Source: Pseudomonadota bacterium (lineage in GTDB: Bacteria > Desulfobacterota > Anaeroferrophillalia > Anaeroferrophillales > Tharpellaceae). Taken from it: 64,000 nucleotides of DNA. Positions within the stretch are counted from its first letter, which is position 1; each line of letters begins with the position of its first letter. This document shows positions 1 to 64,000 of the stretch, piece after piece. Made by a program: the position numbers and the translations under genes. The notes beneath the pieces are model-generated. The model did not search any database and had not been told where the DNA came from. It saw nothing but the letters and a program-made list of their open reading frames with translations. The stretch spans positions 12,659 through 76,658 of the forward strand of contig JAYEGS010000244.1 of the NCBI GenBank assembly GCA_034659215.1, written 5' to 3'.

Positions 1-92
1 GGAAAAGCACCTCTTCAACCAGCCTGCCGCTTTCACGATCGATGTAGTGGTGTCCCGGCCGCCCAGATGATGGGTTGCGTTTCTGCATCACT

Positions 93-2465
93 TCAGATGA
101 GGGTTGACAATTGTAACAGGGTTGCGAGTTTTTCGGTGGTAATCGTGTCATTTACGAGCTCCGGCTGATGACGGGCAAAGTAGTCTTGAGGGGTTGTGTT
201 TTCCGGGAGAATTTCTTTAAAAGCCTGATCACTCTCCGACGACTCAGATGATTTGTGCGAATATTCGGTAAATTTTTTCTCAATTTCATAAAGTGCTTCC
301 TGATAATGTTTTGCTTTCAGATCTTTGCGATAGTAACTCTCCGCCAGACGATTAAACTCTTCAGCTCTCAGGCTCATCGGGGTTGACCCTGGAAGATCAT
401 GCATTATTGCCCGGCTCAATCGGGCACTGGTTCCGGCTTCCGGGTTACTGACTCTCTCTTTGAGATCGGCAATGGTCTCTTCCAGGTTCATAATCTCTAT
501 CAGATCACCGCCATCATCCTCTAAAACCCTGATAAGAGCCTTACGAAATTCGCTTTGCTGAAGACGCATATATCCGTGATAGCGGCCACTGGATCGAATT
601 TTGTCGGTTTTTTTTAAAATTTTTTGCATAAAGAGATTCGGACTCCCCTTGCGCACAAAGAAGGTCGGAAGACCTATTGCCGCACCAAAAAAGATCTGCC
701 GTCTCTCGCTTTCGATAGAGGGAGTATCCGGAATGTCATGATGGCGGATTTCCCCTTTTATTATATATCTATACGCCAGAGCCGTAATCAGAAGCTGGAG
801 GTCGGCAGCGTTGGCGAAATCGTTTTTAAAATCATAAAAAAGGCTGTAGTAACGCCCTTCAAAGCCCGAAAAACCGATATCTTCAAAACGCCGCATTTTA
901 TAGAGCAGGTAAAGAGACATCGAAGAGTCAAAAACCCCCTGGCTGGCGAGATCCTTTAAAGTACGCCGGTCATTACCAGGTATACCGTCCAACGCCGGAT
1001 TACTATCAGTGCTCATCAACGCCACCAGATAATCGAGTAGACGCTGGTCCGGAACAAAGTCACCTTTTAATCTGAAAATATGACTCAAAACCCGATCCAG
1101 CTGCTCCGGACCGAATGGCGTAAGCGGCTGCCCCAAGATACTGATGTTAGCCTTCTTTTTCCAACGCCGCCAGATCATTCGCAGATGAGTGTAATCGAGT
1201 TCGTGAGGAAGAAAACCCAAGACTTTTTCGGGATGAAAATCGGCAAAAGCCAGACGCCAGGGTGCGGCGCTGTAGGTACCGACAAAGAGAGAGAGGAAGT
1301 GTTCGCTGATTTTTATCACCAGATCTCCCGCCCATTTTTCATGCCGCTGCGTAAAACAAGGATGTTTCTCCGCCAGAAGCCGGGTCAATTTTTGGCTGCC
1401 CAGACTTAAATGAGTTCCATTATTGGCAAGGCTTATATTTGATGTATTAGGCATTATAACCAGATTGCTGGTTATAATGCCGGCATCCTTTAACTTCTTC
1501 ATCGCGTTAAGCCGGCTCCGCGACAGAACCTGGTGACATAAGATCATATATTTATGCTTTGCTTCTCCCTGATCCCAACCGGAAAGGCAGGGATTCATAA
1601 AGAGCTCACGATAAAAACTGTCCGGAACAAGATCGTTGAGCTGGTTCTGACGCCGGGGAGAGGTCGGCGCAAAATAGACCTCAGCTTTCTGACCATGCCG
1701 GTCGAGCTTGAAAACCCGGTTGGCATACTGGATCAGCATCTGAGTGAAAGCATAACGGCGTGCCATCTCGGCTGCCGTATTCTGCCCGAGACTTAAATCA
1801 CTGTCGGCTCGGCTCAATTCGAATGAAAAGGTTTCAGGGGAGGTGTTGTCACTCAAATAGTGCGCCATGAGCCGCTGCGCATTTTTTTTAACCACTTCCG
1901 GCGTATCCGAAGAGCTGACAGACTGAGCCAGAGCCAATTTGAAAAGATAGCTGATCGGTACCCTGAGCCAGGTTTCACCATCCTGAGTGAAGGTAAATTT
2001 ATCGGAATCAGAGCGCTGCAAACTCCCGATCAAGTGTTTATTGTCCTTAAGATCACCTGTAAAAATCTTTAAAGCATAAGAACTTAGGTAGGCAACCGGA
2101 AAGCGGACCCAACTGTTCTCCCAGGCTTGCATCTGATCATCATCGTCAAGGTAGCTGTTCAGATCAGCAAGTCGGGACCTGGGCATATCACCGGAATTAA
2201 CCCGACGCATCAAGTTTGTGTAAAAATCAGAATTCCTGATGCTTAAGGGGAGGTCTACGTTTAAAGCGGTGCCGGAGACTGCCGTCTGGAGTTCATTTTC
2301 AGTACCGGCAGTGGCATCACCGGCAATAAAGGGGAGTTTTTCCGGGTCGGGTTTGCGACGATCATTTATTTGAAGAGCGCGACACAGATCTAAGCCACAA
2401 GCTTCTTCTGCGACCTGATCAAGGGATTCGTTCAATTTAATAATTGTGGGCGGTTTTGACATCAA
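93..2465 (-). CDS. large conserved hypothetical protein (790 aa)
   Basis: Long uninterrupted ORF, tail-to-head with the GT4 and PHP genes on the same strand. I cannot assign a catalytic motif. Confidence 0.5.
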   Translation of the reverse strand: MMSKPPTIIKLNESLDQVAEEACGLDLCRALQINDRRKPDPEKLPFIAGDATAGTENELQTAVSGTALNVDLPLSIRNSDFYTNLMRRVNSGDMPRSRLADLNSYLDDDDQMQAWENSWVRFPVAYLSSYALKIFTGDLKDNKHLIGSLQRSDSDKFTFTQDGETWLRVPISYLFKLALAQSVSSSDTPEVVKKNAQRLMAHYLSDNTSPETFSFELSRADSDLSLGQNTAAEMARRYAFTQMLIQYANRVFKLDRHGQKAEVYFAPTSPRRQNQLNDLVPDSFYRELFMNPCLSGWDQGEAKHKYMILCHQVLSRSRLNAMKKLKDAGIITSNLVIMPNTSNISLANNGTHLSLGSQKLTRLLAEKHPCFTQRHEKWAGDLVIKISEHFLSLFVGTYSAAPWRLAFADFHPEKVLGFLPHELDYTHLRMIWRRWKKKANISILGQPLTPFGPEQLDRVLSHIFRLKGDFVPDQRLLDYLVALMSTDSNPALDGIPGNDRRTLKDLASQGVFDSSMSLYLLYKMRRFEDIGFSGFEGRYYSLFYDFKNDFANAADLQLLITALAYRYIIKGEIRHHDIPDTPSIESERRQIFFGAAIGLPTFFVRKGSPNLFMQKILKKTDKIRSSGRYHGYMRLQQSEFRKALIRVLEDDGGDLIEIMNLEETIADLKERVSNPEAGTSARLSRAIMHDLPGSTPMSLRAEEFNRLAESYYRKDLKAKHYQEALYEIEKKFTEYSHKSSESSESDQAFKEILPENTTPQDYFARHQPELVNDTITTEKLATLLQLSTLI

Positions 2466-2482
2466 TTAGAGCTAACCCATAC

Positions 2483-3562
2483 CTATAAAGACTGAGGAAG
2501 GGGCAGGAATGAATCCGCCCTGGGATTACACTTGACCGCTGAAGCCGATTTTAAATCATTCTGCAAAGCCAGGTTTGCAAGAAAAATCTCTGCTGTCTTC
2601 TGCCAGGTAAACTCTTCTGCATACCTGCGGCAAACTGCGGGGTCGAGATCCAACGCGGCCAGAGCCGCCTTGCGCAGGTCCCTGTCAACATAGCCGGTCT
2701 TTCCGGGTTTGATTACATCGATGGGACCGGTCTCAGGAAAGGCTGCAACCGGTAGACCACAGGCCATCGCCTCGAGCATAACCACGCCAAATGTGTCACT
2801 TTTCGAAGGAAAAACAAAGACATCACCACTGGCAACATGTTGCGCCAGCTCTTCTTCCTGTTTAAAACCACACCAGAAAACCTTATCGTAAAGCCGGCTA
2901 AGGCGTTTGCGATCGGGACCATCGCCTACGACCACCTTGCTGCCGGGGAGATCGAGTTTGAGAAAAGCATCGAGATTTTTTTCCCGGGCAACCCGGCCAC
3001 AATAGAGGAAAACCGGTCGGGGCAAAGCGGAAAATTTTCTATCTCCTTTTTTTAGCGGCTTGAACTTTTCCGTATCTACCCCCCTGGTCCAGGTTACAAG
3101 ATTTCTAAATCCCCGGCCGACCAAAGTCTGCTTCAGAGATTCTGTCGGGACCAGAGTAGTTTTTGCGGCCCCATGAAAGTGCCGCAAAAAAGAGTAGGTC
3201 AAAGCTTCAGGAACCGCGGCGTACTCTTTGAGATAGATCGGAAACTGAGTATGATAAGAGGAGCTGAACGGAAAGCTGTTTTTTAAGCACCAGCGCCTTG
3301 CGGCTCTGCCGACAGGGCCTTCAGTGGCAATATGGACAGCGTCAGGTTCAATTTTTTCGAGGAGTTTCGCAACCCTTTTGTAAGGGCGAAAAGCGAGTCT
3401 TATCTGAGGGTATCGGGGGCAGGCAAAGGTCGGCCCGATACCGGGATGTATAACCTCCAGTTGATGCCCCTCTATTTGCAGTATTTGACCAGTTCTGGTC
3501 CAGGTGGTAACAACACCGTTAATCTGCGGAAGCCAGGCATCACTGCAGAGAGCTATCTTCAT
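2483..3562 (-). CDS. glycosyltransferase family 4 (GT-B, group 1)
   Basis: Typical GT4 layout, with an N-terminal ...DAWLPQINGVVTT... domain and a C-terminal GDGPDRKRL / E-x7-E-like region. 21 nt separate it from the upstream PHP gene. Confidence 0.75.
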   Translation of the reverse strand: MKIALCSDAWLPQINGVVTTWTRTGQILQIEGHQLEVIHPGIGPTFACPRYPQIRLAFRPYKRVAKLLEKIEPDAVHIATEGPVGRAARRWCLKNSFPFSSSYHTQFPIYLKEYAAVPEALTYSFLRHFHGAAKTTLVPTESLKQTLVGRGFRNLVTWTRGVDTEKFKPLKKGDRKFSALPRPVFLYCGRVAREKNLDAFLKLDLPGSKVVVGDGPDRKRLSRLYDKVFWCGFKQEEELAQHVASGDVFVFPSKSDTFGVVMLEAMACGLPVAAFPETGPIDVIKPGKTGYVDRDLRKAALAALDLDPAVCRRYAEEFTWQKTAEIFLANLALQNDLKSASAVKCNPRADSFLPLPQSL

Positions 3563-3585
3563 TCTATTTTTTCCTTATAAATTTA

Positions 3586-5466
3586 TCAGGCAGCCGCTGC
3601 ACTTTTCTGCAAGCGACAGGAGTTGCGGTTAAAAACTATTTTCTCAGGCGCAATCCCCTTACTGACCAGATGTTGTTTGTCATGCTTATTGTCAACAATA
3701 ATAAGATCGGCCAGAGAAGCACTCCAGTCAATAAAGCGCTCCAGAAGCCGCCCCAGATCACTCTCATGCCAGAGCCTTTGTGAAGTTTTAATAAAACTTC
3801 GTTGATAGAGAAATGTGGATTTGATATTGAGAAGATGGGCCCCCGCCAGAACTGCTATTCCCATGGAGTTGGGAATTGATACGATGACCCTTTCCGCCTG
3901 AAGCTCTTCCAGACTGCGAAAAACTTCCAGAAAAGGGGGCAGCGGCAGCTCAAAAGCTGCTCCCTTGCCAAGCTTGACATAAGAAACCGGTTTAAAGTTG
4001 ACAATATCTGGGTCATTTTCAGCCTGATTCGGGTCACAGGTCATAGTTACAACCGAATAAAATTCACCAGCAGCAGCAATGGAATCACAAGAGGTATTTA
4101 TAATCCCGTTTAGCTGAGGCCTGAGTTTGCGGCCCGCAACAACAACACTCCGGGGAGATGTCTGAGGGAGGTCAAGTTCAGTTGCCAACTCTTTTAGAAA
4201 TAGATCGTCCTTGTGCTGGGTCGAGAAAGCGGCAAGATAGGGCGCTATCGCCAAAGCCACCGGCCCCAGAGCGGTGATTGTCTGCAAGGCATCAAACAGG
4301 TTTCCATGACGAAGGTGCCTAAGAAACTGCTCGACAAAACGCCAACTCAAGTGGTGGCAGATTTTACAGGAAGCCGCAAAAGATCTCTCCTGCGCCAGCT
4401 GATCGTCGAGGGCACTATTAAGCGACCTCGTAAAGAGCTGACCAATCTCATCAACAATCACTCTTTCGATCGGGGAAAACTGACGCTTTTTTCCGGCCCA
4501 GCATATTTTATCGACAAACAGTTTGTAACGACTCGGCCAGCTTTTCGGTTTATCGTCGTTCGGTGAAAGCAGATTCTGTAAAAAAGCTCCCAGCAGATCA
4601 TTGCTGATTTTTTTGTCAACCCCGAAACGGTCTTTATAATAACTGTAGGCAATTTTATAGAAGCTATGCGCAAGTTTCAGTGAATTGCCGGAACTGCCGC
4701 CCGGAAAACAGCGACCATTCGCAATATTTATAAGGTACTCAGACAAGTTTTCACCGGCAGAAGTTTCTGTCCAAGCCGTAGCTATAAAACTTCCGCTATG
4801 GTCATCACTGCCGCCGGTAAATGTTTTCAGCCAGGGCTTATAACCAATCGGCAAAAGATCATGTTTTGCCGACAGATCGTCAATCAGTTGCGGGGTCAGA
4901 GAACTGCAGATCAGCTTAAAGAGATCAGCTGCCCGAGGATCACGACTACCGTTGATAGCTTCAAAATGGGTAAACAGGAGGAGAAGTTTTTCGAGATGTT
5001 CCCGGTCAAGCCGGTCATCAACCCGAAAAAGAGGATGGGCTACCGAGTGAATGATTCTCTCCCTATCGATGTACCCCTTAAGATCGTAAACATTTTTTCG
5101 CAGATAGCTCAACTCAGCAAACTGTTTTTCTGAAATATCATACACCAGAATATGCAGTTTAGCCGGCACTTCGGGAAAATAGGTGGTAAGTTCGCAACTT
5201 AAAAAAGTATCGGCAAGATGCGAGATTTCCAGCGCACCTTCAATTTTATTATGGTCGGTTATCGTAACATAGTCCATACCTGAAGACTTTGCCTTGCGAT
5301 ATATCTCAAGCGGCTCAACATAACTTTCCGGTGCTCCAATCCGTCTGAGAAACCATTCACTGGGGCGATTTGAATATTTGCTGTGAACGTGTAAATCGAC
5401 TCTGGTGGTCATATCTTTCTCAAAAAATTGTTTTTTCCAGGTTGGCCTGACTTCATCAACGCCCAT
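3586..5466 (-). CDS. PHP (polymerase/histidinol-phosphatase) domain-containing protein
   Basis: N-terminal DLHVHSKYS...ITDHN metal-binding histidine motifs typical of the PHP fold. The long C-terminal region is unassigned. Confidence 0.6.
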   Translation of the reverse strand: MGVDEVRPTWKKQFFEKDMTTRVDLHVHSKYSNRPSEWFLRRIGAPESYVEPLEIYRKAKSSGMDYVTITDHNKIEGALEISHLADTFLSCELTTYFPEVPAKLHILVYDISEKQFAELSYLRKNVYDLKGYIDRERIIHSVAHPLFRVDDRLDREHLEKLLLLFTHFEAINGSRDPRAADLFKLICSSLTPQLIDDLSAKHDLLPIGYKPWLKTFTGGSDDHSGSFIATAWTETSAGENLSEYLINIANGRCFPGGSSGNSLKLAHSFYKIAYSYYKDRFGVDKKISNDLLGAFLQNLLSPNDDKPKSWPSRYKLFVDKICWAGKKRQFSPIERVIVDEIGQLFTRSLNSALDDQLAQERSFAASCKICHHLSWRFVEQFLRHLRHGNLFDALQTITALGPVALAIAPYLAAFSTQHKDDLFLKELATELDLPQTSPRSVVVAGRKLRPQLNGIINTSCDSIAAAGEFYSVVTMTCDPNQAENDPDIVNFKPVSYVKLGKGAAFELPLPPFLEVFRSLEELQAERVIVSIPNSMGIAVLAGAHLLNIKSTFLYQRSFIKTSQRLWHESDLGRLLERFIDWSASLADLIIVDNKHDKQHLVSKGIAPEKIVFNRNSCRLQKSAAAA

Positions 5467-5626
5467 AATTTATCTGTCCAAAGTTAAATTAAGTTAAAGA
5501 AAATATTAATTATTTTTAAAGAAAAAATATTTAGCAAGACAAAAAATTTATCTTATCTTAACGATTTCAAGTTATGAACTAGCCTTGATGCAATCCAATC
5601 AGGCCTAAAAAAGGAGGAAAACAATA

Positions 5627-6169
5627 ATGGCTTTTGTTAACAAGCAGGAGTTTGGTCTGACTTTCGGGGAAACCGATAGCCTGGTCAGCGAAATTGTTGA
5701 GCTCCTCAAAAAACATCATGTTTTCGACGAGGGCTATCCTGGTCGAGATCTGGTCGAGGCGGAGAAGGTAAAACTCTCTTTTCGCAAGAAGGAAGATGTT
5801 TCCAAAGTAAAACTCCAACTTCAATTCCCGGAAAAGTTCGAGTATAATCCGAAAAGTGAAAGGGAATTACTTGAAAATCCCAAACTTAAATACAGTAAGT
5901 TAAAAAAAATGATGAAAAAATCCTATGCCGAACTCTGCCGGGCAGTTCAGGATGATATTTTGCCGCCGGCAGATCTGGTTGGAAACTTCATTAATCAATC
6001 GGCAAAAATGGTGACCTACGGCGGCCGTGGTGATGAGCACTACGACCGATATTCCGACGCCTGTTTCAATTTCAAGCAGGCCTATGATGATGGCGACCAG
6101 GAAAAAATGAAGGCAGCTCTGGCACGGGTGCAGAAGATAAAAAAAGAGTGCCATGAGCACTACAAATAG
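5627..6169 (+). CDS. GAK-cluster small protein, possible XXXCH-domain protein
   Basis: RBS AAGGAGG 7 nt upstream. The C-terminus ends ...KKECHEHYK. It is the first gene of a co-directional cluster with ATP-grasp, HprK-like kinase, amphi-Trp and CofD-like genes. The domain assignment comes from memory of the TIGRFAM description. Confidence 0.4.
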   Translation: MAFVNKQEFGLTFGETDSLVSEIVELLKKHHVFDEGYPGRDLVEAEKVKLSFRKKEDVSKVKLQLQFPEKFEYNPKSERELLENPKLKYSKLKKMMKKSYAELCRAVQDDILPPADLVGNFINQSAKMVTYGGRGDEHYDRYSDACFNFKQAYDDGDQEKMKAALARVQKIKKECHEHYK

Positions 6170-6184
6170 AGAAACGGAGTCAAT

Positions 6185-7345
6185 ATGGGCATAGCCGACA
6201 GCCTGAAAATCGTACCGGTTTCAGGCAACCTTCCGGAAGTAGATCAAGATATCTGCGAAGCGGACGAAAAAAGATTTTTCAAAGTTGTATCTACTAAATT
6301 GAATGATCTCGAAACTCAACGAATAACTACGCCCGAAGAGGTGTACAAAAGAGAGGAGGAGGTGCTGGCAGTTCATTGGCACCCTGAGTTTATTCCTCTT
6401 GATCTGATTACCGAAAGAATCGAAAAACTCTACCCCAATCGCCGCCGTGAGCTGATCATCCCCACCCAGCACAACGTCATGCTGGATTACAACGGCTACT
6501 CCGGGGTGGAGGTTGATTGTTATTCAAGCGGATTTAATCGCAAGGTCCAGCTGTTAATTCACTTCAACTCCAGCTTAGTGCGCGACAAGGAGTGCGGGGT
6601 TTTCGAAAACATTCTCGAGCATACTTTCAAGTACCGCTCATCCCAGCTCTTCAGCTTCATGGGAGCCCTGACCAAGCCCAAGCAAGAATGGCTGGAAAAA
6701 GCGGCCCGCGAAACCGGCGCCCGACCGGAGCTGATCGATTTCATCGCCTCTCATGTTAAAAAAATAGAGTCTTTAATTGAACTTCACTACGATCACATAC
6801 CCAGAGCCAGCATCAAAAACAAACTTTTACGAAACTATTTTTATGAGCTTGCCGACACTCTTGATGAAGCTGTAATCATACGGATTCAGGCTTTTCTAAA
6901 GAGCCTCAAAGAGATTGTTAAGAAAAATTTTTCCCTGAAATTCTTCTATCGAACTTCAGAAATAATCGAGGAAGCCCGATCTCTGGGGGCAGGTATTGTA
7001 ATTCCTCACCCGGAACAGTTCTGGCCCATTCTGATGGCTGATTATGATGTCGATGGCTACGAAATCTGGAACCCTCAATCCCGTGAATACACAGAGTTCC
7101 TAATTTCGGTCTTAAATCGACGCAACTCCAACCATAAGGGTCGCAGACTCCTGGCATTCATGGGTGACGACACTCATTTTGGTGAAAAAATCAAACACCC
7201 TGATGAAAGAAAAAAAGAGAAAGGCGACCGGGAGATCGGACTGCAACCGGCTTGGAATGATCTTGCTATCAGTAAAGAGTTGATTAAAGCCGGTCTCAGC
7301 AAAACTCAGGTCATGGCCGAATACAGAGCTCGCCTGGACGGCTGA
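6185..7345 (+). CDS. hypothetical protein (GAK cluster member)
   Basis: ORF 16 nt after the previous gene, on the same strand. No recognisable motif. Confidence 0.5.
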   Translation: MGIADSLKIVPVSGNLPEVDQDICEADEKRFFKVVSTKLNDLETQRITTPEEVYKREEEVLAVHWHPEFIPLDLITERIEKLYPNRRRELIIPTQHNVMLDYNGYSGVEVDCYSSGFNRKVQLLIHFNSSLVRDKECGVFENILEHTFKYRSSQLFSFMGALTKPKQEWLEKAARETGARPELIDFIASHVKKIESLIELHYDHIPRASIKNKLLRNYFYELADTLDEAVIIRIQAFLKSLKEIVKKNFSLKFFYRTSEIIEEARSLGAGIVIPHPEQFWPILMADYDVDGYEIWNPQSREYTEFLISVLNRRNSNHKGRRLLAFMGDDTHFGEKIKHPDERKKEKGDREIGLQPAWNDLAISKELIKAGLSKTQVMAEYRARLDG

Positions 7346-7361
7346 AACTGGAGAAAAATTT

Positions 7362-7628
7362 ATGGATTCCAAAAAGTTCTCGCACATCTCAATTCAGGAT
7401 ACTGAAGCTGTTAAACTTTATCTTAAATCTCTAATTGAGGCCCTTGAAAAGAAACAGATCACTTTATCCTCCGGTAAAGAAAAAATGGAGATGACTGTAG
7501 GGGATTTATGCCGTGTCTCAATCCAGGCAAAGAAAAAAGGGCCTGAAAACAAACTCTCGATCAAGCTTAACTGGAAGGAAAACGGCAAACTGATGGAACT
7601 TTCGGAAGATGATGTCGAAATACTCTGA
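7362..7628 (+). CDS. amphi-Trp-like small protein, paralog 1
   Basis: 88 aa. It parallels the 85-aa ORF at 12653: acidic N-terminus, then K-rich, then a conserved Trp in KLNWKEN versus KLSWKQE. Confidence 0.5.
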   Translation: MDSKKFSHISIQDTEAVKLYLKSLIEALEKKQITLSSGKEKMEMTVGDLCRVSIQAKKKGPENKLSIKLNWKENGKLMELSEDDVEIL

Positions 7629-7646
7629 ACATCAAGGTATCGATAA

Positions 7647-9317
7647 TTGAGTAACGAATTTTACGAGATCCAGAATCTCGAAGATAATTTCAGCCTGCTC
7701 CTAACCGAAACTTCCAGTCAGGTGGAGCGCTCGTTCACGTTCATAGAGACTTTTTCGCAAGATCTTTACGAAAAGGTCGTCCAACGCGACGACTACATCG
7801 ACAACCTCAAGCTGACCATTGAAAATCAATGTTTTGACTCACTGCGTAAACTTACCAGTAAAAACAAAGAAGAGATGTCTCAGATTCGGGCGCGTCAGAT
7901 TATCTGCGTTAACCTGGAAAAGATCGCCGATTTCTGCGTCAATATCTGCAAGCAGGTTGAGTTTATCCACGATAAGGATTTCTGGCTACAATTCAGTTTT
8001 CAACCAATGTGCCGAATGATAGAGGAGAACCTCAAGCAAATCGAAGCTACCCTTAGCGAGAAAAGTGTGGCCAAAGCCATGATCATCTGCCGGTCGGAGT
8101 GTGAACTTGACGATCTCTTCAAGGAAAATTTTGACCAGATAATGCTTTTTCTCCGGACCGGAGAGCAGGTCGATACCTGCGTGACCACCCTCTTCATCTT
8201 CCGCTATCTCGAACGTATGGGGGACTCTCTGCTTAATATCGGAGAAGCAATACTGCTGGCAATACTGGGTGATAAAATAAAGATCCGTCAGTTTGAAGCG
8301 ATGCAGCAGAGCCTTGATCAATCAGGCATGGAGATTCCACCGGAAAAACTTGAAGTAAACTCATTTCTGGGAACCCGTTCCGGCTGCAATATAAGCCGAC
8401 TGGCAAACGAAGTTAACCAGGGTTTAAGCGATGAACGTCGGGAGGGTCTGTTTAAATCGGGAAACCCCGAGAAAATCGAGCGGGAAAAGGATAATATTGA
8501 AGAGTGGTCAAGGATAAAACCGGGCCTTGTGCCAAAGATATTCTCCTTCCAGAAAGAGCCGGACCGCAGTTCAATGCTGGTGGAATTTCTATCTGGCCAG
8601 ACACTTGAAGCTACGATAGTCTCCTGCAGCTGGCTGGAAATTGACCAGATTATGAATGAACTCAAGGCAAACATTGTTGAGATCTGGAAAAAAACCGCGA
8701 TCAGGAAACCGACTCCCACTAACTACATGGACCAGCTTTTAAAAAGAACTGAGGCGATCAGGACAATCCACCCTGATATCATGTCGGATGGTCAGATTAT
8801 TGGCGGAGTTGAAATCCCCTCGGCAGAAACTCTGGTAAAAAATTGCCGCCACTGGGAGAGCCGGACACCAGCCCCCTTTTCAGTCTTTGGTCACGGCGAT
8901 TTCAATGTTAACAATGTTCTCTATGATTTTGAGAAACAGGCCCTTCACTACATCGACCTCTACCGCTCACATCGGGCTGACTACCTGGAAGATGTTGCGG
9001 TTTTTCTGGTTTCCAACTTTCGCCTGCCGATTTTTGACCGGGAGACCCGTAAAAAAATCAACAAAACGATTATCAGCTTTTACGATTTTGCCCACGATTT
9101 TGCTCAAAAGAACAAGGATCAGACCTTTGCCCTGCGCCTGGCTCTGGCACTGGCAAGATCCTTCATGACTTCAACCAGATTTGAACAAAAACGAAAATTC
9201 TCCCGGGAGATGGGATTGCGCTCAACCTATCTTTTAGAAAGAATTGATCGACATTTGAGCAGCAATGGTTCACCGGTTGATTTTTCTTTCCCCAGGAGTA
9301 TACTTATCTTGCCCTAA
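7647..9317 (+). CDS. PhoU-like domain fused to a protein-kinase-like/APH-fold phosphotransferase
   Basis: N-terminus has PhoU signatures: DDYIDNLKLTIENQ and RYLERMGDSLLNIGE (compare ERIGDHATNIAE). C-terminus has HGDFNVNNVLYD, a kinase-like HGDxxxxN catalytic loop, and DLYRS (DxD-like). Confidence 0.55.
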   Translation: MSNEFYEIQNLEDNFSLLLTETSSQVERSFTFIETFSQDLYEKVVQRDDYIDNLKLTIENQCFDSLRKLTSKNKEEMSQIRARQIICVNLEKIADFCVNICKQVEFIHDKDFWLQFSFQPMCRMIEENLKQIEATLSEKSVAKAMIICRSECELDDLFKENFDQIMLFLRTGEQVDTCVTTLFIFRYLERMGDSLLNIGEAILLAILGDKIKIRQFEAMQQSLDQSGMEIPPEKLEVNSFLGTRSGCNISRLANEVNQGLSDERREGLFKSGNPEKIEREKDNIEEWSRIKPGLVPKIFSFQKEPDRSSMLVEFLSGQTLEATIVSCSWLEIDQIMNELKANIVEIWKKTAIRKPTPTNYMDQLLKRTEAIRTIHPDIMSDGQIIGGVEIPSAETLVKNCRHWESRTPAPFSVFGHGDFNVNNVLYDFEKQALHYIDLYRSHRADYLEDVAVFLVSNFRLPIFDRETRKKINKTIISFYDFAHDFAQKNKDQTFALRLALALARSFMTSTRFEQKRKFSREMGLRSTYLLERIDRHLSSNGSPVDFSFPRSILILP

Positions 9318-9320
9318 ACT

Positions 9321-9329
9321 AAATAACCT
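9321..9329. repeat. 9-bp target-site duplication AAATAACCT (left copy)
   Basis: Identical 9-mer at 10646..10654, immediately outside the IS inverted repeats. Confidence 0.7.
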
Positions 9330-10645
9330 CAGTGTTGTCCGGTTAGGAATTTGCATGTAAAAAATATAGAAGAAAATTGAAAATAATGTCATTTTTTACT
9401 TGACATTCGAGCAATAGTGCGCGCGCGATTTTACCTGTAATATCAACTACTTACAGGGGGAATTGTAAATGCCGCGCACTTTGTCACCAAAAAAATTTGG
9501 TCGATTACCATCGTTTAAATCAGTCCTCTTTCCGCTTACTGGAGCATCTTGTGGCGTTCCAGAATTAATATCTGGAAGTAATAGAGATTTGAAAATGACA
9601 TTTGAAGATCAACTTAAAGTTATGGTCTACTTCCATTTGAAAGATTTTAAGTCTGGTTGCCACCTGCTACAAGATCTACAGGAAGATGACTTTGCAAAAG
9701 AGTTTATAGCCCCCAATGGTGGAATCGGTAAAAGTACATTTTTTGATTCGCTAAACGAACGTGGCCTCGAACAATTCTTACACGTTTTTCAAAATCTGTT
9801 TAAACAAGCGAGTAATCAGATACCTAAAGAATTTTCTGAACTGGGAGATCTGGTTGCCATTGATGGTTCCCTGATCGATTCGGTTCTCTCCATGGTCTGG
9901 GCCGACTATCGCAAAGGGTCAAAAAAAGCAAAAGTCCATTTTGGGTTTAACGTTAATTGCTCTATTCCACAAAAGGTTTTTTTAACCGATGGCAATGGAG
10001 CCGAACGGCCTTTCGTTCAAAAAATTGTGGAACCAGGTCAAACAGGCATAATGGATAGGGGTTATCAAAGTCACGACCTGTTTGATCAATGGCAAGAAAA
10101 TGACGTCCATTTTGTCTGCAGAATCAAAGGCAATACTCAAAAAACTTGTATTAAAGAGCTTCCTTTTGAAACCGGGGGCGACATCTTCTATGATGCAGTG
10201 GTTCGCCTGGGTCAACCTGGCGTAAATGAGACTAAAAAGGATCTACGCCTGGTTGGTTATAAAATTGGCGACAAAAAATATTGGGTTGCGACCGACAGGT
10301 TTGATCTAACGGCTGAGCAGGTCGCCTTAATCTACAAACTGCGTTGGAACGTGGAATCTTTTTTTGCCTGGTGGAAACGCCATATGCGAGTATATCATTT
10401 AATTTCAAGAAGTAAGCATGGGTTAATGGTTCAAATATTATCAGGTCTTATCACATACCTGTTGCTCGCCATTTATTGTAACAATGAATTTGGCGAAAAA
10501 GTTAACATTAAGAGAGTGCGTGAATTACAAATAAAAATAGCCAATGAGATTCGCCAGCTGGATCAGGAACCTCCAGATTTTGATCCGGTGGAAGAAAACT
10601 GGACAGAACCATTATTGCAAGCAAATCTCTAACCGGACACCACTG
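9330..10645 (+). mobile_element. IS4-family insertion sequence (1316 bp), intact
   Basis: Left inverted repeat CAGTGTTGTCCGGTTA at 9330..9345. The right one at 10630..10645 reads CAGTGGTGTCCGGTTA as reverse complement, a 15/16 match. It is flanked by the 9-bp direct repeat and holds a single DDE transposase ORF. Confidence 0.8.
9469..10632 (+). CDS. IS4-family DDE transposase
   Basis: DDE residues lie in VAIDGSLID, IMDRGYQS and YKLRWNVESFFAWWKRH (the Y-x2-R-x3-E-x6-K IS4 signature). The stop codon overlaps the right inverted repeat. Confidence 0.85.
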   Translation: MPRTLSPKKFGRLPSFKSVLFPLTGASCGVPELISGSNRDLKMTFEDQLKVMVYFHLKDFKSGCHLLQDLQEDDFAKEFIAPNGGIGKSTFFDSLNERGLEQFLHVFQNLFKQASNQIPKEFSELGDLVAIDGSLIDSVLSMVWADYRKGSKKAKVHFGFNVNCSIPQKVFLTDGNGAERPFVQKIVEPGQTGIMDRGYQSHDLFDQWQENDVHFVCRIKGNTQKTCIKELPFETGGDIFYDAVVRLGQPGVNETKKDLRLVGYKIGDKKYWVATDRFDLTAEQVALIYKLRWNVESFFAWWKRHMRVYHLISRSKHGLMVQILSGLITYLLLAIYCNNEFGEKVNIKRVRELQIKIANEIRQLDQEPPDFDPVEENWTEPLLQANL

Positions 10646-10654
10646 AAATAACCT
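10646..10654. repeat. 9-bp target-site duplication AAATAACCT (right copy)
   Basis: Matches 9321..9329. Confidence 0.7.
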
Positions 10655-10682
10655 CTTACTCAACCTATTGAGGAATCAATAT

Positions 10683-11576
10683 ATGAAAATTGGAGTAGTA
10701 GGAACTGCCGGCGGCTGGTCATCTGAACTTCTCGCCGATAGAGTCGCTGAAAAGACCGGCTCCCGTCTCCTGATCGAGATGGACAGAACCCGGCTCGATC
10801 TGCCGGCCGGAAAACTCTGGTTCAACGATGTTGACCTGACAACTCTCGATGCCCTGCTGATAAAAAAAATCGGGCAGCGTTACTCGCCTGATCTCCTGGA
10901 TCGCCTCGAAATGCTGCGGATCTTGTCTAAAAAAGATGTTTTAATCTGTTCCGACCCGCTTAAAATCCTGCGCGTTCTGGATCGTTTAAGCTGCACTGTA
11001 ACCCTGCAGGAGAACGAAATACCGATGCCGGAAACTTCGATCACGGAAAATGTTGAACTTGCCGCCGCCATAATCCGGGATTATGGCGAAGCCGTACTGA
11101 AACCCCTCTACTCAACCAAGGCAAGAGGCATGACGATAGTAAGCGACGGCCCAGACCTTATTAAAGTGCTGGAAAATTACAAAAAAGAGAATACGATTAT
11201 CTATATTCAGAAAAAGATCGACCTGGGCGAGTTTGACCTGGGGCTGGTTTTTCTGGGCGGCAAATATCTGACCACCTATGCCCGCTGCCGCCAGGATAAA
11301 ACGGCATGGAACACAACCACAGCGGCCGGCGGTAAATACGCCGCCATTGATCCCGAACCGGAAGTTATTGAGCTTGCCCGCCAGGCTCAGGCACCCTTCG
11401 GACTCGATTTCACCTGTGTCGATGTTGCTCTGACAGATGCGGGGCCGGTAGTTTTTGAAGTTTCTGCTTTTGGTGGTTTTCGCGGCATCCTTGAAGCTCG
11501 AGGTCTGGATGCTGCTGCTCTTTTAACTGACTATGTAATTGAAAAAGTGGACAACCATAATGACACAAACAGCTAA
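10683..11576 (+). CDS. ATP-grasp enzyme (RimK/GshB-like), GAK-system type
   Basis: ATP-grasp fold motifs (LKPLYSTKARGM, IYIQKKIDLGEFDLGLVFLGGKY, ...FEVSAFGGF). Preferred start is the ATG at 10683 with GAGGA 8 nt upstream. The ORF-track TTG is at 10668. Confidence 0.7.
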   Translation: MKIGVVGTAGGWSSELLADRVAEKTGSRLLIEMDRTRLDLPAGKLWFNDVDLTTLDALLIKKIGQRYSPDLLDRLEMLRILSKKDVLICSDPLKILRVLDRLSCTVTLQENEIPMPETSITENVELAAAIIRDYGEAVLKPLYSTKARGMTIVSDGPDLIKVLENYKKENTIIYIQKKIDLGEFDLGLVFLGGKYLTTYARCRQDKTAWNTTTAAGGKYAAIDPEPEVIELARQAQAPFGLDFTCVDVALTDAGPVVFEVSAFGGFRGILEARGLDAAALLTDYVIEKVDNHNDTNS

Positions 11577-12651
11577 AAGTCTGAATCAACTGGCAGAAGA
11601 GTTTTTAAGTGGCGTTAGTCTTACGCAAACGCTATCTTTAAAATTTGAAGATTATCTCATCGGCATCCAGAGCAACTCTCACTCTTTGATTGAAAATTTG
11701 CGGCACTATTTCGCAGACTTTGTGGTTGAGGGTAGTGCGCCTGCACTTCTGGTGACAGCTATCGAGATGGAGCAACCTAAGTTTGACCTCCACTTTGAGA
11801 TCAAGGTTCCGGACCCCGGAAAAACTAAAATCAAGGAAGAATTTGTTAATATCGAAGGCGGCAGGATAGTCAGGAAACGCTTGACCGGCATGAGCTTTCT
11901 CTTCGGTGGCTCTATAAACCTGGCGCTTGGTCCATGCCGGGCAAACTCAAACCAGGTAATAAACTTTATCAACAACCGGTTTATCTCCTACAAACTTAAT
12001 CAGGGCTGCCTCCTCGGTCATGCTGCCGCTGTAACTGCAAACGGCAGAGGTCTGGCGCTGGCAGGATTTTCCGGGATGGGAAAATCAACCCTGGCCCTGC
12101 ACCTGATGAGTCGCGGCGTGAAATTTGTCAGTAACGACCGGCTCCTGGTTGACGCTGAGAGAAAAGATGAATTGAAAATGTACGGGGTTGCCAAGCTGCC
12201 GCGGATTAATCCGGGAACCGCTCTCAACAACCCCGACCTCGTCAAAGTTCTACCGGTCGATGACTACAAACGTTTCTCTCTGATTGAACAGGATGAGCTC
12301 TGGCAGGTCGAGCATAAATACGATGTTTTCATCGACGACTGCTTCGGCCCCGATCGTTTTCAGATTAAAGCTCAAATGAGCGCTCTGGTAATCCTTAACT
12401 GGCAACATAACGCTCCTGAAACCTTAATCAAACAAGCTGATCTCTCCCGACGACTGCAGATCCTGCCGGCTTTCATGAAGACCGCCGGCCTCTTTTATCT
12501 CGATGAGAGCAACCGAAACGAAGAGATGGAGAGGGTTGATTTTTACCAGGAACAACTCTCCTTATGCCCGATATATGAATTGAGTGGTAAAATTGATTTC
12601 AGCAAGGCGGCTGATTTGTGCATCTCATTATTAGAAGAGACGGAGCTATAG
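11539..12651 (+). CDS. HprK-related P-loop kinase
   Basis: LAGFSGMGKSTLALHLMSRGVKFVSNDRLLVD matches the HPr kinase/phosphorylase C-terminal P-loop pattern G-x-SG-x-GKS...DD. It overlaps the ATP-grasp gene end, consistent with translational coupling. Confidence 0.65.
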   Translation: MKKWTTIMTQTAKSLNQLAEEFLSGVSLTQTLSLKFEDYLIGIQSNSHSLIENLRHYFADFVVEGSAPALLVTAIEMEQPKFDLHFEIKVPDPGKTKIKEEFVNIEGGRIVRKRLTGMSFLFGGSINLALGPCRANSNQVINFINNRFISYKLNQGCLLGHAAAVTANGRGLALAGFSGMGKSTLALHLMSRGVKFVSNDRLLVDAERKDELKMYGVAKLPRINPGTALNNPDLVKVLPVDDYKRFSLIEQDELWQVEHKYDVFIDDCFGPDRFQIKAQMSALVILNWQHNAPETLIKQADLSRRLQILPAFMKTAGLFYLDESNRNEEMERVDFYQEQLSLCPIYELSGKIDFSKAADLCISLLEETEL

Positions 12652-12652
12652 T

Positions 12653-12910
12653 ATGTCTGAAAAAAAAGTGGACTTTACAACAAAGGGTGAAAACCAGGAG
12701 GTGGTTAACTATCTCTCCTCTCTGATTCAGGGTTTTGAAAAAAAGCGTCTTATCCTGACTCATGCCGATGATGAAGTTGTCCTCTACCCCGATGACGAAA
12801 TCACTTTCAAAGTCAAAGCCCGTCTCAAAAAAGGTGAAGCCCGGGTGGAACTGAAACTCTCCTGGAAACAGGAGGCAGAATCTGGTAAAGAGATCTTAAT
12901 CAGCAATTGA
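12653..12910 (+). CDS. amphi-Trp-like small protein, paralog 2
   Basis: 85 aa, paralogous to 7362..7628. Starts 2 nt after the kinase stop. Confidence 0.5.
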   Translation: MSEKKVDFTTKGENQEVVNYLSSLIQGFEKKRLILTHADDEVVLYPDDEITFKVKARLKKGEARVELKLSWKQEAESGKEILISN

Positions 12911-12981
12911 GATCACAGTTATTAACTGGATGGATATTCTCCGACGCAACTACTACTGTCTGAAAGCTTAAAAATGTTCAA

Positions 12982-14208
12982 TTGAGAATGAAACACAAAC
13001 AGTCCGAACCTAACACAAAGATTCTTATCAACCGGGAATTTTCGATTCCCGACCCGGAAAAACTGGAACTCTACCGCTCCAACCCTTCTCTTGGCCCGCG
13101 AATTCTTTTTTTCAGCGGGGGCTCGGCAATCCGCCAGCTCAGCACCAGGCTTATCAACTACACCTGGAACTCAATCCATTTAATAACCCCTTTTGACTCA
13201 GGAGGCAGTTCTGCCGTTTTAAGAGAGGCTTTTCGCATGCCGGCAATCGGCGACATTCGCAATCGTCTTATGGCCCTGGCGGACCAGTCAGTACTCGGCA
13301 ACCCTGAAATTTTCCGGCTCTTTGCCTACCGTTTACCAACTGCCGCTTTAGAAGATGATCTTCTAAATGAGTTTACCAGCATTCTCGAAGGCCGGCATGA
13401 GTTGGTTGCTGCCGTCTCATCACCGATGCGTAAGATCATCAGGCATCATCTTAAACTTTTCTCTGAACTAAAGCCGGAAAAGTTCAATCTCGCCGGTGCC
13501 AACATCGGCAACCTGGTCCTGACAGCCGGCTACCTTGAGAACCGCCGTCATCTTGACCCAACCATTTATATTTATTCGAAATTAGCCGAAGTGCGGGGAG
13601 TTGTCAGACCGGTTGTCAGCGTAGACTGTCACCTCGGCGCTGAACTTAACAATGGAGCAAGGATTATCGGTCAGCACCTTATCACCCGACAGAACAGAGC
13701 TAAAGCAAAGCAGCGAATAGAGAAAATATTTTTACTTGAGGCTGGAAATCCGGTTTCAGACATCAGTGATGAAATCTCTATACGTCCCAAAGTTGCTGAA
13801 CTGATCAATAAAGCGTCCATTATCTGCTACCCGATGGGAAGCTTTTTCACCAGTCTGATTGCCAGCCTGCTGCCTTCGGGGATTGGTTCGGCGCTAGCGC
13901 GAAGCCGAGCGCCGAAAATATACATTCCCAATACGGGAGATGATCCGGAAAGCTTTGGTTTAGACTTGATGGATCAGATCGATACCCTTTTAAACTATCT
14001 GAAGAGAAACAATTCCACCCTAGATGATAAACAACTGCTTAATTTCGTTTTACTTGACAGCAACGAAAAAAATTATACCGGCAAGCTCAATCCGGCAGAT
14101 CTTGAAGAGCGCGGCATCAGAATCATCCGCCGCAATTTAATCTCTGCCGCAAGCAAGCCATTGATCGATGCCGACCTTCTAACTGAAACCCTCCTCTCCC
14201 TCAACTGA
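12982..14208 (+). CDS. CofD-like / UPF0052 (YvcK-like) family protein
   Basis: ILFFSGGSAIRQL...ITPFDSGGSSAVLRE...IGDIRNRL matches the CofD/YvcK N-terminal signature. Confidence 0.7.
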   Translation: MRMKHKQSEPNTKILINREFSIPDPEKLELYRSNPSLGPRILFFSGGSAIRQLSTRLINYTWNSIHLITPFDSGGSSAVLREAFRMPAIGDIRNRLMALADQSVLGNPEIFRLFAYRLPTAALEDDLLNEFTSILEGRHELVAAVSSPMRKIIRHHLKLFSELKPEKFNLAGANIGNLVLTAGYLENRRHLDPTIYIYSKLAEVRGVVRPVVSVDCHLGAELNNGARIIGQHLITRQNRAKAKQRIEKIFLLEAGNPVSDISDEISIRPKVAELINKASIICYPMGSFFTSLIASLLPSGIGSALARSRAPKIYIPNTGDDPESFGLDLMDQIDTLLNYLKRNNSTLDDKQLLNFVLLDSNEKNYTGKLNPADLEERGIRIIRRNLISAASKPLIDADLLTETLLSLN

Positions 14209-14372
14209 CAATGGCCGGACAAAAGTTAACTAAATTCTTCTGCTACCATCTTGAAGATAATTTGATCGGCATTTTTCATCAAGCTCTCCCTCTCACCGAA
14301 TCAACCGAATCCGCTTTTTCTAAAGCAAACAGAGCCTGTTTGGGGCCAGCAACCCCTTTCTGTGCAGCCTCA

Positions 14373-14750
14373 TTAACGCTCTTGGTCCGTATGGTGCGCT
14401 GCATAACTGATTGCGCAATTTCCCCCGCACCACAGAACGTGCCATCTCCAGGGTAAAGAGCTCATCTTTAACCGATTTGAACTGTTTTTGCCGTAAAAAA
14501 CATTTTTCCCGGAGGCAAAGGCAAATTTACCGTTAAACTTTCCGTTTCGATGGAGAAAAACCGTATCGATCTGGTGCCGCATCAAAAGGTTAATCGCGGC
14601 ACTGGTAATCTCGATACGACCGACAATCACCAACTGCTCGGTCTTAAAGGGAAAGATCGACTTTAAAAGATCATCCCCTTTGCGCAGTTGCAGAACATCG
14701 CCCCTTTTTACCAGGCGCCCGTAATCAGAAACCACATAAATGATCGACAC
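14373..14750 (-). pseudogene. cas1: cas1 N-terminal remnant (truncated, ~90 aa Cas1-like then out of frame)
   Basis: MSIIYVVSDYGRLVKRGDVLQL...TEQLVIVGRIEITSAAINLLMRHQIDTVFLHRNGKFNGKFAF matches the Cas1 N-terminal beta-sandwich pattern (v-x-i-x-G-x-v-x-iT-x2-A-x2-L-x4-IP-v-x-Fl-x3-G-x-y-x-G). The ORF stops after 125 aa, whereas Cas1 is about 300 aa. No CRISPR array nearby. Confidence 0.5.
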
Positions 14751-15083
14751 ATTTTCACCTCAGCCAAAAAGGACAATACCAATACCTGCAAAAAAGTTAT
14801 CATGTCCAACCGATAGTGAAGCTTCATCATCAAGCAACAAGAGAATAGAGACTATCAGTTCATCCCGACTTTGGTCATCAACAATGAAAACCCCAAGAAC
14901 ACTGCATAGCTCTCTGAGTTCACCGTTTGACATCACTTCAAGCTGCTGCCGCCAATTCATGATTTCCATCTCCTCCTTCGCATCTACAACCAACCATTTT
15001 CTTCAGAAGGCTTTTTCCATCACAAGGGGAAAGAAGCAACGATTATTGAAGCCAGAAGGTCTCAATCCTTTTTTTCAGGTAAC

Positions 15084-15653
15084 TTGCTTGAACTCAAGGC
15101 ACAAATAGAAGCTGGGAGGAGCGAACTCACAAAATCGGCGCAAAGAAAAATTGAGAAGTACTTGGTTTGCTCGAAAAAAGGACGGGGCGGGCAGTTGAAA
15201 ATAGGCTTTGATGACAAGGCTATAGCCAAAGCAAAGAAGTACTTCGGCTATTTTGTGCTCGTCAGTAACCAGACCATGGACACGTTTGTCGCGCTAGAAA
15301 ACTATCGATTGCGAGAAAAAATAGAAGAACTGTTTGCTGTACAAAAGGGAGGGCTTGACGGTGCACGGCCACGCACATGGTATCCCGACAACCTGCGAGG
15401 AAGACAATTTGTGCAGTTTGTATCACTGGGCTACCATTGTTTCCTGACGAAGAAAATAAAAGAAGTACGGGCTAGACTTGGAAGGAATGAAAACGGAAAG
15501 ACTAAGGCTCTCATCAAACTCGAAAAGAAACTGGATCAATGGATTGAGCAACGCTCTCTTGCCCAAATTCTAGACTGGTTCGACTGTATTGAAACAACCA
15601 CCGTGCAGACTGCTATGGGCAACTATCGAATCGATGGTCTACCGAATCAGTAG
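15084..15653 (+). pseudogene. IS4/IS1634-superfamily transposase C-terminal fragment
   Basis: KKYFGYFVLVSNQTMD...YRLREKIEELFAVQK....ARPRTWY is the C-terminal E-containing block (Y-x2-R-x2-IE-x2-F) of IS1634-like transposases. The N-terminal DD region is absent. Confidence 0.5.
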
Positions 15654-15719
15654 CCAGAGATCGGTTGTTTTTAGAATATTTGGGGATGACAAATAAATAG
15701 TGTACGCTTTATCCGACTT

Positions 15720-16322
15720 TCAGGGGAGTCTCGACTTAAAAAGCTTTTCGGCCTTGTCACGGTCCTGAAAGAGGGGCCGTTTTTTGATCTTTTTCTTGGC
15801 TCGTGGAGAGCCCATTATTTTTTCGGAAATTGTATTAAAGTCGGATTGCAGATAGATGACGCGTCCGATGTCGTTTAAATTATCTACTCCAATAAAACCA
15901 CCACCCGTGGAAATGACTGTATTTTTTACGGAATGTGCCAGCCAGTCAGCAACTTTTTGTTCAAGGTTGCGGAAATAAGCTTCCCCTTTCTCTTTGAATA
16001 TATTTCTAATTGTTCTGTTTTCCAAGCTTTCAATCAGATCATCTGTGTCAATGGCAAAGTAATCTGTTTGTCTAGCCAATTCTCTGGCCAATTTGCCCTT
16101 GCCGACACCCATAAAGCCGATTAGGAGAATATTGTTCGATTTAATCTGGACAGAATCTTTTTTTCGGTCTATGCTGGTGGTACCGGGAACAATCTTTTGG
16201 GTTTGATCCCGGCTGGCTGCTACCGGGCATTTGCGACAAAATTTTCCCTTTTTTTTAAATTTACGGCAACATTTTTTCTTTATTTTTTTCTTTTCCATGC
16301 GACGATTTCCTTTGGGAAGCAA
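15720..16322 (-). CDS. aroK: shikimate kinase with Lys/Cys-rich N-terminal extension
   Basis: ILLIGFMGVGKGKLARELA...FAIDTD...ISTGGG are shikimate kinase Walker A and LID motifs. The N-terminal 40 aa (KKKIKKKCCRKFKKKGKFCRKCP) are unusual. Confidence 0.7.
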   Translation of the reverse strand: MLPKGNRRMEKKKIKKKCCRKFKKKGKFCRKCPVAASRDQTQKIVPGTTSIDRKKDSVQIKSNNILLIGFMGVGKGKLARELARQTDYFAIDTDDLIESLENRTIRNIFKEKGEAYFRNLEQKVADWLAHSVKNTVISTGGGFIGVDNLNDIGRVIYLQSDFNTISEKIMGSPRAKKKIKKRPLFQDRDKAEKLFKSRLP

Positions 16323-16459
16323 TCGTTTTTTAGTCTATTGGCTGAAAGTGGGTGTGCTGGATGGAGCATGGTAGTTTATGAGATTACCTATACGAATAAT
16401 GGACACTTTTCTAAAAGTCAACGACAATACCTTGTAATTAGGTGCTTACTTTCTAATTT

Positions 16460-17266
16460 ATGCAGATATTCGTCAATGAACATAGTTGTCAAGTTGAGGC
16501 GGAAACCCGGCTGTATGAGCTCCGAGATCGTCAGAAGCCGAATGCTGACCTGTTGATTGTCAACGGTTATCCGGTTAGTGAGGATCAACAACTTAAAGGT
16601 GGCGACCGGGTGGTGCTGATTCGGCGTGGTAAACAGCCGACGAGCGCTGATCTTGAAGCCCTGATGAGGGCTCGTCATACACCGGGCGTGCATGAGAAAA
16701 TTAAAAATAGTTGCGTCGGGATCGCCGGCGTTGGTGGGTTAGGTTCCAGTATCGCAATAGCCTTGGTTCGGGTCGGGGTCGGCAAGCTGGTGGTTGCTGA
16801 TTTCGACCTGGTCGAGCCTTCCAACCTGAATCGGCAGCACTATTTTATCGATCAGATTGGGTTGCCGAAAGTGCTGGCCTTGCAGGAAAGTTTACAGCGG
16901 ATCAATCCCGGCGTGCAAGTTGAAACAATTCAAGAGAGAATTACTCCGAAAAATCTGCTCATCCATTTTTCCACAGTTGATGTGATGGTTGAAGCCTTTG
17001 ATGCAGCCGATCAAAAAACGATGCTGATCAGCCACTTTTTGCGTGATTGTCCGCAAATACCGTTAGTCGCAGCCTCGGGGATGGCCGGCTATGCTCCCTC
17101 TAACAGTATCACAACGCGCAAGGCGGCTAACAATCTCTACCTTTGTGGTGATGGTATCACCGCAGTACTGCCGGGGCAAGGTTTGATGGCACCCCGGGTC
17201 GGAATTGCGGCGCACCATCAGGCCAATGCGGTCTTAAGGTTACTGCTTGGCGAAGAGCCGGAATAA
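16460..17266 (+). CDS. thiF: ThiS-like ubiquitin-fold domain fused to ThiF/MoeB-type E1-like adenylyltransferase
   Basis: N-terminus MQIFVNEHSCQVE...GGDRVVLIRRG is a ThiS/MoaD-like beta-grasp. After it comes the ThiF nucleotide-binding motif GIAGVGGLGS...DFDLVEPSNLNRQ. Confidence 0.7.
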   Translation: MQIFVNEHSCQVEAETRLYELRDRQKPNADLLIVNGYPVSEDQQLKGGDRVVLIRRGKQPTSADLEALMRARHTPGVHEKIKNSCVGIAGVGGLGSSIAIALVRVGVGKLVVADFDLVEPSNLNRQHYFIDQIGLPKVLALQESLQRINPGVQVETIQERITPKNLLIHFSTVDVMVEAFDAADQKTMLISHFLRDCPQIPLVAASGMAGYAPSNSITTRKAANNLYLCGDGITAVLPGQGLMAPRVGIAAHHQANAVLRLLLGEEPE

Positions 17267-17280
17267 GGAATTAAAAATTT

Positions 17281-17481
17281 ATGGATTTATGTGTCAACGG
17301 TCAGAATAGAGAATTTCCCCAACCGCTCAATGTCGAGCAGTTGCTTGAACATCTGGAGCTGAAGCCGGAGCGGATTGTGGTTGAACTGAACCGGGAGATC
17401 TTGACTATCGACAGACATGCCGACATTCAGCTCCAGGATGGCGACACGCTGGAGCTGATCCAGTTTGTTGGCGGTGGTTAG
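17281..17481 (+). CDS. thiS: sulfur carrier protein ThiS
   Basis: 66 aa ending in GG, with a MoaD/ThiS-like sequence. Sits just upstream of thiG. Confidence 0.7.
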   Translation: MDLCVNGQNREFPQPLNVEQLLEHLELKPERIVVELNREILTIDRHADIQLQDGDTLELIQFVGGG

Positions 17482-17559
17482 CAACTTATTCTTGAACTTC
17501 TGCCAAAAAAACCGCAAAGTACACACTAACTTTAGTTTCTTAAATGGGATATTATTATC

Positions 17560-18333
17560 ATGGATAAATTAATAATCGCAGGACGTTCCTTCAACTCACG
17601 GTTGCTGGTCGGTACGGGCAAATTTGCCTCGAACCAGGCGATGGTCGCGGCCATGGAGAACTCCGGTTCTGAAATCGTTACGGTGGCTCTACGCCGGGTT
17701 GATATTGACAATCCTGCGGATTCGCTGCTCTCCCATATCGACCGAAACCGTTATCTGTTATTGCCGAATACCAGTGGGGCCCGCGATGCTGAAGAGGCGG
17801 TACGCTTGGCCCGGCTGGCTCGGGCGGCGGGCTGTGAACCCTGGATCAAGTTGGAAGTTACACCCGATCCTTACTACCTGCTCCCGGATCCGATTGAAAC
17901 CCTGAAAGCGGCGGAAATCATGGTTAAAGACGGTTTTATCGTGCTTCCCTACATGCCGGCGGATCCGGTTTTGGCCAAACATCTGGAAGAGGCTGGAGTC
18001 GCAACTTTGATGCCGCTTGGAGCGCCGATCGGCACCAATCGGGGGGTTCGCACTCGCGATCTCATTGCGATTATTATTGAGCAGGCGACGGTGCCGGTGG
18101 TTGTTGATGCCGGTCTCGGGGCACCCTCCCACGCAGCCGAAGCGATGGAGATGGGGGCGGATGCGGTTTTAGTAAATACCGCACTTGCTGATACTCCCGA
18201 TCCTGCGGCTATGGCCCGGGCTTTTTGCAAAGGGGTTGAAGCCGGACGTGAAGCCTATCTTGCCGGGCTCGGGCCGCAGCGCCAAAAAGCGGAAGCCTCC
18301 AGCCCTTTGACCGGTTTTTTAAGGAATAACTGA
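17560..18333 (+). CDS. thiG: thiazole synthase
   Basis: [22 protein letters not shown]...[13 protein letters not shown]... is a typical ThiG TIM-barrel sequence. Confidence 0.85.
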
Positions 18334-19457
18334 TGAATTTTTTGTCACAATTGCAACAATATCCACAAAGCCAATTGCGCGAGCAAATTCTCTCCACAAC
18401 CGCATCGCAAATTGACCAGGCCTTGCGGCGGCAACGTTTAAGTCTGGAGGATTTTGCCTGTCTGCTTTCACCGCAGGTCAACGATGATCAGCTTGAGCAG
18501 ATGGCAAATCTGGCGCATCGGATTACGAGCCAACGTTTTGGCCGGATTATCCAACTTTATGCACCACTTTATCTCTCTAACGAATGTTGCAACGGCTGTA
18601 AGTATTGCGGTTTTAACGCCGACAATGATCTACCCCGCAAAACCTTATCGCTAGATGAGATTGAAAAAGATGCGAAAGTCCTACGCAAACAGGGCTTTCG
18701 TCACCTTCTGCTCTTGACCGGAGAGGCGCCGAAAGTGGCCGGAGTTGACTTTCTGGAAGCAGCCGTTAAGCGGATTAAACCGCTTTGCGGATCAATTTCG
18801 ATCGAAGTTTTTCCCATGGATAGGGACGGCTACACGCGGATGGTGGCGGCCGGGGTCGATGGTTTGACCGTCTATCAGGAAACCTACGATGCCGAGCTTT
18901 ATCGTGAACTGCATCCCTATGGGCCGAAAAGCAATTACAACTTTCGTCTTCAGGCACCGGAAGCGGCAGGAGAAGCCGGATTGCGGCGGATTGGTGTCGG
19001 TGCGCTGCTCGGGTTGGGAGATTGTCTGGCCGATGTGTTTTACACTGGTTTGCATGCTCTCTATCTGGCCCGACGTTTCTGGCGCACCCAAGTTACGATC
19101 TCTTTTCCCCGGTTGCGTCCGGCGGAAGGAGGTTTTCAGCCGCGCAGTCTGGTTTCCGACCGGCAACTGACCCAATTTATTTGTGCTCTGCGGCTCCTGA
19201 TTCATGATGCCGGGCTGATTCTTTCAACCCGCGAAAGTGCTGCGTTACGTGATAACCTGCTGCCGCTGGGAATCACTCAGATGAGCGCCGGTTCCTGCAC
19301 CGCCCCCGGCGGTTATAGTGACGATAGTAATGAAGGCGAACAATTTTCGATCAGCGATCACCGAAGCCCGGCCGAGCTGGCCGAACTTCTCGCGGCTCGC
19401 GGCTATGAAGCGGTCTGGAAGGATTGGGATAACGCCTTCCTCGAACAAGCTTCTTAA
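18333..19457 (+). CDS. thiH: 2-iminoacetate synthase (radical SAM)
   Basis: CNGCKYCGF radical-SAM cysteine motif and ThiH-like length. Overlaps the thiG stop. Confidence 0.8.
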   Translation: MNFLSQLQQYPQSQLREQILSTTASQIDQALRRQRLSLEDFACLLSPQVNDDQLEQMANLAHRITSQRFGRIIQLYAPLYLSNECCNGCKYCGFNADNDLPRKTLSLDEIEKDAKVLRKQGFRHLLLLTGEAPKVAGVDFLEAAVKRIKPLCGSISIEVFPMDRDGYTRMVAAGVDGLTVYQETYDAELYRELHPYGPKSNYNFRLQAPEAAGEAGLRRIGVGALLGLGDCLADVFYTGLHALYLARRFWRTQVTISFPRLRPAEGGFQPRSLVSDRQLTQFICALRLLIHDAGLILSTRESAALRDNLLPLGITQMSAGSCTAPGGYSDDSNEGEQFSISDHRSPAELAELLAARGYEAVWKDWDNAFLEQAS

Positions 19458-19496
19458 AAGTCTTATTTACACGAAAAGTAAAAAGGAGATAACATC

Positions 19497-21422
19497 ATGG
19501 CCGTTGACCCGGGAATAAAAATTTTGCTGGTCGAAGATGCCGGTACGATGCGGAAGATGGAAGTTCGCATTTTGAATCAGTTGGGTTTTATTAATGTTGT
19601 CGAGGCTGTAGATGGAAAAAATGCGGTTGAAAAACTGGAGCAGGAGGCGGGGATTCAACTGGTTATCAGCGATTGGGCGATGCCCGAGATGGACGGTCAT
19701 GAACTGTTGTGTTGGATGCGGCAGCAGACGTCATTCAAAGATATTCCTTTTCTTATGGCCACCGGACACGGTGATAAGGCATACACTGCCCAGGCGCTGG
19801 AAAGCGGGGCTAACGGGGTAGTGCCCAAGCCTTTTAGTCCTGACGAATTGCGTACCCATATTGACAAGACGTTCGGTATCGAGGAAGAACCAGCCCCTAC
19901 GCTTGAAACTCGTCCGAAAATCAGTGCTGCCGGTAAAGTGCATCTGAAGATGGCCCATATTCAAATTACCGACCACCTTACACTCGGGGTTGCGCAACAC
20001 CTGATCAAAACGGGAAAGAGTTCGCCTGAGCATTTCGATCTTGAGACTTTGTGTATGCCGAGTTGGAATCCGGTTCAGGCCGCTCTCGAAAATGGCGAGG
20101 TTGACGGTGCCTTTATTCTGGCCCCTATGGCGATGGATCTTTTCAGCTATGGGGTGCCGATTCGCATGGTTTTACTGGCCCACCGCAACGGCAGTATTAT
20201 GGTGCGCAATAAAGCGATTAAATACAATAAACCCTACCAGCAGTTTTTCAAGCACAAAGCCTTTTTTATTCCCCATAAAATGTCGATTCACAATATGCTC
20301 AGCCATATGTATTTTACCCAAATGGGGTTGCGGCCCGGCGTCGCCGGGAATGAAGCGGTTAATGTGCTGTTTGATGTGGTGCCGCCGGTTCAGATGCCGA
20401 ATTTTCTGTCCGAGAGTCTGGATGCCAGCGGTTTTATGGTGGCTGAGCCGATCGGCTCTCGGGCCATTGCCGCAGGTATTGCCGAACGCCAGCTCCTTTC
20501 GAGCGAACTTTGGGACAACCATCCTTGCTGTGTGGCGGTTTTTCGCCAAGAGTTCATTGATGAGTATGGGCACGCGGTGCAGGAATGTGTCAACCTGCTG
20601 GTCGAGTCCGGTAAATTTATCCGGGACAACGTGGATACAGCGGCGCAGATTGCGGTCGGTTTTCTCGATCCCAAGAAAGAGCTTGGGCTTAAAGAGGCGG
20701 TTCTTAAAAACGTACTTTCCGATCCCAAAGGGATCAAGACCGACAATCTCTATCCCGTCATCGAGGAACTTAATACTATTCAGGAGTACATGACCTCTAA
20801 AATGGGGGTCGGACGAATTATTGATCTGCATAAATTTGTCGACATGAGATTTGCCGATATTGCTTGCAAAGATGATCTTAAGGGCCGGGCTGCGGGGGAA
20901 GGCGCGAGTGTCGGGGCTCAGCGTTTGCCTGCATTTGAGTCCGGTGGCGCCAAAAAAGTTCGCGAAGGGAAATATCTGACTTTCGATCTCGGGGATGAGT
21001 GTTACGGCATTAATATTATGGATATTCGGGAGATTGTCGGGTTGCTGCCGATTACGCAACTGCCGCAAATGCCTGCCGCCTTTATGGGGGTGGTTAAACT
21101 TCGAGATAAAGTTATTCCGGTGATGGACATGCGGAAAAAGTTCGGTTTGGAAGAGACGGACTACCACGCCCGTACCTGCATCGTCATCATTGAGGTGTCC
21201 GGTCTTTCCGGTTCAACCCTTATGGGCGGCATCGTTGATTCCGTCTCTGAAGTGCGTCAGATTATGGATAAGGATATTGAAGATCCTCCCAAAATTGGCA
21301 CTAGTCGTGAAGGCGGGTTTATTCTCGGTATAGCTAAAACGGGAAAAAAAGTGACTATTCTCTTAGAGATCGACCGGATTCTACACGCCCAGGAGGTTGT
21401 CCAACTCGCCCAGGCGGGGTGA
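19497..21422 (+). CDS. response-regulator receiver - NMT1/ThiY/SsuA-like binding-protein-fold domain - CheW domain fusion
   Basis: REC domain: ILLVEDAGTMR...VISDWAMPEMDG...KPF. The middle ~330 aa resemble NitT/TauT-THI5 periplasmic-binding-like proteins. C-terminal CheW: KYLTFDLGDECYGINIMDIREIV...VIPVMDMRKKFG. Confidence 0.65.
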   Translation: MAVDPGIKILLVEDAGTMRKMEVRILNQLGFINVVEAVDGKNAVEKLEQEAGIQLVISDWAMPEMDGHELLCWMRQQTSFKDIPFLMATGHGDKAYTAQALESGANGVVPKPFSPDELRTHIDKTFGIEEEPAPTLETRPKISAAGKVHLKMAHIQITDHLTLGVAQHLIKTGKSSPEHFDLETLCMPSWNPVQAALENGEVDGAFILAPMAMDLFSYGVPIRMVLLAHRNGSIMVRNKAIKYNKPYQQFFKHKAFFIPHKMSIHNMLSHMYFTQMGLRPGVAGNEAVNVLFDVVPPVQMPNFLSESLDASGFMVAEPIGSRAIAAGIAERQLLSSELWDNHPCCVAVFRQEFIDEYGHAVQECVNLLVESGKFIRDNVDTAAQIAVGFLDPKKELGLKEAVLKNVLSDPKGIKTDNLYPVIEELNTIQEYMTSKMGVGRIIDLHKFVDMRFADIACKDDLKGRAAGEGASVGAQRLPAFESGGAKKVREGKYLTFDLGDECYGINIMDIREIVGLLPITQLPQMPAAFMGVVKLRDKVIPVMDMRKKFGLEETDYHARTCIVIIEVSGLSGSTLMGGIVDSVSEVRQIMDKDIEDPPKIGTSREGGFILGIAKTGKKVTILLEIDRILHAQEVVQLAQAG

Positions 21423-21486
21423 TGCCTGAGGTGAAAGTGGCCCTGTTTACTGTTTTCTTAGTTGGCTCAGGGAGGCCACAAGCCTT

Positions 21487-23247
21487 CTAGTCTATCTCCA
21501 ATGGCACCAGTGAGCGTTTACGGACATCAAAAAGCCCTTTGTCGGTTAGGCGCAGGAAGGGGAGGCCGGTAAAGGCTAAAGTCTGGTAGTGGAAGAAGGG
21601 GTTGTCAAGTTTTGAGCCGAGAGTGGTTAAAGCCTCGACAATCTGTTCTTCACGGGTTAGAATTTCGCGCAAACCCAGATCTGCCATGATTCCGCCAATC
21701 GGTAGCGGGAGTTCGGCCAGGATCCGGCTTTTCTCAACCACAACAATTCCACCCTTTATTTCAAGCAGGCGATTAAAGGCGCATGCCATCTCCTCCTCGT
21801 TACAGCCGATGACGGTTGGCTGATAACATTCCCAGTTTAATGTCGAAGCCCAGGCCCCACGTTGGATTCCGGTACCGGCGAGAAAACCGCGAGCGATGCG
21901 CTTGCTGCCGTAACGGTCAAACACGACATATTTAATTATGTCTTGAAGCGGGTCGGCGAGAATATTGCCCTGTTCGATTTTCAGGGTTGGGGTTACTTCG
22001 TGGGTCACCATACTGCCGATTTCCGGTTTGATCGCCCGCACCTTGACCTGGTTACTTTTGGCTGTCGGATAGAGAAAGGTTGCCGCCGTAACCGGTTTTA
22101 AGGGGAGCGAGTTGTACGCCGCCGGCGGGTAACTGTAAGGCGTGTAACTTGCGGTATTTTTTAATTCGCCCTGGTCGGCGCGAACCTCTCCTCGGCAGAG
22201 AACCACCCGTGGCGTAAATTTTTCCAGTTGCGGGACAATCAGAATGTCGGCCCGCCGCCCCGGTGCCAGAGCCCCAATATCCTGGCGCTGAAAGGCTTCG
22301 GCGGCATTTAAGGTCAGCATCTGAACCACCGTAAGTGGATCGAAACCTAAACTTACCGCCTTTTGTCCCAAGCTGTCGAGATGGCCTTCGTTAAGCAACC
22401 ATGAAGGGGTGACGCCGTCGGTTGAGATGCTCATCCGGCGGCTTTCCCGGGTCAGCTCTTTTACCGGGGCAACCCCGGCGAGATCACGGCGGATGCTGCC
22501 TTCTCGGATCATCAGATGGAGGCCGAGACGCAGGCGGTCAAGGGCTTGTTCGGGATTGATCGGTTCATGGCAGGAGCTGATACCGGCGGCGACAAAGGCG
22601 TTGAGTTGCGCTTCTTTGGCTCCGGCCGAATGGCCTTGAACCGGTTTATTGTAGTGGTGGGCCAGAGCGAGAAGTTCTAAAGTGCGCTCATCGGCCGCTA
22701 AAATATCGGGCCAGTAGGCTTCGCCGATTCCGGCAATTTTTTTATTTTGAAAAAGTTCTTCGTACTCGGTCAAAGATATCGCGTAAGTGCTCTCAAAATC
22801 GGGATAGGTGGGAGAGAAGCAGGGGGCCGTGAAATTGAGATCTAAGGGCAGGCCGGCCGCCTCTTCCAGGAGCCAGCTTAAACCACGGCGTCCGAGACTA
22901 TTGCCGAGTTCGGTCGCTTCACTGAAAACCGTGGTCGTCCCATGCGGCAGAACTGCGGCGCAGAAATCGTGCAGACGAAAAACGTTGGCGATGTGGGTGT
23001 GGGTCTCGATGTAGCCGGGTAGGACAAAATCTCCTCTGGCATCAATGATTATGGTCTCCGGCCCGAGAGCCCCTGGGGGCAGTGTGCCGATACTGGCGAT
23101 TTTTCCATTACTGACCGTAATCGTGCTTTGCGGTTGAATCTCGGTGGTAAAAACATTTACCAGATTGGCATTGACAACGGCCAAGTCAGCCGCCTGTCGG
23201 CCCAGAGCCGTAGCGATCAGTTTTTTGGTTGTTTCGGTATCTTGCAT
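21487..23247 (-). CDS. ade: adenine deaminase (amidohydrolase superfamily)
   Basis: GYIETHTHI, HGTTTVFSEA and the ~586 aa length match the adenine deaminase family layout. Confidence 0.7.
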   Translation of the reverse strand: MQDTETTKKLIATALGRQAADLAVVNANLVNVFTTEIQPQSTITVSNGKIASIGTLPPGALGPETIIIDARGDFVLPGYIETHTHIANVFRLHDFCAAVLPHGTTTVFSEATELGNSLGRRGLSWLLEEAAGLPLDLNFTAPCFSPTYPDFESTYAISLTEYEELFQNKKIAGIGEAYWPDILAADERTLELLALAHHYNKPVQGHSAGAKEAQLNAFVAAGISSCHEPINPEQALDRLRLGLHLMIREGSIRRDLAGVAPVKELTRESRRMSISTDGVTPSWLLNEGHLDSLGQKAVSLGFDPLTVVQMLTLNAAEAFQRQDIGALAPGRRADILIVPQLEKFTPRVVLCRGEVRADQGELKNTASYTPYSYPPAAYNSLPLKPVTAATFLYPTAKSNQVKVRAIKPEIGSMVTHEVTPTLKIEQGNILADPLQDIIKYVVFDRYGSKRIARGFLAGTGIQRGAWASTLNWECYQPTVIGCNEEEMACAFNRLLEIKGGIVVVEKSRILAELPLPIGGIMADLGLREILTREEQIVEALTTLGSKLDNPFFHYQTLAFTGLPFLRLTDKGLFDVRKRSLVPLEID

Positions 23248-23331
23248 ATTTGTTCTCTTTTATCTTTGTGTTAGCACTAAATGAGAAATAACACAGAAAA
23301 ACCCCGCTGGCAACCATCTATCATTTTTATG

Positions 23332-23360
23332 TTGACAAAGATAATCTTGTTTAGTATGAA
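23332..23360 (+). promoter_or_regulatory. candidate sigma70 promoter for rubrerythrin (TTGACA-17-TATGAA)
   Basis: TTGACA at 23332..23337, a 17-nt spacer, then TATGAA. An imperfect palindrome TTAATGATCAAATTAA follows at 23388..23405 and may be an operator. Confidence 0.35.
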
Positions 23361-23423
23361 TTTGGCATGATTTACAGACGATACTATTTTTAATGATCAA
23401 ATTAATTTGTAAAGGAGATGATA

Positions 23424-23927
23424 ATGGGAAAGACACTGGAAAATTTACAGGCGGCATTTGCCGGAGAGAGTCAGGCCAATCGTAAATATCTTGCTTATGC
23501 GACCAAGGCTGATGCCGATGGTTTTTCACAGATTGCCAAGCTCTTTCGGGCTGCGGCCGCCGCTGAGACGGTGCATGCTCTTGGTCATTTCAAAGCGATG
23601 GACGGGGTTAGTGATACGGGTGCCAATTTGCGTGATGCGGTGGCTGGTGAAAGCCATGAGTTTAAGAATATGTATCCCGAATTTATCGCGACCGCCAAAG
23701 AAGAGGGTAACAAAAAAGCTTTGCGGATGTTTGAGTGGGCCAATACGGTTGAAGAGATTCACTTTGGTCTCTACGAGGAAGCATTGGCTACCTACGAGAA
23801 GGGTGGTGATTTGCCGGCAGATGATATTTGGGTTTGCAGCGTCTGCGGTAATACTGAGAGTGGTGATTGTCCGGACAAATGTAGCGTCTGCGGCGTTCCG
23901 GGGAGCAAGTTTAACAAAATTGACTGA
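23424..23927 (+). CDS. rbr: rubrerythrin
   Basis: N-terminal ferritin-like diiron motifs (E..ANRKYL, ...E..H). C-terminal rubredoxin-like CSVCGN...CSVCG. The ATG at 23424 sits 6 nt after AAAGGAG. Confidence 0.85.
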   Translation: MGKTLENLQAAFAGESQANRKYLAYATKADADGFSQIAKLFRAAAAAETVHALGHFKAMDGVSDTGANLRDAVAGESHEFKNMYPEFIATAKEEGNKKALRMFEWANTVEEIHFGLYEEALATYEKGGDLPADDIWVCSVCGNTESGDCPDKCSVCGVPGSKFNKID

Positions 23928-23957
23928 TTGGTTATAGGTCTATGAAAGTTATTTTTT

Positions 23958-23996
23958 AAAAAAGAGGGGGTGCTTACTGGCCCCCTCTTTTTTGTG
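23958..23996 (+). terminator. rho-independent terminator after rubrerythrin
   Basis: AAAAAAGAGGGGGTGCTTACTGGCCCCCTCTTTTTTG: a GC stem of 8-9 bp followed by a T-run. Confidence 0.7.
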
Positions 23997-24048
23997 CGAG
24001 ACATATGGGGGGGAAGTCATGAATGGTGAGCTGAAAAAAACTGGAAAT

Positions 24049-24807
24049 ATGCGGCTACGTTTGTTGGTGGCCCTTGGGGTTTTGGCACTCTCTTTTATCT
24101 TAAGCGGCAACCTCTTTGCCGGTAACAGTTTAATGGAGAGTGGCAAAAGTCTGCTTAACCAATTTGGTAAGTCGTCGGTTTCCGGGAAGACATTTGGTGG
24201 GCTCTCCGAGACAGAAATCGGGGCGGGATTGAAAGACGCTTTACGGGTGGGGAGTGAGACGGTGGTCGCACAACTCGGAAAAACGGATGGTTTTAATGCC
24301 GATTCGTTGATTCATATTCCGCTCCCGGAAAAACTTCAAACAGTGAAAAACGCGTTGGCGAAAGTCGGTTTATCGGATATGCTCGACGATCTTGAGTTGA
24401 AACTCAACCGGGCCGCCGAAGCGGCCACCCCGAAGGCCAAGGAACTGTTCGGCAATGCAATTGCCGAGATGTCTATAGATGATGTCCAGGCTATCTATTC
24501 CGGGCCGGAAGATGCCGCAACCCAATATTTTCGCAGCAAAATGACTCCGGAGTTGACCCGGGAGATGGTACCGGTGGTCGAAGAGAGTTTGTCTCAAGTG
24601 GGTGCGATTAAAGCCTATGATGAGGTGATGGGTCAGTATAAAAATATTCCCTTCATGCCCGACATTAAAGAGGATTTGAACGGCTATGTTGTTGAGAAAG
24701 GGATGGATGGAATTTTTTATTACCTGGCCCGCGAAGAGGCGGCGATTCGCTCTGACCCATTAAAACAGTCGACTGCGCTTCTTAAACGTCTCTTCGGGAG
24801 CCGGTAA
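24049..24807 (+). CDS. secreted DUF4197-like protein
   Basis: Signal peptide MRLRLLVALGVLALSFILSGNLFAG. The start is moved to 24049 because the ORF-track start overlaps the terminator hairpin. Confidence 0.5.
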   Translation: MRLRLLVALGVLALSFILSGNLFAGNSLMESGKSLLNQFGKSSVSGKTFGGLSETEIGAGLKDALRVGSETVVAQLGKTDGFNADSLIHIPLPEKLQTVKNALAKVGLSDMLDDLELKLNRAAEAATPKAKELFGNAIAEMSIDDVQAIYSGPEDAATQYFRSKMTPELTREMVPVVEESLSQVGAIKAYDEVMGQYKNIPFMPDIKEDLNGYVVEKGMDGIFYYLAREEAAIRSDPLKQSTALLKRLFGSR

Positions 24808-24861
24808 TATTTTCAGTAACTTTCAGCGTAATTAGAGAAGCTCTATGTATTGATAAAATTG

Positions 24862-24962
24862 ACTGATTTTCATATATCTCAGTTTCCTCATATCTTGCCC
24901 GGCGTATAGAGATAATTCTGGTGTTTTCACTGTGATACGTGATGACGGCTCGACAGCCTGTT
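24862..24962 (-). pseudogene. remnant of a brnT-brnA junction (BrnT C-terminal ~30 codons plus brnA start)
   Basis: About 100 bp are ~85% identical to 57440..57560. The encoded ...ITYHSENTRIISIRRARYEETEIYEN parallels ...ITYRGENTRIISVRRARYEEIKIYES. Confidence 0.6.
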
Positions 24963-25248
24963 GGCTCTGCCCTGACATAGTTACATAATAGAAGACCGGG
25001 AAGAGATTTTTCCCCGGTCTTCTCCATCCTTGATTACCATTTCCCCCTCCCCTGTTTTCATCTCAGTTTTTCTGATACCATCAAATTTGTTTTAATGCTG
25101 TAGGTTATTTCGGGCTCACTATTGACATACTGAAATAATCAAGTATAATAGTTCACATACAGTAATGAATGTCATTCATTTTTAGAAATACAAAAATAAT
25201 CGTCGATCATTGTCTTTCCACCTGTTCATTAGTCGAGGAGGTATTTTG

Positions 25249-26565
25249 ATGAAGACTGCAATAAAAGATCGCGCAATAACTGTAGTGCTGGCCGGCATAG
25301 GAATTAATTTGGCCTTGGGTATTCTTTATACCTGGAGTATCTTTAAAGGGGCAATTAAAGATTCAATAGTTAAAGGAGGGTCAACGGCTTTTGATTGGGA
25401 CATTGCTTCTCTCAACGATCCCTATGCCGTTTGTTGTTTGGTTTTTGCTTTTGTCATGATTCTGGCCGGTAAAATTCAGGATAGATTTGGACCACGGTTT
25501 ACGGCAACCATTGGTGGTCTATTGGTCGGCATAGGCTTTATCTGGGTGTCTCAGACAACGCAGTATGTTAGTTGGATTCTCGGGTTTGGTATCCTTGTTG
25601 GTGCGGGGATAGCTTTTGGTTACTCTTCAACTACTCCGGCGGCCATGAAATGGTATCCCCCAGATAAAATCGGCAAGGTAGCCGGAGTCGTAGTTGCAGG
25701 ATTTGGTTTAGCCTCAGTTTATATTGCACCCTTGGCTGACTACCTTCTCAATCACTGGGGATTACAGAAGGCCATGCTATTTTTTGGTATTGCTTTCATT
25801 TTAGTTGTGACTCTTCTGGCCACGTTTTTAGTGAATCCCCCTAAAGGTTTTAGTTGCCGCCGGGAAAGCGCCAATAAATATTACCGGACAAAAGTTGTTG
25901 GCAAAGAAGTGCCGCCACTGGAGATGATCAAAACCCCGGTTTTTTGGATGCTTTGGTTGCTGTATTTTGTCGGGGCTGGGGCCGGGCTGATGGTTATCGG
26001 TAGTGTGGCTGGTATGGCTAAGAATAGTTTGGGAACTAATGCTTTTCTGGCGGTGGCGATGCTGGCTGTCGGCAACGCGGCAGGAAGGGTAGTCGCGGGC
26101 ATTCTTTCCGATAAAATTGGTCGCAGAAAAACCCTCGGCCTTATGTTGTCTTTTCAGGCGGTGCTCATGTTTCTGGCCATTCCGGTTATTGGAAACAGTG
26201 ATTCAAATCCCTTCCTACTCGTGCTGCTGACCACCTTTATCGGATTTAATTATGGGTCAAATCTGGCTATTTTCCCCTCTTTCACCAAGAATCTTTGGGG
26301 GCTGAAAAATTTTGGTGTGAACTATGGTATTCTCTTTACCTCTTGGGGCGTTGGTGGCTTTGTGATGAGTCGGGTTTCTCAGGTTCTGATGAGTAAAACC
26401 GGCAGTTATGAGTCGTCATTTATTGCTGCCGGGCTGCTGCTGATAGCTGGTATAATCATGACGATATTGATAAAAAATAAGAAAGGTGAGGCTCGAAAAA
26501 AAGTACAGAGACCGGACAAGGCTACGGCAACTGGAGTTGTTCCCGTTTTGCGCTACAATAAATAG
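25249..26565 (+). CDS. MFS transporter (oxalate/formate antiporter-like)
   Basis: 12 predicted TM segments with the MFS loop motif GKIQDRFGPR. GGAGG lies 9 nt before the ATG at 25249. Confidence 0.7.
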   Translation: MKTAIKDRAITVVLAGIGINLALGILYTWSIFKGAIKDSIVKGGSTAFDWDIASLNDPYAVCCLVFAFVMILAGKIQDRFGPRFTATIGGLLVGIGFIWVSQTTQYVSWILGFGILVGAGIAFGYSSTTPAAMKWYPPDKIGKVAGVVVAGFGLASVYIAPLADYLLNHWGLQKAMLFFGIAFILVVTLLATFLVNPPKGFSCRRESANKYYRTKVVGKEVPPLEMIKTPVFWMLWLLYFVGAGAGLMVIGSVAGMAKNSLGTNAFLAVAMLAVGNAAGRVVAGILSDKIGRRKTLGLMLSFQAVLMFLAIPVIGNSDSNPFLLVLLTTFIGFNYGSNLAIFPSFTKNLWGLKNFGVNYGILFTSWGVGGFVMSRVSQVLMSKTGSYESSFIAAGLLLIAGIIMTILIKNKKGEARKKVQRPDKATATGVVPVLRYNK

Positions 26566-26655
26566 TGCGCGGCCGAAAACCGCCAATTTCCTCGATTGCG
26601 GCGACCATCGGGAGTGCCGGCAGTGCGTTAGGCTCAAATTTTAATCCTCAAAATA

Positions 26656-26691
26656 CTTAATCACAGGGTCAGTTCTGACCCTGTGATTAAG
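26656..26691. repeat. perfect 17-bp palindrome CTTAATCACAGGGTCAG-TT-CTGACCCTGTGATTAAG
   Basis: Read directly from the sequence. No T-tract follows on either strand. Confidence 0.8.
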
Positions 26692-26699
26692 TTTCTCGC

Positions 26700-26770
26700 T
26701 ATCCTTGCATGCCCGACGTTAAAGAGGATTTGAACGGCTATGTTGTTGAGAAGGGAATGGATGGAATTTT
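26700..26770 (+). repeat. ~70-bp duplicate of the 3' part of the DUF4197 gene (copy of 24655..24727)
   Basis: CCCGACGTTAAAGAGGATTTGAACGGCTATGTTGTTGAGAAGGGAATGGATGGAATTTTTAT matches 24658..24722, then diverges. Confidence 0.75.
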
Positions 26771-26779
26771 TATTGACTG

Positions 26780-27427
26780 CTATCTGGAACTGGGGAAGGC
26801 GGGCATATTTCCGCCTTCCGACATCCCCTGCATATTGCCCATTCCCTCCATGCCGGGAATTTGGGGCATAGCAAATTTCCGGTAGCCGGATGGGATTTGA
26901 AAGAGATGATCCGGCTGTTTACCGGTGTTGATGTTGCGGTAGTTGACTTCGGTTTCAGGGGTAAGGATACGAATGGCCATTCCCTCTTTTACCGCAATCC
27001 AGTAGGTTATTGTTTCACCTTCATCAGTGATCTCATATTTATCACATTTAATCCCGTTTACGGTTTCACGGCCCAGCTTTTTCCCCTCTTTTTCCAGTAG
27101 CGGTTTCCAGTTGTCGGGCATGATTTCATCATCATCATCATCCAAATCAATAGCCATCTCAAGATAACTTTTCCCTTGCGGCATCAAAGTCCAGACGACG
27201 CCTTTGTCGGGGCGGCTGATCAAAATTATCTCGCGGCCCCCTTGATTCATCTCATTGCGGCTCTGATTACCCTTTATAAAAAACTTGCCTTTGGCAACGA
27301 CATGTCCTTGTGAACGGGTCTCCATCTCCGCACTGTACTCCGCCGCCTGCAGAGAGGACAGAAAGCCGAGGCTGATAATGAAAACGATGGTTAGCGCAAT
27401 GCTTAAGCCTGTTTTTTTCAAGTTCAT
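26780..27427 (-). CDS. periplasmic/secreted hypothetical protein
   Basis: Signal peptide MNLKKTGLSIALTIVFIISLGFLSSLQAAEY. There is an acidic DDDDDE stretch and a Met/Gly-rich C-terminus. Confidence 0.45.
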   Translation of the reverse strand: MNLKKTGLSIALTIVFIISLGFLSSLQAAEYSAEMETRSQGHVVAKGKFFIKGNQSRNEMNQGGREIILISRPDKGVVWTLMPQGKSYLEMAIDLDDDDDEIMPDNWKPLLEKEGKKLGRETVNGIKCDKYEITDEGETITYWIAVKEGMAIRILTPETEVNYRNINTGKQPDHLFQIPSGYRKFAMPQIPGMEGMGNMQGMSEGGNMPAFPSSR

Positions 27428-27454
27428 GATAGTTCCTCCATTTGATGTTGAATA

Positions 27455-27730
27455 ATTATAATGTCACTTTGTAACTATTCTGCTAACCCGAAAATTCAGG
27501 GGACATATATCAATATATGTTACATCGTAACTATTCAGCGTAATGTACTCTTCAAACTATCTCGATACGGGGACATTGCTCCAGGCGGCGGCTGCTAAGC
27601 CTTTATGCCGGTCTGAGCTGCGCTGTGAGCGAAGCGAGGAAGTACTCTTGGGGTGTGTCCCCCTCGAAGCCGGGCGAAGCCAATGTTCGCACCATTTGCA
27701 GTGGCTTTAAGGTAATCACGCTGAATAGTT
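27455..27730. repeat. MITE-like element, family A core flanked by 15-nt TIRs GTAACTATTCAGCGT / ACGCTGAATAGTTAC
   Basis: Left TIR at 27527..27541 and right TIR, its exact reverse complement, at 27711..27725. An extra partial left end is at 27463..27480. The core is shared with 41021.., 46036.. and 57985... Confidence 0.65.
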
Positions 27731-28766
27731 ACGTCACTTTTTCTAGCAACTTTTCCAATTCCTTTACCCGTTTTTCGAGATTTGCCAGACGTCCGCGATC
27801 TTTGGGCAGGTGGGTGGCGGCCATCATCTGGCGCAGGGCTTGTTTGACCGGAATTGCCGGAATGCCGCCGTAATCTTGATCTCCGGGAAGAGATTTGGCC
27901 GCTGAGGTGCCGCCCATCAGGCGGGCCCGGTCGCCGATTGTTATATGGTCGACCATGCCGACCCTGGGGCCCAGCATCACCTGATTGCCGATCCGGACAC
28001 TGCCGGAGATGCCGACCTGGGCGCACATGATTCCTTCATGACCAACTTTAACCCCGTGGCCTAAGTGGACGTGGTCGTCGATTTTGGTGCCGCGGCCGAC
28101 GACGGTTTCATCCATCGCTGCCCGATTGACGGTCGAGAGAGCGCCAATTTCGACATCATCTTCAATAATGACCCGGCCGATCTGGGGGATTTTAACATTG
28201 CAGCCGCCAACCTGAAAAAAACCGAAACCATCCGAGCCGATGACCGAATTTGGATGAATCATGACCCGGTCGCCAAGACAACAATTTTCGCGAATCACGA
28301 CTCCGGGATAGAGGTGGCAATCGGAACCGATTTTTACCCTTCTGCCGATGTAGGTGTTGGCATAGATACGACAGTTATCACCGATAACCGCATCATCGCA
28401 GATAACCGCTCCGGGTCCGATATGCAGGTTATCACCCAAGGAGACATTCTCACCGATAGCTGCCGTTTGATCAATTCGGTAATCGACCATCTGGGCGGCT
28501 TTGTCGATCTCCATCATTATAAGACCCGCGGCCCGGAAGGGCTGGTCACAGATAATCAGGGCTTGTGGTAGATTCTCTACTTTTCTGGGAACGAGCAAAG
28601 CTCCGGCTTTTGAGGCGGCAGCTTTTTCGAGAAATTTCTCTTCGGCAAAGGAGAGTTCATCAACTGAAGCCGCCTCCAGACTGTTGATACCGGTCACCAC
28701 CAGATTTTCATCCCCGACAACCTCACCACCAACCTTGTCGGCAATTTGAGCAAGAGTGTAACGCAT
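27729..28766 (-). CDS. lpxD: UDP-3-O-acylglucosamine N-acyltransferase
   Basis: Typical LpxD N-terminus (MRYTLAQIADKVGGEVVGDENLVVTGI), hexapeptide repeats throughout, and a coiled-coil C-terminus. Confidence 0.8.
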   Translation of the reverse strand: MRYTLAQIADKVGGEVVGDENLVVTGINSLEAASVDELSFAEEKFLEKAAASKAGALLVPRKVENLPQALIICDQPFRAAGLIMMEIDKAAQMVDYRIDQTAAIGENVSLGDNLHIGPGAVICDDAVIGDNCRIYANTYIGRRVKIGSDCHLYPGVVIRENCCLGDRVMIHPNSVIGSDGFGFFQVGGCNVKIPQIGRVIIEDDVEIGALSTVNRAAMDETVVGRGTKIDDHVHLGHGVKVGHEGIMCAQVGISGSVRIGNQVMLGPRVGMVDHITIGDRARLMGGTSAAKSLPGDQDYGGIPAIPVKQALRQMMAATHLPKDRGRLANLEKRVKELEKLLEKVT

Positions 28767-28890
28767 TCATGAGTCCTTTATTTTTGTTTTTGCAGGGAAA
28801 TTAAGCCTTCCCGGTTGACTTTAAACAAGTTAACACATATAGAATAAATCTTCTAGAATAAAGATTGTTAGTTTTTTATCAGGAGAGAAG

Positions 28891-29670
28891 ATGGAGCGGA
28901 AATCGGTTTTTTTACTGGCGGGATTTTTGTTGGTTTTCTGTTTGGGATCGGTGCCGGTTGCGTTTTCGGCATCCCCTTATTCGCGGCAGAAAATTGATGA
29001 GACCGTGAAAGAGACGGTGGTGGTGCAAAAAGAGACCACAACTCTGCAGCAGGCGTGGGAGCAGGAGCGCCGGGAGCTGGATGATTCAACCCACGCCCTG
29101 GAACTTGAGTTCAAACTGCTTGAAGCTCGCCACCTGAAATTGAAAGGTTATTGTCAACAGCGTCGGCAAGAGATTTTAAGACTTGAAACCGGGCTTAATG
29201 ATATGGCTGAAATCGGTATCCGACTGGAGCCCTTTCTCGATGAAATGGTAGGCCGGATTGGAGAATTTACGGCGGCGGATCTGCCCTTTTCTGCGGTCGA
29301 AAGAGAGCGCCGTCTGGCCGATCTGGGTGATGCTTTAAAGAGTTACGATGCCGATCTGGCCGAGAAATTGCGCCGGGTTATGGAGGTGCTTAAAATCGAA
29401 GCCGGTTTTGGCCGGGGTTTTGAGGTCAGTGAGGAGTTTTTGACTCTTGACGGGGCCGAAACCACAGTTAGGATGCTGCGTCTGGGCCGGGTCGGACTCT
29501 ACTATCTCTCACTTGATGGTGATCGGGGGGGCTGGTTTAATCGTGTAAGCAAGAGTTGGGAACCCTTGTCTGGAGCCTCGCACGATGCGGTTAAAGATGC
29601 TTTGCGCATGACCCTTAAACAGCGAGCTTTCGATCTTGTCTGTTTGCCGGTGGTCGGGGGGCAGCCATGA
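28891..29670 (+). CDS. DUF3450-like periplasmic coiled-coil protein (TonB2-system associated, TtpB-like)
   Basis: Signal peptide then coiled-coil. It sits immediately upstream of a TtpC-like/ExbB/ExbD/TonB set, as in TonB2 systems. Confidence 0.5.
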   Translation: MERKSVFLLAGFLLVFCLGSVPVAFSASPYSRQKIDETVKETVVVQKETTTLQQAWEQERRELDDSTHALELEFKLLEARHLKLKGYCQQRRQEILRLETGLNDMAEIGIRLEPFLDEMVGRIGEFTAADLPFSAVERERRLADLGDALKSYDADLAEKLRRVMEVLKIEAGFGRGFEVSEEFLTLDGAETTVRMLRLGRVGLYYLSLDGDRGGWFNRVSKSWEPLSGASHDAVKDALRMTLKQRAFDLVCLPVVGGQP

Positions 29671-31112
29671 GAAGCCGCACTTTTTTTGTTATAATATTGA
29701 GTCTGTTTTTAGCTCTTTTCTTATCTCTGTCGGGTTTTGCCTCGGAGTCGCCGGCGGCGGCCGCTGAGCAAGATGGTTCCGGCTTATTAAAACGGGCTGT
29801 AGTTCAGGTTGAGCAAGAGCAGCAAGCGGCGGAGACTGAAAATCGTCTCAATAAAGCCGAAATTGCCGCCTTGCGCAAATCGGCCAAGGCCGCCAAAGCT
29901 GATGCCGCCCGGCGGGTGAGCAAGATCAATGCGGCGATTGCGGCCCAGGAAAAAGAGCTTGATAAACTTGTCCTGGAGCAGCAAATTGTTGAGAAAAAAA
30001 GTCGTCGGGCGCTGCTTAAACTCAATGAATTGGCGGGTGTGGTGCGTACCAGTGCGCGTGATTTGTCCACATTGCTGGAGAATTCTCCGGTCTCCGGGGA
30101 TCAGCCCGGCCGGCTTGAACCATTACGTAAGATTCTTAAAGAGACGGCGTATCCGGGGATGGCTGAAATTGCCACAATTGCCGATCTCTATTTCGCTGAG
30201 ATGCGGGCCAGTGCTGAAATTAAACGTTCGCAGGCCTCTTTTATCGGGCTTGACGGTCGCCGGGCGGCGGGACAGGTTGTGCGTTTAGGGGCTTTATCGA
30301 CCATCTATCAAGATGATGCCGACAAAAGTTGCGGTTATGCCGTTTACGGGCCCGAAAATGACGCCTTGCTGGCGGTCTCGCAACCGGGCTGGCGGGTGAG
30401 CAAAAATTTGCAGAAATTTATCGCGCAAAAGAGTCAGGCGGTCTATCTCGATTTCTCCGGCGGCGACGCGGTTCGGCGTCTCGCCTTAACCCCGTCAACC
30501 TGGGAACGCTTGCGCTCGGGCGGGATTCTGGTCTGGCCTATCCTGCTGGTTGGTTTTATCGCCCTGATTTTCAGTCTTGAACGCTTTCTCTTTTTAAGTC
30601 GGGTTAAAAGTAATACCGACAAGGTGATGAGCAAAATTATTCAACTTGTGGCGGCCGGTGATTTTCAGAGCAGTCTGGAACTGCTGGAGAATAAAAAAGG
30701 CCCGGTTTTTCGGGTTTTGGCGGCGGGTCTAGGGGCGCGCCGGGCGGCCCGTGATATTTTAGAGAATGTTCTCGAAGAGGCGATTCTCAAAGAGTTGCCC
30801 CGCCTCGAAAAGTTTCTGCCGACGCTCCAGGTTTTAGCGGCCATCGCCCCGTTATTGGGCTTGCTCGGAACCGTAACCGGTATGATTAACACTTTTCAAG
30901 TGATTACGGTTTATGGTGCCGGTGACCCCCGGATGATGTCGGGCGGTATCTCCGAGGCGCTGATTACAACCAAACTCGGGCTGACCGTAGCGATTCCGAT
31001 TATCTTGCTCCATACCTGGTTTGCCCGTCGGGTTGACGTTATAATCGGCGATATGGAAGAGAAATCGATAAGTTTGAGTATCGCACTGCAAAGGGTTAAG
31101 GGTGAAGGGTGA
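29667..31112 (+). CDS. MotA/TolQ/ExbB-family proton channel with long N-terminal periplasmic coiled-coil domain (TtpC-like)
   Basis: The C-terminal ~180 aa are ExbB-like (ISEALITTKLGLTVAIP). The N-terminal ~300 aa are a signal peptide plus a Q/A/E/K-rich coiled coil. Confidence 0.6.
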   Translation: MRSRTFFVIILSLFLALFLSLSGFASESPAAAAEQDGSGLLKRAVVQVEQEQQAAETENRLNKAEIAALRKSAKAAKADAARRVSKINAAIAAQEKELDKLVLEQQIVEKKSRRALLKLNELAGVVRTSARDLSTLLENSPVSGDQPGRLEPLRKILKETAYPGMAEIATIADLYFAEMRASAEIKRSQASFIGLDGRRAAGQVVRLGALSTIYQDDADKSCGYAVYGPENDALLAVSQPGWRVSKNLQKFIAQKSQAVYLDFSGGDAVRRLALTPSTWERLRSGGILVWPILLVGFIALIFSLERFLFLSRVKSNTDKVMSKIIQLVAAGDFQSSLELLENKKGPVFRVLAAGLGARRAARDILENVLEEAILKELPRLEKFLPTLQVLAAIAPLLGLLGTVTGMINTFQVITVYGAGDPRMMSGGISEALITTKLGLTVAIPIILLHTWFARRVDVIIGDMEEKSISLSIALQRVKGEG

Positions 31113-31123
31113 GTATCTGACCC

Positions 31124-31720
31124 ATGCAGATTTTTTTCGATATTCTTGATTACTTTTACCGGGGCGGTGTCTTGATGGTGCCGATTATGCTGGTCTCAGT
31201 CGTCATGTGGGTTCTGATTTTGCTTAAATTGCAGTCGGTCTGGGCTGTAAATCAGCGTGATATGGGGTTGGTCGAGGCTCTGGAAGTGGTGCGGGAGCGC
31301 CGTCTGGTAAATGATTTCTTCGGTACGCCGCTCTGCCATGTTGTCGGCCATTTTATTGAATCAATGAGTTCGGTGCGCCGTGACAACCTGGCCCTCTTGA
31401 ACTCCTTGATCGCTCAGGAGACCGAGCGTCTCGGCAGCAATATTAACTATATCTACGCGCTTGCTTCAATTGCGCCGTTGCTTGGCCTGTTGGGCACCGT
31501 GCAGGGGATGATTTCTACTTTTGATGCGATCTCGATTTATGGTACCGGTAATCCCCGGGCGCTGGCCAACGGAATTGCCGAAGCCTTGATTACGACCCAG
31601 AGCGGTCTTTTTGTTTCGATTCCCGGTCTTTTTATGGCCGGTTTTTTGCGCCGTCGCATCTTTCGCATTTCGCAGAGATTAGAAGAATTTCGCGCCGGAG
31701 TTATGAAGGAGCTTATATGA
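31124..31720 (+). CDS. exbB: ExbB/TolQ proton channel
   Basis: GIAEALITTQSGLFVSIP is the ExbB/TolQ signature. It has three TM segments. Confidence 0.7.
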   Translation: MQIFFDILDYFYRGGVLMVPIMLVSVVMWVLILLKLQSVWAVNQRDMGLVEALEVVRERRLVNDFFGTPLCHVVGHFIESMSSVRRDNLALLNSLIAQETERLGSNINYIYALASIAPLLGLLGTVQGMISTFDAISIYGTGNPRALANGIAEALITTQSGLFVSIPGLFMAGFLRRRIFRISQRLEEFRAGVMKELI

Positions 31721-32136
31721 TTAATGTGCGGGCCCGTTTGCGGCGTGAGCGCAAAGCGGCTCAGATCGATATGGCGCCGATGCTTGACATGGTCTTTATC
31801 CTGCTGATCTTTTTTCTTGTGACCACAACGTTCGTGCGCGAATCCGGGGTCGAGGTCAATCGCCCGGCGGCCCTGACTGCCGAAGAGACCCGGCAGAGCG
31901 GTTTGCGCTTAGGAATCAGTGCCGAGGGCCAGATCTATGTTGATGGTCAGCAGATCGATCTGCGCAGTATCCGGGCCGTAACCGAGCGTTTTCTGGCTCA
32001 GAACCCGGATGGCAGTATCGTGATTGTAGCCGATAAAACTGTGACGACCGGTTTGACCGTAAAAGTTCTCGACCAATGTCGTCTGGCCGGAGCCCAGCGC
32101 ATCGCGGTTGCCGCCGAAGCTCCATCGAGTCGGTAA
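31717..32136 (+). CDS. exbD: ExbD/TolR
   Basis: IDMAPMLDMVFILLIFFLVTTTF is the typical ExbD N-terminal TM segment. The start overlaps the exbB stop. Confidence 0.7.
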   Translation: MINVRARLRRERKAAQIDMAPMLDMVFILLIFFLVTTTFVRESGVEVNRPAALTAEETRQSGLRLGISAEGQIYVDGQQIDLRSIRAVTERFLAQNPDGSIVIVADKTVTTGLTVKVLDQCRLAGAQRIAVAAEAPSSR

Positions 32137-32141
32137 ATTTT

Positions 32142-32831
32142 ATGTCATGTGATCATCATCGGAGGCGGGATGTGCCCCTGGCGCTGGCCGGGGCGCTGCT
32201 CATTAATCTGCTAATTATGGCCTTGATTCCCTGGCTTTTTCGCGGCGACGGGGAGCAACGGCAATTGCCCCGCTTAATCAAAGAACCGATTTTTTTAGAG
32301 CAGACCGAACCCGATCAGGAGCAATCGCAAGCCACTCGTGAACTTGAACCCCGGCCCGAACTTGAGCTTCCCAAACCTCCGCCCGAGGTTATCAAACCTC
32401 TTTCGCCGATACCGGAAATAAATCCCGAAATTGAGCTCTCTAAGGTGATGCTTGAGGCTCGAATTGAAACTGATTTTAAACTCCAACCCTTGCCGGAAAC
32501 TCCGATAACCCCGGTTCCGACCCTTTCCCGACCCGATTTTTATCGAATCGGCGAAGTTGACCGCGAACCCTTGAGTGCGACTCGAATGGAGCCGGTCTAC
32601 CCCTTTCTCGCCCGCCGTCGCGGGATTGAGGGGTCGGTTAATATCCGCTTTTTCGTTACCCGTCAGGGACGGGTCGAAGGGGTTAAAATTATCAAGGCTG
32701 AGCCCCCCGGTTACTTTGAAAAAGCGGTACATGAAACGGTCGCAAACTGGCGTTTTCAACCCGGTATGGTCGATGGCGCCCAAGTCAAAACCCTGGTTGA
32801 GACTACTATCGTTTTTAAACTCGGTCGTTAA
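32142..32831 (+). CDS. tonB: TonB energy transducer
   Basis: N-terminal TM segment, a Pro-rich spacer (PELELPKPPPEVIKPLSPIPEINPEIE) and a C-terminal TonB domain (YPFLARRRGIEGSVNIRFFV). The start is trimmed to the ATG at 32142. Confidence 0.65.
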   Translation: MSCDHHRRRDVPLALAGALLINLLIMALIPWLFRGDGEQRQLPRLIKEPIFLEQTEPDQEQSQATRELEPRPELELPKPPPEVIKPLSPIPEINPEIELSKVMLEARIETDFKLQPLPETPITPVPTLSRPDFYRIGEVDREPLSATRMEPVYPFLARRRGIEGSVNIRFFVTRQGRVEGVKIIKAEPPGYFEKAVHETVANWRFQPGMVDGAQVKTLVETTIVFKLGR

Positions 32832-32844
32832 CCCAGACTTACTG

Positions 32845-34065
32845 ATGCCAAAAAGTAATCCCTACCTATCTATCCCGGCGTTTTTTTTGCTGGTTTTATC
32901 TCTTCTCCTGATCTCTCCGGCGACCGTGTCGGCTCGGGAGGCTTCATTTTATCAAAAAGAGCTCTCTCCGGCATCGGTTCGTCTTCTTTTTGAAATGCAG
33001 GAGTTCAATCGCAGTGGGGATTATCAGAAAGGTTTAGAGCGTTTTGCGGCGTTTTCCGCCAGTCGCAAAAAAGAGCCTCCAGCCCTTTTAAATTTTATTG
33101 CGGCGAACCTCAATTTTCAGTTGGCCCGCTACCCGGAATCGGTGCAACTCTATCGCTTAGTGCTTAAGCAGGCGTCGGAGTTTTATACTGTCTATGAAAA
33201 TCTCGGCATGGCCCTGATGATGACGGAAAACTACCGGCAGGCGGCGGAAATTTTGCTTAAAGCTGCGGTCGTACTACCCGAAAAACGTCAGAAACTTAAA
33301 TATCAGGCCGCTATCGCTTATCTCTATGGTGAAGATTTCAAAAAATCCCGCTCGCTTTTGCACGAGTTGTTGGCCGCTAATCCAGAGCCGCCGGCCGATT
33401 GGCTTAAAGCTTTGATTCAGGCGCATTGGCGGCTCGATGAAAGCAAGGCCGCATTAGAGGTTGGCGGTCGGCTGGTTGACAGCTATCCTGAGACTATCGA
33501 GCACTGGCGTCTGTATGGTCAACTGGCACTTTCGACCGGAGAGTACCAAACCGCTTTGAGTGCTTATAAAGTTTTGCAATCAAGCGGCCGGATTACAGTT
33601 AAAGAGCAAAAACTGATGGCTCGCATCTATCAGCAGCTTCAGTTACCGAAAGCCGCGGCGGCGGCTTGGGAGAATGTTTTCACGAAAGATGCGCCTTCCC
33701 GGCAGGAACTTGAGACGCTGGTAGTTCTTTATCGGCAGAGTGGGCAGGTGGAGAGAGCTCTGGAAACTCTGGATCGTTTACAAAAACTTGCTCCGGAATC
33801 CGCTACCGCTTTTGATGTCGATTTCAGACGAGGTAAAATTCTTTACTATGCCGGTCGCTATCAGGAAGCTTATGACATTTTTACAAAACTTGAAACTATT
33901 ACCGAAGAGGATGGTTATCAGCATCTTTTGGCCGGTTACTGCGCCTGGAATGAGAACAATTTTCCCGCTGCCGCCGCATCCTGGCAAAAAGCGGCCAACT
34001 ATCCCGTCTGGCGCGAACGTTCCCTCAATCTGCTGCGTACCCTGGAACCTTTTAATTCTGATTAA
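32845..34065 (+). CDS. secreted TPR-repeat protein (TtpD-like)
   Basis: Signal peptide MPKSNPYLSIPAFFLLVLSLLLISPATVSA. The start is trimmed from the ORF-track 32575, which overlaps tonB out of frame. TPR-like helical repeats. Confidence 0.55.
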   Translation: MPKSNPYLSIPAFFLLVLSLLLISPATVSAREASFYQKELSPASVRLLFEMQEFNRSGDYQKGLERFAAFSASRKKEPPALLNFIAANLNFQLARYPESVQLYRLVLKQASEFYTVYENLGMALMMTENYRQAAEILLKAAVVLPEKRQKLKYQAAIAYLYGEDFKKSRSLLHELLAANPEPPADWLKALIQAHWRLDESKAALEVGGRLVDSYPETIEHWRLYGQLALSTGEYQTALSAYKVLQSSGRITVKEQKLMARIYQQLQLPKAAAAAWENVFTKDAPSRQELETLVVLYRQSGQVERALETLDRLQKLAPESATAFDVDFRRGKILYYAGRYQEAYDIFTKLETITEEDGYQHLLAGYCAWNENNFPAAAASWQKAANYPVWRERSLNLLRTLEPFNSD

Positions 34066-34104
34066 CTTATTAATTTCTTTGCTTTCTTTAAGGAGGAGAT
34101 CAAC

Positions 34105-34551
34105 ATGAATGAAAAAGTAAAAATTGGTATAATTATCTGCGACCGCTATCGTCGCTGTGCCGGTGGAAAATGTTTCAGGTCATTGCGCAATCGAGAAGGT
34201 GCGTTTAGTCGATACAAGGATATGGAGGTTGAAGCTGTTGGCTATACCTCATGTGACGGGTGTCCCGGCGGCAATGTTGAATATGCGGTGGAGGAGATGA
34301 AGGCCAATGGTGCCACGGTGATACATCTTGCGACCGGATTAGTGGTCGGCTATCCCCCATGTCCTCATATCACCTATTTTAGTGATTTTATCAAAACAAG
34401 ATATGGCCTTGAAGTTGTTTATGGCACTCATCCGATACCGCAAAAGTATCTCAATATGCACGATCAGTTGGGAACTTGGGAAACTCCTGAGTGGCAAAAG
34501 ATTATTCAACCGACTTTAGTGAACCGGGAAACTCGTTTGTCTTATGACTGA
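34105..34551 (+). CDS. CGGC-domain protein
   Basis: RRCAGGKCF...CDGCPGG cysteine motifs. Confidence 0.5.
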   Translation: MNEKVKIGIIICDRYRRCAGGKCFRSLRNREGAFSRYKDMEVEAVGYTSCDGCPGGNVEYAVEEMKANGATVIHLATGLVVGYPPCPHITYFSDFIKTRYGLEVVYGTHPIPQKYLNMHDQLGTWETPEWQKIIQPTLVNRETRLSYD

Positions 34552-34554
34552 CCT

Positions 34555-35169
34555 ATGTTCAAACTGACCGTAACCGGCCTCATTTATCATCATCTCGGCC
34601 CTTTTGATCTGACTATTGGAGCCGGTGAAACAGTCTCTCTTTCGGGGCCTTCGGGTGCCGGGAAGAGTTTGCTTTTACGAGCTCTGGCTGATCTTGATCC
34701 CCATGAAGGTGAGGTTCTTCTGGATGGTCAACCATCGCAAATCTGGCCCGCTCCCCAATGGCGGCGACGGGTGGCCTTGCTTCCGGCCGAAAGCCAGTGG
34801 TGGCATGATACGGTAGGCGAACATCTGCAAAAACCGGTGGCCCCGGAAATGTTAGCCGCCTTAGGTTTTGAGAACCAGGTTATGAGCTGGTCTATTACCC
34901 GGCTTTCGTCGGGTGAAAAACAACGGCTGGCGATTTTACGTCTGTTGCAGAACCAGCCTGAGGTTTTGTTGCTTGATGAACCGACAGCTAACCTTGATCC
35001 GGAGAATGCAAAACGGGTTGAGAACCTTTTCCTCAATTACCAGCGTGAGCAGGGTGCCGCGATTCTCTGGATTACCCATGATCTTGATCAAGGCCGCCGC
35101 CTCGGCGGGCGCCACTACCGGATCGAAGATGGTCGACTCGATCTGATTGCCGCAGGAGAGAAACCATGA
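34555..35169 (+). CDS. ABC transporter ATP-binding protein (YbbL/FetA-like)
   Basis: Walker A GPSGAGKS, ABC signature LSSGEKQR and Walker B LLLDEP. Confidence 0.65.
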   Translation: MFKLTVTGLIYHHLGPFDLTIGAGETVSLSGPSGAGKSLLLRALADLDPHEGEVLLDGQPSQIWPAPQWRRRVALLPAESQWWHDTVGEHLQKPVAPEMLAALGFENQVMSWSITRLSSGEKQRLAILRLLQNQPEVLLLDEPTANLDPENAKRVENLFLNYQREQGAAILWITHDLDQGRRLGGRHYRIEDGRLDLIAAGEKP

Positions 35170-35957
35170 ACGTTATCCCGCTGACTCCATTCGATCTTCT
35201 TCTGACCTCTCTGCTGGTTATAGCCCTGGCCCTTTTATCCCTGCCTCTGCGTCTTGAAGTTGCCGGGCAGATTATGGTCGCAGCTTTTCGCACGACGATT
35301 CAACTTCTGCTTATCGGCTTTATTCTCAAGTGGCTTTTTACAACGGCTGGGCCGATTTGGATCGCCATCTTAAGTTTTTTCATGCTCCTCAACGCCGGTT
35401 GGGAGGTTTCACGCCGTCAGAAGCGTCATTTTAAAGGTCTATGGGGTTTTGGCATCGGTACCCTGTCGATGTTTCTGACCTCTTTCCCGATGCTCATTTT
35501 TACGCTGACCGTGGTCATCAACAACCAGCCCTGGTATGAGCCTCGCTACGCCATTCCTCTGCTCGGGATGTTACTGGGTAATACCATGAATGGCGTCTCC
35601 TTAGGCTTTGACCGGCTTCTGCATAATGTCTGGCAACAGCGCCAAATCATAGAAAATCGCCTGATGCTGGGAGAGACCTGGTTTGAGGCTTTGACTGAAA
35701 TTCGCCGCGAAAGTATTCGCTCCGGCCTGATGCCGACGATCAACGCCATGATGGCGGCCGGTATCGTTAGCCTGCCGGGCATGATGACCGGCCAGATTCT
35801 GGCCGGTAGTCCGCCTCTGGAAGCGGTCAAATATCAGATCATGATCATGTTTCTGATCGGCGCCGGCAGTGGTTTTGGAACTATTGCCGCAGTTTCACTG
35901 GGCGCCCGCCGCCTCTTCGATAGCCGCCAGCGTCTGCGACTCGAAAGGTTAAATTGA
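35166..35957 (+). CDS. ABC transporter permease, UPF0014 (YbbM/FetB-like)
   Basis: Multi-TM protein whose start overlaps the ATPase stop. Confidence 0.55.
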   Translation: MNVIPLTPFDLLLTSLLVIALALLSLPLRLEVAGQIMVAAFRTTIQLLLIGFILKWLFTTAGPIWIAILSFFMLLNAGWEVSRRQKRHFKGLWGFGIGTLSMFLTSFPMLIFTLTVVINNQPWYEPRYAIPLLGMLLGNTMNGVSLGFDRLLHNVWQQRQIIENRLMLGETWFEALTEIRRESIRSGLMPTINAMMAAGIVSLPGMMTGQILAGSPPLEAVKYQIMIMFLIGAGSGFGTIAAVSLGARRLFDSRQRLRLERLN

Positions 35958-35975
35958 GCTTAACAGGAGGTTTTC

Positions 35976-37067
35976 ATGATCATCGGCATCCCACGAGAAA
36001 TCAAAAAGGACGAATATAGAGTAGCGCTGCTCCCGGTAGGGGCTCAATTGTTGGTTGAAGATGGCCATACGGTTTTGGTCGAAAAAGGGGCCGGGCGCGG
36101 TTGTGGCTACGATGATGCTGACTATGTCGGAGTCGGAGCCGAGCTCGTCGACACGGCAAGCGAAATTTATCGTCAAGCCGAAATGGTTGTTAAAGTCAAA
36201 GAGCCGCAACCTATAGAGATTGCCGAACTGAAAGAGAACCAGATTGTCTTCTGTTATTTCCATTTTGCCGGCTCCCGTGAACTTACCGAGGGCTGTTTGA
36301 GAAAAGGTATTGCCGCGGTTGCCTATGAAACCCTGACCGACGAAAAGGGTCGTCTTCCTCTGCTCACGCCGATGAGTGAAGTGGCCGGCAAAATGTCAAT
36401 CCAGGAGGGTGCCAAATGTTTGGAAAAACCGATGATGGGTCGCGGCATTCTGCTGGGCGGCGTGCCCGGGGTCGAACCCGCCAATGTCCTGATCATCGGG
36501 GCCGGGGTTGTCGGCAGCAATGCGGCTCAGGTTGCGGCCGGTCTCGGGGCCAACGTCATTATCATGGATATCAATCTGGATCGGCTCCGCCATCTTGATG
36601 AGATCATGCCCGCCAATGTTACTACTATCTATTGTGATCCCCAGGCGATAGCAGATTATGTCATCAAAGCCGATCTTGTTATCGGTGCGGTTCTGATCCC
36701 CGGAGCCAAGGCTCCGGTCTTAATTGACCTGCCGCTTTTACGGAAAATGAAAAAAGGGGCGGTCATCGTTGACGTTTCAATTGACCAGGGAGGTTGTTGT
36801 GTCGCCAGCCGACCAACTACCCACAGCGACCCGGTTTTTGTCGTCGAAGAGATCGTCCACTACTGCGTCGCCAATATGCCGGGCGCGGTCGGCCGAACCA
36901 GTAGTCAGGCGCTTTGCAATGCCACGCTGCCCTATTGTCGTAAACTGGCAAACCTGGGACTTGATGGATTTATCAAAGAAAACCAGGGTCAGGCCGCAGC
37001 TCTTAATTTGAGAGCCGGAAAAATTATCTGCCCGGCCGTGGCCGCAACTTTTCCCGATCTGGTTTGA
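35976..37067 (+). CDS. ald: alanine dehydrogenase
   Basis: MIIGIPREIKKDEYRVALLP and the Rossmann motif IIGAGVVGSNAA match the Ald family. Confidence 0.8.
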   Translation: MIIGIPREIKKDEYRVALLPVGAQLLVEDGHTVLVEKGAGRGCGYDDADYVGVGAELVDTASEIYRQAEMVVKVKEPQPIEIAELKENQIVFCYFHFAGSRELTEGCLRKGIAAVAYETLTDEKGRLPLLTPMSEVAGKMSIQEGAKCLEKPMMGRGILLGGVPGVEPANVLIIGAGVVGSNAAQVAAGLGANVIIMDINLDRLRHLDEIMPANVTTIYCDPQAIADYVIKADLVIGAVLIPGAKAPVLIDLPLLRKMKKGAVIVDVSIDQGGCCVASRPTTHSDPVFVVEEIVHYCVANMPGAVGRTSSQALCNATLPYCRKLANLGLDGFIKENQGQAAALNLRAGKIICPAVAATFPDLV

Positions 37068-37254
37068 GAGATTTTCACAATCGAAAAACTTTTCACTGAA
37101 ATTACTCGCTGTTTAACGGCGTTTAAAATATATTCTTAAATGTTGGTACCCCCCCCATTTAATTCGAGAACTAACAACGAGTTTGTATCAAACTAATTTC
37201 TTTGCTCAGTCGAAAAGATTTTCTGTCCGACTGTAAGGGTTGTTTATTTTAAAA

Positions 37255-37400
37255 CGTTTTAAATGCGTATTCGGGCGTATTCCGCGTGGTATTCGAGGTA
37301 TTCCGGGGACACCATACTTAACTATTATTAAATATGGAACAATTATTGTAACTTTTTATCTAACCCGCAAACTCAGGCTACACAATCTCGATTTTCTTCG
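37255..37400. repeat. intergenic repeat modules (D: GTATTC tandem + ATTCCGGGGACACC; B-like TTGTAACT..TAACCCG..TCAGG)
   Basis: D matches 55040..55095 and the reverse complement of 57925..57975. The B-like part matches 27463..27495. Confidence 0.6.
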
Positions 37401-37429
37401 GAGAATCTGTCATAGTGTTGAGTTTTGCT

Positions 37430-37798
37430 TCACCCTCCGGCACGTTTGACATTGTAACCCTGCTTGCCCAGCTCATTTTCGAGCATATCTCGGTGGTCGC
37501 CCTGTATTTCGATGACTCCATCTTTCAGGGTGCCGCCACTGCCGCACTTTTGTTTAAGGGATTTTGCTAGCTTTTTCAGTTCATCCTTATTTAAGGGGAT
37601 GCCGGTTATCAAGGTTACGCCTTTTCCTTTTCTTCCTTTTGTTTCCCGCATTAATCTGACAATGCCATCATTTTTAGGGGGCGATTGGTTTTTGCGGCAA
37701 CTACATTTCGTTGTTGGTTTATTGCAGCCAGGACACATTTTGCCAAACTCGGTCGAGTAAACCATGCCGGAATTTTTATTTTGAGTTTTTATGGTCAT
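37430..37798 (-). CDS. yciH: translation initiation factor SUI1/YciH homolog
   Basis: A CPGC...C zinc-ribbon-like N-terminus and a SUI1-fold C-terminus. Confidence 0.6.
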   Translation of the reverse strand: MTIKTQNKNSGMVYSTEFGKMCPGCNKPTTKCSCRKNQSPPKNDGIVRLMRETKGRKGKGVTLITGIPLNKDELKKLAKSLKQKCGSGGTLKDGVIEIQGDHRDMLENELGKQGYNVKRAGG

Positions 37799-37804
37799 AT
37801 TGTT

Positions 37805-37935
37805 TACCTGTCTCGGCTGGGGTCATTTCTTGACACTTGGCGGCCGTAAGGTTCGCGTTAAACCAAAATTTTAATCCGCCATTTGTCAAGATGTGACCCC
37901 GTTAATGGGGGCGAAGCAAATTTCACTCTAACTTC
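37805..37935. repeat. intergenic repeat module E (hairpin-forming)
   Basis: ~75% identical to 57782..57905 (GGCGG.TGTAAGGTTCGCGT...CCGCCATTTGTCAAGATGTGACC). Confidence 0.6.
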
Positions 37936-37972
37936 AGCCACTTAATTGGGTCGTGCGCAAAGCCCGTACTAT

Positions 37973-39076
37973 CTACTTTTTCTGCATGCACTTGATGCCT
38001 TTGCCTTTGAAAGCTGGAATGAAGCAGCGGTTGCAGGAGGTGCAGGTGGCCGGTTCCTCGCGGCCGTTTTGCCATTGATTGATAAGATCCGGTTCTTTGA
38101 TCAGGGGGCGGCTGAGGGAGATCAGAGAGACGCCTTTGTTGAGTAACTCTTCCACTGTTTCTCGTGAACGGATGCCGCCGACGGCGATCACCGGGATGGG
38201 TAAAGCCTCGGCAAAGGCGTAGATCTCATCGGCAAAAGGGAGTTCGTTTTCTCCAGCCTTAATCGCTTTCGGTATCGGTGTCAGAGGGTCGGATATCTGG
38301 TTGCCGCCGCTGACTTCGATAGCATTGATGCCGAGTTCGGCCAACTCCTGGGCTATAATCAGGCTGTCATTACATTCCAGGCCGTTTTCAAAATAGTCGG
38401 AGCCGTTGATTTTGGCGGTAATCATGAAATCGTGGCCGACATATTCCCTGATTTTTTTATAGCAGTCGATCAGTATTCGAGCCCGGTTTTCGCGGTTGCC
38501 GCCATAGTCATCGTTGCGTTGATTGGAGAAGGGTGAAAGAAATTGGCTGATCAGATAGCCATGGGCGGCATGAATCTGGACGCCATCGCAGCCCGCCTCC
38601 CGGGCTCGGGCGGCGCTTTCGCCAAAATCGGTGATGATGGTCTCGATCTCATTTTTAGTTAATGCTTGCGGGATCTGTTCGAAAAGCGGGTGTTCAACCG
38701 CACTCGGGGCGGCTACTGGTAGGAGGCTGACACTAGAATCAGCCAGACCGCCGCAATGGACGAGTTGAGCCTGGATGCAGGTGTCATGGTTTTTTGCAAC
38801 CTCGATGACTTTAGAGAAGGATTGCTGCTGTTTGCGGTTGCCGAGCATGTTTTGTTCCCGGTTACGGCGTCCCTGCTGGTTTATGCCAATATAACCGGTA
38901 GTTAAAAGAGCCGCGCCGCCGGCACTTAATCGTTGGTAAAGTTCAACTTGGGCCGGGCTGAAGAGACCGTCACTAAAACTCATTCCGTCCCAGGTCGCGG
39001 AGCGAACAAAACGGTTTTTAAGAGTAAGTGGGCCTAATGTGATGGGGGAGAAAGGGTCATTGCTATTATTATTCAT
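37973..39076 (-). CDS. NADH:flavin oxidoreductase, Old Yellow Enzyme family
   Basis: OYE TIM-barrel motifs (HAAHGYL..QF, GGNRENR). Cys-rich C-terminal tail. Confidence 0.65.
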   Translation of the reverse strand: MNNNSNDPFSPITLGPLTLKNRFVRSATWDGMSFSDGLFSPAQVELYQRLSAGGAALLTTGYIGINQQGRRNREQNMLGNRKQQQSFSKVIEVAKNHDTCIQAQLVHCGGLADSSVSLLPVAAPSAVEHPLFEQIPQALTKNEIETIITDFGESAARAREAGCDGVQIHAAHGYLISQFLSPFSNQRNDDYGGNRENRARILIDCYKKIREYVGHDFMITAKINGSDYFENGLECNDSLIIAQELAELGINAIEVSGGNQISDPLTPIPKAIKAGENELPFADEIYAFAEALPIPVIAVGGIRSRETVEELLNKGVSLISLSRPLIKEPDLINQWQNGREEPATCTSCNRCFIPAFKGKGIKCMQKK

Positions 39077-39087
39077 GTTAAAATTCC

Positions 39088-40632
39088 TTAGAACGTTATG
39101 CGGCGATCGAGTGAGCGAAACTGGATCGCTTCGGCGATGTCGGCGCTGTTGATTTCGGGTCTTGTTTGCAGATCTGCGATAGTGCGGGCCACCTTTAAGA
39201 TCCGGCTGTAGGCTCGCGCACTTAAACCGAGTCGATCCATAGCCGTTTGCAAGAGGTTACGGCACTCTTGATCAAGATGGCAGAATTTTTTTAGATCACG
39301 GTCACTTAAGGCGGCGTTATTGCGGCGTGAGTGGTTTTTCAGGCGTTGCCGTTGGATTTTTTGCGCTTTTATAACCCGATTACGGATCTTTTTTGAACTG
39401 TCTCCGGTTTGGGCTTGGTTCGGGTTGATAAGTTCGGTGGTCGGCACTGCCGGAACTTCGATATGGAGGTCGATGCGGTCGAGCAATGGGCCTGAGATTT
39501 TATGGCGATAGCGTTGGATTTGCGAGGCGCTGCAAGTACATTCATGAAAAGGGTCGCCATAGTGGCCGCAAGGGCAGGGGTTCATGGCGGTGATGAGAAT
39601 GAAATCGGCCGGGAAAACGGCCTGAGCCTGAGCCCGGGCGATGGTGATTTGGCGGCTTTCTAAGGGTTGGCGCAAAACTTCGAGAGCGGAACGGCGAAAC
39701 TCGGGGAATTCATCGAGAAACAGGACGCCGTTATGGGCCATCGTGACTTCGCCGGGTCGGGGCTGGGAGCCGCCGCCGATCAGGGCAACATCGGAGATCG
39801 TGTGGTGGGGTTGGCGAAAGGGACGATTTTTGATCAGGCCTTGACCTGAGCCAATGAGACCGGCGACGCTGTGAATGATCGTGGTTTCCAACGCCTCTTC
39901 AAATGTCAGCGTCGGCAAGATTGAGGGCAGACGCCGGGCGAGCATGGTTTTCCCGCTGCCGGGCGGGCCGACAAAAAGGAGGTTATGGTTTCCGGCCGCG
40001 GCGATCTCTAAGGCTCTTTTGGCTTGGCTTTGCCCTCGGACATCGGCAAAATCAAGTTGATCATCGGTCTTTTTTTTACTTTGTGAAAAAGTTTCGGGAC
40101 GGCTTGGCCGGGGACATTTTTCAAGGATGATATCCAGGGTTTCGAGCAGGTTCTCGACCGCTATAATCTCGATTTCAGTAATTGCTGCGGCTTCGGCGGC
40201 ATTGGCGCGGGGTAAGAAAATGCCTTTACAGCCGCTTTCACGGGCGGCCAGAGCGATCGGTAAGGCGCCGCGAATCTCTTTGACCCGGCCATTCAATGAA
40301 AGCTCACCGCAGAAAAGATAGTCATTAAAAATTGAAGTTTTTTGCAGCTCTTTATGGTCGCCAGTGATAATACCTAAGGCGGCCGGCAGATCGAGGGCGG
40401 TGCCCTCTTTGCGGAGGTCGGCCGGAGCCAGGTTAACGGTGATCCGGCGGGCGGGAAATTTGAAACCGCAATTTTTAATCGCCGAGCGGATCCGTTCCTT
40501 GCTCTCCTTAATGGCGTTGTCAGCCAGGCCGACGACGACAAAGTTGGGCAGGCCGCGCGAAACATCGACCTCAACCTCAACCGGAAGGGCTTTAATGCCT
40601 GCCAGAGAAGCACTTTTAATGGTTGTAAACAT
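39088..40632 (-). CDS. comM: Mg-chelatase-like AAA ATPase YifB/ComM
   Basis: MFTTIKSASLAGIKALPVEVEVDVSRGLPNFVVVGLADNAIKESKERIRSAIKN plus Walker A GPPGSGKT. Confidence 0.8.
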   Translation of the reverse strand: MFTTIKSASLAGIKALPVEVEVDVSRGLPNFVVVGLADNAIKESKERIRSAIKNCGFKFPARRITVNLAPADLRKEGTALDLPAALGIITGDHKELQKTSIFNDYLFCGELSLNGRVKEIRGALPIALAARESGCKGIFLPRANAAEAAAITEIEIIAVENLLETLDIILEKCPRPSRPETFSQSKKKTDDQLDFADVRGQSQAKRALEIAAAGNHNLLFVGPPGSGKTMLARRLPSILPTLTFEEALETTIIHSVAGLIGSGQGLIKNRPFRQPHHTISDVALIGGGSQPRPGEVTMAHNGVLFLDEFPEFRRSALEVLRQPLESRQITIARAQAQAVFPADFILITAMNPCPCGHYGDPFHECTCSASQIQRYRHKISGPLLDRIDLHIEVPAVPTTELINPNQAQTGDSSKKIRNRVIKAQKIQRQRLKNHSRRNNAALSDRDLKKFCHLDQECRNLLQTAMDRLGLSARAYSRILKVARTIADLQTRPEINSADIAEAIQFRSLDRRITF

Positions 40633-40744
40633 TAGATATTATGGTTCATTTGTTAAAGGGTTTGAGACTGGCTGAATTTGCGTTACTTTATCTCTTGACT
40701 GTGCAATAATGTCAAGGCTAAAAAAGGTTTAAACCACTACCGGG

Positions 40745-40935
40745 CGTTCAGGCGCTTGTCTCTCCACTTCTTACGTAAAATTTCTGTTTTTCCAGCGCTC
40801 ATTACGCTGAAATTGAAGAACTCGCTCGTGCCTCGCTCAAACAGCTTCAATTTCAGGCGCGTAATTTATGCCCTTTGGGTATTCGCTGGGAAAAACGACG
40901 AAATTTTTCGAGACGTTCCGAGAAACCGCCTGACC
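40745..40935. repeat. repeat family C copy 1: ~190-nt imperfect long hairpin
   Basis: TTTTTCCAGCG pairs with CGCTGGGAAAAA, and CTGAAATTGAAG with CTTCAATTTCAG. A second copy lies at 54855..55025. Confidence 0.65.
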
Positions 40936-41020
40936 GCCCTCTGGGCTGAGTAGTTACAAAAAAAGTTTGTTGACTTGTTACTGGAAACTTATTAAGGCTG
41001 ACGGCTTCGTGAAAACTCCA

Positions 41021-41235
41021 CACTATCTCGGTGTGGGGTCAGACCTCCAGGCGCCGGCTGTAAGCCGGTTGCCGATCTGAGTTTGCGCCCTGAGCGATAG
41101 CGAGGAAGTGCCCTTGGGGTAACCGTCCTCGAAGCCGGGCGAAGCCAAAATAACAACTTTGCCGCTTTTAACTTAATGCGGTTGGCGCGAACATCACTTT
41201 GCCCTCTTCTAAGGGGTCTGACCTCCAGGCCGAAG
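41021..41235. repeat. repeat family A copy 2 (with internal duplication of the GGGGTCxGACCTCCAGGC head)
   Basis: It shares CTATCTCGGTG.GGGG.CA.ACCTCCAGGC...CTGAGC...TCCTCGAAGCCGGGCGAAGCC with the other A copies. Confidence 0.65.
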
Positions 41236-41266
41236 TTACAATTGAATTTTACAGGCTTATAAAAAA

Positions 41267-41692
41267 ATGGAAGTGCTGGGTCGACATCTGTTGGTGGAAC
41301 TTTTCTCCTGCGACGAAGAGGTTCTTGATAATCTTGAGAAGATTGAGGCGTTAATGATGGTGGCGGCTCGGGCTTCCGGGGCGACTATTGTTCAGTCGGT
41401 CTTTCATCGTTTTCAGCCGCATGGGATTAGTGGGGTGGTTGTGATTGCCGAGTCGCACCTGGCGATTCACACTTGGCCCGAACATGGTTATGCCGCAGTC
41501 GACTTTTTTACCTGTGGAGCGGATATCGACTATTGGCAGGCTCACGATCTTCTCAAAGAGGCTTTCGCGGCGGGCGATTCTGAAGTTCGGGAGCTTTTTC
41601 GTGGTGGTGAGCGTGATGCTGCGGGTAAATTGGGTCGGAAAAATAGTGATTTGGTAAATAGTGAGTCGAAAAAAATGAGTCGGGAAAAATAG
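41267..41692 (+). CDS. speH: S-adenosylmethionine decarboxylase proenzyme (SpeH type)
   Basis: VIAESHLAIHTWPE is the processing-site region of the SpeH type. Confidence 0.7.
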   Translation: MEVLGRHLLVELFSCDEEVLDNLEKIEALMMVAARASGATIVQSVFHRFQPHGISGVVVIAESHLAIHTWPEHGYAAVDFFTCGADIDYWQAHDLLKEAFAAGDSEVRELFRGGERDAAGKLGRKNSDLVNSESKKMSREK

Positions 41693-41694
41693 TT

Positions 41695-42981
41695 ATGCAT
41701 GTTGACCGTCATTATAACGATCTGATTAACCGGGATGCCGAAGTTCTCTGGCACCCCTATTCGGCCGCTCCGGCGCCGATTCCTCCTTATGCCGTAAAGT
41801 CGGCTTCCGGAACCCGGCTGACTCTGCATGACGGTCGCCAACTGATTGACGGAATGTCTTCATGGTGGGCCGTGATTCACGGCTATAATCATCCTGTTCT
41901 TAATGCCGCGATGACCAGCCAACTTGATGACATGGCGCATGTTATGTTTGGCGGTTTGACGCATGAACCGGCGGTTCTTTTGGCCGAAAAACTGCTGGCC
42001 ATGGCGCCGCCGGGGCTGGCCCGAGTATTTTTTAGTGATTCCGGGTCGGTGGCCGTCGAAGTCGCCATCAAGATGGCGCTTCAGTACTGGTTCTCGTTGG
42101 GGCGGCCCGCTAAAAAGCGCCTCTTGACGATTCGCCAGGGTTATCACGGCGATACCTTTGCGACCATGTCGGTTTGTGACCCGGTTAACGGGATGCACCA
42201 TCTCTTTAGTGATCTGTTGATGCCGCAGCTTTTTGTTAAGGCTCCGCAAATTCCTTTTGCCGGGATTTGGAACGAGTCTGAAATGGATGAAATTACAGAA
42301 CTTATTAAAACCCGGCATGAGGAGTTGGCGGCGATTATTTTAGAGCCGATTGTCCAGGGGGCCGGGGGGATGCGTTTTTATCATCCTCAATATTTAAGGC
42401 GAGTCAGGGCGTTGTGCGATGAGTACGACCTGCTTCTGATTGCCGATGAGATTGCGACCGGTTTTGGTCGTACCGGGGAACTTTTTGCCTGTAATCATGC
42501 CGGCATTACGCCGGATATTCTCTGTCTTGGTAAAGCTTTGACCGGTGGTTATATGAGTTTTGCTGCGACTCTGACTAAAGCTTTTGTCAGTGAGGTGATT
42601 TCGCAAAAAGGGCCGGGTATGTTGATGCATGGGCCGACCTTTATGGCCAACCCGTTGGCCTGCGCCGTGGCTCTGGCCAGTATCGACCTGCTTGAAAACT
42701 CTCCTTGGCGGGAACGGGTTGCTGAAATAGAGGGCCTTTTGCAAGAAGGTCTTGAACCTTGTCGAGAGCTGCCGGGGGTCAAAGATGTTCGGGTTTTGGG
42801 GGCTATCGGAGTGGTTGAGACCAAAGCCCCGGTAGATGTTAAAAAGATTCAGGAGAGGGTCGTGGAGCGCGGTGTCTGGTTGCGGCCTTTTGCTAATCTT
42901 TGTTATACTATGCCCCCTTTTATTGCCGGGGCCGACGAAGTTAAACAGATAACATCAGCTATTTATGAAGCCTTATCATGA
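41695..42981 (+). CDS. bioA: class-III aminotransferase, BioA-like (adenosylmethionine-8-amino-7-oxononanoate aminotransferase)
   Basis: WHPYS near the N-terminus. The PLP-lysine region is ...DEIATGFGRTG. Confidence 0.55.
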   Translation: MHVDRHYNDLINRDAEVLWHPYSAAPAPIPPYAVKSASGTRLTLHDGRQLIDGMSSWWAVIHGYNHPVLNAAMTSQLDDMAHVMFGGLTHEPAVLLAEKLLAMAPPGLARVFFSDSGSVAVEVAIKMALQYWFSLGRPAKKRLLTIRQGYHGDTFATMSVCDPVNGMHHLFSDLLMPQLFVKAPQIPFAGIWNESEMDEITELIKTRHEELAAIILEPIVQGAGGMRFYHPQYLRRVRALCDEYDLLLIADEIATGFGRTGELFACNHAGITPDILCLGKALTGGYMSFAATLTKAFVSEVISQKGPGMLMHGPTFMANPLACAVALASIDLLENSPWRERVAEIEGLLQEGLEPCRELPGVKDVRVLGAIGVVETKAPVDVKKIQERVVERGVWLRPFANLCYTMPPFIAGADEVKQITSAIYEALS

Positions 42982-43178
42982 TTGTTTTACAAGAATTTAA
43001 CTCGATTACGGTTTTAGTTGCTTTGCCCGGCACCTTTATAGTATAAACTGCGCCGATTAATATTCTGAGGCTTTTTTCAAGGGCGGATCTTTTTGCAATA
43101 CGGGTAGTGGTCTGCCCCAAGTAAAGTAAGTGGTCTTGTGTAGATACAGGACGATCTAAAGAATAATGGAGACCTGAA

Positions 43179-43544
43179 ATGGATGCTGAACAACTTGAAT
43201 ATTTTCGCCAAATTCTGCTGGAAAAAAAGAAAGATGTTGAAGTGCGGGTAGAACAGCTTAAAAATGGAGATATCCATACCAATAAGGACGATCTCTATGA
43301 TGATGTTGATGCCGCTACCGTTGATGCTGATCATAGTCTGCTTTTCAGGATTCGTGGTCGTGAAGCGCATTTGATCAAAAAAATCAATGAAGCTTTGGAT
43401 CAGATTGATGCTGGTACTTACGGTATCTGTGCCGAGTGTGGTGAGAATATTAATATCGAACGGCTCAAAGCCCGGCCGGTAGCACCCTTGTGTATTGCCT
43501 GTAAAGAAGAGCAGGAAAAGATGGAAAAACGTAAAGGTCGATAA
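43179..43544 (+). CDS. DksA/TraR-family C4 zinc-finger protein
   Basis: CAECGENI...CIAC four-Cys finger and a coiled-coil N-terminus. Confidence 0.6.
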
Positions 43545-43548
43545 AAAG

Positions 43549-46038
43549 ATGAACCCTGAATATAATCCCCATGCGCTGGAAAAAAAATGGCAGGCCCGCT
43601 GGCTTGCAGAGAAGACTTTTGCCACCGGAAAAGGCGGCGAGAAGTATTATCTGCTTGAGATGTTCCCATATCCCTCGGGAAAGATTCATATGGGTCATGT
43701 CCGCAACTACTCGATTGGTGATGTTGTGGCTCGCTATAAGCGGATGCAGGGGCGTGATGTACTTCACCCGATGGGCTGGGATGCCTTTGGTATGCCGGCG
43801 GAAAATGCGGCGATTGCGCACGATGTTCATCCGGCGGCCTGGACGAGCCGCAATATTGATGAAATGCGTACCCAATTACAGCGTATGGGTTTCAGTTATG
43901 ACTGGGATCGCGAGTTAGCGACCTGTGACCCCTCCTACTATCGTTGGGAACAGCTCTTTTTTACCCAGATGTTGGAAAAAGGGCTGGTTTACAAGAAAAA
44001 ATCCAAAGTCAACTGGTGTGAAGCGTGTCAGACGGTGCTCGCCAATGAACAGGTTGAAGACGGCTGTTGCTGGCGTTGCGGCCAGGAGACCGAAGACAAA
44101 GATCTCAGCCAGTGGTTTTTCAAAATAACCGCTTATGCCGAAGAGTTGCTTGCCGGTTGCGATGATTTGCAGGGCGGCTGGCCCGAGCGTGTCATTACCA
44201 TGCAGAAAAACTGGATTGGTAAGAGCGTCGGGGCCGAGATCGATTTTGCCGTAGCTGATCGGGATTGTAAAATTTCTGTTTTTACGACCCGCCAGGATAC
44301 CCTTTTTGGTGCCACTTTCATGAGTCTGGCACCCGATCACCCCCTGGCCGCAGAACTTGCTCAAGGAACCGGTCAGGAAGCCGCAGTTGCCGCTTTTATC
44401 GAGAAGATGCGCCTCCAGGAGGCGCCCAGTGACCGTGATGCGGCCAAGTTGGAGAAAGAGGGCGTCTTTACCGGGAGCTACAGTATTAATCCGTTGACCG
44501 GTCGCAAAATGCCGATCTATCTCGCCAATTTTGTCCTTTCCGGTTACGGAACCGGGGCGGTGATGGCGGTTCCGGCTCATGACCAGCGCGATTTCGAATT
44601 TGCCAAAATGTATGATCTGCCGATTGTGGTTGTCATTCAGCCCGAAGGTGAACTGTTTGATCCGGCCCTGATGAGTGAAGCATACACGGGTGAGGGGCGG
44701 CTGATTAACTCGGCTGAATTTGATGGTTGTGAAAACCGCAAAGCGCTGGATCTGATTGCAGCTCATTTGAGCGAAAAAGGGCTGGGCAACAAAGCGGTAA
44801 CCTACCGTCTGCGGGATTGGGGCGTATCGCGACAGCGCTATTGGGGGACGCCGATTCCGGTGATCTATTGTGACGTTTGTGGAATTGTTCCGGTTCCAGA
44901 AAAAGATCTGCCGGTACGCCTGCCCGAGGATGTTGAACTCGGCGGTAGCGGCGGTTCACCGCTTGAGAAAGTAGAGAGTTTTGTCAATGTTGCTTGTCCG
45001 CGTTGCGGAGCCCCGGCTCGACGCGAGACCGATACCATGGATACGTTTGTCGAATCCTCCTGGTATTATATGCGTTATGCCTGCGCTGATTATGAAGATG
45101 GCCCTCTGGAAAAAGCCGCAGTTGATCGCTGGCTGCCGGTTGATCATTATATCGGCGGGATTGAGCATGCTATTTTGCATCTCCTTTATTCACGTTTTTT
45201 TACCAGGGTCTTACGGGATCTTGGTTATATCGATTTTTCCGAGCCCTTTACCAGGCTTCTGACCCAGGGGATGGTCATTAAAGACGGGGCCAAGATGTCA
45301 AAATCAAAGGGTAACGTTGTCGATCCCAATGCCCTGATTAAGCGCTATGGGGCCGATACAGCTCGTATATTCAGCCTCTTTGCTTCGCCGCCGGAACTTG
45401 ATCTGGAGTGGAATGACCAGGGGGTTGAAGGGGGCTATCGTTTTCTCAATCGTCTCTGGCGTATCGTTCATGCCCTGTTGCCGGCCTTAAACGAGGTTGA
45501 GGCTTTTGCCGGAACTATGGCCGAGGTACCGTCGGCCTATAGCGCTTTGCGGCGTAAAACCCACCAGACGATTGACCGCGTACGAACCGATATTGAGAAA
45601 CGTATGCATTTTAATACGGCGATCAGTGCGGTTATGGAACTGGTCAATGAACTGAAAAATTATGACCTTGAAGCGGCTCAGGCGGATAAGATCTTGGCGG
45701 CTCTACTTCGGGAAGCGGTTGAAACCGTGGTTCTGTTGCTGGCTCCGATTGTGCCCCATATCTGTGAAGAACTTTGGCAGGAACTCGGCCATGAGCAGGG
45801 CGTAAGCTACGTTCCGGTGCCGGTTGTCGATGCCGCCTCACTGATTGAAGATACGGTCTTGGTAGTTGTCCAGATTAACGGCAAAGTCAGGGAACGTTTG
45901 ACCGTAGCTCGTGATATAGCCCAGGATGAGATCAAAAAACTTGCCCTTGCCAGTGAAAAAGTGCAAAAGCATATCAGTGGTAAAGAGCTGCGTAAAGTCA
46001 TTGTCGTGCCCAATAAGTTAGTCAACATTGTTGTTTAA
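43549..46038 (+). CDS. leuS: leucyl-tRNA synthetase
   Basis: HMGHVRNY (HIGH motif) and KMSKSKGN (KMSKS motif). The start is trimmed to [15 protein letters not shown]. Confidence 0.9.
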
Positions 46039-46175
46039 AAATTCGTAACTATTCAGCGTAGTATCGTCTTCAAGCTATCTCGGTGCGGGGACATACCTCC
46101 AGGCCGGGCTTTAGCCCGTGACGAGCTGAGCTGTGTCCCCCTCGAAGTGGGCGAAGCGATGTTCGCATCATTTGT
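46036..46175. repeat. repeat family A copy 3 with left TIR only
   Basis: CGTAACTATTCAGCGTAGTATCGTCTTCAAGCTATCTCGGTGCGGGGACATACCTCCAGGCC... Confidence 0.6.
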
Positions 46176-46217
46176 TGCTTCTTGATGGTGGTGGGTGCGC
46201 TAGCAGGAGAAAAATTG

Positions 46218-46751
46218 ATGCCCACAAGGCAGAAAAAATATTTTACCTTTTTGATCTTGATTCTGTTGTTCTCGGTTTTTTTTGTCTCCGGTTGTGGTTA
46301 CCGTTTGCGCGGCCATCAGGAGCTGCGAGAAGATCTGCAAAAAGTGGCGATTCTCTCCTTTGCCAATAAGACCTTTGAAAGTCGGATTGAAGATGATCTT
46401 TTTAATGCTCTGGTTGAAGAATTTGCCCGGAGTAAAAACTTGAAAGTGGTTGCGGCAAAAGATGCCGATCTTCTGGTTAACGGAACCATCAGAACTGTTG
46501 AGAGCTATTCAATCTCCTATTCACCAGACGATAAAACCTATGAATATCGAGTTGTTATGACTCTTGATGTCGAGGTTACCGAAGCTCGCACCAAACAGGT
46601 TTTCTGGCGGCGCTCGGCGATGCAGGAGGTTGAAGAGTATAAGGCAAGTCTTGAGCCGCTCACCATTGACCGGCGTAAACAAGCGGCCCTAAAGCGTCTT
46701 TGTCGGGTGTTGGCCGAGAATATACATGATGGCCTATTTACCGATTTTTAA
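46218..46751 (+). CDS. lptE: LPS-assembly lipoprotein LptE
   Basis: Lipobox then GCGYRLRG, in the conserved leuS-lptE-holA synteny. Confidence 0.6.
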   Translation: MPTRQKKYFTFLILILLFSVFFVSGCGYRLRGHQELREDLQKVAILSFANKTFESRIEDDLFNALVEEFARSKNLKVVAAKDADLLVNGTIRTVESYSISYSPDDKTYEYRVVMTLDVEVTEARTKQVFWRRSAMQEVEEYKASLEPLTIDRRKQAALKRLCRVLAENIHDGLFTDF

Positions 46752-46760
46752 TTTGAGCTC

Positions 46761-47765
46761 ATGTTAAAATCTCTGGAAAAGGCTTTAACACAGGCCGTTG
46801 ACAGTAGCGCTCCCTTTGGATGCTGTCTGCTCTATGGCGAAGAACGTTATCCCCATGAATTCTTAAATCGGGGTTTGGCCCGTCTGGTTGAACTCGGACA
46901 TACGCTTGAAGTCTACGATTGTGCCCAAATTTCGTTTCAGGATTTTCTGGTTACCGCTGTCGCTCCCTCCCTCTTTGCTCAACGTAAAATAGTCCATCTC
47001 CACAATCTTAACAGCTATCAGAAAGCGGATTACGAAAAACTTCTGGCTTTGGTTGAGAGCTTAACTCAATCCGGGGTCATAACCTACCTTTTTTTGAGCA
47101 CGTTCAAACTGGACGGGCGCTCTATTTTGGTCTCCAGACTCAAAAAAAAATTTGTTGTTGTAAAAAGTGATAAATTACGACCTGCTGAAGTGAGCCAACG
47201 CTTGTATAAACGGGCTCAGGCGGCAAAGATTGCTCTTGACTCAAGAGTGGTCGACTCTTTGGTTCATCTGCATGAAGCCAACCTGCCTCTGTTAGAGCAG
47301 GAGTTTGAGAAGATGATACTCTATGTCGGCCCCGGCGGCCGCATCGATCAGGCCGTGGTTGATCTTCTCGGGGTTGATGGCGGGGGCGGCAATATTTTTG
47401 CTTTTAGTGATGCGGTTTGCGAAGGTCGCGGAGTGAGGGCGCTTACCATCTTGGATGGCTTATTGAGGGCGAGGACGGAAGCCCTGCTTATCGTGGCGAT
47501 GGTGGCTCGGCAATATCGCCTTTTGAGTCGCGCCGCCTCGTCGGAGTATCGCGGAGCCGCCTCTTCCACGTTGGCAAAAGCCTTGAAGGTGCCACCCTTT
47601 GTCGCCAAAAAACTGGTCAATCAAGCCAAAAGATTGAACCCGCCGAGCTATGCCACAGCCTTTGCCATTTTGCGAGATAGCGACCTCGCTATAAAAACTT
47701 CACGTTTACCCAAAACGATAATTCTCGAACGTATGGTTCTTAAATTGGCCGGGTTACGACCGTAA
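46761..47765 (+). CDS. holA: DNA polymerase III delta subunit
   Basis: Position after lptE and a ~330-aa length. Sequence match alone is weak. Confidence 0.55.
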   Translation: MLKSLEKALTQAVDSSAPFGCCLLYGEERYPHEFLNRGLARLVELGHTLEVYDCAQISFQDFLVTAVAPSLFAQRKIVHLHNLNSYQKADYEKLLALVESLTQSGVITYLFLSTFKLDGRSILVSRLKKKFVVVKSDKLRPAEVSQRLYKRAQAAKIALDSRVVDSLVHLHEANLPLLEQEFEKMILYVGPGGRIDQAVVDLLGVDGGGGNIFAFSDAVCEGRGVRALTILDGLLRARTEALLIVAMVARQYRLLSRAASSEYRGAASSTLAKALKVPPFVAKKLVNQAKRLNPPSYATAFAILRDSDLAIKTSRLPKTIILERMVLKLAGLRP

Positions 47766-47769
47766 ATTT

Positions 47770-48327
47770 ATGAATATTCCTGATTATAATACTTGTTGTG
47801 AATTGCTTGAGCGTTACGAGGTACCTGAACACATTATTGATCACAGTCGTCAGGTGGCACTTATCAGCCTCTGCTTGCGAGAAGGCTTGATTGTTCAAGG
47901 GTTAGAGCTTGATCGGGGGCTCCTCTTAAGCGCTGGTCTGTTGCATGATATTGCCAAAATGGCCTCGATTGAGAACGGTCATGATCATGCCGAGCTTGGG
48001 GGTGAGTGGCTTGATAATGAAGGTTACCCGGAGATTGCCGAAATTGTTCGTAATCATGTTCGGCTCAATACCGATCTTGCCGGAGCCATAGTTGCCAAGG
48101 AGATTATCTATTATGCTGATAAACGGGTACGCCATGTCGAGATTGTTTCGGTTGTGGAGAGATTAGCTGATTTGCGGCAACGCTATGGGCTGAATTCTCC
48201 CTCTTTGACCCGGTTAGCAGATCTTGAAAAATTGACTCTGGCCGTGGAAAAAAAGATTTTTAGTTATCTTGATTTTCCACCCGAAGAGATTTTGCAACGT
48301 TGTCATGGTAAAAACTTATTGACATAA
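47770..48327 (+). CDS. HD-domain phosphohydrolase (YqeK-like)
   Basis: LLHDIAK and YYADK HD motifs. Confidence 0.55.
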   Translation: MNIPDYNTCCELLERYEVPEHIIDHSRQVALISLCLREGLIVQGLELDRGLLLSAGLLHDIAKMASIENGHDHAELGGEWLDNEGYPEIAEIVRNHVRLNTDLAGAIVAKEIIYYADKRVRHVEIVSVVERLADLRQRYGLNSPSLTRLADLEKLTLAVEKKIFSYLDFPPEEILQRCHGKNLLT

Positions 48328-48474
48328 ATGGCTTGAAGCAATATAAAGACCGTTCTGCCTCGCGACCCAGGCCTTTTGATGAGGCTAGGCTTGCGTCTAT
48401 TGTCTGACAGGTGTCTATAAAACCCCGCATACGGGATATAAATATTTAATATTACAGAGAAAGAAGGGAATTAG

Positions 48475-48666
48475 ATGGAAATCAAGGTAATCGACAATGA
48501 TGTCGAAAAGGCGATTAAGATTCTCAAGAACAAGCTCAACAAATCGGGTCTGTTCCGTGAACTGAAAAAAAGACGGCACTATGAGAAACCGAGTGTGCGT
48601 AAAAAAAAGAAACATGCTGAAGCATTGAAGCGGCAGGCCAAGAAGAGACGTTTTGGTATGCGCTAA
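48475..48666 (+). CDS. rpsU: 30S ribosomal protein S21
   Basis: MEIKVIDNDVEKAIKILKNKLNKSGLFRELKKRRHYEKPS is a typical S21 sequence. Confidence 0.85.
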   Translation: MEIKVIDNDVEKAIKILKNKLNKSGLFRELKKRRHYEKPSVRKKKKHAEALKRQAKKRRFGMR

Positions 48667-48689
48667 GTAAGATTGGTAAAAATAATTAA

Positions 48690-48733
48690 AAAAAGCCCCT
48701 TTACTGTTTGTGCAGTAAAGGGGCTTTTTTTGT
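48690..48733. terminator. bidirectional rho-independent terminator (rpsU / panD)
   Basis: AAAAAAAGCCCCTTTACTG-tttgtg-CAGTAAAGGGGCTTTTTTT: a 13-bp stem with an A-run on one side and a T-run on the other. Confidence 0.8.
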
Positions 48734-48751
48734 GTAAGCTACGGTCTTAAA

Positions 48752-49114
48752 TTATTTGACGGATTGGTTGACAATGCGGTTGTCGGCGTCAACCAGAATG
48801 GCTTTGGGGGTAAAGTTTTTTGCCTCATCTTCACTCATCGTGGCGTAGGCCGCAATAATTACCATATCACCTTTACGGGCCATCCTCGCCGCCGCCCCAT
48901 TGATACAAATTTCACCATTATTACTTTCGCCTTCAATAGTGTAGGTGGTGAAACGGGCACCGTTGGTCAGGTTGTAGACCTGAACCTGTTCGAAGGGCAG
49001 AATACCGGAGGCCTCAAGCAGGGTTTTGTCAATCGTGATACTGCCTTCGTAGGAGAGATTGGCGTCGGTAACCGTCGCCCGATGGAGTTTCCCTTTAAAC
49101 ATATTTAGTAGCAT
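48752..49114 (-). CDS. panD: aspartate 1-decarboxylase
   Basis: [29 protein letters not shown] includes the GS processing site. Confidence 0.85.
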
Positions 49115-49144
49115 AGTTGTAATCCTTTAATATTTATACCAATT

Positions 49145-49993
49145 TTAAAGTTGCAAGTTGTCAATTAAACGGGTTCCGCTCAGGTGAACTGCGATCAGCA
49201 TTACCGCCGGTGTCGTGATCGGCCCGTTGATTTCGGTCAGGTTGAAGGCGTCGTAGACTTTGATATATTCAACTTGATAGGGACTTTCAAATTTTTCTTC
49301 AAGTTGGTTGAGAACAGCCCGGCAGAGTTGATCGCTCTCCCTGTTGCCTTGTTCATACAAGGATTTGGCCTGAGAGAGAGCCTGATAGATGTTAGCTGCC
49401 TCTTTTCGTTCTCGGGTTGGCAGGTTGGTGTTTCGAGAGCTCATAGCCAAGCCATCACTCTCTCGAACAATCGGCACTCCGATAATTTCAATGGGGAAGT
49501 TTAAATCGATGACCATGCGACGAATAACGGCCAGTTGCTGAAAATCCTTTTCCCCGAAAAAGGCTACGTTCGGCAAGGTCAGGTTGAAAAGCTTACTGAC
49601 GACCGTGGTGACCCCCTGAAAGTGGCCCGGTCGGCCGGCCCCGCAAAGACCTTTGCTGATCTCTTTAACATCGACCGAGGTTTGAAAGAGGTCGGGATAG
49701 AGGTCTTCATTGGTCGGAGTGAAAACGACATCAACCCCGACTGCACGGCATTTGGCGAGATCCCCTTCAAGATCCTGCGGGTAACGATCAAGATCTTCGT
49801 TGGGGCCGAACTGAATTGGATTGACGAAGATTGAGACGATCACCAGGTCAGCTTTTTCCCGTGCCTTTTTCATCAGCATCAGGTGTCCGTCATGGAGGTA
49901 ACCCATGGTTGGAACCAGGGCTATAGTTTTGCCTGCACGACGACTCTCAAGGGCAAAATCCTGAATTTCTTTAATCTGTTTTATCTGTTGCAT
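49145..49993 (-). CDS. panC: pantoate--beta-alanine ligase
   Basis: VPTMGYLHDGH HIGH-like motif. The start is trimmed to MQQIKQIKEIQ. Confidence 0.85.
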   Translation of the reverse strand: MQQIKQIKEIQDFALESRRAGKTIALVPTMGYLHDGHLMLMKKAREKADLVIVSIFVNPIQFGPNEDLDRYPQDLEGDLAKCRAVGVDVVFTPTNEDLYPDLFQTSVDVKEISKGLCGAGRPGHFQGVTTVVSKLFNLTLPNVAFFGEKDFQQLAVIRRMVIDLNFPIEIIGVPIVRESDGLAMSSRNTNLPTRERKEAANIYQALSQAKSLYEQGNRESDQLCRAVLNQLEEKFESPYQVEYIKVYDAFNLTEINGPITTPAVMLIAVHLSGTRLIDNLQL

Positions 49994-50006
49994 AAAATTA
50001 TCCGAT

Positions 50007-50798
50007 TTAACTAAATGAGTGTTCCGCCCCCGGAAAGGTGCCCTCTTTGACTTCGCGGCTGTAGTTCTCAAGAGCTTTTCTGGTTTCCAGGCCTAAATCC
50101 GCATACTGTTTGACAAAAGATGGGCGGAAACGGTCAAAGAGGGTGAGCATATCGTGGAGCACCAGAACCTGGCCGTCGCAGCCGGGACCGGCACCGATAC
50201 CGATAGTTGGGATCTCAAGGGATTGACTGATTTCGGTGGCGATGTCGGTTGGGACGCACTCAATAACCACGGCAAAGGCTCCGGCTTCGGCGACTGCCTG
50301 GGCATCTTTAAGTAGACGTTCTTTTTCACGTTGGACTTTGAAGCCGCCGAGTTGGTTGACCGCCTGCGGGGTTAAGCCGATATGGCCGCAGACCGGAATG
50401 CCGATGTCGACCAACGCTTTGATCGTCGCTCGCATGCTGACCCCGCCTTCGAGCTTGACCGCTCCGGCGCCGGTCTCTTTCATGATCCGTCCAGCCTGGA
50501 GTTTGGCATCTTCGATGCTGATTTGGTAGCTCATAAAGGGGAGATCAATAATTACCAGGGCATGTTCGGTGCCGCGGACAACCGCCCGGCCGTGATAGAT
50601 CATCTCGTCAACGGTTACCGGCAGGGTATCCTTGTAGCCGGCCACCACGACCCCGACTGAATCTCCAACCAAAATAGTGTCGATTTGGCTTTGGTCAAGG
50701 AGGCGGGCGAAGGGATAGTCGTAGCCGGTGACCATGGTGATTTTTTCACCATTTTTTTTCATTTCGGTAAGGCTGGTTGTAGTTACTGTTTTAGCCAT
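50007..50798 (-). CDS. panB: 3-methyl-2-oxobutanoate hydroxymethyltransferase
   Basis: KITMVTGYDYPFARLLD...LVGDSVGVVV is the typical PanB N-terminal sequence. Confidence 0.85.
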   Translation of the reverse strand: MAKTVTTTSLTEMKKNGEKITMVTGYDYPFARLLDQSQIDTILVGDSVGVVVAGYKDTLPVTVDEMIYHGRAVVRGTEHALVIIDLPFMSYQISIEDAKLQAGRIMKETGAGAVKLEGGVSMRATIKALVDIGIPVCGHIGLTPQAVNQLGGFKVQREKERLLKDAQAVAEAGAFAVVIECVPTDIATEISQSLEIPTIGIGAGPGCDGQVLVLHDMLTLFDRFRPSFVKQYADLGLETRKALENYSREVKEGTFPGAEHSFS

Positions 50799-50807
50799 AA
50801 AATTATT

Positions 50808-50890
50808 CCTTTAAAAATAAAAAAAGCCCGCTTCGTCAAGAGAAGGCGGGCTTAACAGTACGGATCGCTAACACCGATCCGTACTGTAAT
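50808..50890 (-). terminator. tandem hairpins then a T-tract on the minus strand: terminator for 51006..51683
   Basis: CAGTACGGATCG-ctaacac-CGATCCGTACTG (12-bp stem) and AGCCCGCCTTC...GAAGCGGGCT. On the minus strand TTTTTTATTTTTAAA follows. Confidence 0.55.
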
Positions 50891-51005
50891 AATGGTTTAA
50901 GTCCGGCCGTCTCAGTCTTCAGATTTTAGAAGATCCAAGCGGGGTCGAGATTCAGTTGTCTGAAGCTCGACGGGATTATATGTCAATCTGTTGAAATTCT
51001 TTCAA

Positions 51006-51683
51006 TTACGAACAGAGAGCGGCAAGCCACTCTACAGCCTTATCGTCGCTGACCCGGCTGGTGTTGATCACGACATCGTAAAGGTTTTGGTCGCTCCAAT
51101 CCTGTTTGAAGTAGAACTTGATATATTCGCGGCTCTTTTTATCTTTTTCATCAATTAGTTTTTGCGCCTGAGCGTTATTTAAATCGGAATTTGCGATCTG
51201 AAGACGGGCGATGCGATCAGCCATGGAAGCGATAATTCTAACGTTGATAACCGCAGATTGATCGCGCAAAATACATTGGCCGCCACGACCGACAATCATG
51301 ACATTGGGGCGTTGCCCTAATTCTGAAATAACCTTGCAGATCATCTCCCGGTAGATATCGCTGTCGATCCATCCTTGTGTGTCAAGAGAGTAGGGGATCT
51401 TGTCGCGCTCATCATAGGTCGTTTCCGTTTCTTCAACTTCATCCTGTTTGTGAGACTTTTTGAAGATATCGAGATCAATGATGCGTGAGAGGTAAGCCTT
51501 GACATTGATATGGCCCTCTTCCTCAAATTCCATGACTTCCTGGTGCGATACCTTGGCCTGATCAGCTACCTGTTTGACGATATCTTTGTCAAGATAGTCA
51601 TAGTCAATTTTTTGGGCCAGGCGTTTGGCAATCTCCAGGCCTCCTGAAGCGAACTCTTTGGAAATCGTAATAACCGGCATCAT
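51006..51683 (-). CDS. cytidylate kinase-like family protein
   Basis: MMPVITISKEFASGGLEIAKRLAQKIDYDYLDKDIV matches the Cytidylate_kin2-type N-terminus. Confidence 0.5.
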   Translation of the reverse strand: MMPVITISKEFASGGLEIAKRLAQKIDYDYLDKDIVKQVADQAKVSHQEVMEFEEEGHINVKAYLSRIIDLDIFKKSHKQDEVEETETTYDERDKIPYSLDTQGWIDSDIYREMICKVISELGQRPNVMIVGRGGQCILRDQSAVINVRIIASMADRIARLQIANSDLNNAQAQKLIDEKDKKSREYIKFYFKQDWSDQNLYDVVINTSRVSDDKAVEWLAALCS

Positions 51684-51950
51684 CTACTCCTTAAAGTAAA
51701 GGGGACAAAGTATCCCCTTAATATGTTAAGGGGATGGGCTCTTTCGTCTTAAATATTGCAGGGCCTTCATAAACAATTTTTTCGGTCATGTCAAACGAAA
51801 ATCATTATTTTCACGAGGGAAATTAATTCTTCCTCGGTCGTCGCCATGCTTTTTGGTGGACATGATCGCGGTGAATTGTTATATCCGGCTGTCTGTTTTT
51901 CTCTGACATTTAACGCAAAATGGTCAATACTTTATCATTGGTCACAAAAT

Positions 51951-51999
51951 ACACGAAAGCACACAAAAAAAATCGTGCTTTTTTCGTGTGCTTTCGTGG
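51951..51999. promoter_or_regulatory. 13-bp inverted repeat ACACGAAAGCACAC ...GTGTGCTTTCGTG enclosing A8/T6 runs, upstream of the radical-SAM gene
   Basis: Read directly from the sequence. It lies 70 nt upstream of the 52073 start codon and is not a terminator of the neighbouring minus-strand gene. Confidence 0.4.
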
Positions 52000-52072
52000 C
52001 TAATGAGTGAGACCGAATTATTTGGATAACCTGTATGGTTCCGGTTGTGCCGGATTAGGGTAGGTATTTTTT

Positions 52073-53332
52073 ATGATTATTGAAACCTTTATGACAAAAT
52101 TTCTTCGTTATCAGAATCAACGTTATCTGACTTTTGATGACTTTACGGAGCAAAAATTGGCGCGCGGTAACCGGGATCGCGAATATCTTCTCTATGTTCA
52201 TATCCCTTTTTGTGAAGAGCTATGCCCTTATTGCTCTTTCAACCGCTACAAATTTCAAGAAGATCGGGCTCGGCGCTACTTTGCCGCCCTGCGCCGGGAG
52301 ATTAAACTTTATAGTGAGCGTGATTTCAAATGTTCCGGGGTCTATGTCGGGGGCGGCACTCCGACGGTTCTGCCCGAAGAGTTGGCTGAAACTTTGCACC
52401 TGATTCGTGAGAGTTTCCCGGTACGCGAGGTTTCGGTTGAAACCAACCCCAATCACTTGACCGATGAGATCGTCACGATTCTCAAACAGGCCGGTGTCAA
52501 TCGTCTATCGGTTGGGGTGCAGAGTTTTGATGACTCTCTCTTGAAATCCATGGAGCGTTACCATAAATATGGCAGCGGGGCTGAGATGGAGGCTAATATT
52601 AAGCGTTATACGGGGAGTTTTGATACGCTTAATATTGATATGATCTTTAACTTTCCGTTACAATCATTAGAATCTTTGCAACGTGATCTAGAGATTATCA
52701 AGGGTATTCCGGCCGACCAGGTGACTTTTTATCCCCTGATGGTCTCGACTGCAACTGAGAAGATTATTAAAAAGACCCTGGGTAAGGTCGATTATCGACG
52801 GGAAAAGCTCTACTATCAGGAGATCTTCAAACAGCTTGAAGGCGATTATCGGCCGGGTTCGGCTTGGTGTTTTTCCCGTCAGAAGGCGATGATCGATGAG
52901 TACATCGTCGATTTTGATGAGTATCTGGGGGTCGGCAGCGGCTCTTTCAGTTATCTGAATGGAAAAATTATGGCCAATACCTTCTCGATTGAAGACTACT
53001 GTGACAAACTTGAACATGACCAGCCGGCAGTTGCTTTTTGTAAAGATTTTTCTCTGATTGAGAGGATGCGTTACGATTTTATGATCAAACTTTTTGGTAC
53101 GAGTATCGACATGGCCGAGATTCGGAAGCGTTACGGAAATCTTTTTGCCGAGGGTCTCTGGAAAGAGTTGGCTCTTTTTAAAGGGCTTAAGGCGCTTAAA
53201 GAGGATGGTAACCAGCTCTCTCTGACTCCCAAAGGTTACTATTACTGGGTCATCATGATGCGCGAGTTTTTTATCGGGGTCAACAATTTTCGTGATATCT
53301 GTCGTGATCAGGTCAAAGGCAATAAGGAGTAG
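52073..53332 (+). CDS. HemN-like radical SAM oxidoreductase (oxygen-independent coproporphyrinogen III oxidase family)
   Basis: LLYVHIPFCEELCPYCSF is the CxxxCxxC radical-SAM motif, followed by YVGGGTP. Confidence 0.7.
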   Translation: MIIETFMTKFLRYQNQRYLTFDDFTEQKLARGNRDREYLLYVHIPFCEELCPYCSFNRYKFQEDRARRYFAALRREIKLYSERDFKCSGVYVGGGTPTVLPEELAETLHLIRESFPVREVSVETNPNHLTDEIVTILKQAGVNRLSVGVQSFDDSLLKSMERYHKYGSGAEMEANIKRYTGSFDTLNIDMIFNFPLQSLESLQRDLEIIKGIPADQVTFYPLMVSTATEKIIKKTLGKVDYRREKLYYQEIFKQLEGDYRPGSAWCFSRQKAMIDEYIVDFDEYLGVGSGSFSYLNGKIMANTFSIEDYCDKLEHDQPAVAFCKDFSLIERMRYDFMIKLFGTSIDMAEIRKRYGNLFAEGLWKELALFKGLKALKEDGNQLSLTPKGYYYWVIMMREFFIGVNNFRDICRDQVKGNKE

Positions 53333-53337
53333 AGAAA

Positions 53338-54810
53338 ATGCCAAAAAAACCTGAATCGCAAAAATCGGATCTGCGAGACCTGCGAAAACCGAAACATAAA
53401 TCTGATCTGCAACTCAGGCTGGCCGAAATGCCGGCGGTTGATGAACTCCTCCATGAAGCTTCCCGGCGGGGATTGTTGCCTCATTTTCCCCGCACTCTGG
53501 TCGGGGAGTTGCTTCGTTCACAGCTTAAAACTATTAAAGATCGGGTGGTCAGGGAAAATCTGCAGGTCAAAGAACTTTTTTCACCAGAGACTTTCTGGCC
53601 TGCAATCGAAAGTTCCCTGGAAGAGTTTTTAGCCCCTAGTCTCAAAGTGGTGATCAATGCGACGGGGGTGGTTATCCATACTAATTTGGGACGTTCACCG
53701 TTGTCGGCCGCAGCTGCCGACCAAATTGCGGCCGTTGCCGGGCGTTACTCTAATCTGGAGTATGATCTTGAAACCGGTTCCCGCAGTATTCGCTATGCCA
53801 ATGTTGAAGATCTGCTTTGTCGTCTGAGCGGGGCCGAGGCGGCGATGGTGGTCAATAATAATGCCGGAGCCGTATTGCTGGCGCTTTCGGCCTTGGCCGA
53901 CGGCCGTGAGGTGGTGGTTTCTCGAGGCGAGTTAGTTGAGATCGGCGGCGCATTCAGAATTCCGGAAATTGTCGTTCAGGGCGGGGCGATTTTGCGTGAA
54001 GTCGGGGCGACCAACCGGACTCACCTTAAAGACTATGAGGCGGCAATAAATGAAGAGACCGCACTCTTGTTGAAAGTTCATACCAGTAATTATCGTTTAC
54101 TCGGGTTTACCGGACAACCTGAAGTGCGGGAGTTGGTGGCGCTGGGGCGAAAACACGAAATCCCGGTGATTGAAGATCTGGGCAGTGGTAATTTACTTGA
54201 TCTTAAAGCCTATGGTCTGCCTGATGAGCCGACAGTGCGGGAAGTTATGGCGAGCGGGGTTGACTTGGCTACATTCAGCGGCGACAAACTCCTGGGCGGC
54301 CCCCAGGCGGGAATCGTGGTCGGGCGTAAAGATCTGATCGAGAAGTTAAAGAAGCATCCCCTTAACCGGGCTTTGCGCATCGACAAAATGACGCTGGCCG
54401 GGCTTGAGGCGGTGCTTAAATGTTTTCTCGACCCGCTGACCGTCGTCGATAAGATTCCGACGTTGAAGATGCTGACGTTGACCGAAGCCGAATTAAAGAA
54501 ACGGGCCCAAAACCTGCGTCGAACCATCATCCGCCATTGCGGAACCGATAGTGAATTACAACTTAAAATCGAGCCGAGCACCTCCCGGGCCGGAGGCGGC
54601 ACCATGCCCATGGTCGAACTCCCAACGTTTTGCCTATTCCTGCGAATCCCGGGAAAAAGCTCCGCCGCATTGGAGAAATACCTGCGTAGCCGCTCCCTCC
54701 CAATCGTCGCGCGGATTGTCGACGACTGGCTGGTTTTCGACCCCCGCACAATCTTTCCCGACGAATTTCCAGAGATAGCCCGGGCTTGTCAGGAGTTGGT
54801 GGACTTGTAA
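53338..54810 (+). CDS. selA: L-seryl-tRNA(Sec) selenium transferase
   Basis: VINATGVVIHTNLGRSPL plus the PLP-Lys region FSGDKLLGGPQAG match the SelA family. Confidence 0.8.
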   Translation: MPKKPESQKSDLRDLRKPKHKSDLQLRLAEMPAVDELLHEASRRGLLPHFPRTLVGELLRSQLKTIKDRVVRENLQVKELFSPETFWPAIESSLEEFLAPSLKVVINATGVVIHTNLGRSPLSAAAADQIAAVAGRYSNLEYDLETGSRSIRYANVEDLLCRLSGAEAAMVVNNNAGAVLLALSALADGREVVVSRGELVEIGGAFRIPEIVVQGGAILREVGATNRTHLKDYEAAINEETALLLKVHTSNYRLLGFTGQPEVRELVALGRKHEIPVIEDLGSGNLLDLKAYGLPDEPTVREVMASGVDLATFSGDKLLGGPQAGIVVGRKDLIEKLKKHPLNRALRIDKMTLAGLEAVLKCFLDPLTVVDKIPTLKMLTLTEAELKKRAQNLRRTIIRHCGTDSELQLKIEPSTSRAGGGTMPMVELPTFCLFLRIPGKSSAALEKYLRSRSLPIVARIVDDWLVFDPRTIFPDEFPEIARACQELVDL

Positions 54811-54854
54811 AAAAACAGTTGTATTCAGCTAGAAGAAAGTAACCCGGGATATCG

Positions 54855-55025
54855 GGTTACTTTCTTCCACTTCTTACGCAAAATTTTTGTTTTTCCAGCG
54901 CTCATTACGCCAAAATTGCGAAACTCACTCGTACCCCGTTCAGACAGTCGCAATTTTTTTGGCTTCTTTCGCTGGGAAAAACGACAAAATTTTGCGAGAC
55001 GTTACAGAAAACAACCCGATATCCC
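54855..55025. repeat. repeat family C copy 2 (long hairpin, covaries with copy 1)
   Basis: CCACTTCTTACGCAAAATTTTTGTTTTTCCAGCGCTCATTACGCCAAAATTGCGA...TCGCAATTTTTTTGGC...CGCTGGGAAAAACGACAAAATTTTGCGAGACGTT. Confidence 0.65.
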
Positions 55026-55039
55026 TAGAATTCATCTAA

Positions 55040-55100
55040 GCAAAGTTACCTCTAATTCCGGGGCTCGGAATTCCGGGGACACCTTACTTATCTTTCACAA
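55040..55100. repeat. repeat module D (tandem AATTCCGGGG(A/C)...) plus a solo TIR fragment at 55153..55170
   Basis: CTAATTCCGGGGCTCGGAATTCCGGGGACACCTTACTTA. GCTGAATAGTTGCG at 55156 resembles the family-B TIR. Confidence 0.55.
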
Positions 55101-55172
55101 TTGAAAACTGCCCCCCCCTCTCAAAAAAAAACGGCAAAAAGAAGGAATACAGGGGCAGCTGAATAGTTGCGT

Positions 55173-56282
55173 TTATTTAACCTGATTGTAGGCCCACTCA
55201 AGCCAAGGCATAAATGTTTCAAGATCGCTCTTTTCTACGGTTGCACCACACCAGATACGCAGACCTGAAGGCGCATCGCGGTACGCGCCGATATCCAGAG
55301 CTACATTCTCATCGGCAAGGAGTTTGATCAGCGCTTTTACCTTGTCGGCTTCCAGATCAAGAATCAGGCAGACACTGGTATTTGAACGCTCCTTCTCTTC
55401 TTTGGCGAGGAAGTTGATCCACTCGTTGGCAGCGACAAAATTACTGATTACAGCCAGATTGCTTTCACTTTTTTTGATCGAAGCTTCCAATCCGCCGATC
55501 TCTTCGATCCAGTTCAAGGCATCAAGATAGTCGGCTACGGCCAGCATGGAAGGGGTGTTAATGGTTGCACCGGTAAAAATGCCGTCAATCAGCTTGTTGC
55601 CTTTGGTCATCCGGAAAATTTTGGGCATCGGCCAGTTTGGGGTATAGGACTCAAGGCGGGCGACCGCACGTGGGCTTAAGATAAGCACCCCATGGCCGCC
55701 TTCACCGCCAAGGACTTTCTGCCAGCTGAATGTGGTGACGTCGAGTTTTTCCCAGGCCATCGGCATGGCGAAAACTGCTGAGGTGGCATCGCAGAAAGTC
55801 AAACCTTCACGAGAATCGCTGATCCAGTCAGCATCGGGAACCTTGACGCCGGAGGTGGTGCCGTTCCAGGTAAAGACGATGTCCTTTTTTTGATCGGCCC
55901 GGCTCAAATCCGGGAGTTGACCATAATCCGCAGTATGGGCGGTGACGTCAAGTTTCAGTTGATTTTTTATATCTGACAGCCAGCCGCTGCCGAATGATTC
56001 CCAAGCGAAAACATCAACCGCACGCTCACCCAGCATCGACCACATCGCCATCTCCATGGCTCCGGTATCGGAAGCCGGCACGATACCCACTTTGTAATCG
56101 GCGGGAATCTTAAGGATGGCTTTGGTTTGCTCGATGGCGTCACGCAAAGCCTTTTTGCCCACGGCGCTGCGATGGGAGCGGCTGAGAGTTTCAAGTTGAA
56201 GATTGCTGACATCGTAACCCGGACGTTTTGCGCATGGGCCGGAAGAAAAGTAGGGACGTAGAGGTTTTTTTTCTGGTTGCAT
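55173..56282 (-). CDS. serC: phosphoserine aminotransferase (short SerC subfamily, class V aminotransferase)
   Basis: [14 protein letters not shown]-terminal motif and a ~370-aa length match the short SerC type. Confidence 0.6.
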
Positions 56283-56557
56283 AACGGTTTCCTTATCTCT
56301 TAAGTTTGGGGGTTGTGCAGGAAAAATGTTCTGTAAAAATGATTAATTGTGACTAGGAGCCTGTCTGAGAATGTCTTTTTTTCCCATATCTGCGTTATGC
56401 TCAAAAAATTATCCTCGGAATACTTAATGTATGCCTGCGGTAATTTTCTTCGCATGCCTTGATCTGAGAAAAAAATCCTATTCTCGGACAACCTCCTATG
56501 TAGGGCTCTATATCAGAAAATGATGAAAAATGCATATAAAATCATTTTGGGTCTGGC

Positions 56558-56586
56558 TTGACTTTTATGGGTTGTCAGTATATACT
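56558..56586 (+). promoter_or_regulatory. sigma70-like promoter TTGACT-17-TATACT with direct repeats ATATACTAT x2 (likely antitoxin operator)
   Basis: Read directly from the sequence. It lies 45 nt upstream of the antitoxin ATG. Confidence 0.45.
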
Positions 56587-56628
56587 ATTTACATATACTA
56601 TAATGAACTATTATAAGGGGGTCTTTTA

Positions 56629-56859
56629 ATGAAAACTATCTCGTTGAAACTTGATGATTCTATCTTTGGTGAGACCGAAGATATTATTGGCCGGTTGAAA
56701 CAATCCCGCAACCGATATATCAATGAAGCGGTAGATTACTATAACAAAATTCAAAAACGCAAAAAACTGGAGCAGGCATTGCAAAAAGAGTCTTTGGTGG
56801 TTAAAGAAGATTCTATGTCAGTTCTAAAAGAGTTTGAGGTTTTTGAATATGAAAGTTAA
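56629..56859 (+). CDS. antitoxin (RHH/MazE-like) of the MazF-family toxin
   Basis: 76 aa, overlapping the downstream PemK/MazF gene by 26 nt. Confidence 0.5.
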   Translation: MKTISLKLDDSIFGETEDIIGRLKQSRNRYINEAVDYYNKIQKRKKLEQALQKESLVVKEDSMSVLKEFEVFEYES

Positions 56860-57196
56860 ACAATTTGAGATCTGGCTTGCCGATTTAAACCCGCAAACTG
56901 GAACTGAACCCGGTAAAACCAGACCCGTCCTGGTTGTTCAGACAAACTTGCTCAACCAGGTTTCACATCCATCATCCCTGGTTTGCCCCCTGACAACCAA
57001 CATCAAGTTGAAATCTGAAATTTTACGAGTTCATATCGGATCTGAAGGTTCCGGCCTGAAAGAGAAGAGTGACGTAATGATTGATCAGATTCGGGCGATT
57101 GATAATCAGAGGCTTACCCGGAAAATCGGCCATTTACCGGAAGGATTGATAGGTAAATTAAAAGAAAATCTGATGATTATTCTGGATTTGGATTAA
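56834..57196 (+). CDS. mazF: type II toxin, PemK/MazF family endoribonuclease
   Basis: FEIWLADLNPQTGTEPGKTRPVLVVQTN...CPLTT matches the MazF/PemK family pattern. Confidence 0.75.
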   Translation: MRFLNMKVKQFEIWLADLNPQTGTEPGKTRPVLVVQTNLLNQVSHPSSLVCPLTTNIKLKSEILRVHIGSEGSGLKEKSDVMIDQIRAIDNQRLTRKIGHLPEGLIGKLKENLMIILDLD

Positions 57197-57215
57197 AATG
57201 GCATTCAGGTTAACA

Positions 57216-57494
57216 TTACTTGCGGGCAGCGCTTGCGTTGGGTTGAGTCAATTGTGAGGTTTGCTGTAATCTATCTGCAAGCCAGAGCTTGATAATTGAT
57301 TGTCGGGGCACACCGAGTCGCCTGGCTTCTTTATCCAGAGACTGGATCATCCAGAGTGGGAAATCAACATTTACCCTTTTTTGTTCCTGTTTAGGTCTTC
57401 TGGATTTTGCGAGATCAAGTTGTTTGAGAACACTCTTTCCCTCATCAAATTTGTGGTCAAAATCTTCAGCTTTCATATATTTTAATCTCCTCAT
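57216..57494 (-). CDS. brnA: BrnA-type antitoxin
   Basis: NVDFPLWMIQSLDKEARRLGVPRQSIIKLWL resembles the BrnA C-terminus. Overlaps the brnT stop by 29 nt. Confidence 0.6.
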   Translation of the reverse strand: MRRLKYMKAEDFDHKFDEGKSVLKQLDLAKSRRPKQEQKRVNVDFPLWMIQSLDKEARRLGVPRQSIIKLWLADRLQQTSQLTQPNASAARK

Positions 57495-57840
57495 ATCTTG
57501 CCCGGCGTACAGAGATAATTCTGGTGTTTTCTCCGCGATACGTGATGATACCTGACCAGTGTTTTTCAGCTATCTTGCCAACAACTAAAAACCTCTCTTC
57601 GTCTGTTGTTCTGGCCGGGATCTCCAATAGGTAGGAATCTTCCCAGAGTGCCTGGGCCTCAATAAAATCAATTCCATGTTTCTTTTTGTTGATGTATGAT
57701 TTGGAGGGGTCGAATTCGAATTTCATAGTATAATTATTATACCTAATAGATGTATTATTGTCAATAGTTTGAAGTTGAAGAAGGGGCAGGTCTTGAAATA
57801 GTTGGCGGTTGTAAGGTTCGCGTAAAGCCAGAACTTTCAC
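57466..57840 (-). CDS. brnT: BrnT-type ribonuclease toxin (DUF497)
   Basis: FEFDPSKSYINKKKHGIDFIEAQALWED...RIISVRRA matches the BrnT family. Confidence 0.6.
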   Translation of the reverse strand: MKVLALREPYNRQLFQDLPLLQLQTIDNNTSIRYNNYTMKFEFDPSKSYINKKKHGIDFIEAQALWEDSYLLEIPARTTDEERFLVVGKIAEKHWSGIITYRGENTRIISVRRARYEEIKIYES

Positions 57841-58075
57841 CCGCCATTTGTCAAGATGTGACCTCGATAGTGGTCGCGAAGCAAAGTTCGCGGTTGCTCG
57901 CTTCTACCTTTCATGGCAGGTTTTTCTGAGTTAGGTAAGGTGTCCCCGGAATTCGGTGTCCCCGGAATTCGGAAAACTTCACTCTTGCTCGGTGTGGGGA
58001 CAGACCTCCAGGCGCCGGCTGCAAGCCGGTTGCCGCTCTGAGCTCTGTCCCCTTCGAAGCCGGGCGAAGCCCATA
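57782..58075. repeat. composite of repeat modules E (57782..57905), D inverted and tandem (57925..57975) and A copy 4 (57985..58075)
   Basis: Matches 37805.., 55056.. (reverse complement) and 27561.. / 41021.. respectively. Confidence 0.6.
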
Positions 58076-58244
58076 TCAAAACTAACCGGTTTTAACTTAA
58101 CAGTGAGACGTTAACCGGGAATTTTCGATTAATTGATGATCCCCATGAACCCCATTAATTTAAAAAATAAGTTGAAAAATGGTTGGATTATTCGATAAAG
58201 AGGATTATGGTGGAAGAAATGAAATTTCAGGGATTGGGGAAGTT

Positions 58245-59183
58245 ATGTGGAGAAGTAGAAAATTTTTAGTTGTTTGCTTGGTAATAGTTGCGGTTTTGAT
58301 GCCGTTATTGGGTTGGGCCTGGGTGATTGGCGGGTTTGAGGTGCCGGCGAAGCCGGTGAAGGTGAAGCCCAATCCGCAGGCAGTTGTTGGTTCAGGTTCG
58401 GGGCGTTCAGGCGGGGGCTCGGTTCCAGCTTCGCAAAATGGTGCAGGTGCAGGCTCAAATTTTACTGATCCGGTAACCGGGATGGAGTTTATCTGGGTGC
58501 CGCAGGGCTGTTTTCAGATGGGAAGTCCGTCGGGAGAAAAGGGTCGAGATAGTGATGAAGGTCCGGTACACCGGGTTTGTCTTGATGGTTTTTGGATGGG
58601 GAAATATGAGGTAACGCAAGGTCAGTGGCAGAAGATTACGGGTAATAATCCGTCGAGGTTCAAGAAGGGTAATAACTATCCGGTGGAAAAGGTTTCCTGG
58701 AATGATTGTCAGGAGTTTATCAAAAAGCTCAATCGCCGGAGCGGTAAAAATTTCCGTCTGCCGACCGAGGCTGAATGGGAGTACGCCTGCCGGGCGGGGA
58801 CGACGACACCGTTTAGTTTCGGTTCGACGATTTCAACTGATCAGGCTAATTATGATGGCAACTACACTTATGGCCGTGGCCGCAAAGGGGTTTATCGGAA
58901 GTCGACTGTTTCGGTTGGTAGTTTTCGCCCCAACGCTTTTGGCTTGTATGATATGCATGGTAATGTCTGGGAGTGGTGCTCAGATTGGTATGATAGTGGT
59001 TATTATAAAAACAGTCCTGAGCAAAATCCGCAGGGTGCCAGTTCTGGTTCGAGCCGCGTTTTTCGCGGCGGCTGCTGGAGCAGCAGCCCGTGGTGCGTGC
59101 GTTCGGCTAATCGCGGCTGGCTCAGGCCGGGCAGTTACTTCAACATCCTTGGGTTCCGGCTGGTCTCCCCAGGACGGCGGTAG
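58245..59183 (+). CDS. DGR target (variable) protein: membrane-anchored FGE-sulfatase/C-type-lectin-fold domain protein
   Basis: TM segment, Gly/Ser-rich linker, then FGE-domain motifs (RVCLDGFWMGKYEVTQGQW, RLPTEAEWEYACRAGT, GLYDMHGNVWEWCSDWY). The C-terminal 42 codons are the VR. Confidence 0.75.
   Translation: MWRSRKFLVVCLVIVAVLMPLLGWAWVIGGFEVPAKPVKVKPNPQAVVGSGSGRSGGGSVPASQNGAGAGSNFTDPVTGMEFIWVPQGCFQMGSPSGEKGRDSDEGPVHRVCLDGFWMGKYEVTQGQWQKITGNNPSRFKKGNNYPVEKVSWNDCQEFIKKLNRRSGKNFRLPTEAEWEYACRAGTTTPFSFGSTISTDQANYDGNYTYGRGRKGVYRKSTVSVGSFRPNAFGLYDMHGNVWEWCSDWYDSGYYKNSPEQNPQGASSGSSRVFRGGCWSSSPWCVRSANRGWLRPGSYFNILGFRLVSPGRR
59056..59180 (+). other. DGR variable repeat (VR)
   Basis: 125 nt that align with 60976..61100. 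All 22 mismatches but one fall where the template copy has A. Confidence 0.8.
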
Positions 59184-59418
59184 CCGGGTTAGTAAGAAAG
59201 AGAGAAAAAGCAAGCCAGATAATGGAACGAAGCTTACAGTCAGGGGCGTGGTGGTTGGCCGAGCCGGTAGGCGGGACAACCACAACGACCCGGACAGTAA
59301 GCGGAGTGGGCAAATCAGAAAGGAAATAGTTGTTGGAGAGGTTTTTGACGAGACCGCGAAAGCGGTCGAAAATTTTGAGTTTTTTATTTTTTTGTGATGT
59401 TGGATTTAGGTATATTGT

Positions 59419-59919
59419 ATGCAATATCGACTGTTTACAATCCCCTGTTATGATGGCGAAGCTGAACTTGAAGAGCTTAATCGGTTTTTACGTTCGGTCA
59501 AGGTTCTTCAAGTTGAGCGTCAATTTTTTTCCCAAGATCGGGTCTGGCAGATGATGGTTGAGTATCAGGAGGGCGCTGATGGCGGCTCATCAGCCGTTCG
59601 TGGGGGACAGAAAAAAGTGCGGATCGATTATCGTGAGGTTTTGGAGCCGGATCAGTTTGCGCTTTTTGATCGCTTGCGGAGTTGGCGTAAAGAGCAGGCG
59701 GAAGTTGAAAAAATTCCGGCTTACGTGATTTTTACTAATGAACAGCTTGCAGCAGTTACCCGCCTGGATAAGGTTGGTTATGCCGCTCTTGAATCAATAG
59801 ATGGGATTGGTAAGGCCCGGCTGGAGAAATATGGAGCTCAAATCCTGGAAATTTGGCAAAATCAGACAGAGGGCGCGTATAATGAGGCGGTTGTAGACAA
59901 TGGTGCGGCGAGCCGGTAA
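59419..59919 (+). CDS. DGR accessory protein with C-terminal HRDC domain
   Basis: FALFDRLRSWRKEQAEVEKIPAYVIFTNEQLAAVTRLDKVGYAALESIDGIGKARLEKYGAQILEI fits the HRDC fold pattern. It lies between the target gene and the RT. Confidence 0.65.
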   Translation: MQYRLFTIPCYDGEAELEELNRFLRSVKVLQVERQFFSQDRVWQMMVEYQEGADGGSSAVRGGQKKVRIDYREVLEPDQFALFDRLRSWRKEQAEVEKIPAYVIFTNEQLAAVTRLDKVGYAALESIDGIGKARLEKYGAQILEIWQNQTEGAYNEAVVDNGAASR

Positions 59920-60916
59920 TCTCTACGAAAAAATTGCCGACCCGGATAATCTGCGTTCAGCTTATCTTAAGTCCCGGCGCGGCAAAGCGGCGCGGCCGGC
60001 GGTGCTTGATTATGCTCTCGATCTTGATAATAGTTTAAATAATCTGCGCCGTGGTTTACTTTCTTCGGCACAGTTAGAGCTGGGCGATTACCGTTATTTT
60101 ATGGTTTATGATCCCAAACCACGAATGATTTGTGCGGCCTCCTTTAATGAACGGGTTCTGCATCACGCCGTGATGAATGTTTGTGAACCGGCCTTTGAAA
60201 GTTACGCAATTTTTGATTCTTATGCCTGTCGCAAAGGTAAGGGTGGTGAACGGGCCGTAAAACGGGCGCAATATTTTTGCGGGAAATATCCCTGGTATCT
60301 AAAACTCGATATTCGTAAATATTTTGACTCGATTTCACATCAGGTTTTGCAGAAAAACCTGAGCCGGCGGTTTCGTGAAAAGCGCTTGCTCGATCTCTTT
60401 GCGGAAATCCTGGCAACCTATGAAACTTTTCCCGGTAAGGGTTTGCCGATTGGTAATTTGATCTCACAGCATCTGGCAAATTTTTATCTTGGCCGTTTAG
60501 ATCATTGGCTGCAAGAGAAGGTCGGGGTTAAGGGGTATCTTCGTTATATGGACGATTTTCTCATCTTCTCTCAAGATAAACAGGTTTTAAAGGGGTGGTG
60601 GACGCTTATTGAAACTTTTCTGGCGGCGGAACTGGGTTTGCGGGTAAAGAGTAATGGTCAGCTTAACCGCACGTCGTGTGGGATTCCTTTTCTCGGCTAT
60701 CGCATATTTGCGCAGAAGTTACGCCTTGGCTCACTTTCACGGCGGCGTTTTCAGTATAAATTCAAACTTTATGAAAAGTTCTATGAGAAAGGTGTCTGGG
60801 ATGAAACTGCATTACAAAAGCATGTTGAACCTTTGCTGGCTTTTGTGAGAAAGGCCGAAACCACGGGATTGCGATGTCGGGTGCTTGAGAATTCCGGGTT
60901 ATGTGACAATTACTGA
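59900..60916 (+). CDS. DGR-type reverse transcriptase
   Basis: Motif 4 GLPIGNLISQ (DGR-specific IGxxxSQ), motif 5 YMDDFLIF, motif 2-like RKGKGGERA, and a ~340-aa length. Confidence 0.85.
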   Translation: MVRRAGNLYEKIADPDNLRSAYLKSRRGKAARPAVLDYALDLDNSLNNLRRGLLSSAQLELGDYRYFMVYDPKPRMICAASFNERVLHHAVMNVCEPAFESYAIFDSYACRKGKGGERAVKRAQYFCGKYPWYLKLDIRKYFDSISHQVLQKNLSRRFREKRLLDLFAEILATYETFPGKGLPIGNLISQHLANFYLGRLDHWLQEKVGVKGYLRYMDDFLIFSQDKQVLKGWWTLIETFLAAELGLRVKSNGQLNRTSCGIPFLGYRIFAQKLRLGSLSRRRFQYKFKLYEKFYEKGVWDETALQKHVEPLLAFVRKAETTGLRCRVLENSGLCDNY

Positions 60917-60975
60917 ATTTTTGAGTTGCAAAGTAAGAGCTCTAACGCTATAAAAGTTACGGTCACTATTCATAA

Positions 60976-61100
60976 GGTTCGAACCGCGTTAATCGCGGCG
61001 GCAGCTGGAACAACAACCCGAGGAACGTGCGATCGGCTAATCGCAACAGGAACAGGCCGGGCAATCACAACAACAACCTTGGGTTCCGGCTGGTATCCCC
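60976..61100 (+). repeat. DGR template repeat (TR)
   Basis: A non-coding, AAC-codon-rich copy of the VR. The overlapping ORF 60926..61132 is a frame artefact. Confidence 0.8.
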
Positions 61101-61343
61101 AGCCCGGCGCAAGCGGTGATGGATTTCACTAAAGCGTCGTCCCGAATAGTGTCCGGTTCCGGTAACAGGCTTACATGGTATCTTTTTTGCCGGACAAAAT
61201 TGCTTGACCCCGAAACGGGTTGGTAGCTGGAGCCGGAGCCGGAGAAGCGGTCGGCGAAGATTCGTTTCGGGGGTTTGTTGACGAAAAGAGAACTCGAGTC
61301 AGAATTCTTCCTTTGGGAAGAGAGTAAAGAGAGAGGATATAAA

Positions 61344-63236
61344 ATGCGGAGTTTACGATGGGTAGTTAGAGCCGGGGTGTTGGTTTTATTTATTCTGATT
61401 TTTGCCGGCGGTGGGGTTTTTGCCGCCGACTACTGCGATATGGCGCGGGATATTGCGGAGCGGGCGGCGAAGACCTTTAACCGGGATCAGGAAAAAGGGA
61501 TCAAGCTTTTTATCAAGGCGCATAATCTTTGCAAAAAACCGCTCTATGCCTATAATCTCGGGATCGCCTATTTTGAGTATGGGAACCCGGCTGAGGCGGA
61601 GAAGTTTCTCGCCGAGGCGGTTAAGGGTGACGGCAGTCGGGCCAAGTGGCTTAATGACTATGCCGGGGTGATTCTGTTGCGCTCCGGTGATGCGAAAAAG
61701 GCACTCCAGATGGCGGAGAAAGCCTGGCGGTTGGCAAGCGATAGCAGCGGGTTGAAACCGGCGATCGCCGAGACTCTGGCTGAGGCGCAGATGCGAACCG
61801 GTCAAGGGCTTGTCGCCTTGAAAGGGATTAGATCGGCGGCGCTGAGTGCACCTTCTGAAAAACGGCTGCAAACCGCGATGCAGAAGATTGAGAGCCGTTA
61901 TATCCAGGCGGCCCTGCAACTGGTGCGTGAGGGGAAAAAGCGTGAAGGTTTTTTAGTTTTGGAGAAAGGGGCTGATTTTAGTGCCTTAACCGCGAAAACC
62001 TACTGTCTTGCCCTGGCCCGCGATGGAGCGGGTGAGAAGGCTTTGGCGGCGGCGGCGAAATTTGCCAGGCGTTATCCGGCTGAGCTTGATCAGGTCTGGA
62101 GTGAGGTGGTCGCGGCTGAGTGCGATCGGCTTTATCGCCGTTTTCAGGCGGGCGAGCGGGCGCAGGCGATGCAGATGGCGAAAGCTTTGCACGAAAAATA
62201 TGATTTTGATAAAGATTTCAAGGTGGCCTACGACAAACTTTTTGAGGCTTATCTTGCCGATGATGTGACGATTGCGGTGGCGCGGCCGCAAACCGGCAAA
62301 GCTTATGGCCGGGCCGCGTCCGGCGAGGTTGATCTGGAGCTGGCCCTGGCCTCGGCCTTTGGTGAAAAGAGTGAGTCCGGCGGGGAAAATATCAACCTTG
62401 GGACGGCCCTGGATCAGGATAAAAATATTCGTCAGGGCAAGCTTAAACGTAAACACGGAATCGCTCTGGTGATCGGGAATCAACATTACAAAGAGCACGG
62501 TTACGGGGTTCCTGACGTTAAATATGCCGGGCGCGACGTTGCGGTTATGAAAAAATATCTGATTAAGACCATGGGCTTTAAGGAAGATAATATCATTACT
62601 GCCCACGATGCCAGTTTCAGTAAAATGCGGAGTCTTCTGGGCACGCCGGAAAATCCGAAAGGCAAACTTTACAACTATGTTAAAGCTGAAAAAGGCCGGG
62701 CCGAGGTTTTTGTATATTATGTTGGTCACGGCTCACCCTCGGCAAAAAGTGGTGAGGCCTATCTGGTGCCGGTTGAAGCCGAGGTCGATTATCTTGAGAG
62801 CAGTGCCTATCCTCTAAGTCTTTTTTACCGCAATCTTGAATTTTTAGAGGCAAAATCGGTGATGGTCGTGCTTGACGCCTGTTTCTCCGGTGATTCCGCC
62901 GGCGGCACACTTTTTAAGGGGATCAGCCCGACAGTCTTGAAAAATGTTGAGCCGGTACGTGAACTCAAGCGAAACTCTTTTGTTTTGTGCGGGGCCGGTA
63001 AAAATCAGGTTTGTGCTTGGTATAAAGAGAAAAACCACTCGCTGATGACTTACTATTTTCTTGAGGCGCTGCAAGGTCGGGCCGATAGTAACGGTGATGA
63101 CAGTCTGAGTGTTGGCGAGGTTTATGAATATGTTCAGGATAAGGTTAGCAGTAAGACTCTGCGGGACTCCACCTCCCGTGAGCAGAACCCCAAAATTTTG
63201 GGTAATCTTGACCTTGTTCTGGCAGAGTTAGAATAG
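61344..63236 (+). CDS. secreted TPR-like / caspase (peptidase C14)-domain protein
   Basis: Signal peptide MRSLRWVVRAGVLVLFILIFAGGGVFAA. The C-terminal caspase-like dyad is YYVGHGSP (His) and VLDACFSGDS (Cys). The start is moved from TTG 61275 to the ATG at 61344, which has a GAGAGAGGA RBS. Confidence 0.6.
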   Translation: MRSLRWVVRAGVLVLFILIFAGGGVFAADYCDMARDIAERAAKTFNRDQEKGIKLFIKAHNLCKKPLYAYNLGIAYFEYGNPAEAEKFLAEAVKGDGSRAKWLNDYAGVILLRSGDAKKALQMAEKAWRLASDSSGLKPAIAETLAEAQMRTGQGLVALKGIRSAALSAPSEKRLQTAMQKIESRYIQAALQLVREGKKREGFLVLEKGADFSALTAKTYCLALARDGAGEKALAAAAKFARRYPAELDQVWSEVVAAECDRLYRRFQAGERAQAMQMAKALHEKYDFDKDFKVAYDKLFEAYLADDVTIAVARPQTGKAYGRAASGEVDLELALASAFGEKSESGGENINLGTALDQDKNIRQGKLKRKHGIALVIGNQHYKEHGYGVPDVKYAGRDVAVMKKYLIKTMGFKEDNIITAHDASFSKMRSLLGTPENPKGKLYNYVKAEKGRAEVFVYYVGHGSPSAKSGEAYLVPVEAEVDYLESSAYPLSLFYRNLEFLEAKSVMVVLDACFSGDSAGGTLFKGISPTVLKNVEPVRELKRNSFVLCGAGKNQVCAWYKEKNHSLMTYYFLEALQGRADSNGDDSLSVGEVYEYVQDKVSSKTLRDSTSREQNPKILGNLDLVLAELE

Positions 63237-64000
63237 ATGGGGAATTGTTTGCAAAATCTTGTTGCAATCTTGTTTTTGGGGTGCTTGTTACTTCTTGTCG
63301 GTTGTCATCCGGCGGCGGTTGAGACGCGGAGTCTTGGTGGTTTTAGCGACAGTTATGCCGAGGTCGTGCTTAAGCTTTGTCAAAGTAGTGTGAAAAAAGG
63401 TGAGATGGTTGCGGTCAGTGCCTTTTATGATGGTGATAACGGCGATTTTACCGCTTTGGGCGATCAATGGCGCGACCGGGCCGAGGCGGCGTTGGCCGGA
63501 GGTGATATTAAAGTTCGGGCGGTACGCGATATGGGCTTGATTCTTGATAGCCTGGAGAGTGCCGATAGCGACAGAGATTTTAACGAAAGTCAAATCTGGC
63601 GTGCAAGCGGCAGTGACTATCTTTTGGTTGGGCGTTACTATCTCTATGAGGGCGGCGATGAAAAAGAGCCGGACTATCTTGAGCTCAAGATAAATCTCTT
63701 GAAAAATTGTGATCGAACCGTAGTCAAAGCGACGACCTGGCGCACTAAATTGACGCCGGGCTGGCAATCGCGGGCGGCAGTTATTCGGGGCAATATTTAC
63801 CATAAAGCGATTGAGGTGGTGGGGCCGGGGTCTGCGAGTGCGGGGCCTGAACTTAAAGTTGAGCTGGATCGCAATCCTCCTTGCTACCCCGCCGGTGCGA
63901 GAATTTCGTTAAAGATTAAAAGTGAGCCCGGCGTCTATCTCTATATTTTGAATATTGCGGCCGATAATTCAGTAACCATCAATTATCCCAATCGCTTTTT
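63237..64000 (+). CDS. lipoprotein, 5' portion (runs off window end)
   Basis: The ATG directly abuts the previous stop (TAGATGG). Lipobox LLLLVGC. An open frame of more than 760 nt continues to the window edge. Not in the ORF track because it is incomplete. Confidence 0.4.
   Translation, partial: MGNCLQNLVAILFLGCLLLLVGCHPAAVETRSLGGFSDSYAEVVLKLCQSSVKKGEMVAVSAFYDGDNGDFTALGDQWRDRAEAALAGGDIKVRAVRDMGLILDSLESADSDRDFNESQIWRASGSDYLLVGRYYLYEGGDEKEPDYLELKINLLKNCDRTVVKATTWRTKLTPGWQSRAAVIRGNIYHKAIEVVGPGSASAGPELKVELDRNPPCYPAGARISLKIKSEPGVYLYILNIAADNSVTINYPNRF

Follow-up and report, generated by a model that had tools for sequence, protein, structure and literature searches.

The gene at positions 19,497 to 21,422 of the 64-kb window (the whole stretch of DNA analysed) is real and encodes a conserved bacterial signalling protein, annotated in databases and uncharacterised, in which a receiver domain, a solute-binding-protein fold and a CheW domain follow one another. 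We put about even chances on the protein being a cytoplasmic, CheV-like auxiliary component of a chemosensory array, equipped with a ligand-binding module of its own. A thiamine precursor is not the ligand by any evidence obtained here.

The reading frame opens with an ATG at 19497 and closes with a TGA ending at 21422, as an earlier note on this DNA had it (Table 1). All three domains claimed in that note (receiver, binding fold and CheW) are matched by Pfam. The full-length query retrieves more than 1000 database proteins at E <= 1e-10, and the REC–NMT1_2–CheW architecture is found in nearly all of the best 120 of these more than 1000 matches; of 80 genome loci retrieved, 70 have it. Given this recurrence, the architecture is not an assembly artefact. 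Literature searches covering CheW/NMT1 combinations, receiver-modulated CheW and surveys of CheW-like domain architectures turned up no account of a REC–binding-fold–CheW protein.

Table 1. Features of the gene and of its upstream context, in window positions
Feature	Positions	Strand	Basis
Whole ORF, 641 aa, REC–NMT1_2 binding fold–CheW	19497..21422	+	Pfam; M1 conserved in homologues
Shine-Dalgarno-like AAGGAGA, ATG 7 nt downstream	19483..19489	+	Read off the sequence
CheY-like receiver, residues 7-125	19515..19871	+	Pfam, NCBIfam, PDB sequence matches, invariant catalytic residues
Linker 1, residues 126-146	19872..19934	+	Fixed length in homologue alignment
Cytoplasmic solute-binding-protein fold, residues 147-455, NMT1_2, 3UN6-like subfamily	19935..20861	+	Pfam, AF2, Foldseek
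HPCC motif, H342 P343 C344 C345	20520..20531	+	Alignments and homologue conservation; invariant
Linker 2, residues 456-489	20862..20963	+	Homologue alignment; model confidence low
CheW domain, residues 490-632	20964..21392	+	Pfam; alignment with E. coli CheW
Context, not part of the system: thiF (ThiS-like N-terminus), thiS, thiG, thiH	16460..19457	+	Window ORFs
ThiS-like + ThiF	16460-17266	+	Context gene
thiS, 66 aa, GG at end	17281-17481	+	Context gene
thiG	17560-18333	+	Context gene
thiH	18333-19457	+	Context gene

Judged by its sequence, the N-terminal domain belongs to the CheY-type receivers and has a complete set of phospho-acceptor residues. Response_reg matches residues 9-122 (E 1.8e-25, Pfam), the top NCBIfam model is CheY, and the top PDB sequence matches are CheY proteins. 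The context of a phospho-acceptor aspartate, already remarked on in the earlier note, is VISDWAMPEMDG at residues 56-67, with D59 (codon 19671-19673) as the acceptor. Together with E13, D14, T89 and K111, this residue forms the equivalent of CheY D12, D13, D57, T87 and K109, and all five are invariant in 30 homologues.

The C-terminal domain is a canonical CheW. PF01584 matches residues 492-632 (E 1e-34; 119.6 bits against a gathering cut-off of 23.5) over 137 of its 138 model positions, and the domain aligns end to end with residues 18-160 of E. coli CheW. Residues I33, V36, E38, I39, G57 and R62, with which the E. coli protein binds receptors and CheA, are retained as I507, I510, E512, I513, G531 and R536; E512, G531 and R536 are invariant among homologues. 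The 64-kb window was searched by HMM and phmmer for CheW, the CheA core, the MCP tip and REC, and no che genes were found in it; within 10 kb of the orthologous genes a CheA-like gene occurs in one of 80 loci and an MCP in two. With che genes almost absent nearby, array docking and phosphorylation by CheA are predicted from domain homology alone.

The protein resembles CheV in pairing a canonical CheW domain with a CheY-like receiver in which all phospho-acceptor residues are retained, and docking to arrays and phosphorylation by CheA would be expected here as in CheV. The differences concern order and wiring. CheV has CheW followed by REC, whereas here the receiver comes first and CheW last, with a binding-protein-fold domain of about 310 residues between them; this reversed order with an inserted putative ligand-binding module had been recognised in the earlier note and holds. 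Moreover, the receiver is rigidly joined to the binding fold and not to CheW, and the gene stands outside che operons.

The middle domain has the two-lobed fold of type II periplasmic binding proteins. NMT1_2 (PF13379) matches residues 145-386 (E 2.2e-28; 100.2 bits, cut-off 24.7), and the AF2 model of this domain by itself reaches a pLDDT of 87 and a pTM of 0.86. In the full-length AlphaFold model, lobe 2 is poor, pTM is 0.50 and the inter-domain geometry carries no confidence. Foldseek comparisons of the middle-domain model return TM-scores of 0.6-0.9 to 3un6, NrtA, CmpA, TauA and SsuA. The top match is 3un6 (E 1.5e-22; target-normalised TM-score 0.89), the CmpC regulatory domain scores about 5e-19 and NrtA 2.7e-18, and 3UN6 is also the best sequence match (E 1.4e-17). 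The earlier note had likened the domain to the NMT1/THI5/ThiY/SsuA proteins. At the level of the superfamily this stands; the NMT1/THI5/ThiY family does not, as the domain belongs to NMT1_2, on the NrtA/CmpA/TauA branch, and a Pfam search of the protein gave no match to PF09084, the NMT1/THI5/ThiY model, at E <= 1. ThiY (3ix1) and THI5/NMT1 (4h67, 4esx) have only the type II superfamily fold in common with it. ThiY and Thi5 are 10-13% identical to the domain; ranked 19th and 21st or lower among the structural matches, they are preceded by 3UN6, the regulatory domains of CmpC/NrtC, NrtA, TauA, CmpA and SsuA.

Pocket residues were compared by position, with the numbering checked against PMC13287603 and PMC8786288. 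NrtA W102, Q155, H196, G240 and K269 align with W190, S233, H265, A316 and C345 of the present protein, and CmpC W319, H408, G452 and K481 with W190, H265, A316 and C345. In sequence, the pocket positions superimpose on those that form the nitrate pocket in NrtA and in the cytoplasmic regulatory domains of CmpC and NrtC, and they are invariant in this family. The specificity residue is Lys in NrtA and in the NrtC and CmpC regulatory domains and Glu in CmpA (PMC13287603, PMC8786288). C345 occupies this place, where the nitrate binders have NrtA K269 and CmpC K481, so that HPCC in the query stands against HPEK in NrtA and HPGK in CmpC. D159, H160, H265 and H342 are invariant alongside HPCC, and the pocket signature is common to REC-fused, leaderless and leader-bearing (transporter) members of the family.

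The S. aureus protein 3UN6 has the motifs IPH..S.H, VAEP.G and CCV.V.R in common with the middle domain and departs from the pocket signature at three positions, with H for D159, S for H160 and A for H342. A Cys2His metal site has been proposed for 3UN6-like binding proteins, whose physiological ligand is unknown (PMC13592312). These NitT/TauT binding proteins, which include those encoded beside clade B Ni-CODH, are secreted or lipid-anchored parts of transporters, whereas here the domain lies within a signalling protein of the cytoplasm. Residue identity and the 3UN6 literature together suggest that the solute is probably held at a putative Cys/His-bound metal.

Receiver and binding fold, joined by a fixed 21-residue linker, constitute a portable cassette, and CheW is attached through a variable, flexible one. 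Linker 1 measures 21-22 residues in 30 of 30 aligned homologues; linker 2 is weakly conserved and ranges from 30 to 54 residues. The same cassette is fused to a CheA core, SpoIIE/PP2C, STAS, hybrid kinases and, in one relative (P0144), a nitrite/sulfite-reductase domain (NIR_SIR). In CheA-core fusions (P0125, P0131, P0132), the cassette occupies the usual place of P1/P2, and no Hpt domain was detected. In one MCP the binding fold makes up the C-terminal part, with no receiver attached, and stand-alone REC–binding-fold genes lie inside NitT/TauT ABC operons next to a paralogous binding protein. In Desulfurivibrio loci, a NitT/TauT-type ABC transporter is encoded 6-8 kb from the gene; in most orthologous loci no transporter is adjacent. 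Such recurrence with many signalling partners is what one would expect from a sensory module.

The CheV-like reading can be formulated as follows. The CheW domain would dock the protein to CheA and receptor arrays, and D59 would be phosphorylated by CheA, as in CheV. The binding domain would report how much of a small solute the cytoplasm contains, with the solute probably held at a Cys/His-bound metal, and this solute may be the one imported by the related extracytoplasmic binding proteins, in the manner of the pair formed by NrtA and the NrtC regulatory domain. Ligand occupancy and phosphorylation could then be integrated within the rigid receiver–binding-fold cassette, and the output would be an altered flow of phosphate out of CheA, with the protein as a ligand-gated sink, an altered coupling strength or both. 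The flexibility of the CheW linker speaks against a direct allosteric action of the binding domain on CheW. The general idea of the earlier note, a sensor attached to a CheW scaffold, is plausible.

Related concepts exist among cytoplasmic members of the NrtA family. NasS is a leaderless, stand-alone cytoplasmic NrtA-like sensor of nitrate and nitrite that partners with NasT and controls an ANTAR antiterminator. It illustrates the use of such a sensor in signal transduction; an ANTAR partner and a nitrate-type Lys are not seen here. The regulatory domains of CmpC and NrtC (9uak, 9uai, 8wm7), C-termini of cyanobacterial transporters used as intracellular sensors, share the cytoplasmic NrtA-like fold and the retained Trp, His and Gly/Ala. 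They differ in being fused to an ABC ATPase, in recognising nitrate through Lys and in locking the nucleotide-binding domains, whereas the present protein has Cys345 of HPCC at the Lys site and REC and CheW as partners. The CmpC regulatory domain nevertheless provides a precedent for a cytoplasmic binding-protein fold that senses an intracellular anion (PMC13287603).

The same CmpC domain also lends itself to the strongest competing explanation, in which information flows the other way. The cassette would be a response regulator with the binding fold as its effector, for example gating an ABC transporter as the CmpC/NrtC domain does, and CheW would only tether it to CheA, so that the array controls uptake or handling of the solute and not the reverse. 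The CmpC regulatory domain works by binding the nucleotide-binding domains of its transporter, and stand-alone REC–binding-fold proteins are encoded within ABC transporter operons. The fixed linker between receiver and binding fold, next to the flexible and variable CheW linker, fits this direction too, as does the cassette at the P1/P2 place of Hpt-less CheA-core fusions. However, in other proteins PP2C phosphatases and STAS domains follow the cassette, the C-terminal binding fold of an MCP is most simply an input, and most orthologous loci have no adjacent transporter. We regard this explanation as a serious possibility, at roughly one chance in four.

Less probably, the protein couples chemotaxis to the sensing, in the cytoplasm, of one of the classical NitT/TauT oxyanions: nitrate, nitrite, bicarbonate, taurine or an alkanesulfonate. 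The nearest characterised structures bind such ligands, three of the four nitrate-pocket positions of CmpC are kept (W190, H265 and A316 for Gly), and a relative is fused to the nitrite/sulfite-reductase domain. Nitrate or bicarbonate specificity is nevertheless rejected at the determinant residue, where Cys345, following Cys344, replaces Lys (nitrate) or Glu (bicarbonate). The pocket, rich in Cys, His and Asp, is shared with 3UN6, whose crystals contained zinc and for which no ligand is known. A sulfonate, raised as an option in the earlier note, is favoured by none of the evidence tested: the SsuA_fam model (TIGR01728) scores 45.4 bits, well under its curated cut-off of 163.5. Overall, an oxyanion sensor appears unlikely.

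The middle domain might also be a degenerate, ligand-free spacer or dimerisation module, which would leave the protein simply an unusual CheV or CheW. Many multidomain signalling proteins do contain degenerate domains, and no ligand is known here. Against this, conservation within the protein is highest in the binding fold, at a mean pairwise identity of 0.69 compared with 0.64 for REC and 0.59 for CheW, and its invariant residues cluster at the pocket positions defined by NrtA and CmpC. We consider a degenerate domain quite improbable.

The genomic setting had given rise to a further proposal. The upstream thiF, thiS, thiG and thiH genes are present as the earlier note described them, and the gene does come right after thiH, although at a spacing of 39 nt and not 40 nt. 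All window neighbours were compared by tblastn with 80 orthologous loci, and by blastn with two of these (L001 and L002). Adjacency to thiH was found in only two of the 80 loci, L001 (96% identical) and L032 (93% identical), and hence is not a conserved feature across genomes. L002 (88% identical) keeps the gene intact, with its thi cluster decayed to fragments. The position next to the thi genes is therefore a recent local accident, lineage-specific and dispensable, without a functional link. In one other lineage (Desulfurivibrionaceae, a single syntenic block), thiC lies 2-4 kb from the gene; it is on the opposite strand, with MntP and rhodanese genes between, and we judge the proximity coincidental. 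With about 20 genes per 20-kb neighbourhood and a large number of independent contexts, chance would be expected to place a thi gene nearby once or twice. Neither a TPP riboswitch nor any other Rfam family was found, at the gathering threshold or at E <= 1, across the window or ahead of the thi genes. No conserved operon partner emerged either: clusters of neighbouring ORFs across the loci are only lineage-specific (HDOD, rhodanese, HtpG) and mostly on the opposite strand.

That the middle domain binds HMP, HMP-P or FAMP and so links chemotaxis to thiamine metabolism, as the earlier note had envisaged, is accordingly most improbable: the 39-nt gap in which no terminator-like site was found, the superfamily kinship with ThiY and Thi5 and the thiC 2-4 kb away in another lineage speak for it, and the rare adjacency, confined to loci at least 93% identical, the decayed thi cluster, the remoteness of ThiY and Thi5 and the lack of a PF09084 match and of a TPP riboswitch speak against it.

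With this lead removed, tempting but wrong and built on the gene order of one genome, the CheV-like reading bears on how chemosensory arrays receive information. Arrays are thought to be fed almost wholly through MCPs, and a coupling protein with its own ligand domain would constitute a second point of signal entry, through which taxis would depend on how much of a transported solute is present inside the cell. A more specific version is tentative, and we hold it less probable than its negation. It envisages an undescribed cytoplasmic sensory module of Desulfobacterota with a putative Cys/His metal centre in a binding fold of transporter type, plugged into arrays through CheW and mediating receptor-independent taxis up or down the gradient of a metabolite that has already been imported. 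Equally tentatively, this metabolite could be the solute of the 3UN6-like ABC transporters found alongside clade B CODH. Recent studies of clade B carbon-monoxide-dehydrogenase operons leave open which ligand the 3UN6-like proteins bind, and soluble cytoplasmic sensor versions may ease the search for it. If the specific version is true, identification of the ligand would answer the puzzles of the sensor and of the clade B CODH transporter together.

The REC-NMT1_2-CheW gene lies behind a thiamine cluster (thiF, thiS, thiG, and thiH, the last ending at 19457), with 39 nt separating thiH from its start codon. The gene, its three domains, and these upstream genes had been proposed in the earlier note from sequence alone, and all are borne out (see table). 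Downstream stands a convergent adenine deaminase gene. Within the cluster, the N-terminus of ThiF is a ThiS-like domain of ubiquitin fold (PF14453; window 16460-17481), and a separate 66-aa thiS comes after. All three domains score far above Pfam thresholds. Because the full-length protein matches more than 1000 database proteins at E <= 1e-10, with the same three domains in nearly all of the best 120 listed, the architecture is no artefact. When one genome was scanned for each species, 158 relatives came up, almost all from Thermodesulfobacteriota MAGs and isolates, including Desulfurivibrio, Desulfobacterium sp. N47, Hydrosulfovibrio, and Smithella/Syntrophaceae.

Features of the gene, its protein, and related loci (positions refer to the window unless a locus, L002 to L080, is named; residues refer to the protein)
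Feature	Location	Details
thiS	17281-17481	ends in GG
Ribosome-binding site	19483-19489 (+)	AAGGAGA, ahead of the ATG
REC-NMT1_2-CheW ORF	19497-21422 (+)	ATG at 19497, TGA ending 21422, 641 aa
Response_reg	residues 9-122	Pfam 1.8e-25
NMT1_2	residues 145-386	Pfam 2.2e-28
CheW	residues 492-632	Pfam 1e-34
Pocket, NrtA W102	W190	CmpC regulatory domain W319
Pocket, NrtA Q155	S233	CmpC not listed
Pocket, NrtA H196	H265	CmpC regulatory domain H408
Pocket, NrtA G240	A316	CmpC regulatory domain G452
Pocket, NrtA K269	C345	CmpC regulatory domain K481
Match to L002	15724-16681	L002 3557-4501
Match to L002	18493-18810	L002 4502-4819
Match to L002	19071-21424	L002 4812-7144
Transporter operons with cassette	L076:262-4003; L078:633-5774; L079:6907-11380	ABC ATPase, NMT1_2 binding protein, permease, REC-NMT1_2
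Tandem cassette gene	L080:7226-10861	duplicated as in P0007
Sole CheA-like gene near an ortholog	L064:5101-7935 (-)	within 10 kb, 80 loci

A model of the middle domain by itself shows, with good confidence, the two lobes of a binding-protein fold (pLDDT 87, pTM 0.86). Foldseek comparison with solved structures placed 3UN6 first (1.5e-22, target-normalized TM-score 0.89), followed by the CmpC cytoplasmic regulatory domain (9uak, 9uai; about 5e-19), NrtA (2.7e-18), and then TauA, CmpA, and SsuA. ThiY ranked 19th and Thi5 21st or lower, with 10-13% identity. This order agrees with sequence searches, and PF09084, the NMT1/THI5 model, did not match the protein. Therefore, the initial assignment to an NMT1/THI5/ThiY/SsuA fold was right about the superfamily and wrong about the nearest branch.

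Pocket residues were mapped from HMMER alignments, with numbering checked against the literature. For all five NrtA residues, a constant shift of 29 leads to the right type of residue; for all four CmpC residues, no shift is needed. All five counterparts in the protein are invariant in the family, as are D159, H160, and H342. Nitrate specificity is set by the pocket lysine, and CmpA has a glutamate there for bicarbonate (PMC13287603 section 6; PMC8786288). At this Lys/Glu position the protein carries Cys345, preceded by Cys344 within an invariant HPCC motif. The signature D-H...W...S...S.H...AE...H.CC is common to REC-fused, leaderless stand-alone, and leader-bearing transporter binding proteins. 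The binding pocket is conserved, represents a new type of specificity, and may hold a metal site. Zinc is present in the 3UN6 crystal structure. A 2026 study of the binding proteins that accompany clade B CODH points out their similarity to 3UN6 and states their ligand to be unknown (PMC13592312; see also PMC6344411); AlphaFold 3 predicts in them a metal site of two Cys and one or two His (PMC13592312).

The closest models and structures to the receiver are CheY proteins, and E13, D14, D59, T89, and K111, equivalent to CheY D12, D13, D57, T87, and K109, are all invariant in the family; judged by sequence, the receiver is CheY-like and phosphorylatable. The C-terminal domain is a canonical CheW domain. 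Over its whole length it can be aligned with residues 18-160 of E. coli CheW, and it retains I33, V36, E38, I39, G57, and R62 (here I507, I510, E512, I513, G531, and R536), which in E. coli act in receptor and CheA binding. Pairwise identity is highest in the middle domain (0.69), followed by REC (0.64) and CheW (0.59). The REC-to-middle linker measures 21-22 residues in all 30 homologs compared, and the middle-to-CheW linker ranges from 30 to 54 residues at an identity of 0.20. Receiver and pocket are rigidly coupled, and the tether to CheW is flexible.

An exhaustive middle-domain search yielded 660 clusters at E <= 0.001, 88 of them at E <= 1e-30, and the receiver-binding fold cassette recurs with many partners. 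It stands alone (about 460 aa) or is duplicated whole in one polypeptide without CheW (P0007, 1068 aa). It also joins a CheA core of H-kinase_dim, HATPase_c, and CheW (P0125, P0131, and P0132, from L084, L083, and L082), SpoIIE/PP2C (P0124, P0121), HATPase_c_2 and STAS (P0153), or a hybrid histidine kinase, behind which it lies (P0145). No Hpt domain was detected in the three CheA-like kinases, where the cassette takes the place of the N-terminal P1/P2 region; PAS histidine kinases, not che genes, adjoin their genes. Fusion to nitrite/sulfite-reductase ferredoxin-like and 4Fe-4S domains (NIR_SIR_ferr, NIR_SIR; P0144, 894 aa) may offer a clue to the chemistry of the solute being sensed. Without a receiver, the binding fold forms the C-terminus of the MCP P0243 (L085:10001-12547). 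This is a membrane MCP whose NMT1_2 domain is cytoplasmic and of the same subfamily; its neighbors encode a 531-aa NMT1_2 protein (L085:8243-9838) and a PAS-SpoIIE phosphatase. In three Desulfobacteraceae loci, a NitT/TauT operon has a CheW-less cassette in fourth place, followed by a conserved protein of 200-240 aa that matches no Pfam family. Desulfurivibrio has a similar transporter at a distance of 6-8 kb from the ortholog.

The earlier note had suggested a link between the protein and a thiamine-pathway metabolite or sulfonate. Window neighbors were compared by tblastn with 80 orthologous loci, each with up to 10 kb of flank, and thi genes occur near the ortholog only in L001 (96% identity) and L032 (93%). 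In L002 (88%), the upstream shikimate kinase gene is kept and the cluster has decayed; the three-fragment match means that deletion has removed thiS and thiG entirely, the greater part of thiF, and parts of thiH, yet the ortholog is intact. L002 illustrates how thiazole biosynthesis genes were recently lost; their remnants (thiF 5' end, a 318-nt thiH fragment, and thiH 3' end; L002:4143-5217 against window 15724-19497) stand between shikimate kinase gene and ortholog. In about 11-18 Desulfurivibrionaceae-type loci, thiC lies 2-4 kb away on the opposite strand beyond MntP and rhodanese genes, all in one syntenic block (HhH-GPD, ThiC, MntP, rhodanese, ortholog, HDOD, HtpG). Since each neighborhood has about 20 genes and the independent contexts are many, one or two thi neighbors would be expected by chance. 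No Rfam family was detectable, and even at E <= 1 no TPP riboswitch lay upstream. By the note's own check, adjacency to thi genes at orthologous loci, the thiamine hypothesis in its specific form is refuted.

The gene stands apart from chemotaxis operons, as an orphan. No other CheW, CheA core, MCP, or further receiver gene was found in the 64-kb window, and within 10 kb of the 80 orthologs a CheA-like gene occurs once (L064) and an MCP twice (L041, L043). Neighbors vary by lineage and lie mostly on the opposite strand. L064, from a MAG labeled Gemmatimonadaceae, also holds the most divergent ortholog (48% identity). A convergent HDOD-domain gene directly follows the ortholog in 22 loci (L021:11959-12849 and 21 others), which belong to the Desulfurivibrionaceae-type block; HDOD proteins are themselves poorly understood signaling components. 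Window 11539-14208 holds a protein with a weak HPr-kinase C-terminal-like match (below Pfam cut-off) upstream of a CofD-family, 2-phospho-L-lactate transferase-like protein.

We propose that the protein docks in chemoreceptor arrays through its CheW domain, where CheA would phosphorylate D59 as in CheV. A solute in the cytoplasm would be sensed by the binding domain, probably through a metal bound there, and the cassette would combine this signal with phosphorylation to change coupling or the flow of phosphate. The cassette beside a transporter has a parallel in the pair of NrtA and the NrtC regulatory domain, in which one fold and ligand serve uptake outside the cell and sensing inside. The signal could also run in reverse, the array phosphorylating a tethered cassette whose binding fold would in turn act on a partner such as a transporter, in the manner of the CmpC regulatory domain; this main rival is the less likely reading, since the wide range of signaling partners, PP2C and STAS among them, and the MCP carrying the binding fold favor a sensor.

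Public databases contain the architecture, auto-annotated under generic names ('chemotaxis protein CheW', 'response regulator receiver modulated CheW protein'). No description of or experiment on it was found in the searchable literature, and a survey of CheW architectures that excluded rare ones does not list it. As a relative of CheV-type coupling proteins and cytoplasmic binding-fold sensors, the protein is not categorically new. Its sensory cassette is widespread and conserved, with an unusual Cys-lined pocket, and bears on the question of which ligand 3UN6-like proteins bind.

Follow-up and report, generated by a model that had tools for sequence, protein, structure and literature searches.

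In a 64,000-nt stretch of a metagenome-assembled contig from a Tharpellaceae bacterium (hereafter the window), we found that a long direct repeat of a DUF4197 gene fragment, located on both sides of ~2 kb of inserted DNA, does not behave as the attL/attR pair of an integrated element. The inserted DNA is probably, though by no means certainly, a non-autonomous composite islet with junctions that arose and were later trimmed through microhomology-mediated illegitimate recombination, the repeat being a templated or duplicated junction scar.

A repeat search of the window placed the two copies at 24648-24717 (copy A, the sequence hereafter called x) and at 26702-26771 (copy B), both on the plus strand, as one 70-nt direct repeat with 65 of 70 positions identical (93%, 5 mismatches). 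No match of this kind is expected by chance, and the 64-nt core of the repeat, which carries only 3 mismatches, had no match in 100 shuffles. The direct duplication around a ~2-kb insert that an earlier note on this DNA had described is therefore real and has the number of mismatches claimed, while the coordinates given there (24658-24722 and 26700-26766) were off by up to 10 nt and the repeated piece turned out not to reach the very 3' end: copy A lies inside the gene and stops ~90 nt short of the DUF4197 stop codon. The gene (24019-24807, plus strand) is intact (Pfam PF13852, 245 bits, profile positions 2-199 of 199) and has orthologues in 80 loci. Copy B makes up the last 70 nt of the insert, is non-coding and corresponds to the clade consensus with one private change, a divergence that is compatible with neutrality.

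Comparisons with related genomes located the insertion precisely. The uninterrupted order, in which the DUF4197 gene is directly followed by a convergent DUF4412 gene, was found in L002, L168-L171, L174, L167 and L074, with Ca. Tharpella aukensis among the relatives displaying such an empty site, so that the DNA between the copies is indeed an insertion, as had been supposed. The left junction is at 24813/24814, as in L001, L173 and L172, and the insert (~1.95 kb, 24814 to ~26771) is sited in a short T-rich spacer, 6 nt past the DUF4197 stop codon and thus outside the gene. The native spacer, which measures ~25 nt between the convergent stop codons of Tharpella-type genomes, is split into a left half (TATTTT, 24808-24813), where homology to the empty site of L002 ends, and a right half (ATTGACTG, 26772-26779), which matches ATTGATTG of L002 and directly precedes the stop codon of the DUF4412 gene (26780-27427, minus strand, Pfam PF14371), the native neighbor that adjoins DUF4197 in empty-site genomes. 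Position 24813 of the window aligns to position 1845 of L002, and position 26767 to position 1844. In L175 and L166, it is MITE-like repeats, not the islet, that are found at the same T-run. In the phylogeny, the window, L001 and L002 come close to forming a trichotomy, and the resolution of the DUF4197 gene tree and of the site patterns is too poor for timing the insertion.

These comparisons speak against the proposal of the earlier note that the repeats are attL and attR sites left by site-specific integration into the 3' end of the gene. Att repeats would abut both ends of the insert, but copy A ends at 24717, which leaves 96 bp of native gene tail before the junction at 24813/24814, while copy B is itself the end of the insert and is not followed by a duplicate of that tail. 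An att repeat would also mark the crossover point, but empty sites hold a single x that the breakpoint does not touch, the break lying past the stop codon, in the spacer. An integrating element would further supply a replacement 3' end; instead, the tail (24718-24813) shares 94.7-96% identity with its counterparts in empty-site relatives and diverges like the rest of the gene (94.7-95.6% against L002, as for the adjacent gene segments), albeit with few informative sites. Recurrent use of the site was not seen either: no second partial copy of DUF4197 was found at any of 80 other DUF4197 loci (flanks of up to 10 kb), and x had no exact match in viral contigs. No open reading frame for a tyrosine or serine recombinase is present in the insert, and none was found in a fuller version of the islet described below, which agrees with the suggestion that this is a decayed islet without an integrase. 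Two further classes of elements were considered and rejected. A transposon or IS target-site duplication does not fit a 70-nt repeat (as compared to 2-14 bp) in an insert with neither terminal inverted repeats at its ends nor a transposase, and an integron cassette or attC array, with R'' (RYYYAAC) and R' (GTTRRRY) boxes, does not fit the sequence as read by eye: the palindrome is without AAC/GTT boxes, and the MITE-like ends (CGTAAC...GTTACG) fit only 5 of 7 positions.

The islet is a composite of several pieces. Its truncated left end (CAGTAACTTTCAGCGTAA, 24814-24831, plus strand) represents the beginning of RE1, a repeated element with a terminator, as seen by aligning it with L172 (2574-2660) and with two other places of the window (27470-27505 and 37346-37410); it corresponds to the terminal repeat of a MITE-like family whose copies are repeatedly found next to T-runs. 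Downstream, a 19-nt patch (24850-24868, plus strand) within an orphan segment at an internal deletion junction is identical at 17 of 19 positions, 14 of them in an exact run, to the 3' end of the rubrerythrin gene (23911-23929), and a GC-rich hairpin in an orphan segment (24989-25022) contains a 14-nt exact match to the antisense strand of lpxD (27883-27896). Match lengths as those of these two exact patches were reached in 0 of 1,000 dinucleotide shuffles for the rubrerythrin patch and in 1 of 1,000 for the other, compared to 655 and 868 of 1,000 for control segments, but both patches are short and were found post hoc. An Rfam scan of the window gave no family at gathering score: the 24989-25022 hairpin drew spurious miRNA matches only, and neither the 93-nt unit nor the palindrome described below drew any. 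The GC profile dips only once (0.35-0.43), in the left, non-coding part, and this dip has no diagnostic value; a search of the islet DNA against plasmids and phages gave no match.

Between these patches lies a piece of a brnTA toxin-antitoxin module (24868-24958, minus strand) that aligns with the last ~27 codons of brnT and the first codons of brnA of an intact paralogous module located at 57216-57726 on the minus strand. The earlier note had reported a remnant of ~100 bp with 85% identity to the intact genes; the remnant is there, but its identity is 89.7% over 78 nt (24868-24945 versus 57471-57548). It keeps only positions 56-77 of the 77-position Pfam BrnT profile (E 0.019, below threshold) and the start of brnA, which makes it a non-functional remnant. 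The 57-kb copy displays both domains (BrnT, PF04365, 82 bits, positions 1-77 of 77; BrnA, NF047399, 117 bits) in an overlapping two-gene operon, as is characteristic of type II BrnTA systems. The earlier note is borne out in that the same module is present twice in this genome, and the fuller islet, found in another metagenome (ZHAN22-2, hereafter ZHAN), has an intact brnTA that is 92-94.5% identical to the 57-kb copy.

The right part of the islet carries the transporter cassette. A perfect sigma-70 consensus promoter (TTGACA-16-TATAAT, 12 of 12 positions; 25122-25149, plus strand), which is kept upstream of the orthologues in L162 and L164, precedes an MFS transporter gene (25249-26565, plus strand) that is intact, in agreement with the earlier note. 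Its product is predicted to belong to the L-lactate (SfMCT-type) family, being a full-length match to the NCBIfam equivalog NF049980 (399.5 bits for a cut-off of 320, positions 2-378 of 378) and to Pfam MFS_1. A metagenome scan with this protein found only relatives of at most 67% identity and provided no context for the islet; L161, with a transporter of 76% identity, was uninformative, its context being unrelated and including an IS200-like fragment. The gene is followed by a discrete 93-nt unit (26566-26658), which is absent from the ZHAN islet and resembles promoter-proximal sequences in distant Desulfobacteria MAGs, and then by a perfect palindrome (26655-26692, -28.6 kcal/mol) that had been noticed before, but whose arms are 18 nt rather than 17, with a 2-nt spacer. 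This palindrome is unique in the window and represents a conserved hairpin at the right end of the islet: in ZHAN the stem is 23 bp, and two base pairs differ from the window on both sides with pairing kept. On the minus strand, the strong fold is followed by a U-rich tract, and the palindrome is probably a terminator between convergent genes. The 3-nt-spacer form of the palindrome found in ZHAN had no exact match in viral contigs, a pattern that does not fit the 2-nt-spacer copy of the window.

Variant islets showed how the locus has been changing. In ZHAN (contigs L172 and L164/L165), the islet consists of a complete RE1, intact brnA and brnT, the MFS gene and the 23-bp-stem palindrome, followed by DUF4412, with copy B being absent (L164/L165). 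Where the window reads GTTTCTCGCTATC, then 79 nt that include x and the native spacer, then TGG, ZHAN reads GTTTCTCGCTATCTGG, the result of a deletion between two GCTATC repeats. Islet identity among the window, L173 and ZHAN reaches 97.5-97.7%, whereas the DUF4197 gene of the window is only 92% identical to theirs; similarly, the dS of the MFS gene between the window and ZHAN is 0.062, as compared to 0.30-0.72 for flanking genes. Since the transporter cassette is near-identical between lineages with diverged flanks, the islet must be spreading laterally, most likely by homologous recombination in flanking genes among related Tharpella-like lineages, as suggested by these dS contrasts and by a few junction-proximal sites. 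Filled genomes of the other group have the window-type junction GAGCCGGTAATATTTT, in which they differ from L174, their relative with an empty site. No clear recombination tract was found in DUF4412 beside the islet.

Putting these observations together, the favored scenario would be as follows. The islet, which combines a truncated repeat element with a decayed brnTA module, an L-lactate MFS cassette under its own promoter, the 93-nt unit and a terminator-like palindrome, sits in the T-rich spacer that separates the two stop codons of the convergent genes DUF4197 and DUF4412, and short-homology deletions would have repeatedly trimmed it. Copy B would be a scar at its right junction, copied from a clade-ancestral DUF4197 segment; on the left side of copy B a TATCC microhomology links it with the islet tail, and on the right side a T-run/ATT homeology links it with the native spacer. 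It may have arisen as a templated filler during break repair or template switching beside the long palindrome, the template being located 2 kb upstream, or ~100 bp upstream in the empty site; or it may be what remains of a short-lived duplication of x and the tail. Its sequence is just as compatible with x and the whole tail having been duplicated and 96 bp then lost. The molecular route is one that we infer, and the junction microhomologies, including the GCTATC repeats at the ZHAN deletion, together with a same-orientation filler, are compatible with illegitimate recombination, without amounting to proof. A wider reading, which we consider possible but doubtful, is that the islet junctions record templated patchwork repair, with direct-orientation copies of 70, 19 and 14-17 nt at three junctions that would all come from sources within ~3 kb (DUF4197, rubrerythrin and lpxD).

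The final sequence would be identical if a circular element carrying the 3' region of a DUF4197 gene (x, tail, stop codon and T-run) had integrated in a Campbell-type manner, either site-specifically or by RecA. Such an event would have duplicated ~166 bp and created attL/attR-like repeats, from which the right-hand tail would later have been deleted between TTYTATTAC at the x/tail boundary and TTTATTGAC in the spacer, any integrase being lost. A homeology patch does lie at exactly the end-points that this deletion needs, the GCTATC event in ZHAN demonstrates that short-homology deletions occur in the islet, and toxin-antitoxin modules are typical cargo of integrative elements. Even so, at least three events are needed (integration, tail deletion and recombinase loss), a recombinase would not fit into the most complete islet, that of ZHAN, the left-hand tail shows the divergence of native sequence and 6 post-stop nucleotides of native spacer are kept at the left junction; with no second 3' fragment at other DUF4197 loci and no viral match for x in addition, we consider this route unlikely. 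A quite improbable variant is that copy B was picked up as flanking DNA at an earlier site, where a mobile unit just upstream of x in some DUF4197 gene would have been remobilized with ~70 nt of adjacent sequence, through either one-ended transposition or an imprecise excision, its re-insertion then duplicating 5 bp (ATTTT). The insert-plus-x unit shows ATTTT at its left and at its right end (TAAT[ATTTT]CAG... and ...GGA[ATTTT]TATTG) and the left end belongs to the MITE-like family often found at T-runs, but a transposase and a matching terminal repeat on the right are both lacking, the right-end ATTTT is also explained by the sequence of x itself, copy B is missing in ZHAN, and its match to the ancestral x of the clade makes a foreign earlier site unnecessary.

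We also weighed whether copy B may have been kept for a function. In the minus-strand 3' UTR of DUF4412, between its stop codon and the palindrome, it would be 93% complementary to the DUF4197 mRNA and could preserve the antisense link of a convergent overlap that existed before the insertion. The convergent transcripts probably do overlap in empty-site genomes, where the two stop codons are ~4 to ~60 nt apart, and the palindrome folds strongly on the minus strand, with a U-rich tract after it; however, the ZHAN lineage deleted copy B while retaining both genes, the divergence noted above is compatible with neutrality, and we find such a role very improbable. Last, the right junction with copy B is known only from the genome of the window, which comes from a MAG contig, and the L001 and L173 contigs stop short of copy B, so that a chimeric join in the assembly had to be considered. 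The Logan contig L163 is 100% identical over 24669-26602, but may share reads with the source MAG; its start coincides with the start of the stretch common to both copies, and a contig break exactly at a shared stretch speaks against an artefact. With copies that differ at 5 of 70 positions, a left junction confirmed in three other assemblies and the islet/DUF4412 adjacency confirmed in L164 and L165, we find an artefact hardly credible.

Several known systems resemble parts of this locus. Phage 21 and e14 integrate into the 3' end of the E. coli icd gene and bring a replacement 3' end, and here too the gene is intact with a partial copy of its 3' region on the far side of inserted DNA. In phage 21/e14-type integration, however, the duplicate runs to the gene end, both copies abut the element and an integrase gene lies next to one att site, unlike the distant copy A, single tail, post-stop insertion and integrase-less islet seen here. 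Tn7 inserts at attTn7 just downstream of glmS, and our insertion similarly falls just past a stop codon, by a few nucleotides, leaving a conserved gene intact, with a possible 5-nt direct repeat, but a Tn7 reading was rejected on sequence features: neither tns genes nor Tn7 ends are present, and the insertion does not recur at other DUF4197 loci. Small islets combining toxin-antitoxin genes with metabolic cargo and spread by flanking recombination are closer, with their patchy presence at one chromosomal site among close relatives, a toxin-antitoxin module beside the cargo and a cargo far more similar between lineages than the flanks; the present islet differs in being very small (~2-2.5 kb), built in a convergent-gene spacer and partly made of MITE-like repeats. 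As for the junctions, microhomology-mediated illegitimate recombination with templated filler is known as the homology-facilitated type in transformable bacteria, as alternative end-joining in E. coli and as MMBIR or template switching. The islet shares with these processes junction microhomologies of 5-6 nt (TATCC, GCTATC, T-run/ATT), short stretches at the junctions that are copied from nearby in the same orientation, the lack of a dedicated enzyme and an adjacent long palindrome, and differs in that the mechanism is read from the sequence of an uncultured host. A 70-nt filler is long among the known bacterial examples. Altogether, the event is of an ordinary kind, well documented here, and changes no concept.

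The locus nevertheless indicates that foreign DNA can be bracketed by a long direct repeat of a gene fragment without this repeat being an att site, and that comparing empty sites with variant islets can distinguish a recombinase footprint from a junction scar. If the patchwork reading was true, an MMBIR- or template-switch-like process would be shaping islet gain and decay in a candidate phylum, possibly triggered by the adjacent palindrome with its 18-23-bp arms. The Ca. Tharpella relatives, in which the site is empty or holds either the fuller islet or decayed ones, form a compact natural series that displays the gain of a recombinase-less lactate-transporter/toxin-antitoxin islet, its exchange between lineages and its whittling by 5-6-nt microhomology deletions.

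A scan with the DUF4197 protein, taking one genome per species, returned 80 loci, among which the closest relatives of the window were MAGs around Candidatus Tharpella aukensis, which belongs to the candidate phylum Tharpellota from hydrothermal sediments (PMC9213671). Comparison with the Ca. T. aukensis contig (L002; 89% nucleotide identity) showed that window 22964-24813 corresponds to L002 3-1845 and window 26767-27444 to L002 1844-2506; these two blocks are contiguous, so that DUF4197 is directly followed by the convergent DUF4412 gene in L002, an empty arrangement that was also found in L074, L167, L168-171 and L174. The empty junction reads TAA-TATTTTTTT-ATTGATTG-CTA, and the window has TAA-TATTTT|CAGTAAC... 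on the left and ...GGAATTTTT|ATTGACTG-CTA on the right. From this comparison, ~1.95 kb (24814-~26771) has been inserted into an intergenic T-run, 6 nt past the DUF4197 stop codon, and the DNA between the repeat copies is indeed foreign relative to the empty site, as proposed in the earlier note. In another relative (GCA_034717935.1, L166 4300-4444), DUF4197 is absent and the rubrerythrin and DUF4412 genes lie ~140 bp apart with a MITE-like repeat between them, which makes DUF4197 dispensable and its spacer with DUF4412 a rearrangement hot spot.

A repeat search of 23000-29000 found one long direct repeat, between 24648-24717 (copy A, inside DUF4197) and 26702-26771 (copy B), with 65 of 70 positions identical; its 64-nt core is present at two places in the 64-kb window, with up to 3 mismatches, and was never found in 100 shuffles. 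The repeat that had been noticed from the sequence is therefore real, and the brnTA remnant, MFS gene and palindrome described between its copies are all present. It is not the 3' end of the gene, however: the DUF4197 gene (24019-24807) matches its Pfam model over the full length and copy A stops ~90 nt before the stop codon. The further proposal that the copies are attL and attR from site-specific integration into the gene does not hold either, since the breakpoint lies after the stop codon, 96 bp to the right of copy A, and no recombinase is present. Copy B makes up the final 70 nt of the insert. The stretch of gene tail that separates copy A from the junction (96 bp) has 94.7-96% identity to empty-site relatives, with no discontinuity compared to neighbouring gene segments, and no second DUF4197 3' fragment was found in the other 80 DUF4197 loci.

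Prophages such as phage 21 and e14 integrate into the 3' end of icd and supply a replacement end. The likeness of our locus to this system is only superficial, and integration of that type was rejected because the repeats do not directly border the insert, the tail is unduplicated, an integrase is absent and the site is not reused. A target-site duplication was also rejected, given a 70-nt repeat and the absence of terminal inverted repeats and transposase, as was an integron, the islet having no attC boxes; none of the features of Tn7 is found in it. The islet DNA gave no plasmid or phage match, and no exact viral-contig match was obtained for the repeat or for the 3-nt-spacer form of the palindrome, a pattern that would miss the 2-nt-spacer copy of the window.

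In the window, the islet begins with the first 18 nt of RE1 (a repeated, terminator-bearing element), followed by an orphan segment, a remnant of the brnT/brnA junction (24868-24945, minus strand; 89.7% identical to segment 57471-57548 of the intact copy) and, to the right of it, another orphan segment, which contains a hairpin. Then come a sigma-70 promoter (25122-25149; 12/12 consensus) and an intact MFS gene (25249-26565; NCBIfam L-lactate transporter equivalog NF049980, 399.5 bits for a cut-off of 320), which form one unit that is kept in the L162 orthologue (83% identical) with unrelated sequence downstream. A discrete 93-nt unit (26566-26658) separates the MFS stop codon from a perfect palindrome (26655-26692; 18-nt arms, 2-nt spacer), to the right of which are GTTTCTCGCTA and copy B. 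With no integrase and brnTA reduced to a remnant of a module that is intact elsewhere, the views of a decayed islet and of a duplicated TA module were both confirmed.

The 93-nt unit is absent from the ZHAN islet (described below). Sequences with 85-90% identity to it occur in distant Desulfobacula/Desulfobacteria MAGs (L026 9771-9845; L036 314-348 and 4930-4967), on the opposite strand and 40-60 nt ahead of the start codons of three unrelated genes. The core of the unit, TTGAGTATTTYGAGGATTAAAAT, adjoins a small inverted repeat, AATAC-N5-GTATT. No Rfam family matched the unit, which could be either a conserved promoter/operator under regulation or a small mobile unit. In another MAG, in a context unrelated to the islet, an MFS orthologue of 76% identity is followed by a 49-aa ORF (L161 2600-2860) that by eye looks like the C-terminal end of an IS200-type transposase.

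Through searches with the MFS, DUF4412 and DUF4197 proteins, further contigs were reached in which this islet occupies an identical position. The left junction and the decayed brnTA remnant of the window recur in L001 and L173. The 128 nt upstream of DUF4197 in L173 (1-128; a JGI contig) are not rubrerythrin and match a repeat at window 54921-55049, which points to a further rearrangement or to a chimera in this short contig. A fuller islet of ~2.5 kb was pieced together from two contigs of one metagenome (ZHAN22-2, SAMN18200498), which may not be one genome. In L172, DUF4197 is followed by TAATATTTT, a complete RE1 with a cUUCGg hairpin and U-tract, and an intact brnA (94.5% identical to window 57212-57374); L164 (L165 is equivalent) begins within intact brnT, promoter included (92.4% identity with window 57542-57766), and continues with the MFS promoter and gene, a 31-nt spacer, a palindrome version with a 23-bp stem and, directly, DUF4412. 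This ZHAN version encodes no integrase or transposase and lacks copy B. The right junction is GTTTCTCGCTATC[CTTGCATG...x...GGAATTTTTATTGACTGCTATC]TGGAAC in the window, x being the 70-nt repeat, and GTTTCTCGCTATCTGGAAC in ZHAN; since the bracketed 79 nt include native spacer, the window form is the older one, and ZHAN lost x through a deletion between two GCTATC hexamers. Two base pairs of the palindrome differ between window (TT/AA) and ZHAN (AG/CT), both sides having changed with pairing kept, which suggests that the hairpin itself is maintained; read on the plus strand, the ZHAN palindrome has two G-T pairs besides.

Between window and ZHAN, dS was 0.062 for the MFS gene, compared to 0.30 for DUF4197, 0.38 for rubrerythrin, 0.54 for lpxD and 0.72 for DUF4412. 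Islet segment 25044-25852 is 97.5-97.7% identical among window, L173 and ZHAN, and DUF4197 is 92% identical between the window and L173, L001 and ZHAN versus 96.4-97.5% among these three. The filled genomes of this tight group have the window-type junction GAGCCGGTAATATTTT, and their empty-site relative L174 has GAACCGGTAATTTTTTT. Such low islet divergence relative to the flanks, together with these junctions, indicates that the islet (at a minimum its transporter block) has passed between lineages far more recently than the divergence of its flanks. Lacking its own enzyme, the islet probably travelled by homologous recombination in the flanks, a route deduced indirectly as no clean recombination tract is visible in DUF4412.

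Copy B corresponds to the clade's own DUF4197 consensus plus one private substitution, so that it was copied from a resident gene rather than brought in from a distant donor. Its left edge joins the islet tail at TATCC, common to the native ATATCCCC, and its right edge joins the spacer in the T-run, where the gene-internal TTYTATTACCTGG..GAAGAGGCGG resembles the spacer and DUF4412 end TTTATTGACTGCTATCTGG..GAAGGCGG. It may have arisen in one step as templated filler, or by template switching, during repair beside the long palindrome. The same product would result if x, tail and stop codon had been duplicated transiently, as after Campbell-type entry of a circle, and 96 bp had then been deleted between the homeologous patches. 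We favour filler or template switching over this duplication-deletion route because no islet version has a recombinase, because events using 5-6-nt microhomology demonstrably happen in the islet, and because both orphan segments, which lie at internal deletion junctions, contain 14-nt exact matches to flanking genes in the same orientation: 24855-24868 equals 23916-23929 (rubrerythrin 3' end) and 24996-25009 equals 27883-27896 (lpxD antisense). In a post hoc test, this match length within ±2.7 kb was reached by 0/1000 (rubrerythrin) and 1/1000 (lpxD) dinucleotide shuffles; the counts were 655/1000 and 868/1000 when two control segments were used instead. These short patches, singled out post hoc, may thus be templated filler, which is suggestive only.

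Other short repeats were also found. A MITE-like family whose terminal inverted repeats are 19 nt long (GTAACTATTCAGCGTAAT ... ATCACGCTGAATAGTTAC) has copies at window 27526-27733, 46043-46174, 41045-41148 and 58006-58071, L166 4300-4440, L175 755-790 and L004 1610-1960; the complete copy of 208 bp, which L002 and ZHAN lack, is found between DUF4412 and lpxD. The ends of these elements repeatedly adjoin T-runs beside stop codons, including the DUF4197/DUF4412 spacer in other genomes. RE1, found at the islet left end, L172 2574-2660 and window 37346-37410 and 27470-27505, looks like a portable terminator (cUUCGg-tetraloop hairpin, then U-tract). Two TA modules stand back to back at 56629-57726, a toxin of PemK/MazF type (56834-57196), preceded by a small ORF, adjoining the intact brnTA (57216-57726, minus strand), with repeat-rich DNA beyond them (57840-58080). 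The brnTA homology unit common to window and ZHAN islet has sharp limits (57212-57766), as if brnTA moved as a ~555-bp cassette.

Altogether, the locus works like a small TA-plus-cargo islet that is maintained and exchanged by host recombination and whose junctions are shaped by illegitimate recombination, an ordinary kind of event but one that is unusually well resolved here through natural variants.

Follow-up and report, generated by a model that had tools for sequence, protein, structure and literature searches.

A probable new family of MITEs with IS66-type ends in Tharpella-like Thermodesulfobacteriota

The intergenic repeats of the window (the whole 64,000-nucleotide stretch of DNA that was analysed) very probably belong to a new MITE family with IS66-type ends, which is of an otherwise ordinary kind. 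The elements are non-coding and 130-262 bp in size, and complete ones span GTAACTATTCAG... to ...CTGAATAGTTAC, with terminal inverted repeats (TIRs) of 15-20 bp that consist of GTAACTATTCAG and 3-8 further complementary nt at each end. A preliminary description of a MITE-like element with TIRs, present in several copies and solo ends that are all intergenic, was borne out, and the MITE reading was strengthened by 8-bp target-site duplications, by filled and empty orthologous sites and by dozens of copies in related genomes. The movement of the elements is inferred from the duplications and the empty sites.

The repeats in the window were confirmed as real and far above chance. A GC-rich core of roughly 90-135 nt, termed type 1, is present in four copies, all on the + strand. 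BLAST and a covariance model placed these at 27549-27681, 41015-41150, 46067-46158 and 57976-58071 (Table 1), and BLAST of 27440-27740 against the window gave matches at 41016-41148, 46043-46174 and 57977-58074, again all +. The exact 15-mer GTAACTATTCAGCGT occurs at 27527 (+), 27718-27732 (-) and 46045-46059 (+). When up to three mismatches were allowed, six sites were found in the window against 1.05 expected, and none of 100 shuffles reached six. The genes next to the copies are those guessed in the preliminary description (lpxD, comM, leuS and serC): lpxD (27729-28766, -), the gene of a YifB/ComM-type ATPase (39088-40632, -), leuS (to 46038, +) and serC (55173-56282, -).

Table 1. Elements, fragments, target duplications and empty sites of the MITE family in the window
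Feature	Position	Strand	Remark
8-bp target-site duplication, left copy GTCACTTT	27463-27470	.	8/8 identical to 27733-27740
Outer left end, degenerate TIR GTAACTATTCTGCTA at 27471-27485	27471-27526	+	
Inner left TIR GTAACTATTCAGCGT, left end of type-1 element	27527-27541	+	exact match
Type-1 core, long form	27549-27681	+	BLAST, covariance-model match, fold
Right TIR, + strand reads ACGCTGAATAGTTAC	27718-27732	-	overlaps lpxD stop codon 27729-27731
8-bp target-site duplication, right copy GTCACTTT	27733-27740	.	
Type-2 MITE remnant, 3' hairpin arm and decayed end	37348-37407	-	
Type-4 relative, CTCGGCTGGGGTCA ... TGACCCC ... GGGGCGAAGC, different apical insert	37800-37930	+	
Empty site, single TTCCTTA	39084-39090	.	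L040:1947-2076 carries 130-bp type-2 MITE, duplication TTCCTTAA
Solo TIR-like end GTAACTACTCAGCCC, 3 mismatches	40943-40957	-	
Type-1 core, long form, without intact TIRs	41015-41150	+	upstream of SAM decarboxylase gene
Type-1 short form, between leuS and lptE	46045-46191	+	
Empty site	50001-50005	.	L006:1189-1399 carries type-1 insertion of about 210 bp
Solo TIR-like end GCAACTATTCAGCTG, 3 mismatches	55156-55170	-	2 nt past serC stop codon
Type-4 copy no. 2, partial	57802-57889	+	84% identical to 37837-37924
Two tandem fragments GGTGTCCCCGGAATTCGG of type-2 hairpin 3' arm	57937-57972	+	just upstream of 58-kb core
Type-1 short form, type-B 3' tail, without TIRs	57976-58100	+	

The ends first assigned to the copies needed some revision. 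At 27.5 kb, the TIRs do form an exact inverted pair, but the right one starts at 27718 and not at 27711, and 27527 is not the left boundary of the inserted unit. The perfect duplication GTCACTTT fits the outer pair 27471-27732 and not 27527-27732, so that the true left end is the degenerate TIR. The segment 27471-27526, which begins with GTAACTATTCTGCTA and continues with the 5' part of a type-2 MITE that has lost its hairpin, is 94% identical to the ends of type-2 elements (L031 and L040) and is joined to a complete type-1 element. In the core of the latter, stem P1 is formed by GGGGACA (27569-75) and TGTGTCCCC (27654-62), the apical hairpin lies at 27586-27611, and an optional 35-nt module occupies 27619-27653. 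The pairing of GGGGACA with TGTCCCC described earlier thus holds at 27.5 kb, but the 41-kb copy has GGGGTCA with a degraded 3' partner. The left TIR at 46 kb is present as well, although it starts at 46045 and not at 46036, which is the leuS stop codon; this copy comprises the exact left TIR (46045-59), the core, a 3' tail and a decayed right TIR. As for the solo ends, those at 40943-57 and 55156-70 were retained, and a third one proposed at 40668 bears a weak resemblance only.

The 27.5-kb MITE sits within the final few codons of lpxD. In its present form, the gene finishes with ...LEKVT*, the last codon lying across the junction and the stop codon TAA coming from the TIR (G-TAA-C). In the other copy, the duplicated target is AAAGTGAC-ATTATAA, which suggests that the original lpxD ended ...KVTL*. 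The MITE also parts lpxD from the next minus-strand gene (26780-27427), the GGAGG ribosome-binding site of which is kept. Elsewhere in the window, a 120-amino-acid open reading frame (56834-57196, +), which adjoins the clustered MITE fragments of 57.8-58.1 kb, shows a weak match to MazF/ChpB-type toxins (E about 3e-5, under the curated cut-offs). The GC content changes from about 0.45 (1-16000) to about 0.50 (16000-64000); near 16 kb the GC skew shifts from about 0 to values of +0.05 to +0.18, and the sign of the AT skew flips there too. This change of composition may be a boundary between regions that differ in history or strand usage.

Target-site duplication is common in the family. Among the TIR pairs 60-330 bp apart in the window and related loci, 13 of 24 had flanks identical at seven or more of eight positions, eight of these perfectly, compared with 0.6% in a control in which flanks of different elements were paired. 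The duplicated 8-bp targets are AT-rich and intergenic. A metagenome scan for a sister element yielded 30 more loci, many of them with perfect 8-bp duplications. Furthermore, two contigs of Candidatus Tharpella aukensis that are syntenic with the window (L040 and L006) carry an element at sites where the window is empty (Table 1). A minimal 32-bp 'element' consisting of two ends back to back, GTAACTATTCAGCTAACCCGCTGAACAGTTAC, was seen at one further locus (L174, minus strand, from 123).

A scan of a genome collection with a 19-base core pattern found at least 53 loci, at least 50 of which are in Candidatus Tharpella (AUK131 and AUK234) and allied Thermodesulfobacteriota/'Deltaproteobacteria' bins; the three further ones, in unrelated phyla, were chance matches. 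The covariance model recognised 48 strong copies. The two syntenic contigs, L006 (window 48.8-54.8 kb) and L040 (window 34.7-41.3 kb), are 85-93% identical to the window in nucleotide sequence, and the organism behind the window is thus closely related to Ca. Tharpella aukensis, which was described from Auka vent sediments (PMC9213671). The element had no match in a DNA search of E. coli genomes, plasmids and phages, and a search of the literature for the TIR string matched only unrelated primer sequences.

The ends of IS66 elements start with GTAAGCG, and their direct repeats are 8 bp long (PMC11946415). The MITE ends start with GTAA and accompany an 8-bp duplication, in agreement with the IS66 signature, but after GTAA they depart from the textbook GTAAGCG. 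Scans of viral contigs for the TIR found GTAACTATTCAGCGATA at many contig ends; such a position of a terminus is typical of multi-copy ISs. In one of these contigs (L136), a distance of 75 nt separates GTAACTATTCAGCGATA from the C-terminus of a protein with the PF03050 domain, DDE_Tnp_IS66 (E 2e-7, above the curated cut-off). At other loci (L098 and L211-213, L211 being from Hoylesella buccalis), GTAACTATTCAGCGATA is followed 129 nt downstream by an N-terminal coiled coil, and the coiled-coil protein is named 'IS66 family transposase, partial [Prevotella]' in its source. A complete relative was found by tblastn of plasmids in Segatella copri DSM 18205 (plasmid NZ_CP085934.1, about 48777-50601). 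This 1825-bp IS is bounded on either side by the TIR GTAACTACTCAGCACCCC and flanked by a perfect duplication of 8 bp, GAAGCGTT, and it has one open reading frame of 491 amino acids with PF03050 (E 1e-34). The MITE end GTAACTATTCAG agrees with GTAACTACTCAG of the Segatella copri IS at 11 of 12 bases and with the Prevotella-type end at 14 of 14 nt, and the solo end at 40943 in the window is identical to the Segatella copri terminus over the first 12 nt and at 13 of 15 overall. The other tblastn matches were IS66 transposases of Bacillus, Geobacillus and Anoxybacillus, which we take to be of the single-ORF ISBst12 group. In another genome (L097), an unrelated 164-bp MITE shares the ends described here and is likewise flanked by an 8-bp duplication.

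A tblastn search of the window and of about 550 kb of Tharpella-like loci gave no IS66 transposase, nor did an autonomous partner appear among the open reading frames beside solo ends, the multi-copy proteins of the loci or TIR pairs at kilobase spacing. Four candidates for a partner (L138, L160, L172 and L176) proved to be intragenic chance matches. A fifth locus, L200 (contig Ga0307990_1000285; 5939-6571, about 6940, 8697-9860), has a solo MITE end amid other mobile-element debris, namely a truncated ISL3-like transposase, an end-like sequence AGCTCTTTGAAA and an IS4-like transposase, both transposases being presumably of these kinds from the motifs that we recognised. These fragments are unrelated, and the locus was rejected as a source of the partner. 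With no transposase in the sampled Tharpella-like DNA, we infer the partner from ends in another phylum, the Bacteroidota. As judged from those ends, an IS66-family DDE transposase (TnpC) would move the elements in trans; it would bind both ends, excise or copy the element, and insert it at a staggered 8-bp cut.

The preliminary description had instead proposed REP/BIME-like sequences with an IS200/IS605-type or RAYT tyrosine transposase, that is, palindromes forming single-stranded DNA hairpins that are moved by a Y1 (RAYT/TnpA) enzyme. The REPs of Enterobacteriaceae and Pseudomonas are likewise GC-rich extragenic hairpin mosaics, often just past gene ends, and the present hairpins are GC-rich, intergenic and in mosaic clusters. 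One strand pairs better than the other, all four window copies are on the G-rich strand, and a mild lean to the G-rich strand (31:17) is seen across the loci. However, this strand bias is weak and not significant, unlike the strong, replication-related bias of single-strand transposons such as IS200/IS605. Furthermore, the elements have TIRs of 15-20 bp and 8-bp target duplications, neither of which Y1 elements possess, and their terminus is that of IS66 DDE elements. REPs lack TIRs and target duplications, have a GTAG or CGTC head and depend on the RAYT Y1 enzyme (PMC3733652), whereas no such head was seen here and the stems start with GGGG(A/T)CA. The link to REP/RAYT and IS200/IS605 was therefore rejected, and an origin of this kind is highly improbable.

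The MITE family is modular, in that identical ends enclose differing interiors (types 1 to 3). Type 1 occurs in a short and a long form, the latter with an additional module of 35-40 nt, and its 3' tail is of two kinds. Type 2 is 130 bp long and forms a single long hairpin, and type 3 has its own apical hairpin and shares the 3' tail of type 1. Type 4 has the stem and the 3' motif in common with the family, and no TIRs were recognised around either of its window copies. A GGGG(A/T)CA...TG(T/A)CCCC stem closes most of the interiors. In the 3' hairpin of the 46-kb copy (46147-46175), GGGCGAAGC-GATG-TTCGC is followed by ATCATTTGTT, making a weak terminator-like site just past leuS; the same hairpin with ATTTG recurs in most type-1 and type-3 copies. 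Besides the joined type-2 and type-1 pieces at 27.5 kb, two type-2 fragments and one type-4 copy precede the 58-kb core. Nesting and recombination account for the composite copy at 27471-27732, for the absence of ends from the 41-kb and 58-kb cores and for the solo ends. At the site upstream of the SAM decarboxylase gene (speH), the orthologous copies are a long form in the window and a short form in Ca. Tharpella aukensis (L040:134-230), which suggests that the module was gained or lost in place, or that copies were converted from others.

That the copies might be decayed remnants of a duplicated protein-coding gene is hardly conceivable. A stop-free frame does exist in 42 of the 48 cores, as is expected for about 30 GC-rich codons. 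The core lengths, however, fall into all three classes modulo 3 (20, 14 and 14), indels of 1-40 nt occur inside the core, the variation tracks base pairing and not codons, and every copy is intergenic.

The covariance model was built from 19 copies with a hand-drawn structure, comprising a 4-bp outer helix, the 13-bp stem P1 and a 3+5-bp apical hairpin. Since MAFFT placed the hairpin subfamilies out of register, the structure predicted by RNAalifold from that alignment was poor, and the model-based alignment was used instead. In this alignment of 48 copies, 92% of the cells pair, and both partners have changed in 7 of the 25 pairs (47 cells). Covariation scored 0.138, compared with 0.050 for shuffles, none of 500 reaching the observed value, and slid controls gave 0.027 or less. 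Examples of compensation are ACAGA/TCTGT, ACATA/TGTGT and ACATG/CGTGT, and CGGGC/GCCCG and GCCGG/CCGGC. A hairpin change noticed in the preliminary description, GCCGGC..GCCGG versus CGGGC..GCCCG, is real and belongs to this wider compensatory pattern over the 48 copies, although the loop at 58 kb is GCAA and not GTAA. Since the model shaped the alignment and the copies share ancestry, these values support a maintained hairpin and do not in themselves prove a function; part of the apparent invariance is ascertainment, as some of the 48 copies differ at positions fixed in the scan pattern. At alignment columns 37/83 (window 46102/46122), G·A is replaced by A·G in three copies (CCAGGC..GAC versus CCAGAC..GGC) where 30 others have G-C, which may mean that the base of the apical hairpin tolerates a purine-purine pair.

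The pairing is also uneven between strands. The ratio of G·U to A·C on one strand is 64:6 in type 1, mostly from about three subfamily-level positions, and 79:8 in type 2, over 18 versus 7 positions. In seven of eight type-1 elements, the GGGGACA strand folds more stably than its complement. The G·U excess together with the better folding of one strand suggests that this strand matters in single-stranded form, as RNA or DNA.

One explanation of these features would be that the core is a structured RNA acting in the host, such as a cis-regulatory leader, an mRNA stabiliser, a small RNA or a ribozyme, and that the ends merely spread it. The compensatory changes, the G·U excess in types 1 and 2 and the greater stability of the given strand would all be expected of such an RNA. 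Most type-1 copies lack one or both TIRs and yet have a well-conserved core; this speaks against the MITE reading with IS66-type ends, and could also mean host selection on the core, which has outlasted the TIRs at 41 and 58 kb. A copy at the same site upstream of speH has also been kept in two species. An RNA function of this kind is compatible with the MITE reading and places the selection on the RNA. However, the orientation of the copies is random relative to the host genes (27 same and 22 opposite for downstream genes, 26 and 22 for upstream genes); about half of the copies would thus be read as the complement, and a host regulatory function is probably not involved. Neither the apical hairpin nor the 35-40-nt module is essential (L011, L049, and the 41-kb copy compared with that in L040), the type-1 G·U excess has the narrow origin given above, and template switching at quasi-palindromes can create and maintain pairing without selection (PMC8794818), thereby mimicking compensation.

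Searches for known RNAs and for expression signals also speak against a host RNA. The whole window had no match in Rfam at the gathering score, and two copies searched at E ≤10 gave chance-level matches only. Scans of the elements found no promoter-like site and no clear terminator-like site, the single weak terminator match being the 3' hairpin of the 46-kb copy. A suspected resemblance to HDV-like ribozymes was unsupported by the Rfam searches. A 5'-UTR or regulatory leader was considered because many copies seemed to lie just upstream of start codons, and was dropped when the count gave no orientation bias. Of the functional RNA hinted at in the preliminary description, the kept pairing stands, and the role in the host is doubtful, given the random orientation and the lack of an Rfam match. 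We consider a host RNA unlikely.

The stem-loops are most likely a requirement of the MITE itself or a product of mutational hairpin repair. A more specific form of the former, in which the stem-loop modules are selected on one strand as a single-stranded nucleic acid, either element RNA or a single-stranded DNA intermediate of transposition, is a doubtful possibility. If it were true, an IS66-type MITE family would possess a structured component specific to one strand, on which its spread depends or from which the host profits. To our knowledge, such a component has not been described for IS66 elements, the mechanism of which is poorly known.

Among known systems, the single-ORF IS66 ISs resemble the window elements in the terminus, in the TIR of 15-20 bp and in the 8-bp target duplication. 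In contrast to these ISs, the window elements are 130-260 bp long, lack a transposase and have unrelated GC-rich hairpins as interiors; moreover, their Tharpella-like Thermodesulfobacteriota host is far from the Bacteroidota, and no autonomous copy was seen in the sampled DNA. The Correia/NEMIS elements of Neisseria and the ERIC elements of enterobacteria are likewise short, non-coding, bounded by TIRs, intergenic and present in many copies, with length variants by internal insertion, strongly folded transcripts expected and insertions within operons (PMC10969869, where the known roles of MITEs are reviewed). They differ in parent family and target duplication, Correia elements duplicating TA, and each has one long palindrome in place of the asymmetric, modular interior seen here. 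A further difference lies in the promoter, IHF and RNase sites, which are known from these MITEs and not from the window elements.

With the present results, a MITE family is well documented from Tharpella and its relatives, an uncultured lineage of the deep sea which is known only from metagenome bins, and the shared ends tie this family to IS66-type transposases. The family explains together several odd intergenic repeats of the window. Such elements break assemblies and can supply stop codons, and they sit inside operons; in the window, one copy parts lpxD from the gene that follows and another parts leuS from lptE. The bias of the hairpins towards one strand offers a modest clue to the possible working of IS66-type elements.

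Follow-up and report, generated by a model that had tools for sequence, protein, structure and literature searches.

The window, by which we mean the whole stretch of 64,000 nucleotides analysed here, contains two copies of a long-hairpin repeat. Copy 1 has inserted at an A-rich site within the promoter region that separates the divergently oriented yifB/comM-like and AdoMet-decarboxylase genes, and copy 2 starts 5 nt past the selA stop codon. An earlier note had placed them at 40745–40935 and 54855–55025 as members of one ~190-nt family. Reading of the window sequence confirmed both copies at these positions and the quoted strings as exact, with each end block occurring exactly twice. The 23-mer TGTTTTTCCAGCGCTCATTACGC has two exact matches in the 64-kb window against a chance expectation of 0.00, and the 18-mer TTCGCTGGGAAAAACGAC has two against 0.07. 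In a pairwise alignment of the copies, long identical blocks are separated by differing segments. The size of ~190 nt holds for the hairpin only, as the true repeat units, with limits set by homology to full-length relatives and by empty-site comparison, are longer (231 and 232 nt). The features of the two copies are as follows.

40727..40957, plus strand: copy 1, a MITE of subfamily A, 231 nt (alignment with 11 other A copies, blastn, empty sites)
40741..40938, plus strand: hairpin domain of copy 1 (folds, consensus structure, pair counts)
40861..40881, plus strand: 21-nt mini-hairpin module GTAATTTATGCCCTTTGGGTA in copy 1, replacing TCCA of the A consensus (alignment)
40944..40957, plus strand: 3′ TIR of copy 1, GGCTGAGTAGTTAC (consensus GCTGAATAGTTAC; TIR search, A alignment)
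54816..55047, plus strand: copy 2, a MITE of subfamily B, 232 nt (alignment with 23 B copies, blastn)
54832..54867, plus strand: perfect 15-bp (+G·T) local hairpin peculiar to copy 2 (comparison with the B consensus, DNA fold)
54844..55026, plus strand: hairpin domain of copy 2 (folds, pair counts)

Each copy folds into a single long, imperfect hairpin of ~85 bp, in agreement with the earlier proposal that the ends fold back on themselves. The RNA folds have energies of −63.5 kcal/mol (z −4.8) for copy 1 and −49.8 kcal/mol (z −5.8) for copy 2, and the DNA folds −47.1 (z −5.2) and −49.6 kcal/mol (z −8.5), respectively; none of the dinucleotide shuffles equals the fold energy of either copy. The hairpin of copy 1 consists of outer helices, a 21-bp central helix, an inner helix and an apical loop of ~26 nt. 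The inner arms differ between the copies, yet are complementary within each (CTGAAATTGAAG/CTTCAATTTCAG in copy 1 and CCAAAATTGCGA/TCGCAATTTTTTGG in copy 2), as had been pointed out. The outer arms, which had escaped attention, behave likewise (GGGCGTTCAGGCG/CGCCTGA(C)CGCCC versus GGGATATCGGGT/ACCCGATATCCC), differing between copies with pairing kept within each.

Contrary to a simple transposon model, neither copy has both ends intact. Copy 1 has kept its 3′ TIR but lacks GTAACTGTTCAGCGTCCTATTGA, which is the canonical 5′ TIR segment in A copies of full length. Copy 2 is 93–96% identical to B copies over 54812–55047 (blastn); its 5′ TIR is degenerate (CAGTTGTATTCAGCTAG), and its final ~17 nt (CTAACCGGACAGTRCTG) are lost after 55047, where another repeat module has taken their place. 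Each short of one end, both copies are probably immobile.

Other repeat modules flank both copies, as the note had observed, and some are nested within the elements themselves (L numbers below denote retrieved loci). The 21-nt module of copy 1 is absent from nine of the 12 aligned A copies. L022, L032, L003 (B) and L047 (C) carry it at the corresponding position; L003, L015 and L043 have it at a different site, and in L013 and L051 it lies within an unrelated repeat. The insertion is nested and optional. Occurrences of this module (~21 nt, AATTTATRCCCTTTRGGGTR) are located at 40861–40881 in the window and at L003:2400 and 2505, L013:1143 and L051:551 (reverse complement), and it has the appearance of a tiny nested unit that is mobile or recombining. 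A 35-nt module, GCGCCCTGAGCGATAGCGAGGAAGTGCCCTTGGGG, occurs at 41085–41119 inside the repeat neighbouring copy 1, as well as at L029:61 and L032:4679 (reverse complement); in L029, it interrupts the 3′ arm of a B copy in the opposite orientation.

The window holds at least three more intergenic repeat families (37800–37949 and 57802–57889; 56353–56498; 37297–37323 and 55067–55093), also present in Tharpella-like loci at 75–94% identity. A repeat finder further reported direct repeats of 70–139 nt with 81–93% identity (59046–59184/60976–61114, 24648–24717/26702–26771 and 24868–24945/57471–57548), which may be duplicated coding segments or further repeat families. Separately, the divergent yifB/AdoMet-decarboxylase spacer contains an inverted repeat, TTGACTGTGCAATAATGTCAAG, at 40696–40717, with copy 1 inserted 9 nt away. 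Three related genomes have retained this inverted repeat in the form TTGACTGTAGGTGAATGTCAAG, and it may serve as an operator or promoter element.

Subfamilies, transposon ends and empty sites

For a census of the family, the 18-mer TTTCCAGCGCTCATTACG was scanned in one genome per species (185,579 species). Of the 44 loci retrieved, about 35 are true copies from eight MAGs, the remainder being chance matches in unrelated sequence; the tally for these MAGs is about 38 copies, and a metagenome scan with a degenerate 3′-arm pattern added 13 further loci. About 50 copies were recovered in total from the eight Tharpella-like MAGs and the metagenomes; as the copies were found through conserved-core patterns, the census is biased toward conserved cores. 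The MAGs are labelled Candidatus Tharpella aukensis or Tharpella sp., ‘Deltaproteobacteria’ CSMAG_305/1647/2054, ‘Pseudomonadota’ MAG091 and two ‘Thermodesulfobacteriota’ bins. One fragmentary MAG alone accounts for 14 loci, and the window has a density of 2 copies per 64 kb. The candidate phylum Tharpellota, described from marine hydrothermal sediments, has Tharpella as its type genus (PMC9213671). The window and the census loci have only repeats in common (blastn), and window proteins are 90–92% identical to proteins of the CSMAG MAGs. One NCBI protein of a ‘Pseudomonadota’ MAG matches at about 100% identity, and the source of the window is accordingly a close relative belonging to the same group. 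No paper on repeats in Tharpellota came up in a literature search.

The copies occur one by one, scattered between housekeeping genes. The interrupted copies L009 and L027 are truncations adjoining host genes. Insertion of an IS was ruled out in both, as the truncations lie beside host genes and a host ORF enters the element in L027. This ORF (L027:2441–3037, 198 aa) takes its last ~36 codons and its stop from the reverse strand of a truncated A copy, and is a gene–MITE fusion.

The two window copies do not represent one family that diverged in place, as the note had assumed; they belong to two subfamilies with different transposon ends. Thus, most of the “compensatory” differences between copy 1 and copy 2 are subfamily-level differences that did not arise at these loci. 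Full-length members of subfamily A (copy 1) are about 235–255 nt, start with GTAACTRTTCAGCG and end with its complement CGCTGAATAGTTAC, while those of subfamily B (copy 2) are about 250 nt, start with CAGTRCTGTCCGGTTAG and end with its complement CTAACCGGACAGTRCTG. By systematic flank extraction, copies with both TIRs measure 224–254 bp (A and C) and 248–284 bp (B). Variants C, D, E and F carry new arm sequences and have ends that are A-like, B-like or possibly of a third kind. On average, copies are 93% identical within A and likewise 93% within B, and 74.5% identical between A and B. The target duplications of B are 9 bp (ATTATTTCA, AAAAATATC and ACTTTGAAT in L010, L024 and L052), with an 8-bp duplication in the B copy L035. 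Those of A are 8 bp (AATTTTTA and ACCAATTT in L021 and L038), with 7 of 8 positions matching in four more copies. Copy 2 has no visible duplication because its 3′ end has been lost. The full element, 235–255 bp in length, is layered, combining short TIRs with an extended, imperfect hairpin of ~185 nt, and carries no gene.

A TIR search of the window identified an inverted pair of B-type ends 1.3 kb apart, which delimits a complete insertion sequence.

9321..9329, no strand: left 9-bp duplication of the insertion sequence, AAATAACCT (read from sequence)
9330..10645, plus strand: complete IS4-family insertion sequence, 1316 bp (TIR search, sequence, end alignment)
9469..10632, plus strand: DDE transposase of the insertion sequence, 387 aa (Pfam DDE_Tnp_1, NCBIfam transpos_IS4_1)
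10646..10654, no strand: right 9-bp duplication, AAATAACCT (read from sequence)

The transposase scores 200 bits with NCBIfam transpos_IS4_1 (cut-off 115) and 89 bits with Pfam DDE_Tnp_1, and the duplication is perfect on both sides. The point of insertion is flanked by a 556-aa ORF that ends at 9317 and a 302-aa ORF that starts at 10668. Approximately 27 nt at each end align with subfamily B, whereas the interior does not, and the hairpin core has no similarity to the IS interior. Since B shares the ends and the 9-bp duplication length of this IS, and not its interior, B is a type II MITE of that IS, which is presumably the element that mobilises B in trans. In a tblastn search, the window copy was the only copy of the IS4 element found.

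No corresponding partner was found for subfamily A, as no inverted pair of GTAACTATTCAGCG ends at IS-like spacing is present in 376 kb (window and loci). A repeat at 27471–27732 has GTAACTATTCAGCG ends as in subfamily A, a different, GC-rich interior and a duplication of 8 bp (GTCACTTT); a second 5′ end lies inside it at 27527. The same short GTAACTATTCAGCG-ended repeat family is also represented at 46043–46175, ~41003–41285 and 57972–58105.

Evidence for insertion at the copy 1 site comes from the orthologous yifB/comM-like–AdoMet-decarboxylase region, which was retrieved from three relatives (L065, L066 and L068). All three are uninterrupted at this site (GTCAAGGTGAAAAAG|TTTGTTGACTTG), where the window reads GTCAAGGCTAAAAAAG[231 nt]AAAAAAAGTTTGTTGACTTG. 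The empty-site junction GGTGAAAAA(A)G|TTTGTTGAC (GAAAAAG|TTTGTTGAC) corresponds to TAAAAAAG[element]AAAAAAAGTTTGTTGAC in the window, and two target duplications can be delimited.

40720..40726, no strand: left target duplication of copy 1, AAAAAAG (empty-site comparison)
40959..40965, no strand: right target duplication of copy 1, AAAAAAG (empty-site comparison)

The right AAAAAAG run is outside the element, since the sequence after GTTAC differs in all other A copies. Based on the three empty sites, copy 1 is thus an insertion at 40727–40957 with a 7–8-bp duplication. The left duplication abuts position ~24 of the A consensus, the 5′ TIR being missing; the TIR was lost after insertion, or else the element was already shortened and transposed by way of a cryptic end. 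The second repeat of this spacer (about 41003–41285) is also absent from the relatives.

The copy 2 site is polymorphic but rearranged, and is not a clean empty site. In the closest relative, L058 (flanks 90–96% identical), no hairpin element is present between selA and the aminotransferase gene; a different 1.07-kb filler, beginning with an A-type TIR, is found instead. A 171-aa protein encoded by this filler (L058:3669–4739, versus window 54811–55170) apparently has a hydrophobic/basic sorting tail at its C terminus, and the window filler after selA ends with a matching A-type TIR at 55157–55170. The two fillers suggest that a larger composite element with A-type ends has been remodelled in different ways in each lineage.

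The earlier note had offered two candidates, a structured sRNA and a hairpin-type MITE. The latter is supported by the TIRs, the 8- and 9-bp duplications, the IS4-family ends and the empty sites; the former is considered below.

Covariation and constraint in the hairpin core

For 41 copies that represent at least six subfamilies, RNAalifold gives one consensus hairpin with 56 pairs, arranged in seven helices. Standard pairs are formed in 97.2% of the stem cells, and 23 of the 56 pairs have changed on both sides, which upholds and greatly strengthens the co-variation of the arms first noticed in two copies. The covariation score is 0.261, compared to 0.121 for column shuffles (0 of 500 reached the observed value), and falls to 0.02–0.08 when the partner is slid by 1–3 columns. 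Much of this signal is at the subfamily level and hence reflects few events. Compensations also occur within subfamilies: at columns 67/181, one B sub-lineage has changed from G-C to A-U; in L041, a C-G pair has become U-A; and L054 has two compensated pairs. Both a wobble intermediate and the double change are seen at columns 72/176, 18/210 and 88/144. All subfamilies have the bulges, the internal loops and the ~26-nt apical loop in common, indicating that they descend from one already imperfect hairpin rather than from separate, fresh perfect palindromes.

Three pairs of copies occupy orthologous sites in two different species-level genomes each (L002/L039, L003/L040 and L023/L028). In 50-nt windows, their cores are 92–100% identical, except for a single L003/L040 window at 84%, compared to 77–88% for the flanks, which are mostly coding, and 60–74% for the element ends. 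Within the hairpin domain, 8 of 336 paired positions differ between orthologues (2.4%), versus 20 of 220 unpaired ones (9.1%; Fisher p=0.0006), and five of the eight stem differences still pair. Ascertainment cannot yield this contrast between stems and loops, as the search pattern fixes only 18 positions. Stems are either under purifying selection in place or homogenised by some process, and we infer that the hairpin structure is kept by selection.

Transposon anatomy, an IS partner, an empty site, covariation, and stems that change more slowly than loops and flanks are all observed. We consider it very probable that the copies are relics of two related type II MITE families of a Candidatus Tharpella/Tharpellota-group bacterium with a conserved hairpin core. 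According to this model, B elements would be cut and pasted in trans by the IS4-family DDE transposase, giving the same 9-bp duplication, and A elements, with their different ends GTAACTRTTCAGCG, would be inserted with 8-bp duplications. The core probably came to reside in families with at least two kinds of ends through insertion of one element into another and subsequent trimming. L024 offers an example of nesting, as a B element flanked by a 9-bp duplication of its own lies within an A-ended MITE; together with the nested 21- and 35-nt modules, this makes nesting and trimming a plausible route to chimeric families. The core would then have been kept through compensatory change. We can only guess that a single-stranded DNA or RNA hairpin aids mobilisation, or makes an insertion harmless or useful to neighbouring genes. 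IS4-family DDE transposases are not known to need an internal hairpin, so the transposon model alone leaves the conservation of the core unexplained.

The hairpin could also be maintained without selection, by template switching during replication or repair, which copies the other arm. A change in one arm would be erased or transferred to its partner, creating a mechanical “compensatory” pattern; the element would still be a MITE, and covariation would say nothing about function. We regard this as possible, albeit somewhat unlikely. It has a suggestive precedent in copy 2, where, through six clustered substitutions (within 14 nt), GGTAATTGCAACCC has become GAAGAAAGTAACCC. The new sequence is exactly complementary to GGGTTACTTTCTTC close by, and the two form the perfect local hairpin at 54832–54867 that is found in no other copy. 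A single template switch in a quasi-palindrome explains this change better than six independent mutations. In addition, several of the pairs compensated between subfamilies fall in adjacent blocks (columns 7–9, 23–25 and 98–101), and G·U and A·C mismatches are not asymmetric overall (24 versus 30 cells), as would be expected of a strand-symmetric DNA process. Template switching could therefore yield part of the “compensatory” pattern. However, the arms have not been perfected, with the bulges, internal loops and 26-nt apical loop persisting in all subfamilies, and stepwise wobble paths (U-A, U·G and C-G) are seen at columns 72/176 and 18/210. Template switching does not explain these persistent shared bulges, nor does it account for the much slower change of orthologous cores compared to the coding DNA beside them.

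Alternatively, the hairpin may be a functional structured RNA, either an sRNA gene or a cis-element (stabiliser, RNase III site or insulator), spread by transposition and selected by the host. The strong covariation, the loops that vary more than the stems, and the orthologues that keep their stems as the TIRs decay would all fit such an RNA, as would the loop motifs AACTCGC...GCTCAAACAG, which are conserved between subfamilies that differ in their stems. In the central helices, G·U mismatches outnumber A·C mismatches (15 versus 7), with one fixed U·G pair; the outer helices lean the opposite way, and the overall counts show no strand preference. MITE transcripts and MITE-derived sRNAs are known elsewhere (PMC10969869). 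On the other hand, Rfam contains no known element class that matches, with no family at gathering thresholds over the whole window or at E≤10 for either copy beyond noise (flavi_FSE, Yfr11 and miRNA models at 12–21 bits, far below cut-offs). A consensus scan detected no sigma-70-like promoter or intrinsic terminator inside either copy. Relative to neighbouring genes, both orientations occur without bias (10 versus 7 in tandem contexts), and the copies face 3′ and 5′ gene ends equally often, according to ORF calls that are crude and noisy (the gene to the right of copy 1, for example, is mis-called). A stand-alone sRNA gene thus has no positive support, and a host-selected structured RNA of any of these kinds seems unlikely to us.

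A small protein or toxin-like ORF was also considered. Most copies are open in one plus-strand frame of about 62 codons, and a minus-strand frame reads FERGTSEF.NF.VMSAGKT, with a TGA in that frame in many B copies. The frame shifts between A and B and the amino-acid changes are non-conservative; after a 1-nt indel, both alternative frames stay open. Judged by these reading frames, the elements are non-coding.

A further possibility is that the core itself is mobile through a hairpin-recognising enzyme (REP/RAYT-like or IS200/IS605-like HUH) and landed in two MITE backbones. The same core does reside between at least two unrelated kinds of ends, and the 21- and 35-nt hairpin modules show that small hairpins are nested in these repeats. 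We nevertheless consider this highly improbable, as similarity between subfamilies fades gradually outward with no sharp core boundary, no core copy was found outside a MITE-like context in 376 kb, and the duplications flank the TIRs, not the core. We also hold doubtful the more ambitious proposal that the ~150-nt core is a functional module (RNA or single-stranded DNA, with sequence-specific loop motifs) that was captured by at least two sets of ends, spread through Tharpellota and, at individual loci, has remained under purifying selection well after the decay of its ends, as a new domesticated regulatory or protein-binding family.

Relation to known repeats and implications

Several known systems are similar to these MITE families. 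Correia elements of Neisseria and ERIC/IRU elements of enterobacteria are imperfect intergenic palindromes of 100–160 bp that form long hairpins. ERIC elements have optional internal insertions at fixed sites and no known transposase, and Correia elements duplicate TA and carry promoter and IHF sites. The repeats described here share the long-hairpin, intergenic palindrome architecture, and the optional insertions of ERIC resemble the 21-nt module, but the sequences are unrelated and the hosts are of a different phylum. Very small nested repeats, hairpins of ~20–35 nt inside other repeats, have reportedly been found in cyanobacteria; they are comparable to the 21- and 35-nt modules only, not to the 190-nt hairpin. 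REP/BIME and IS200/IS605-derived palindromes are 20–40-nt GC-rich or end hairpins that lack target duplications and depend on an HUH (Y1) transposase. They were rejected, since the hairpin here is ~185 nt and AT-rich, with TIRs, 8–9-bp duplications and a DDE partner. Integron attC sites are hairpins conserved in structure, with R′′/R′ core sites, in cassette arrays next to intI. They were likewise rejected, as our copies are dispersed singly and flanked by duplications, with no array seen.

Close counterparts are the prokaryotic type II MITEs, such as QMITE1 and QMITE2 of Coxiella burnetii, which have been reviewed together with the defining features of prokaryotic MITEs, namely size, ends, duplications, AT-rich targets and a strong stem-loop (PMC10969869). 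The elements here are similarly <500 bp, with TIRs of 13–27 bp, direct repeats of 7–9 bp, AT-rich intergenic targets, a stable single-stranded stem-loop, and IS similarity confined to the TIRs. They possess every defining MITE feature that could be tested, an IS with the same ends being available for B and not for A. Unlike type II MITEs, one internal core is found here across families with different ends, and old orthologous copies keep the core better than the ends.

MITE-like repeats with compensatory structure are already known. As summarised by Delihas (2011; PMC3184786) from Klevan (2007), bcr1 of the Bacillus cereus group is a MITE-like element of ~155 bp with 5-bp duplications that is transcribed and whose structure is kept by compensatory changes. 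As far as that summary goes, the present elements resemble bcr1 in being MITE-like, with short direct repeats and a predicted double-stranded structure with compensatory changes. They differ from it in their 8–9-bp duplications and the IS4-family partner of one subfamily, and have no sequence relationship with it. Thus, the kind of MITE is ordinary; what is unusual, and mildly interesting, is a conserved core common to families with different ends and kept after insertion.

The repeats account for much of the intergenic clutter in the window, and probably also explain the short contigs obtained when genomes from this uncultured candidate phylum are assembled. They also provide a worked example of an IS4-family element together with its own type II MITE. 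For specialists, the main point is a transposon-borne hairpin whose sequence is kept better across species than that of the adjacent genes, with stems protected, loops free and ends decaying. Should templated repair of palindromes be responsible, covariation in palindromic repeats would have to be treated with caution as evidence of function. If the hairpin instead has a function at the level of the host, a mobile element would have seeded dozens of copies of one structured regulatory module across the genome.
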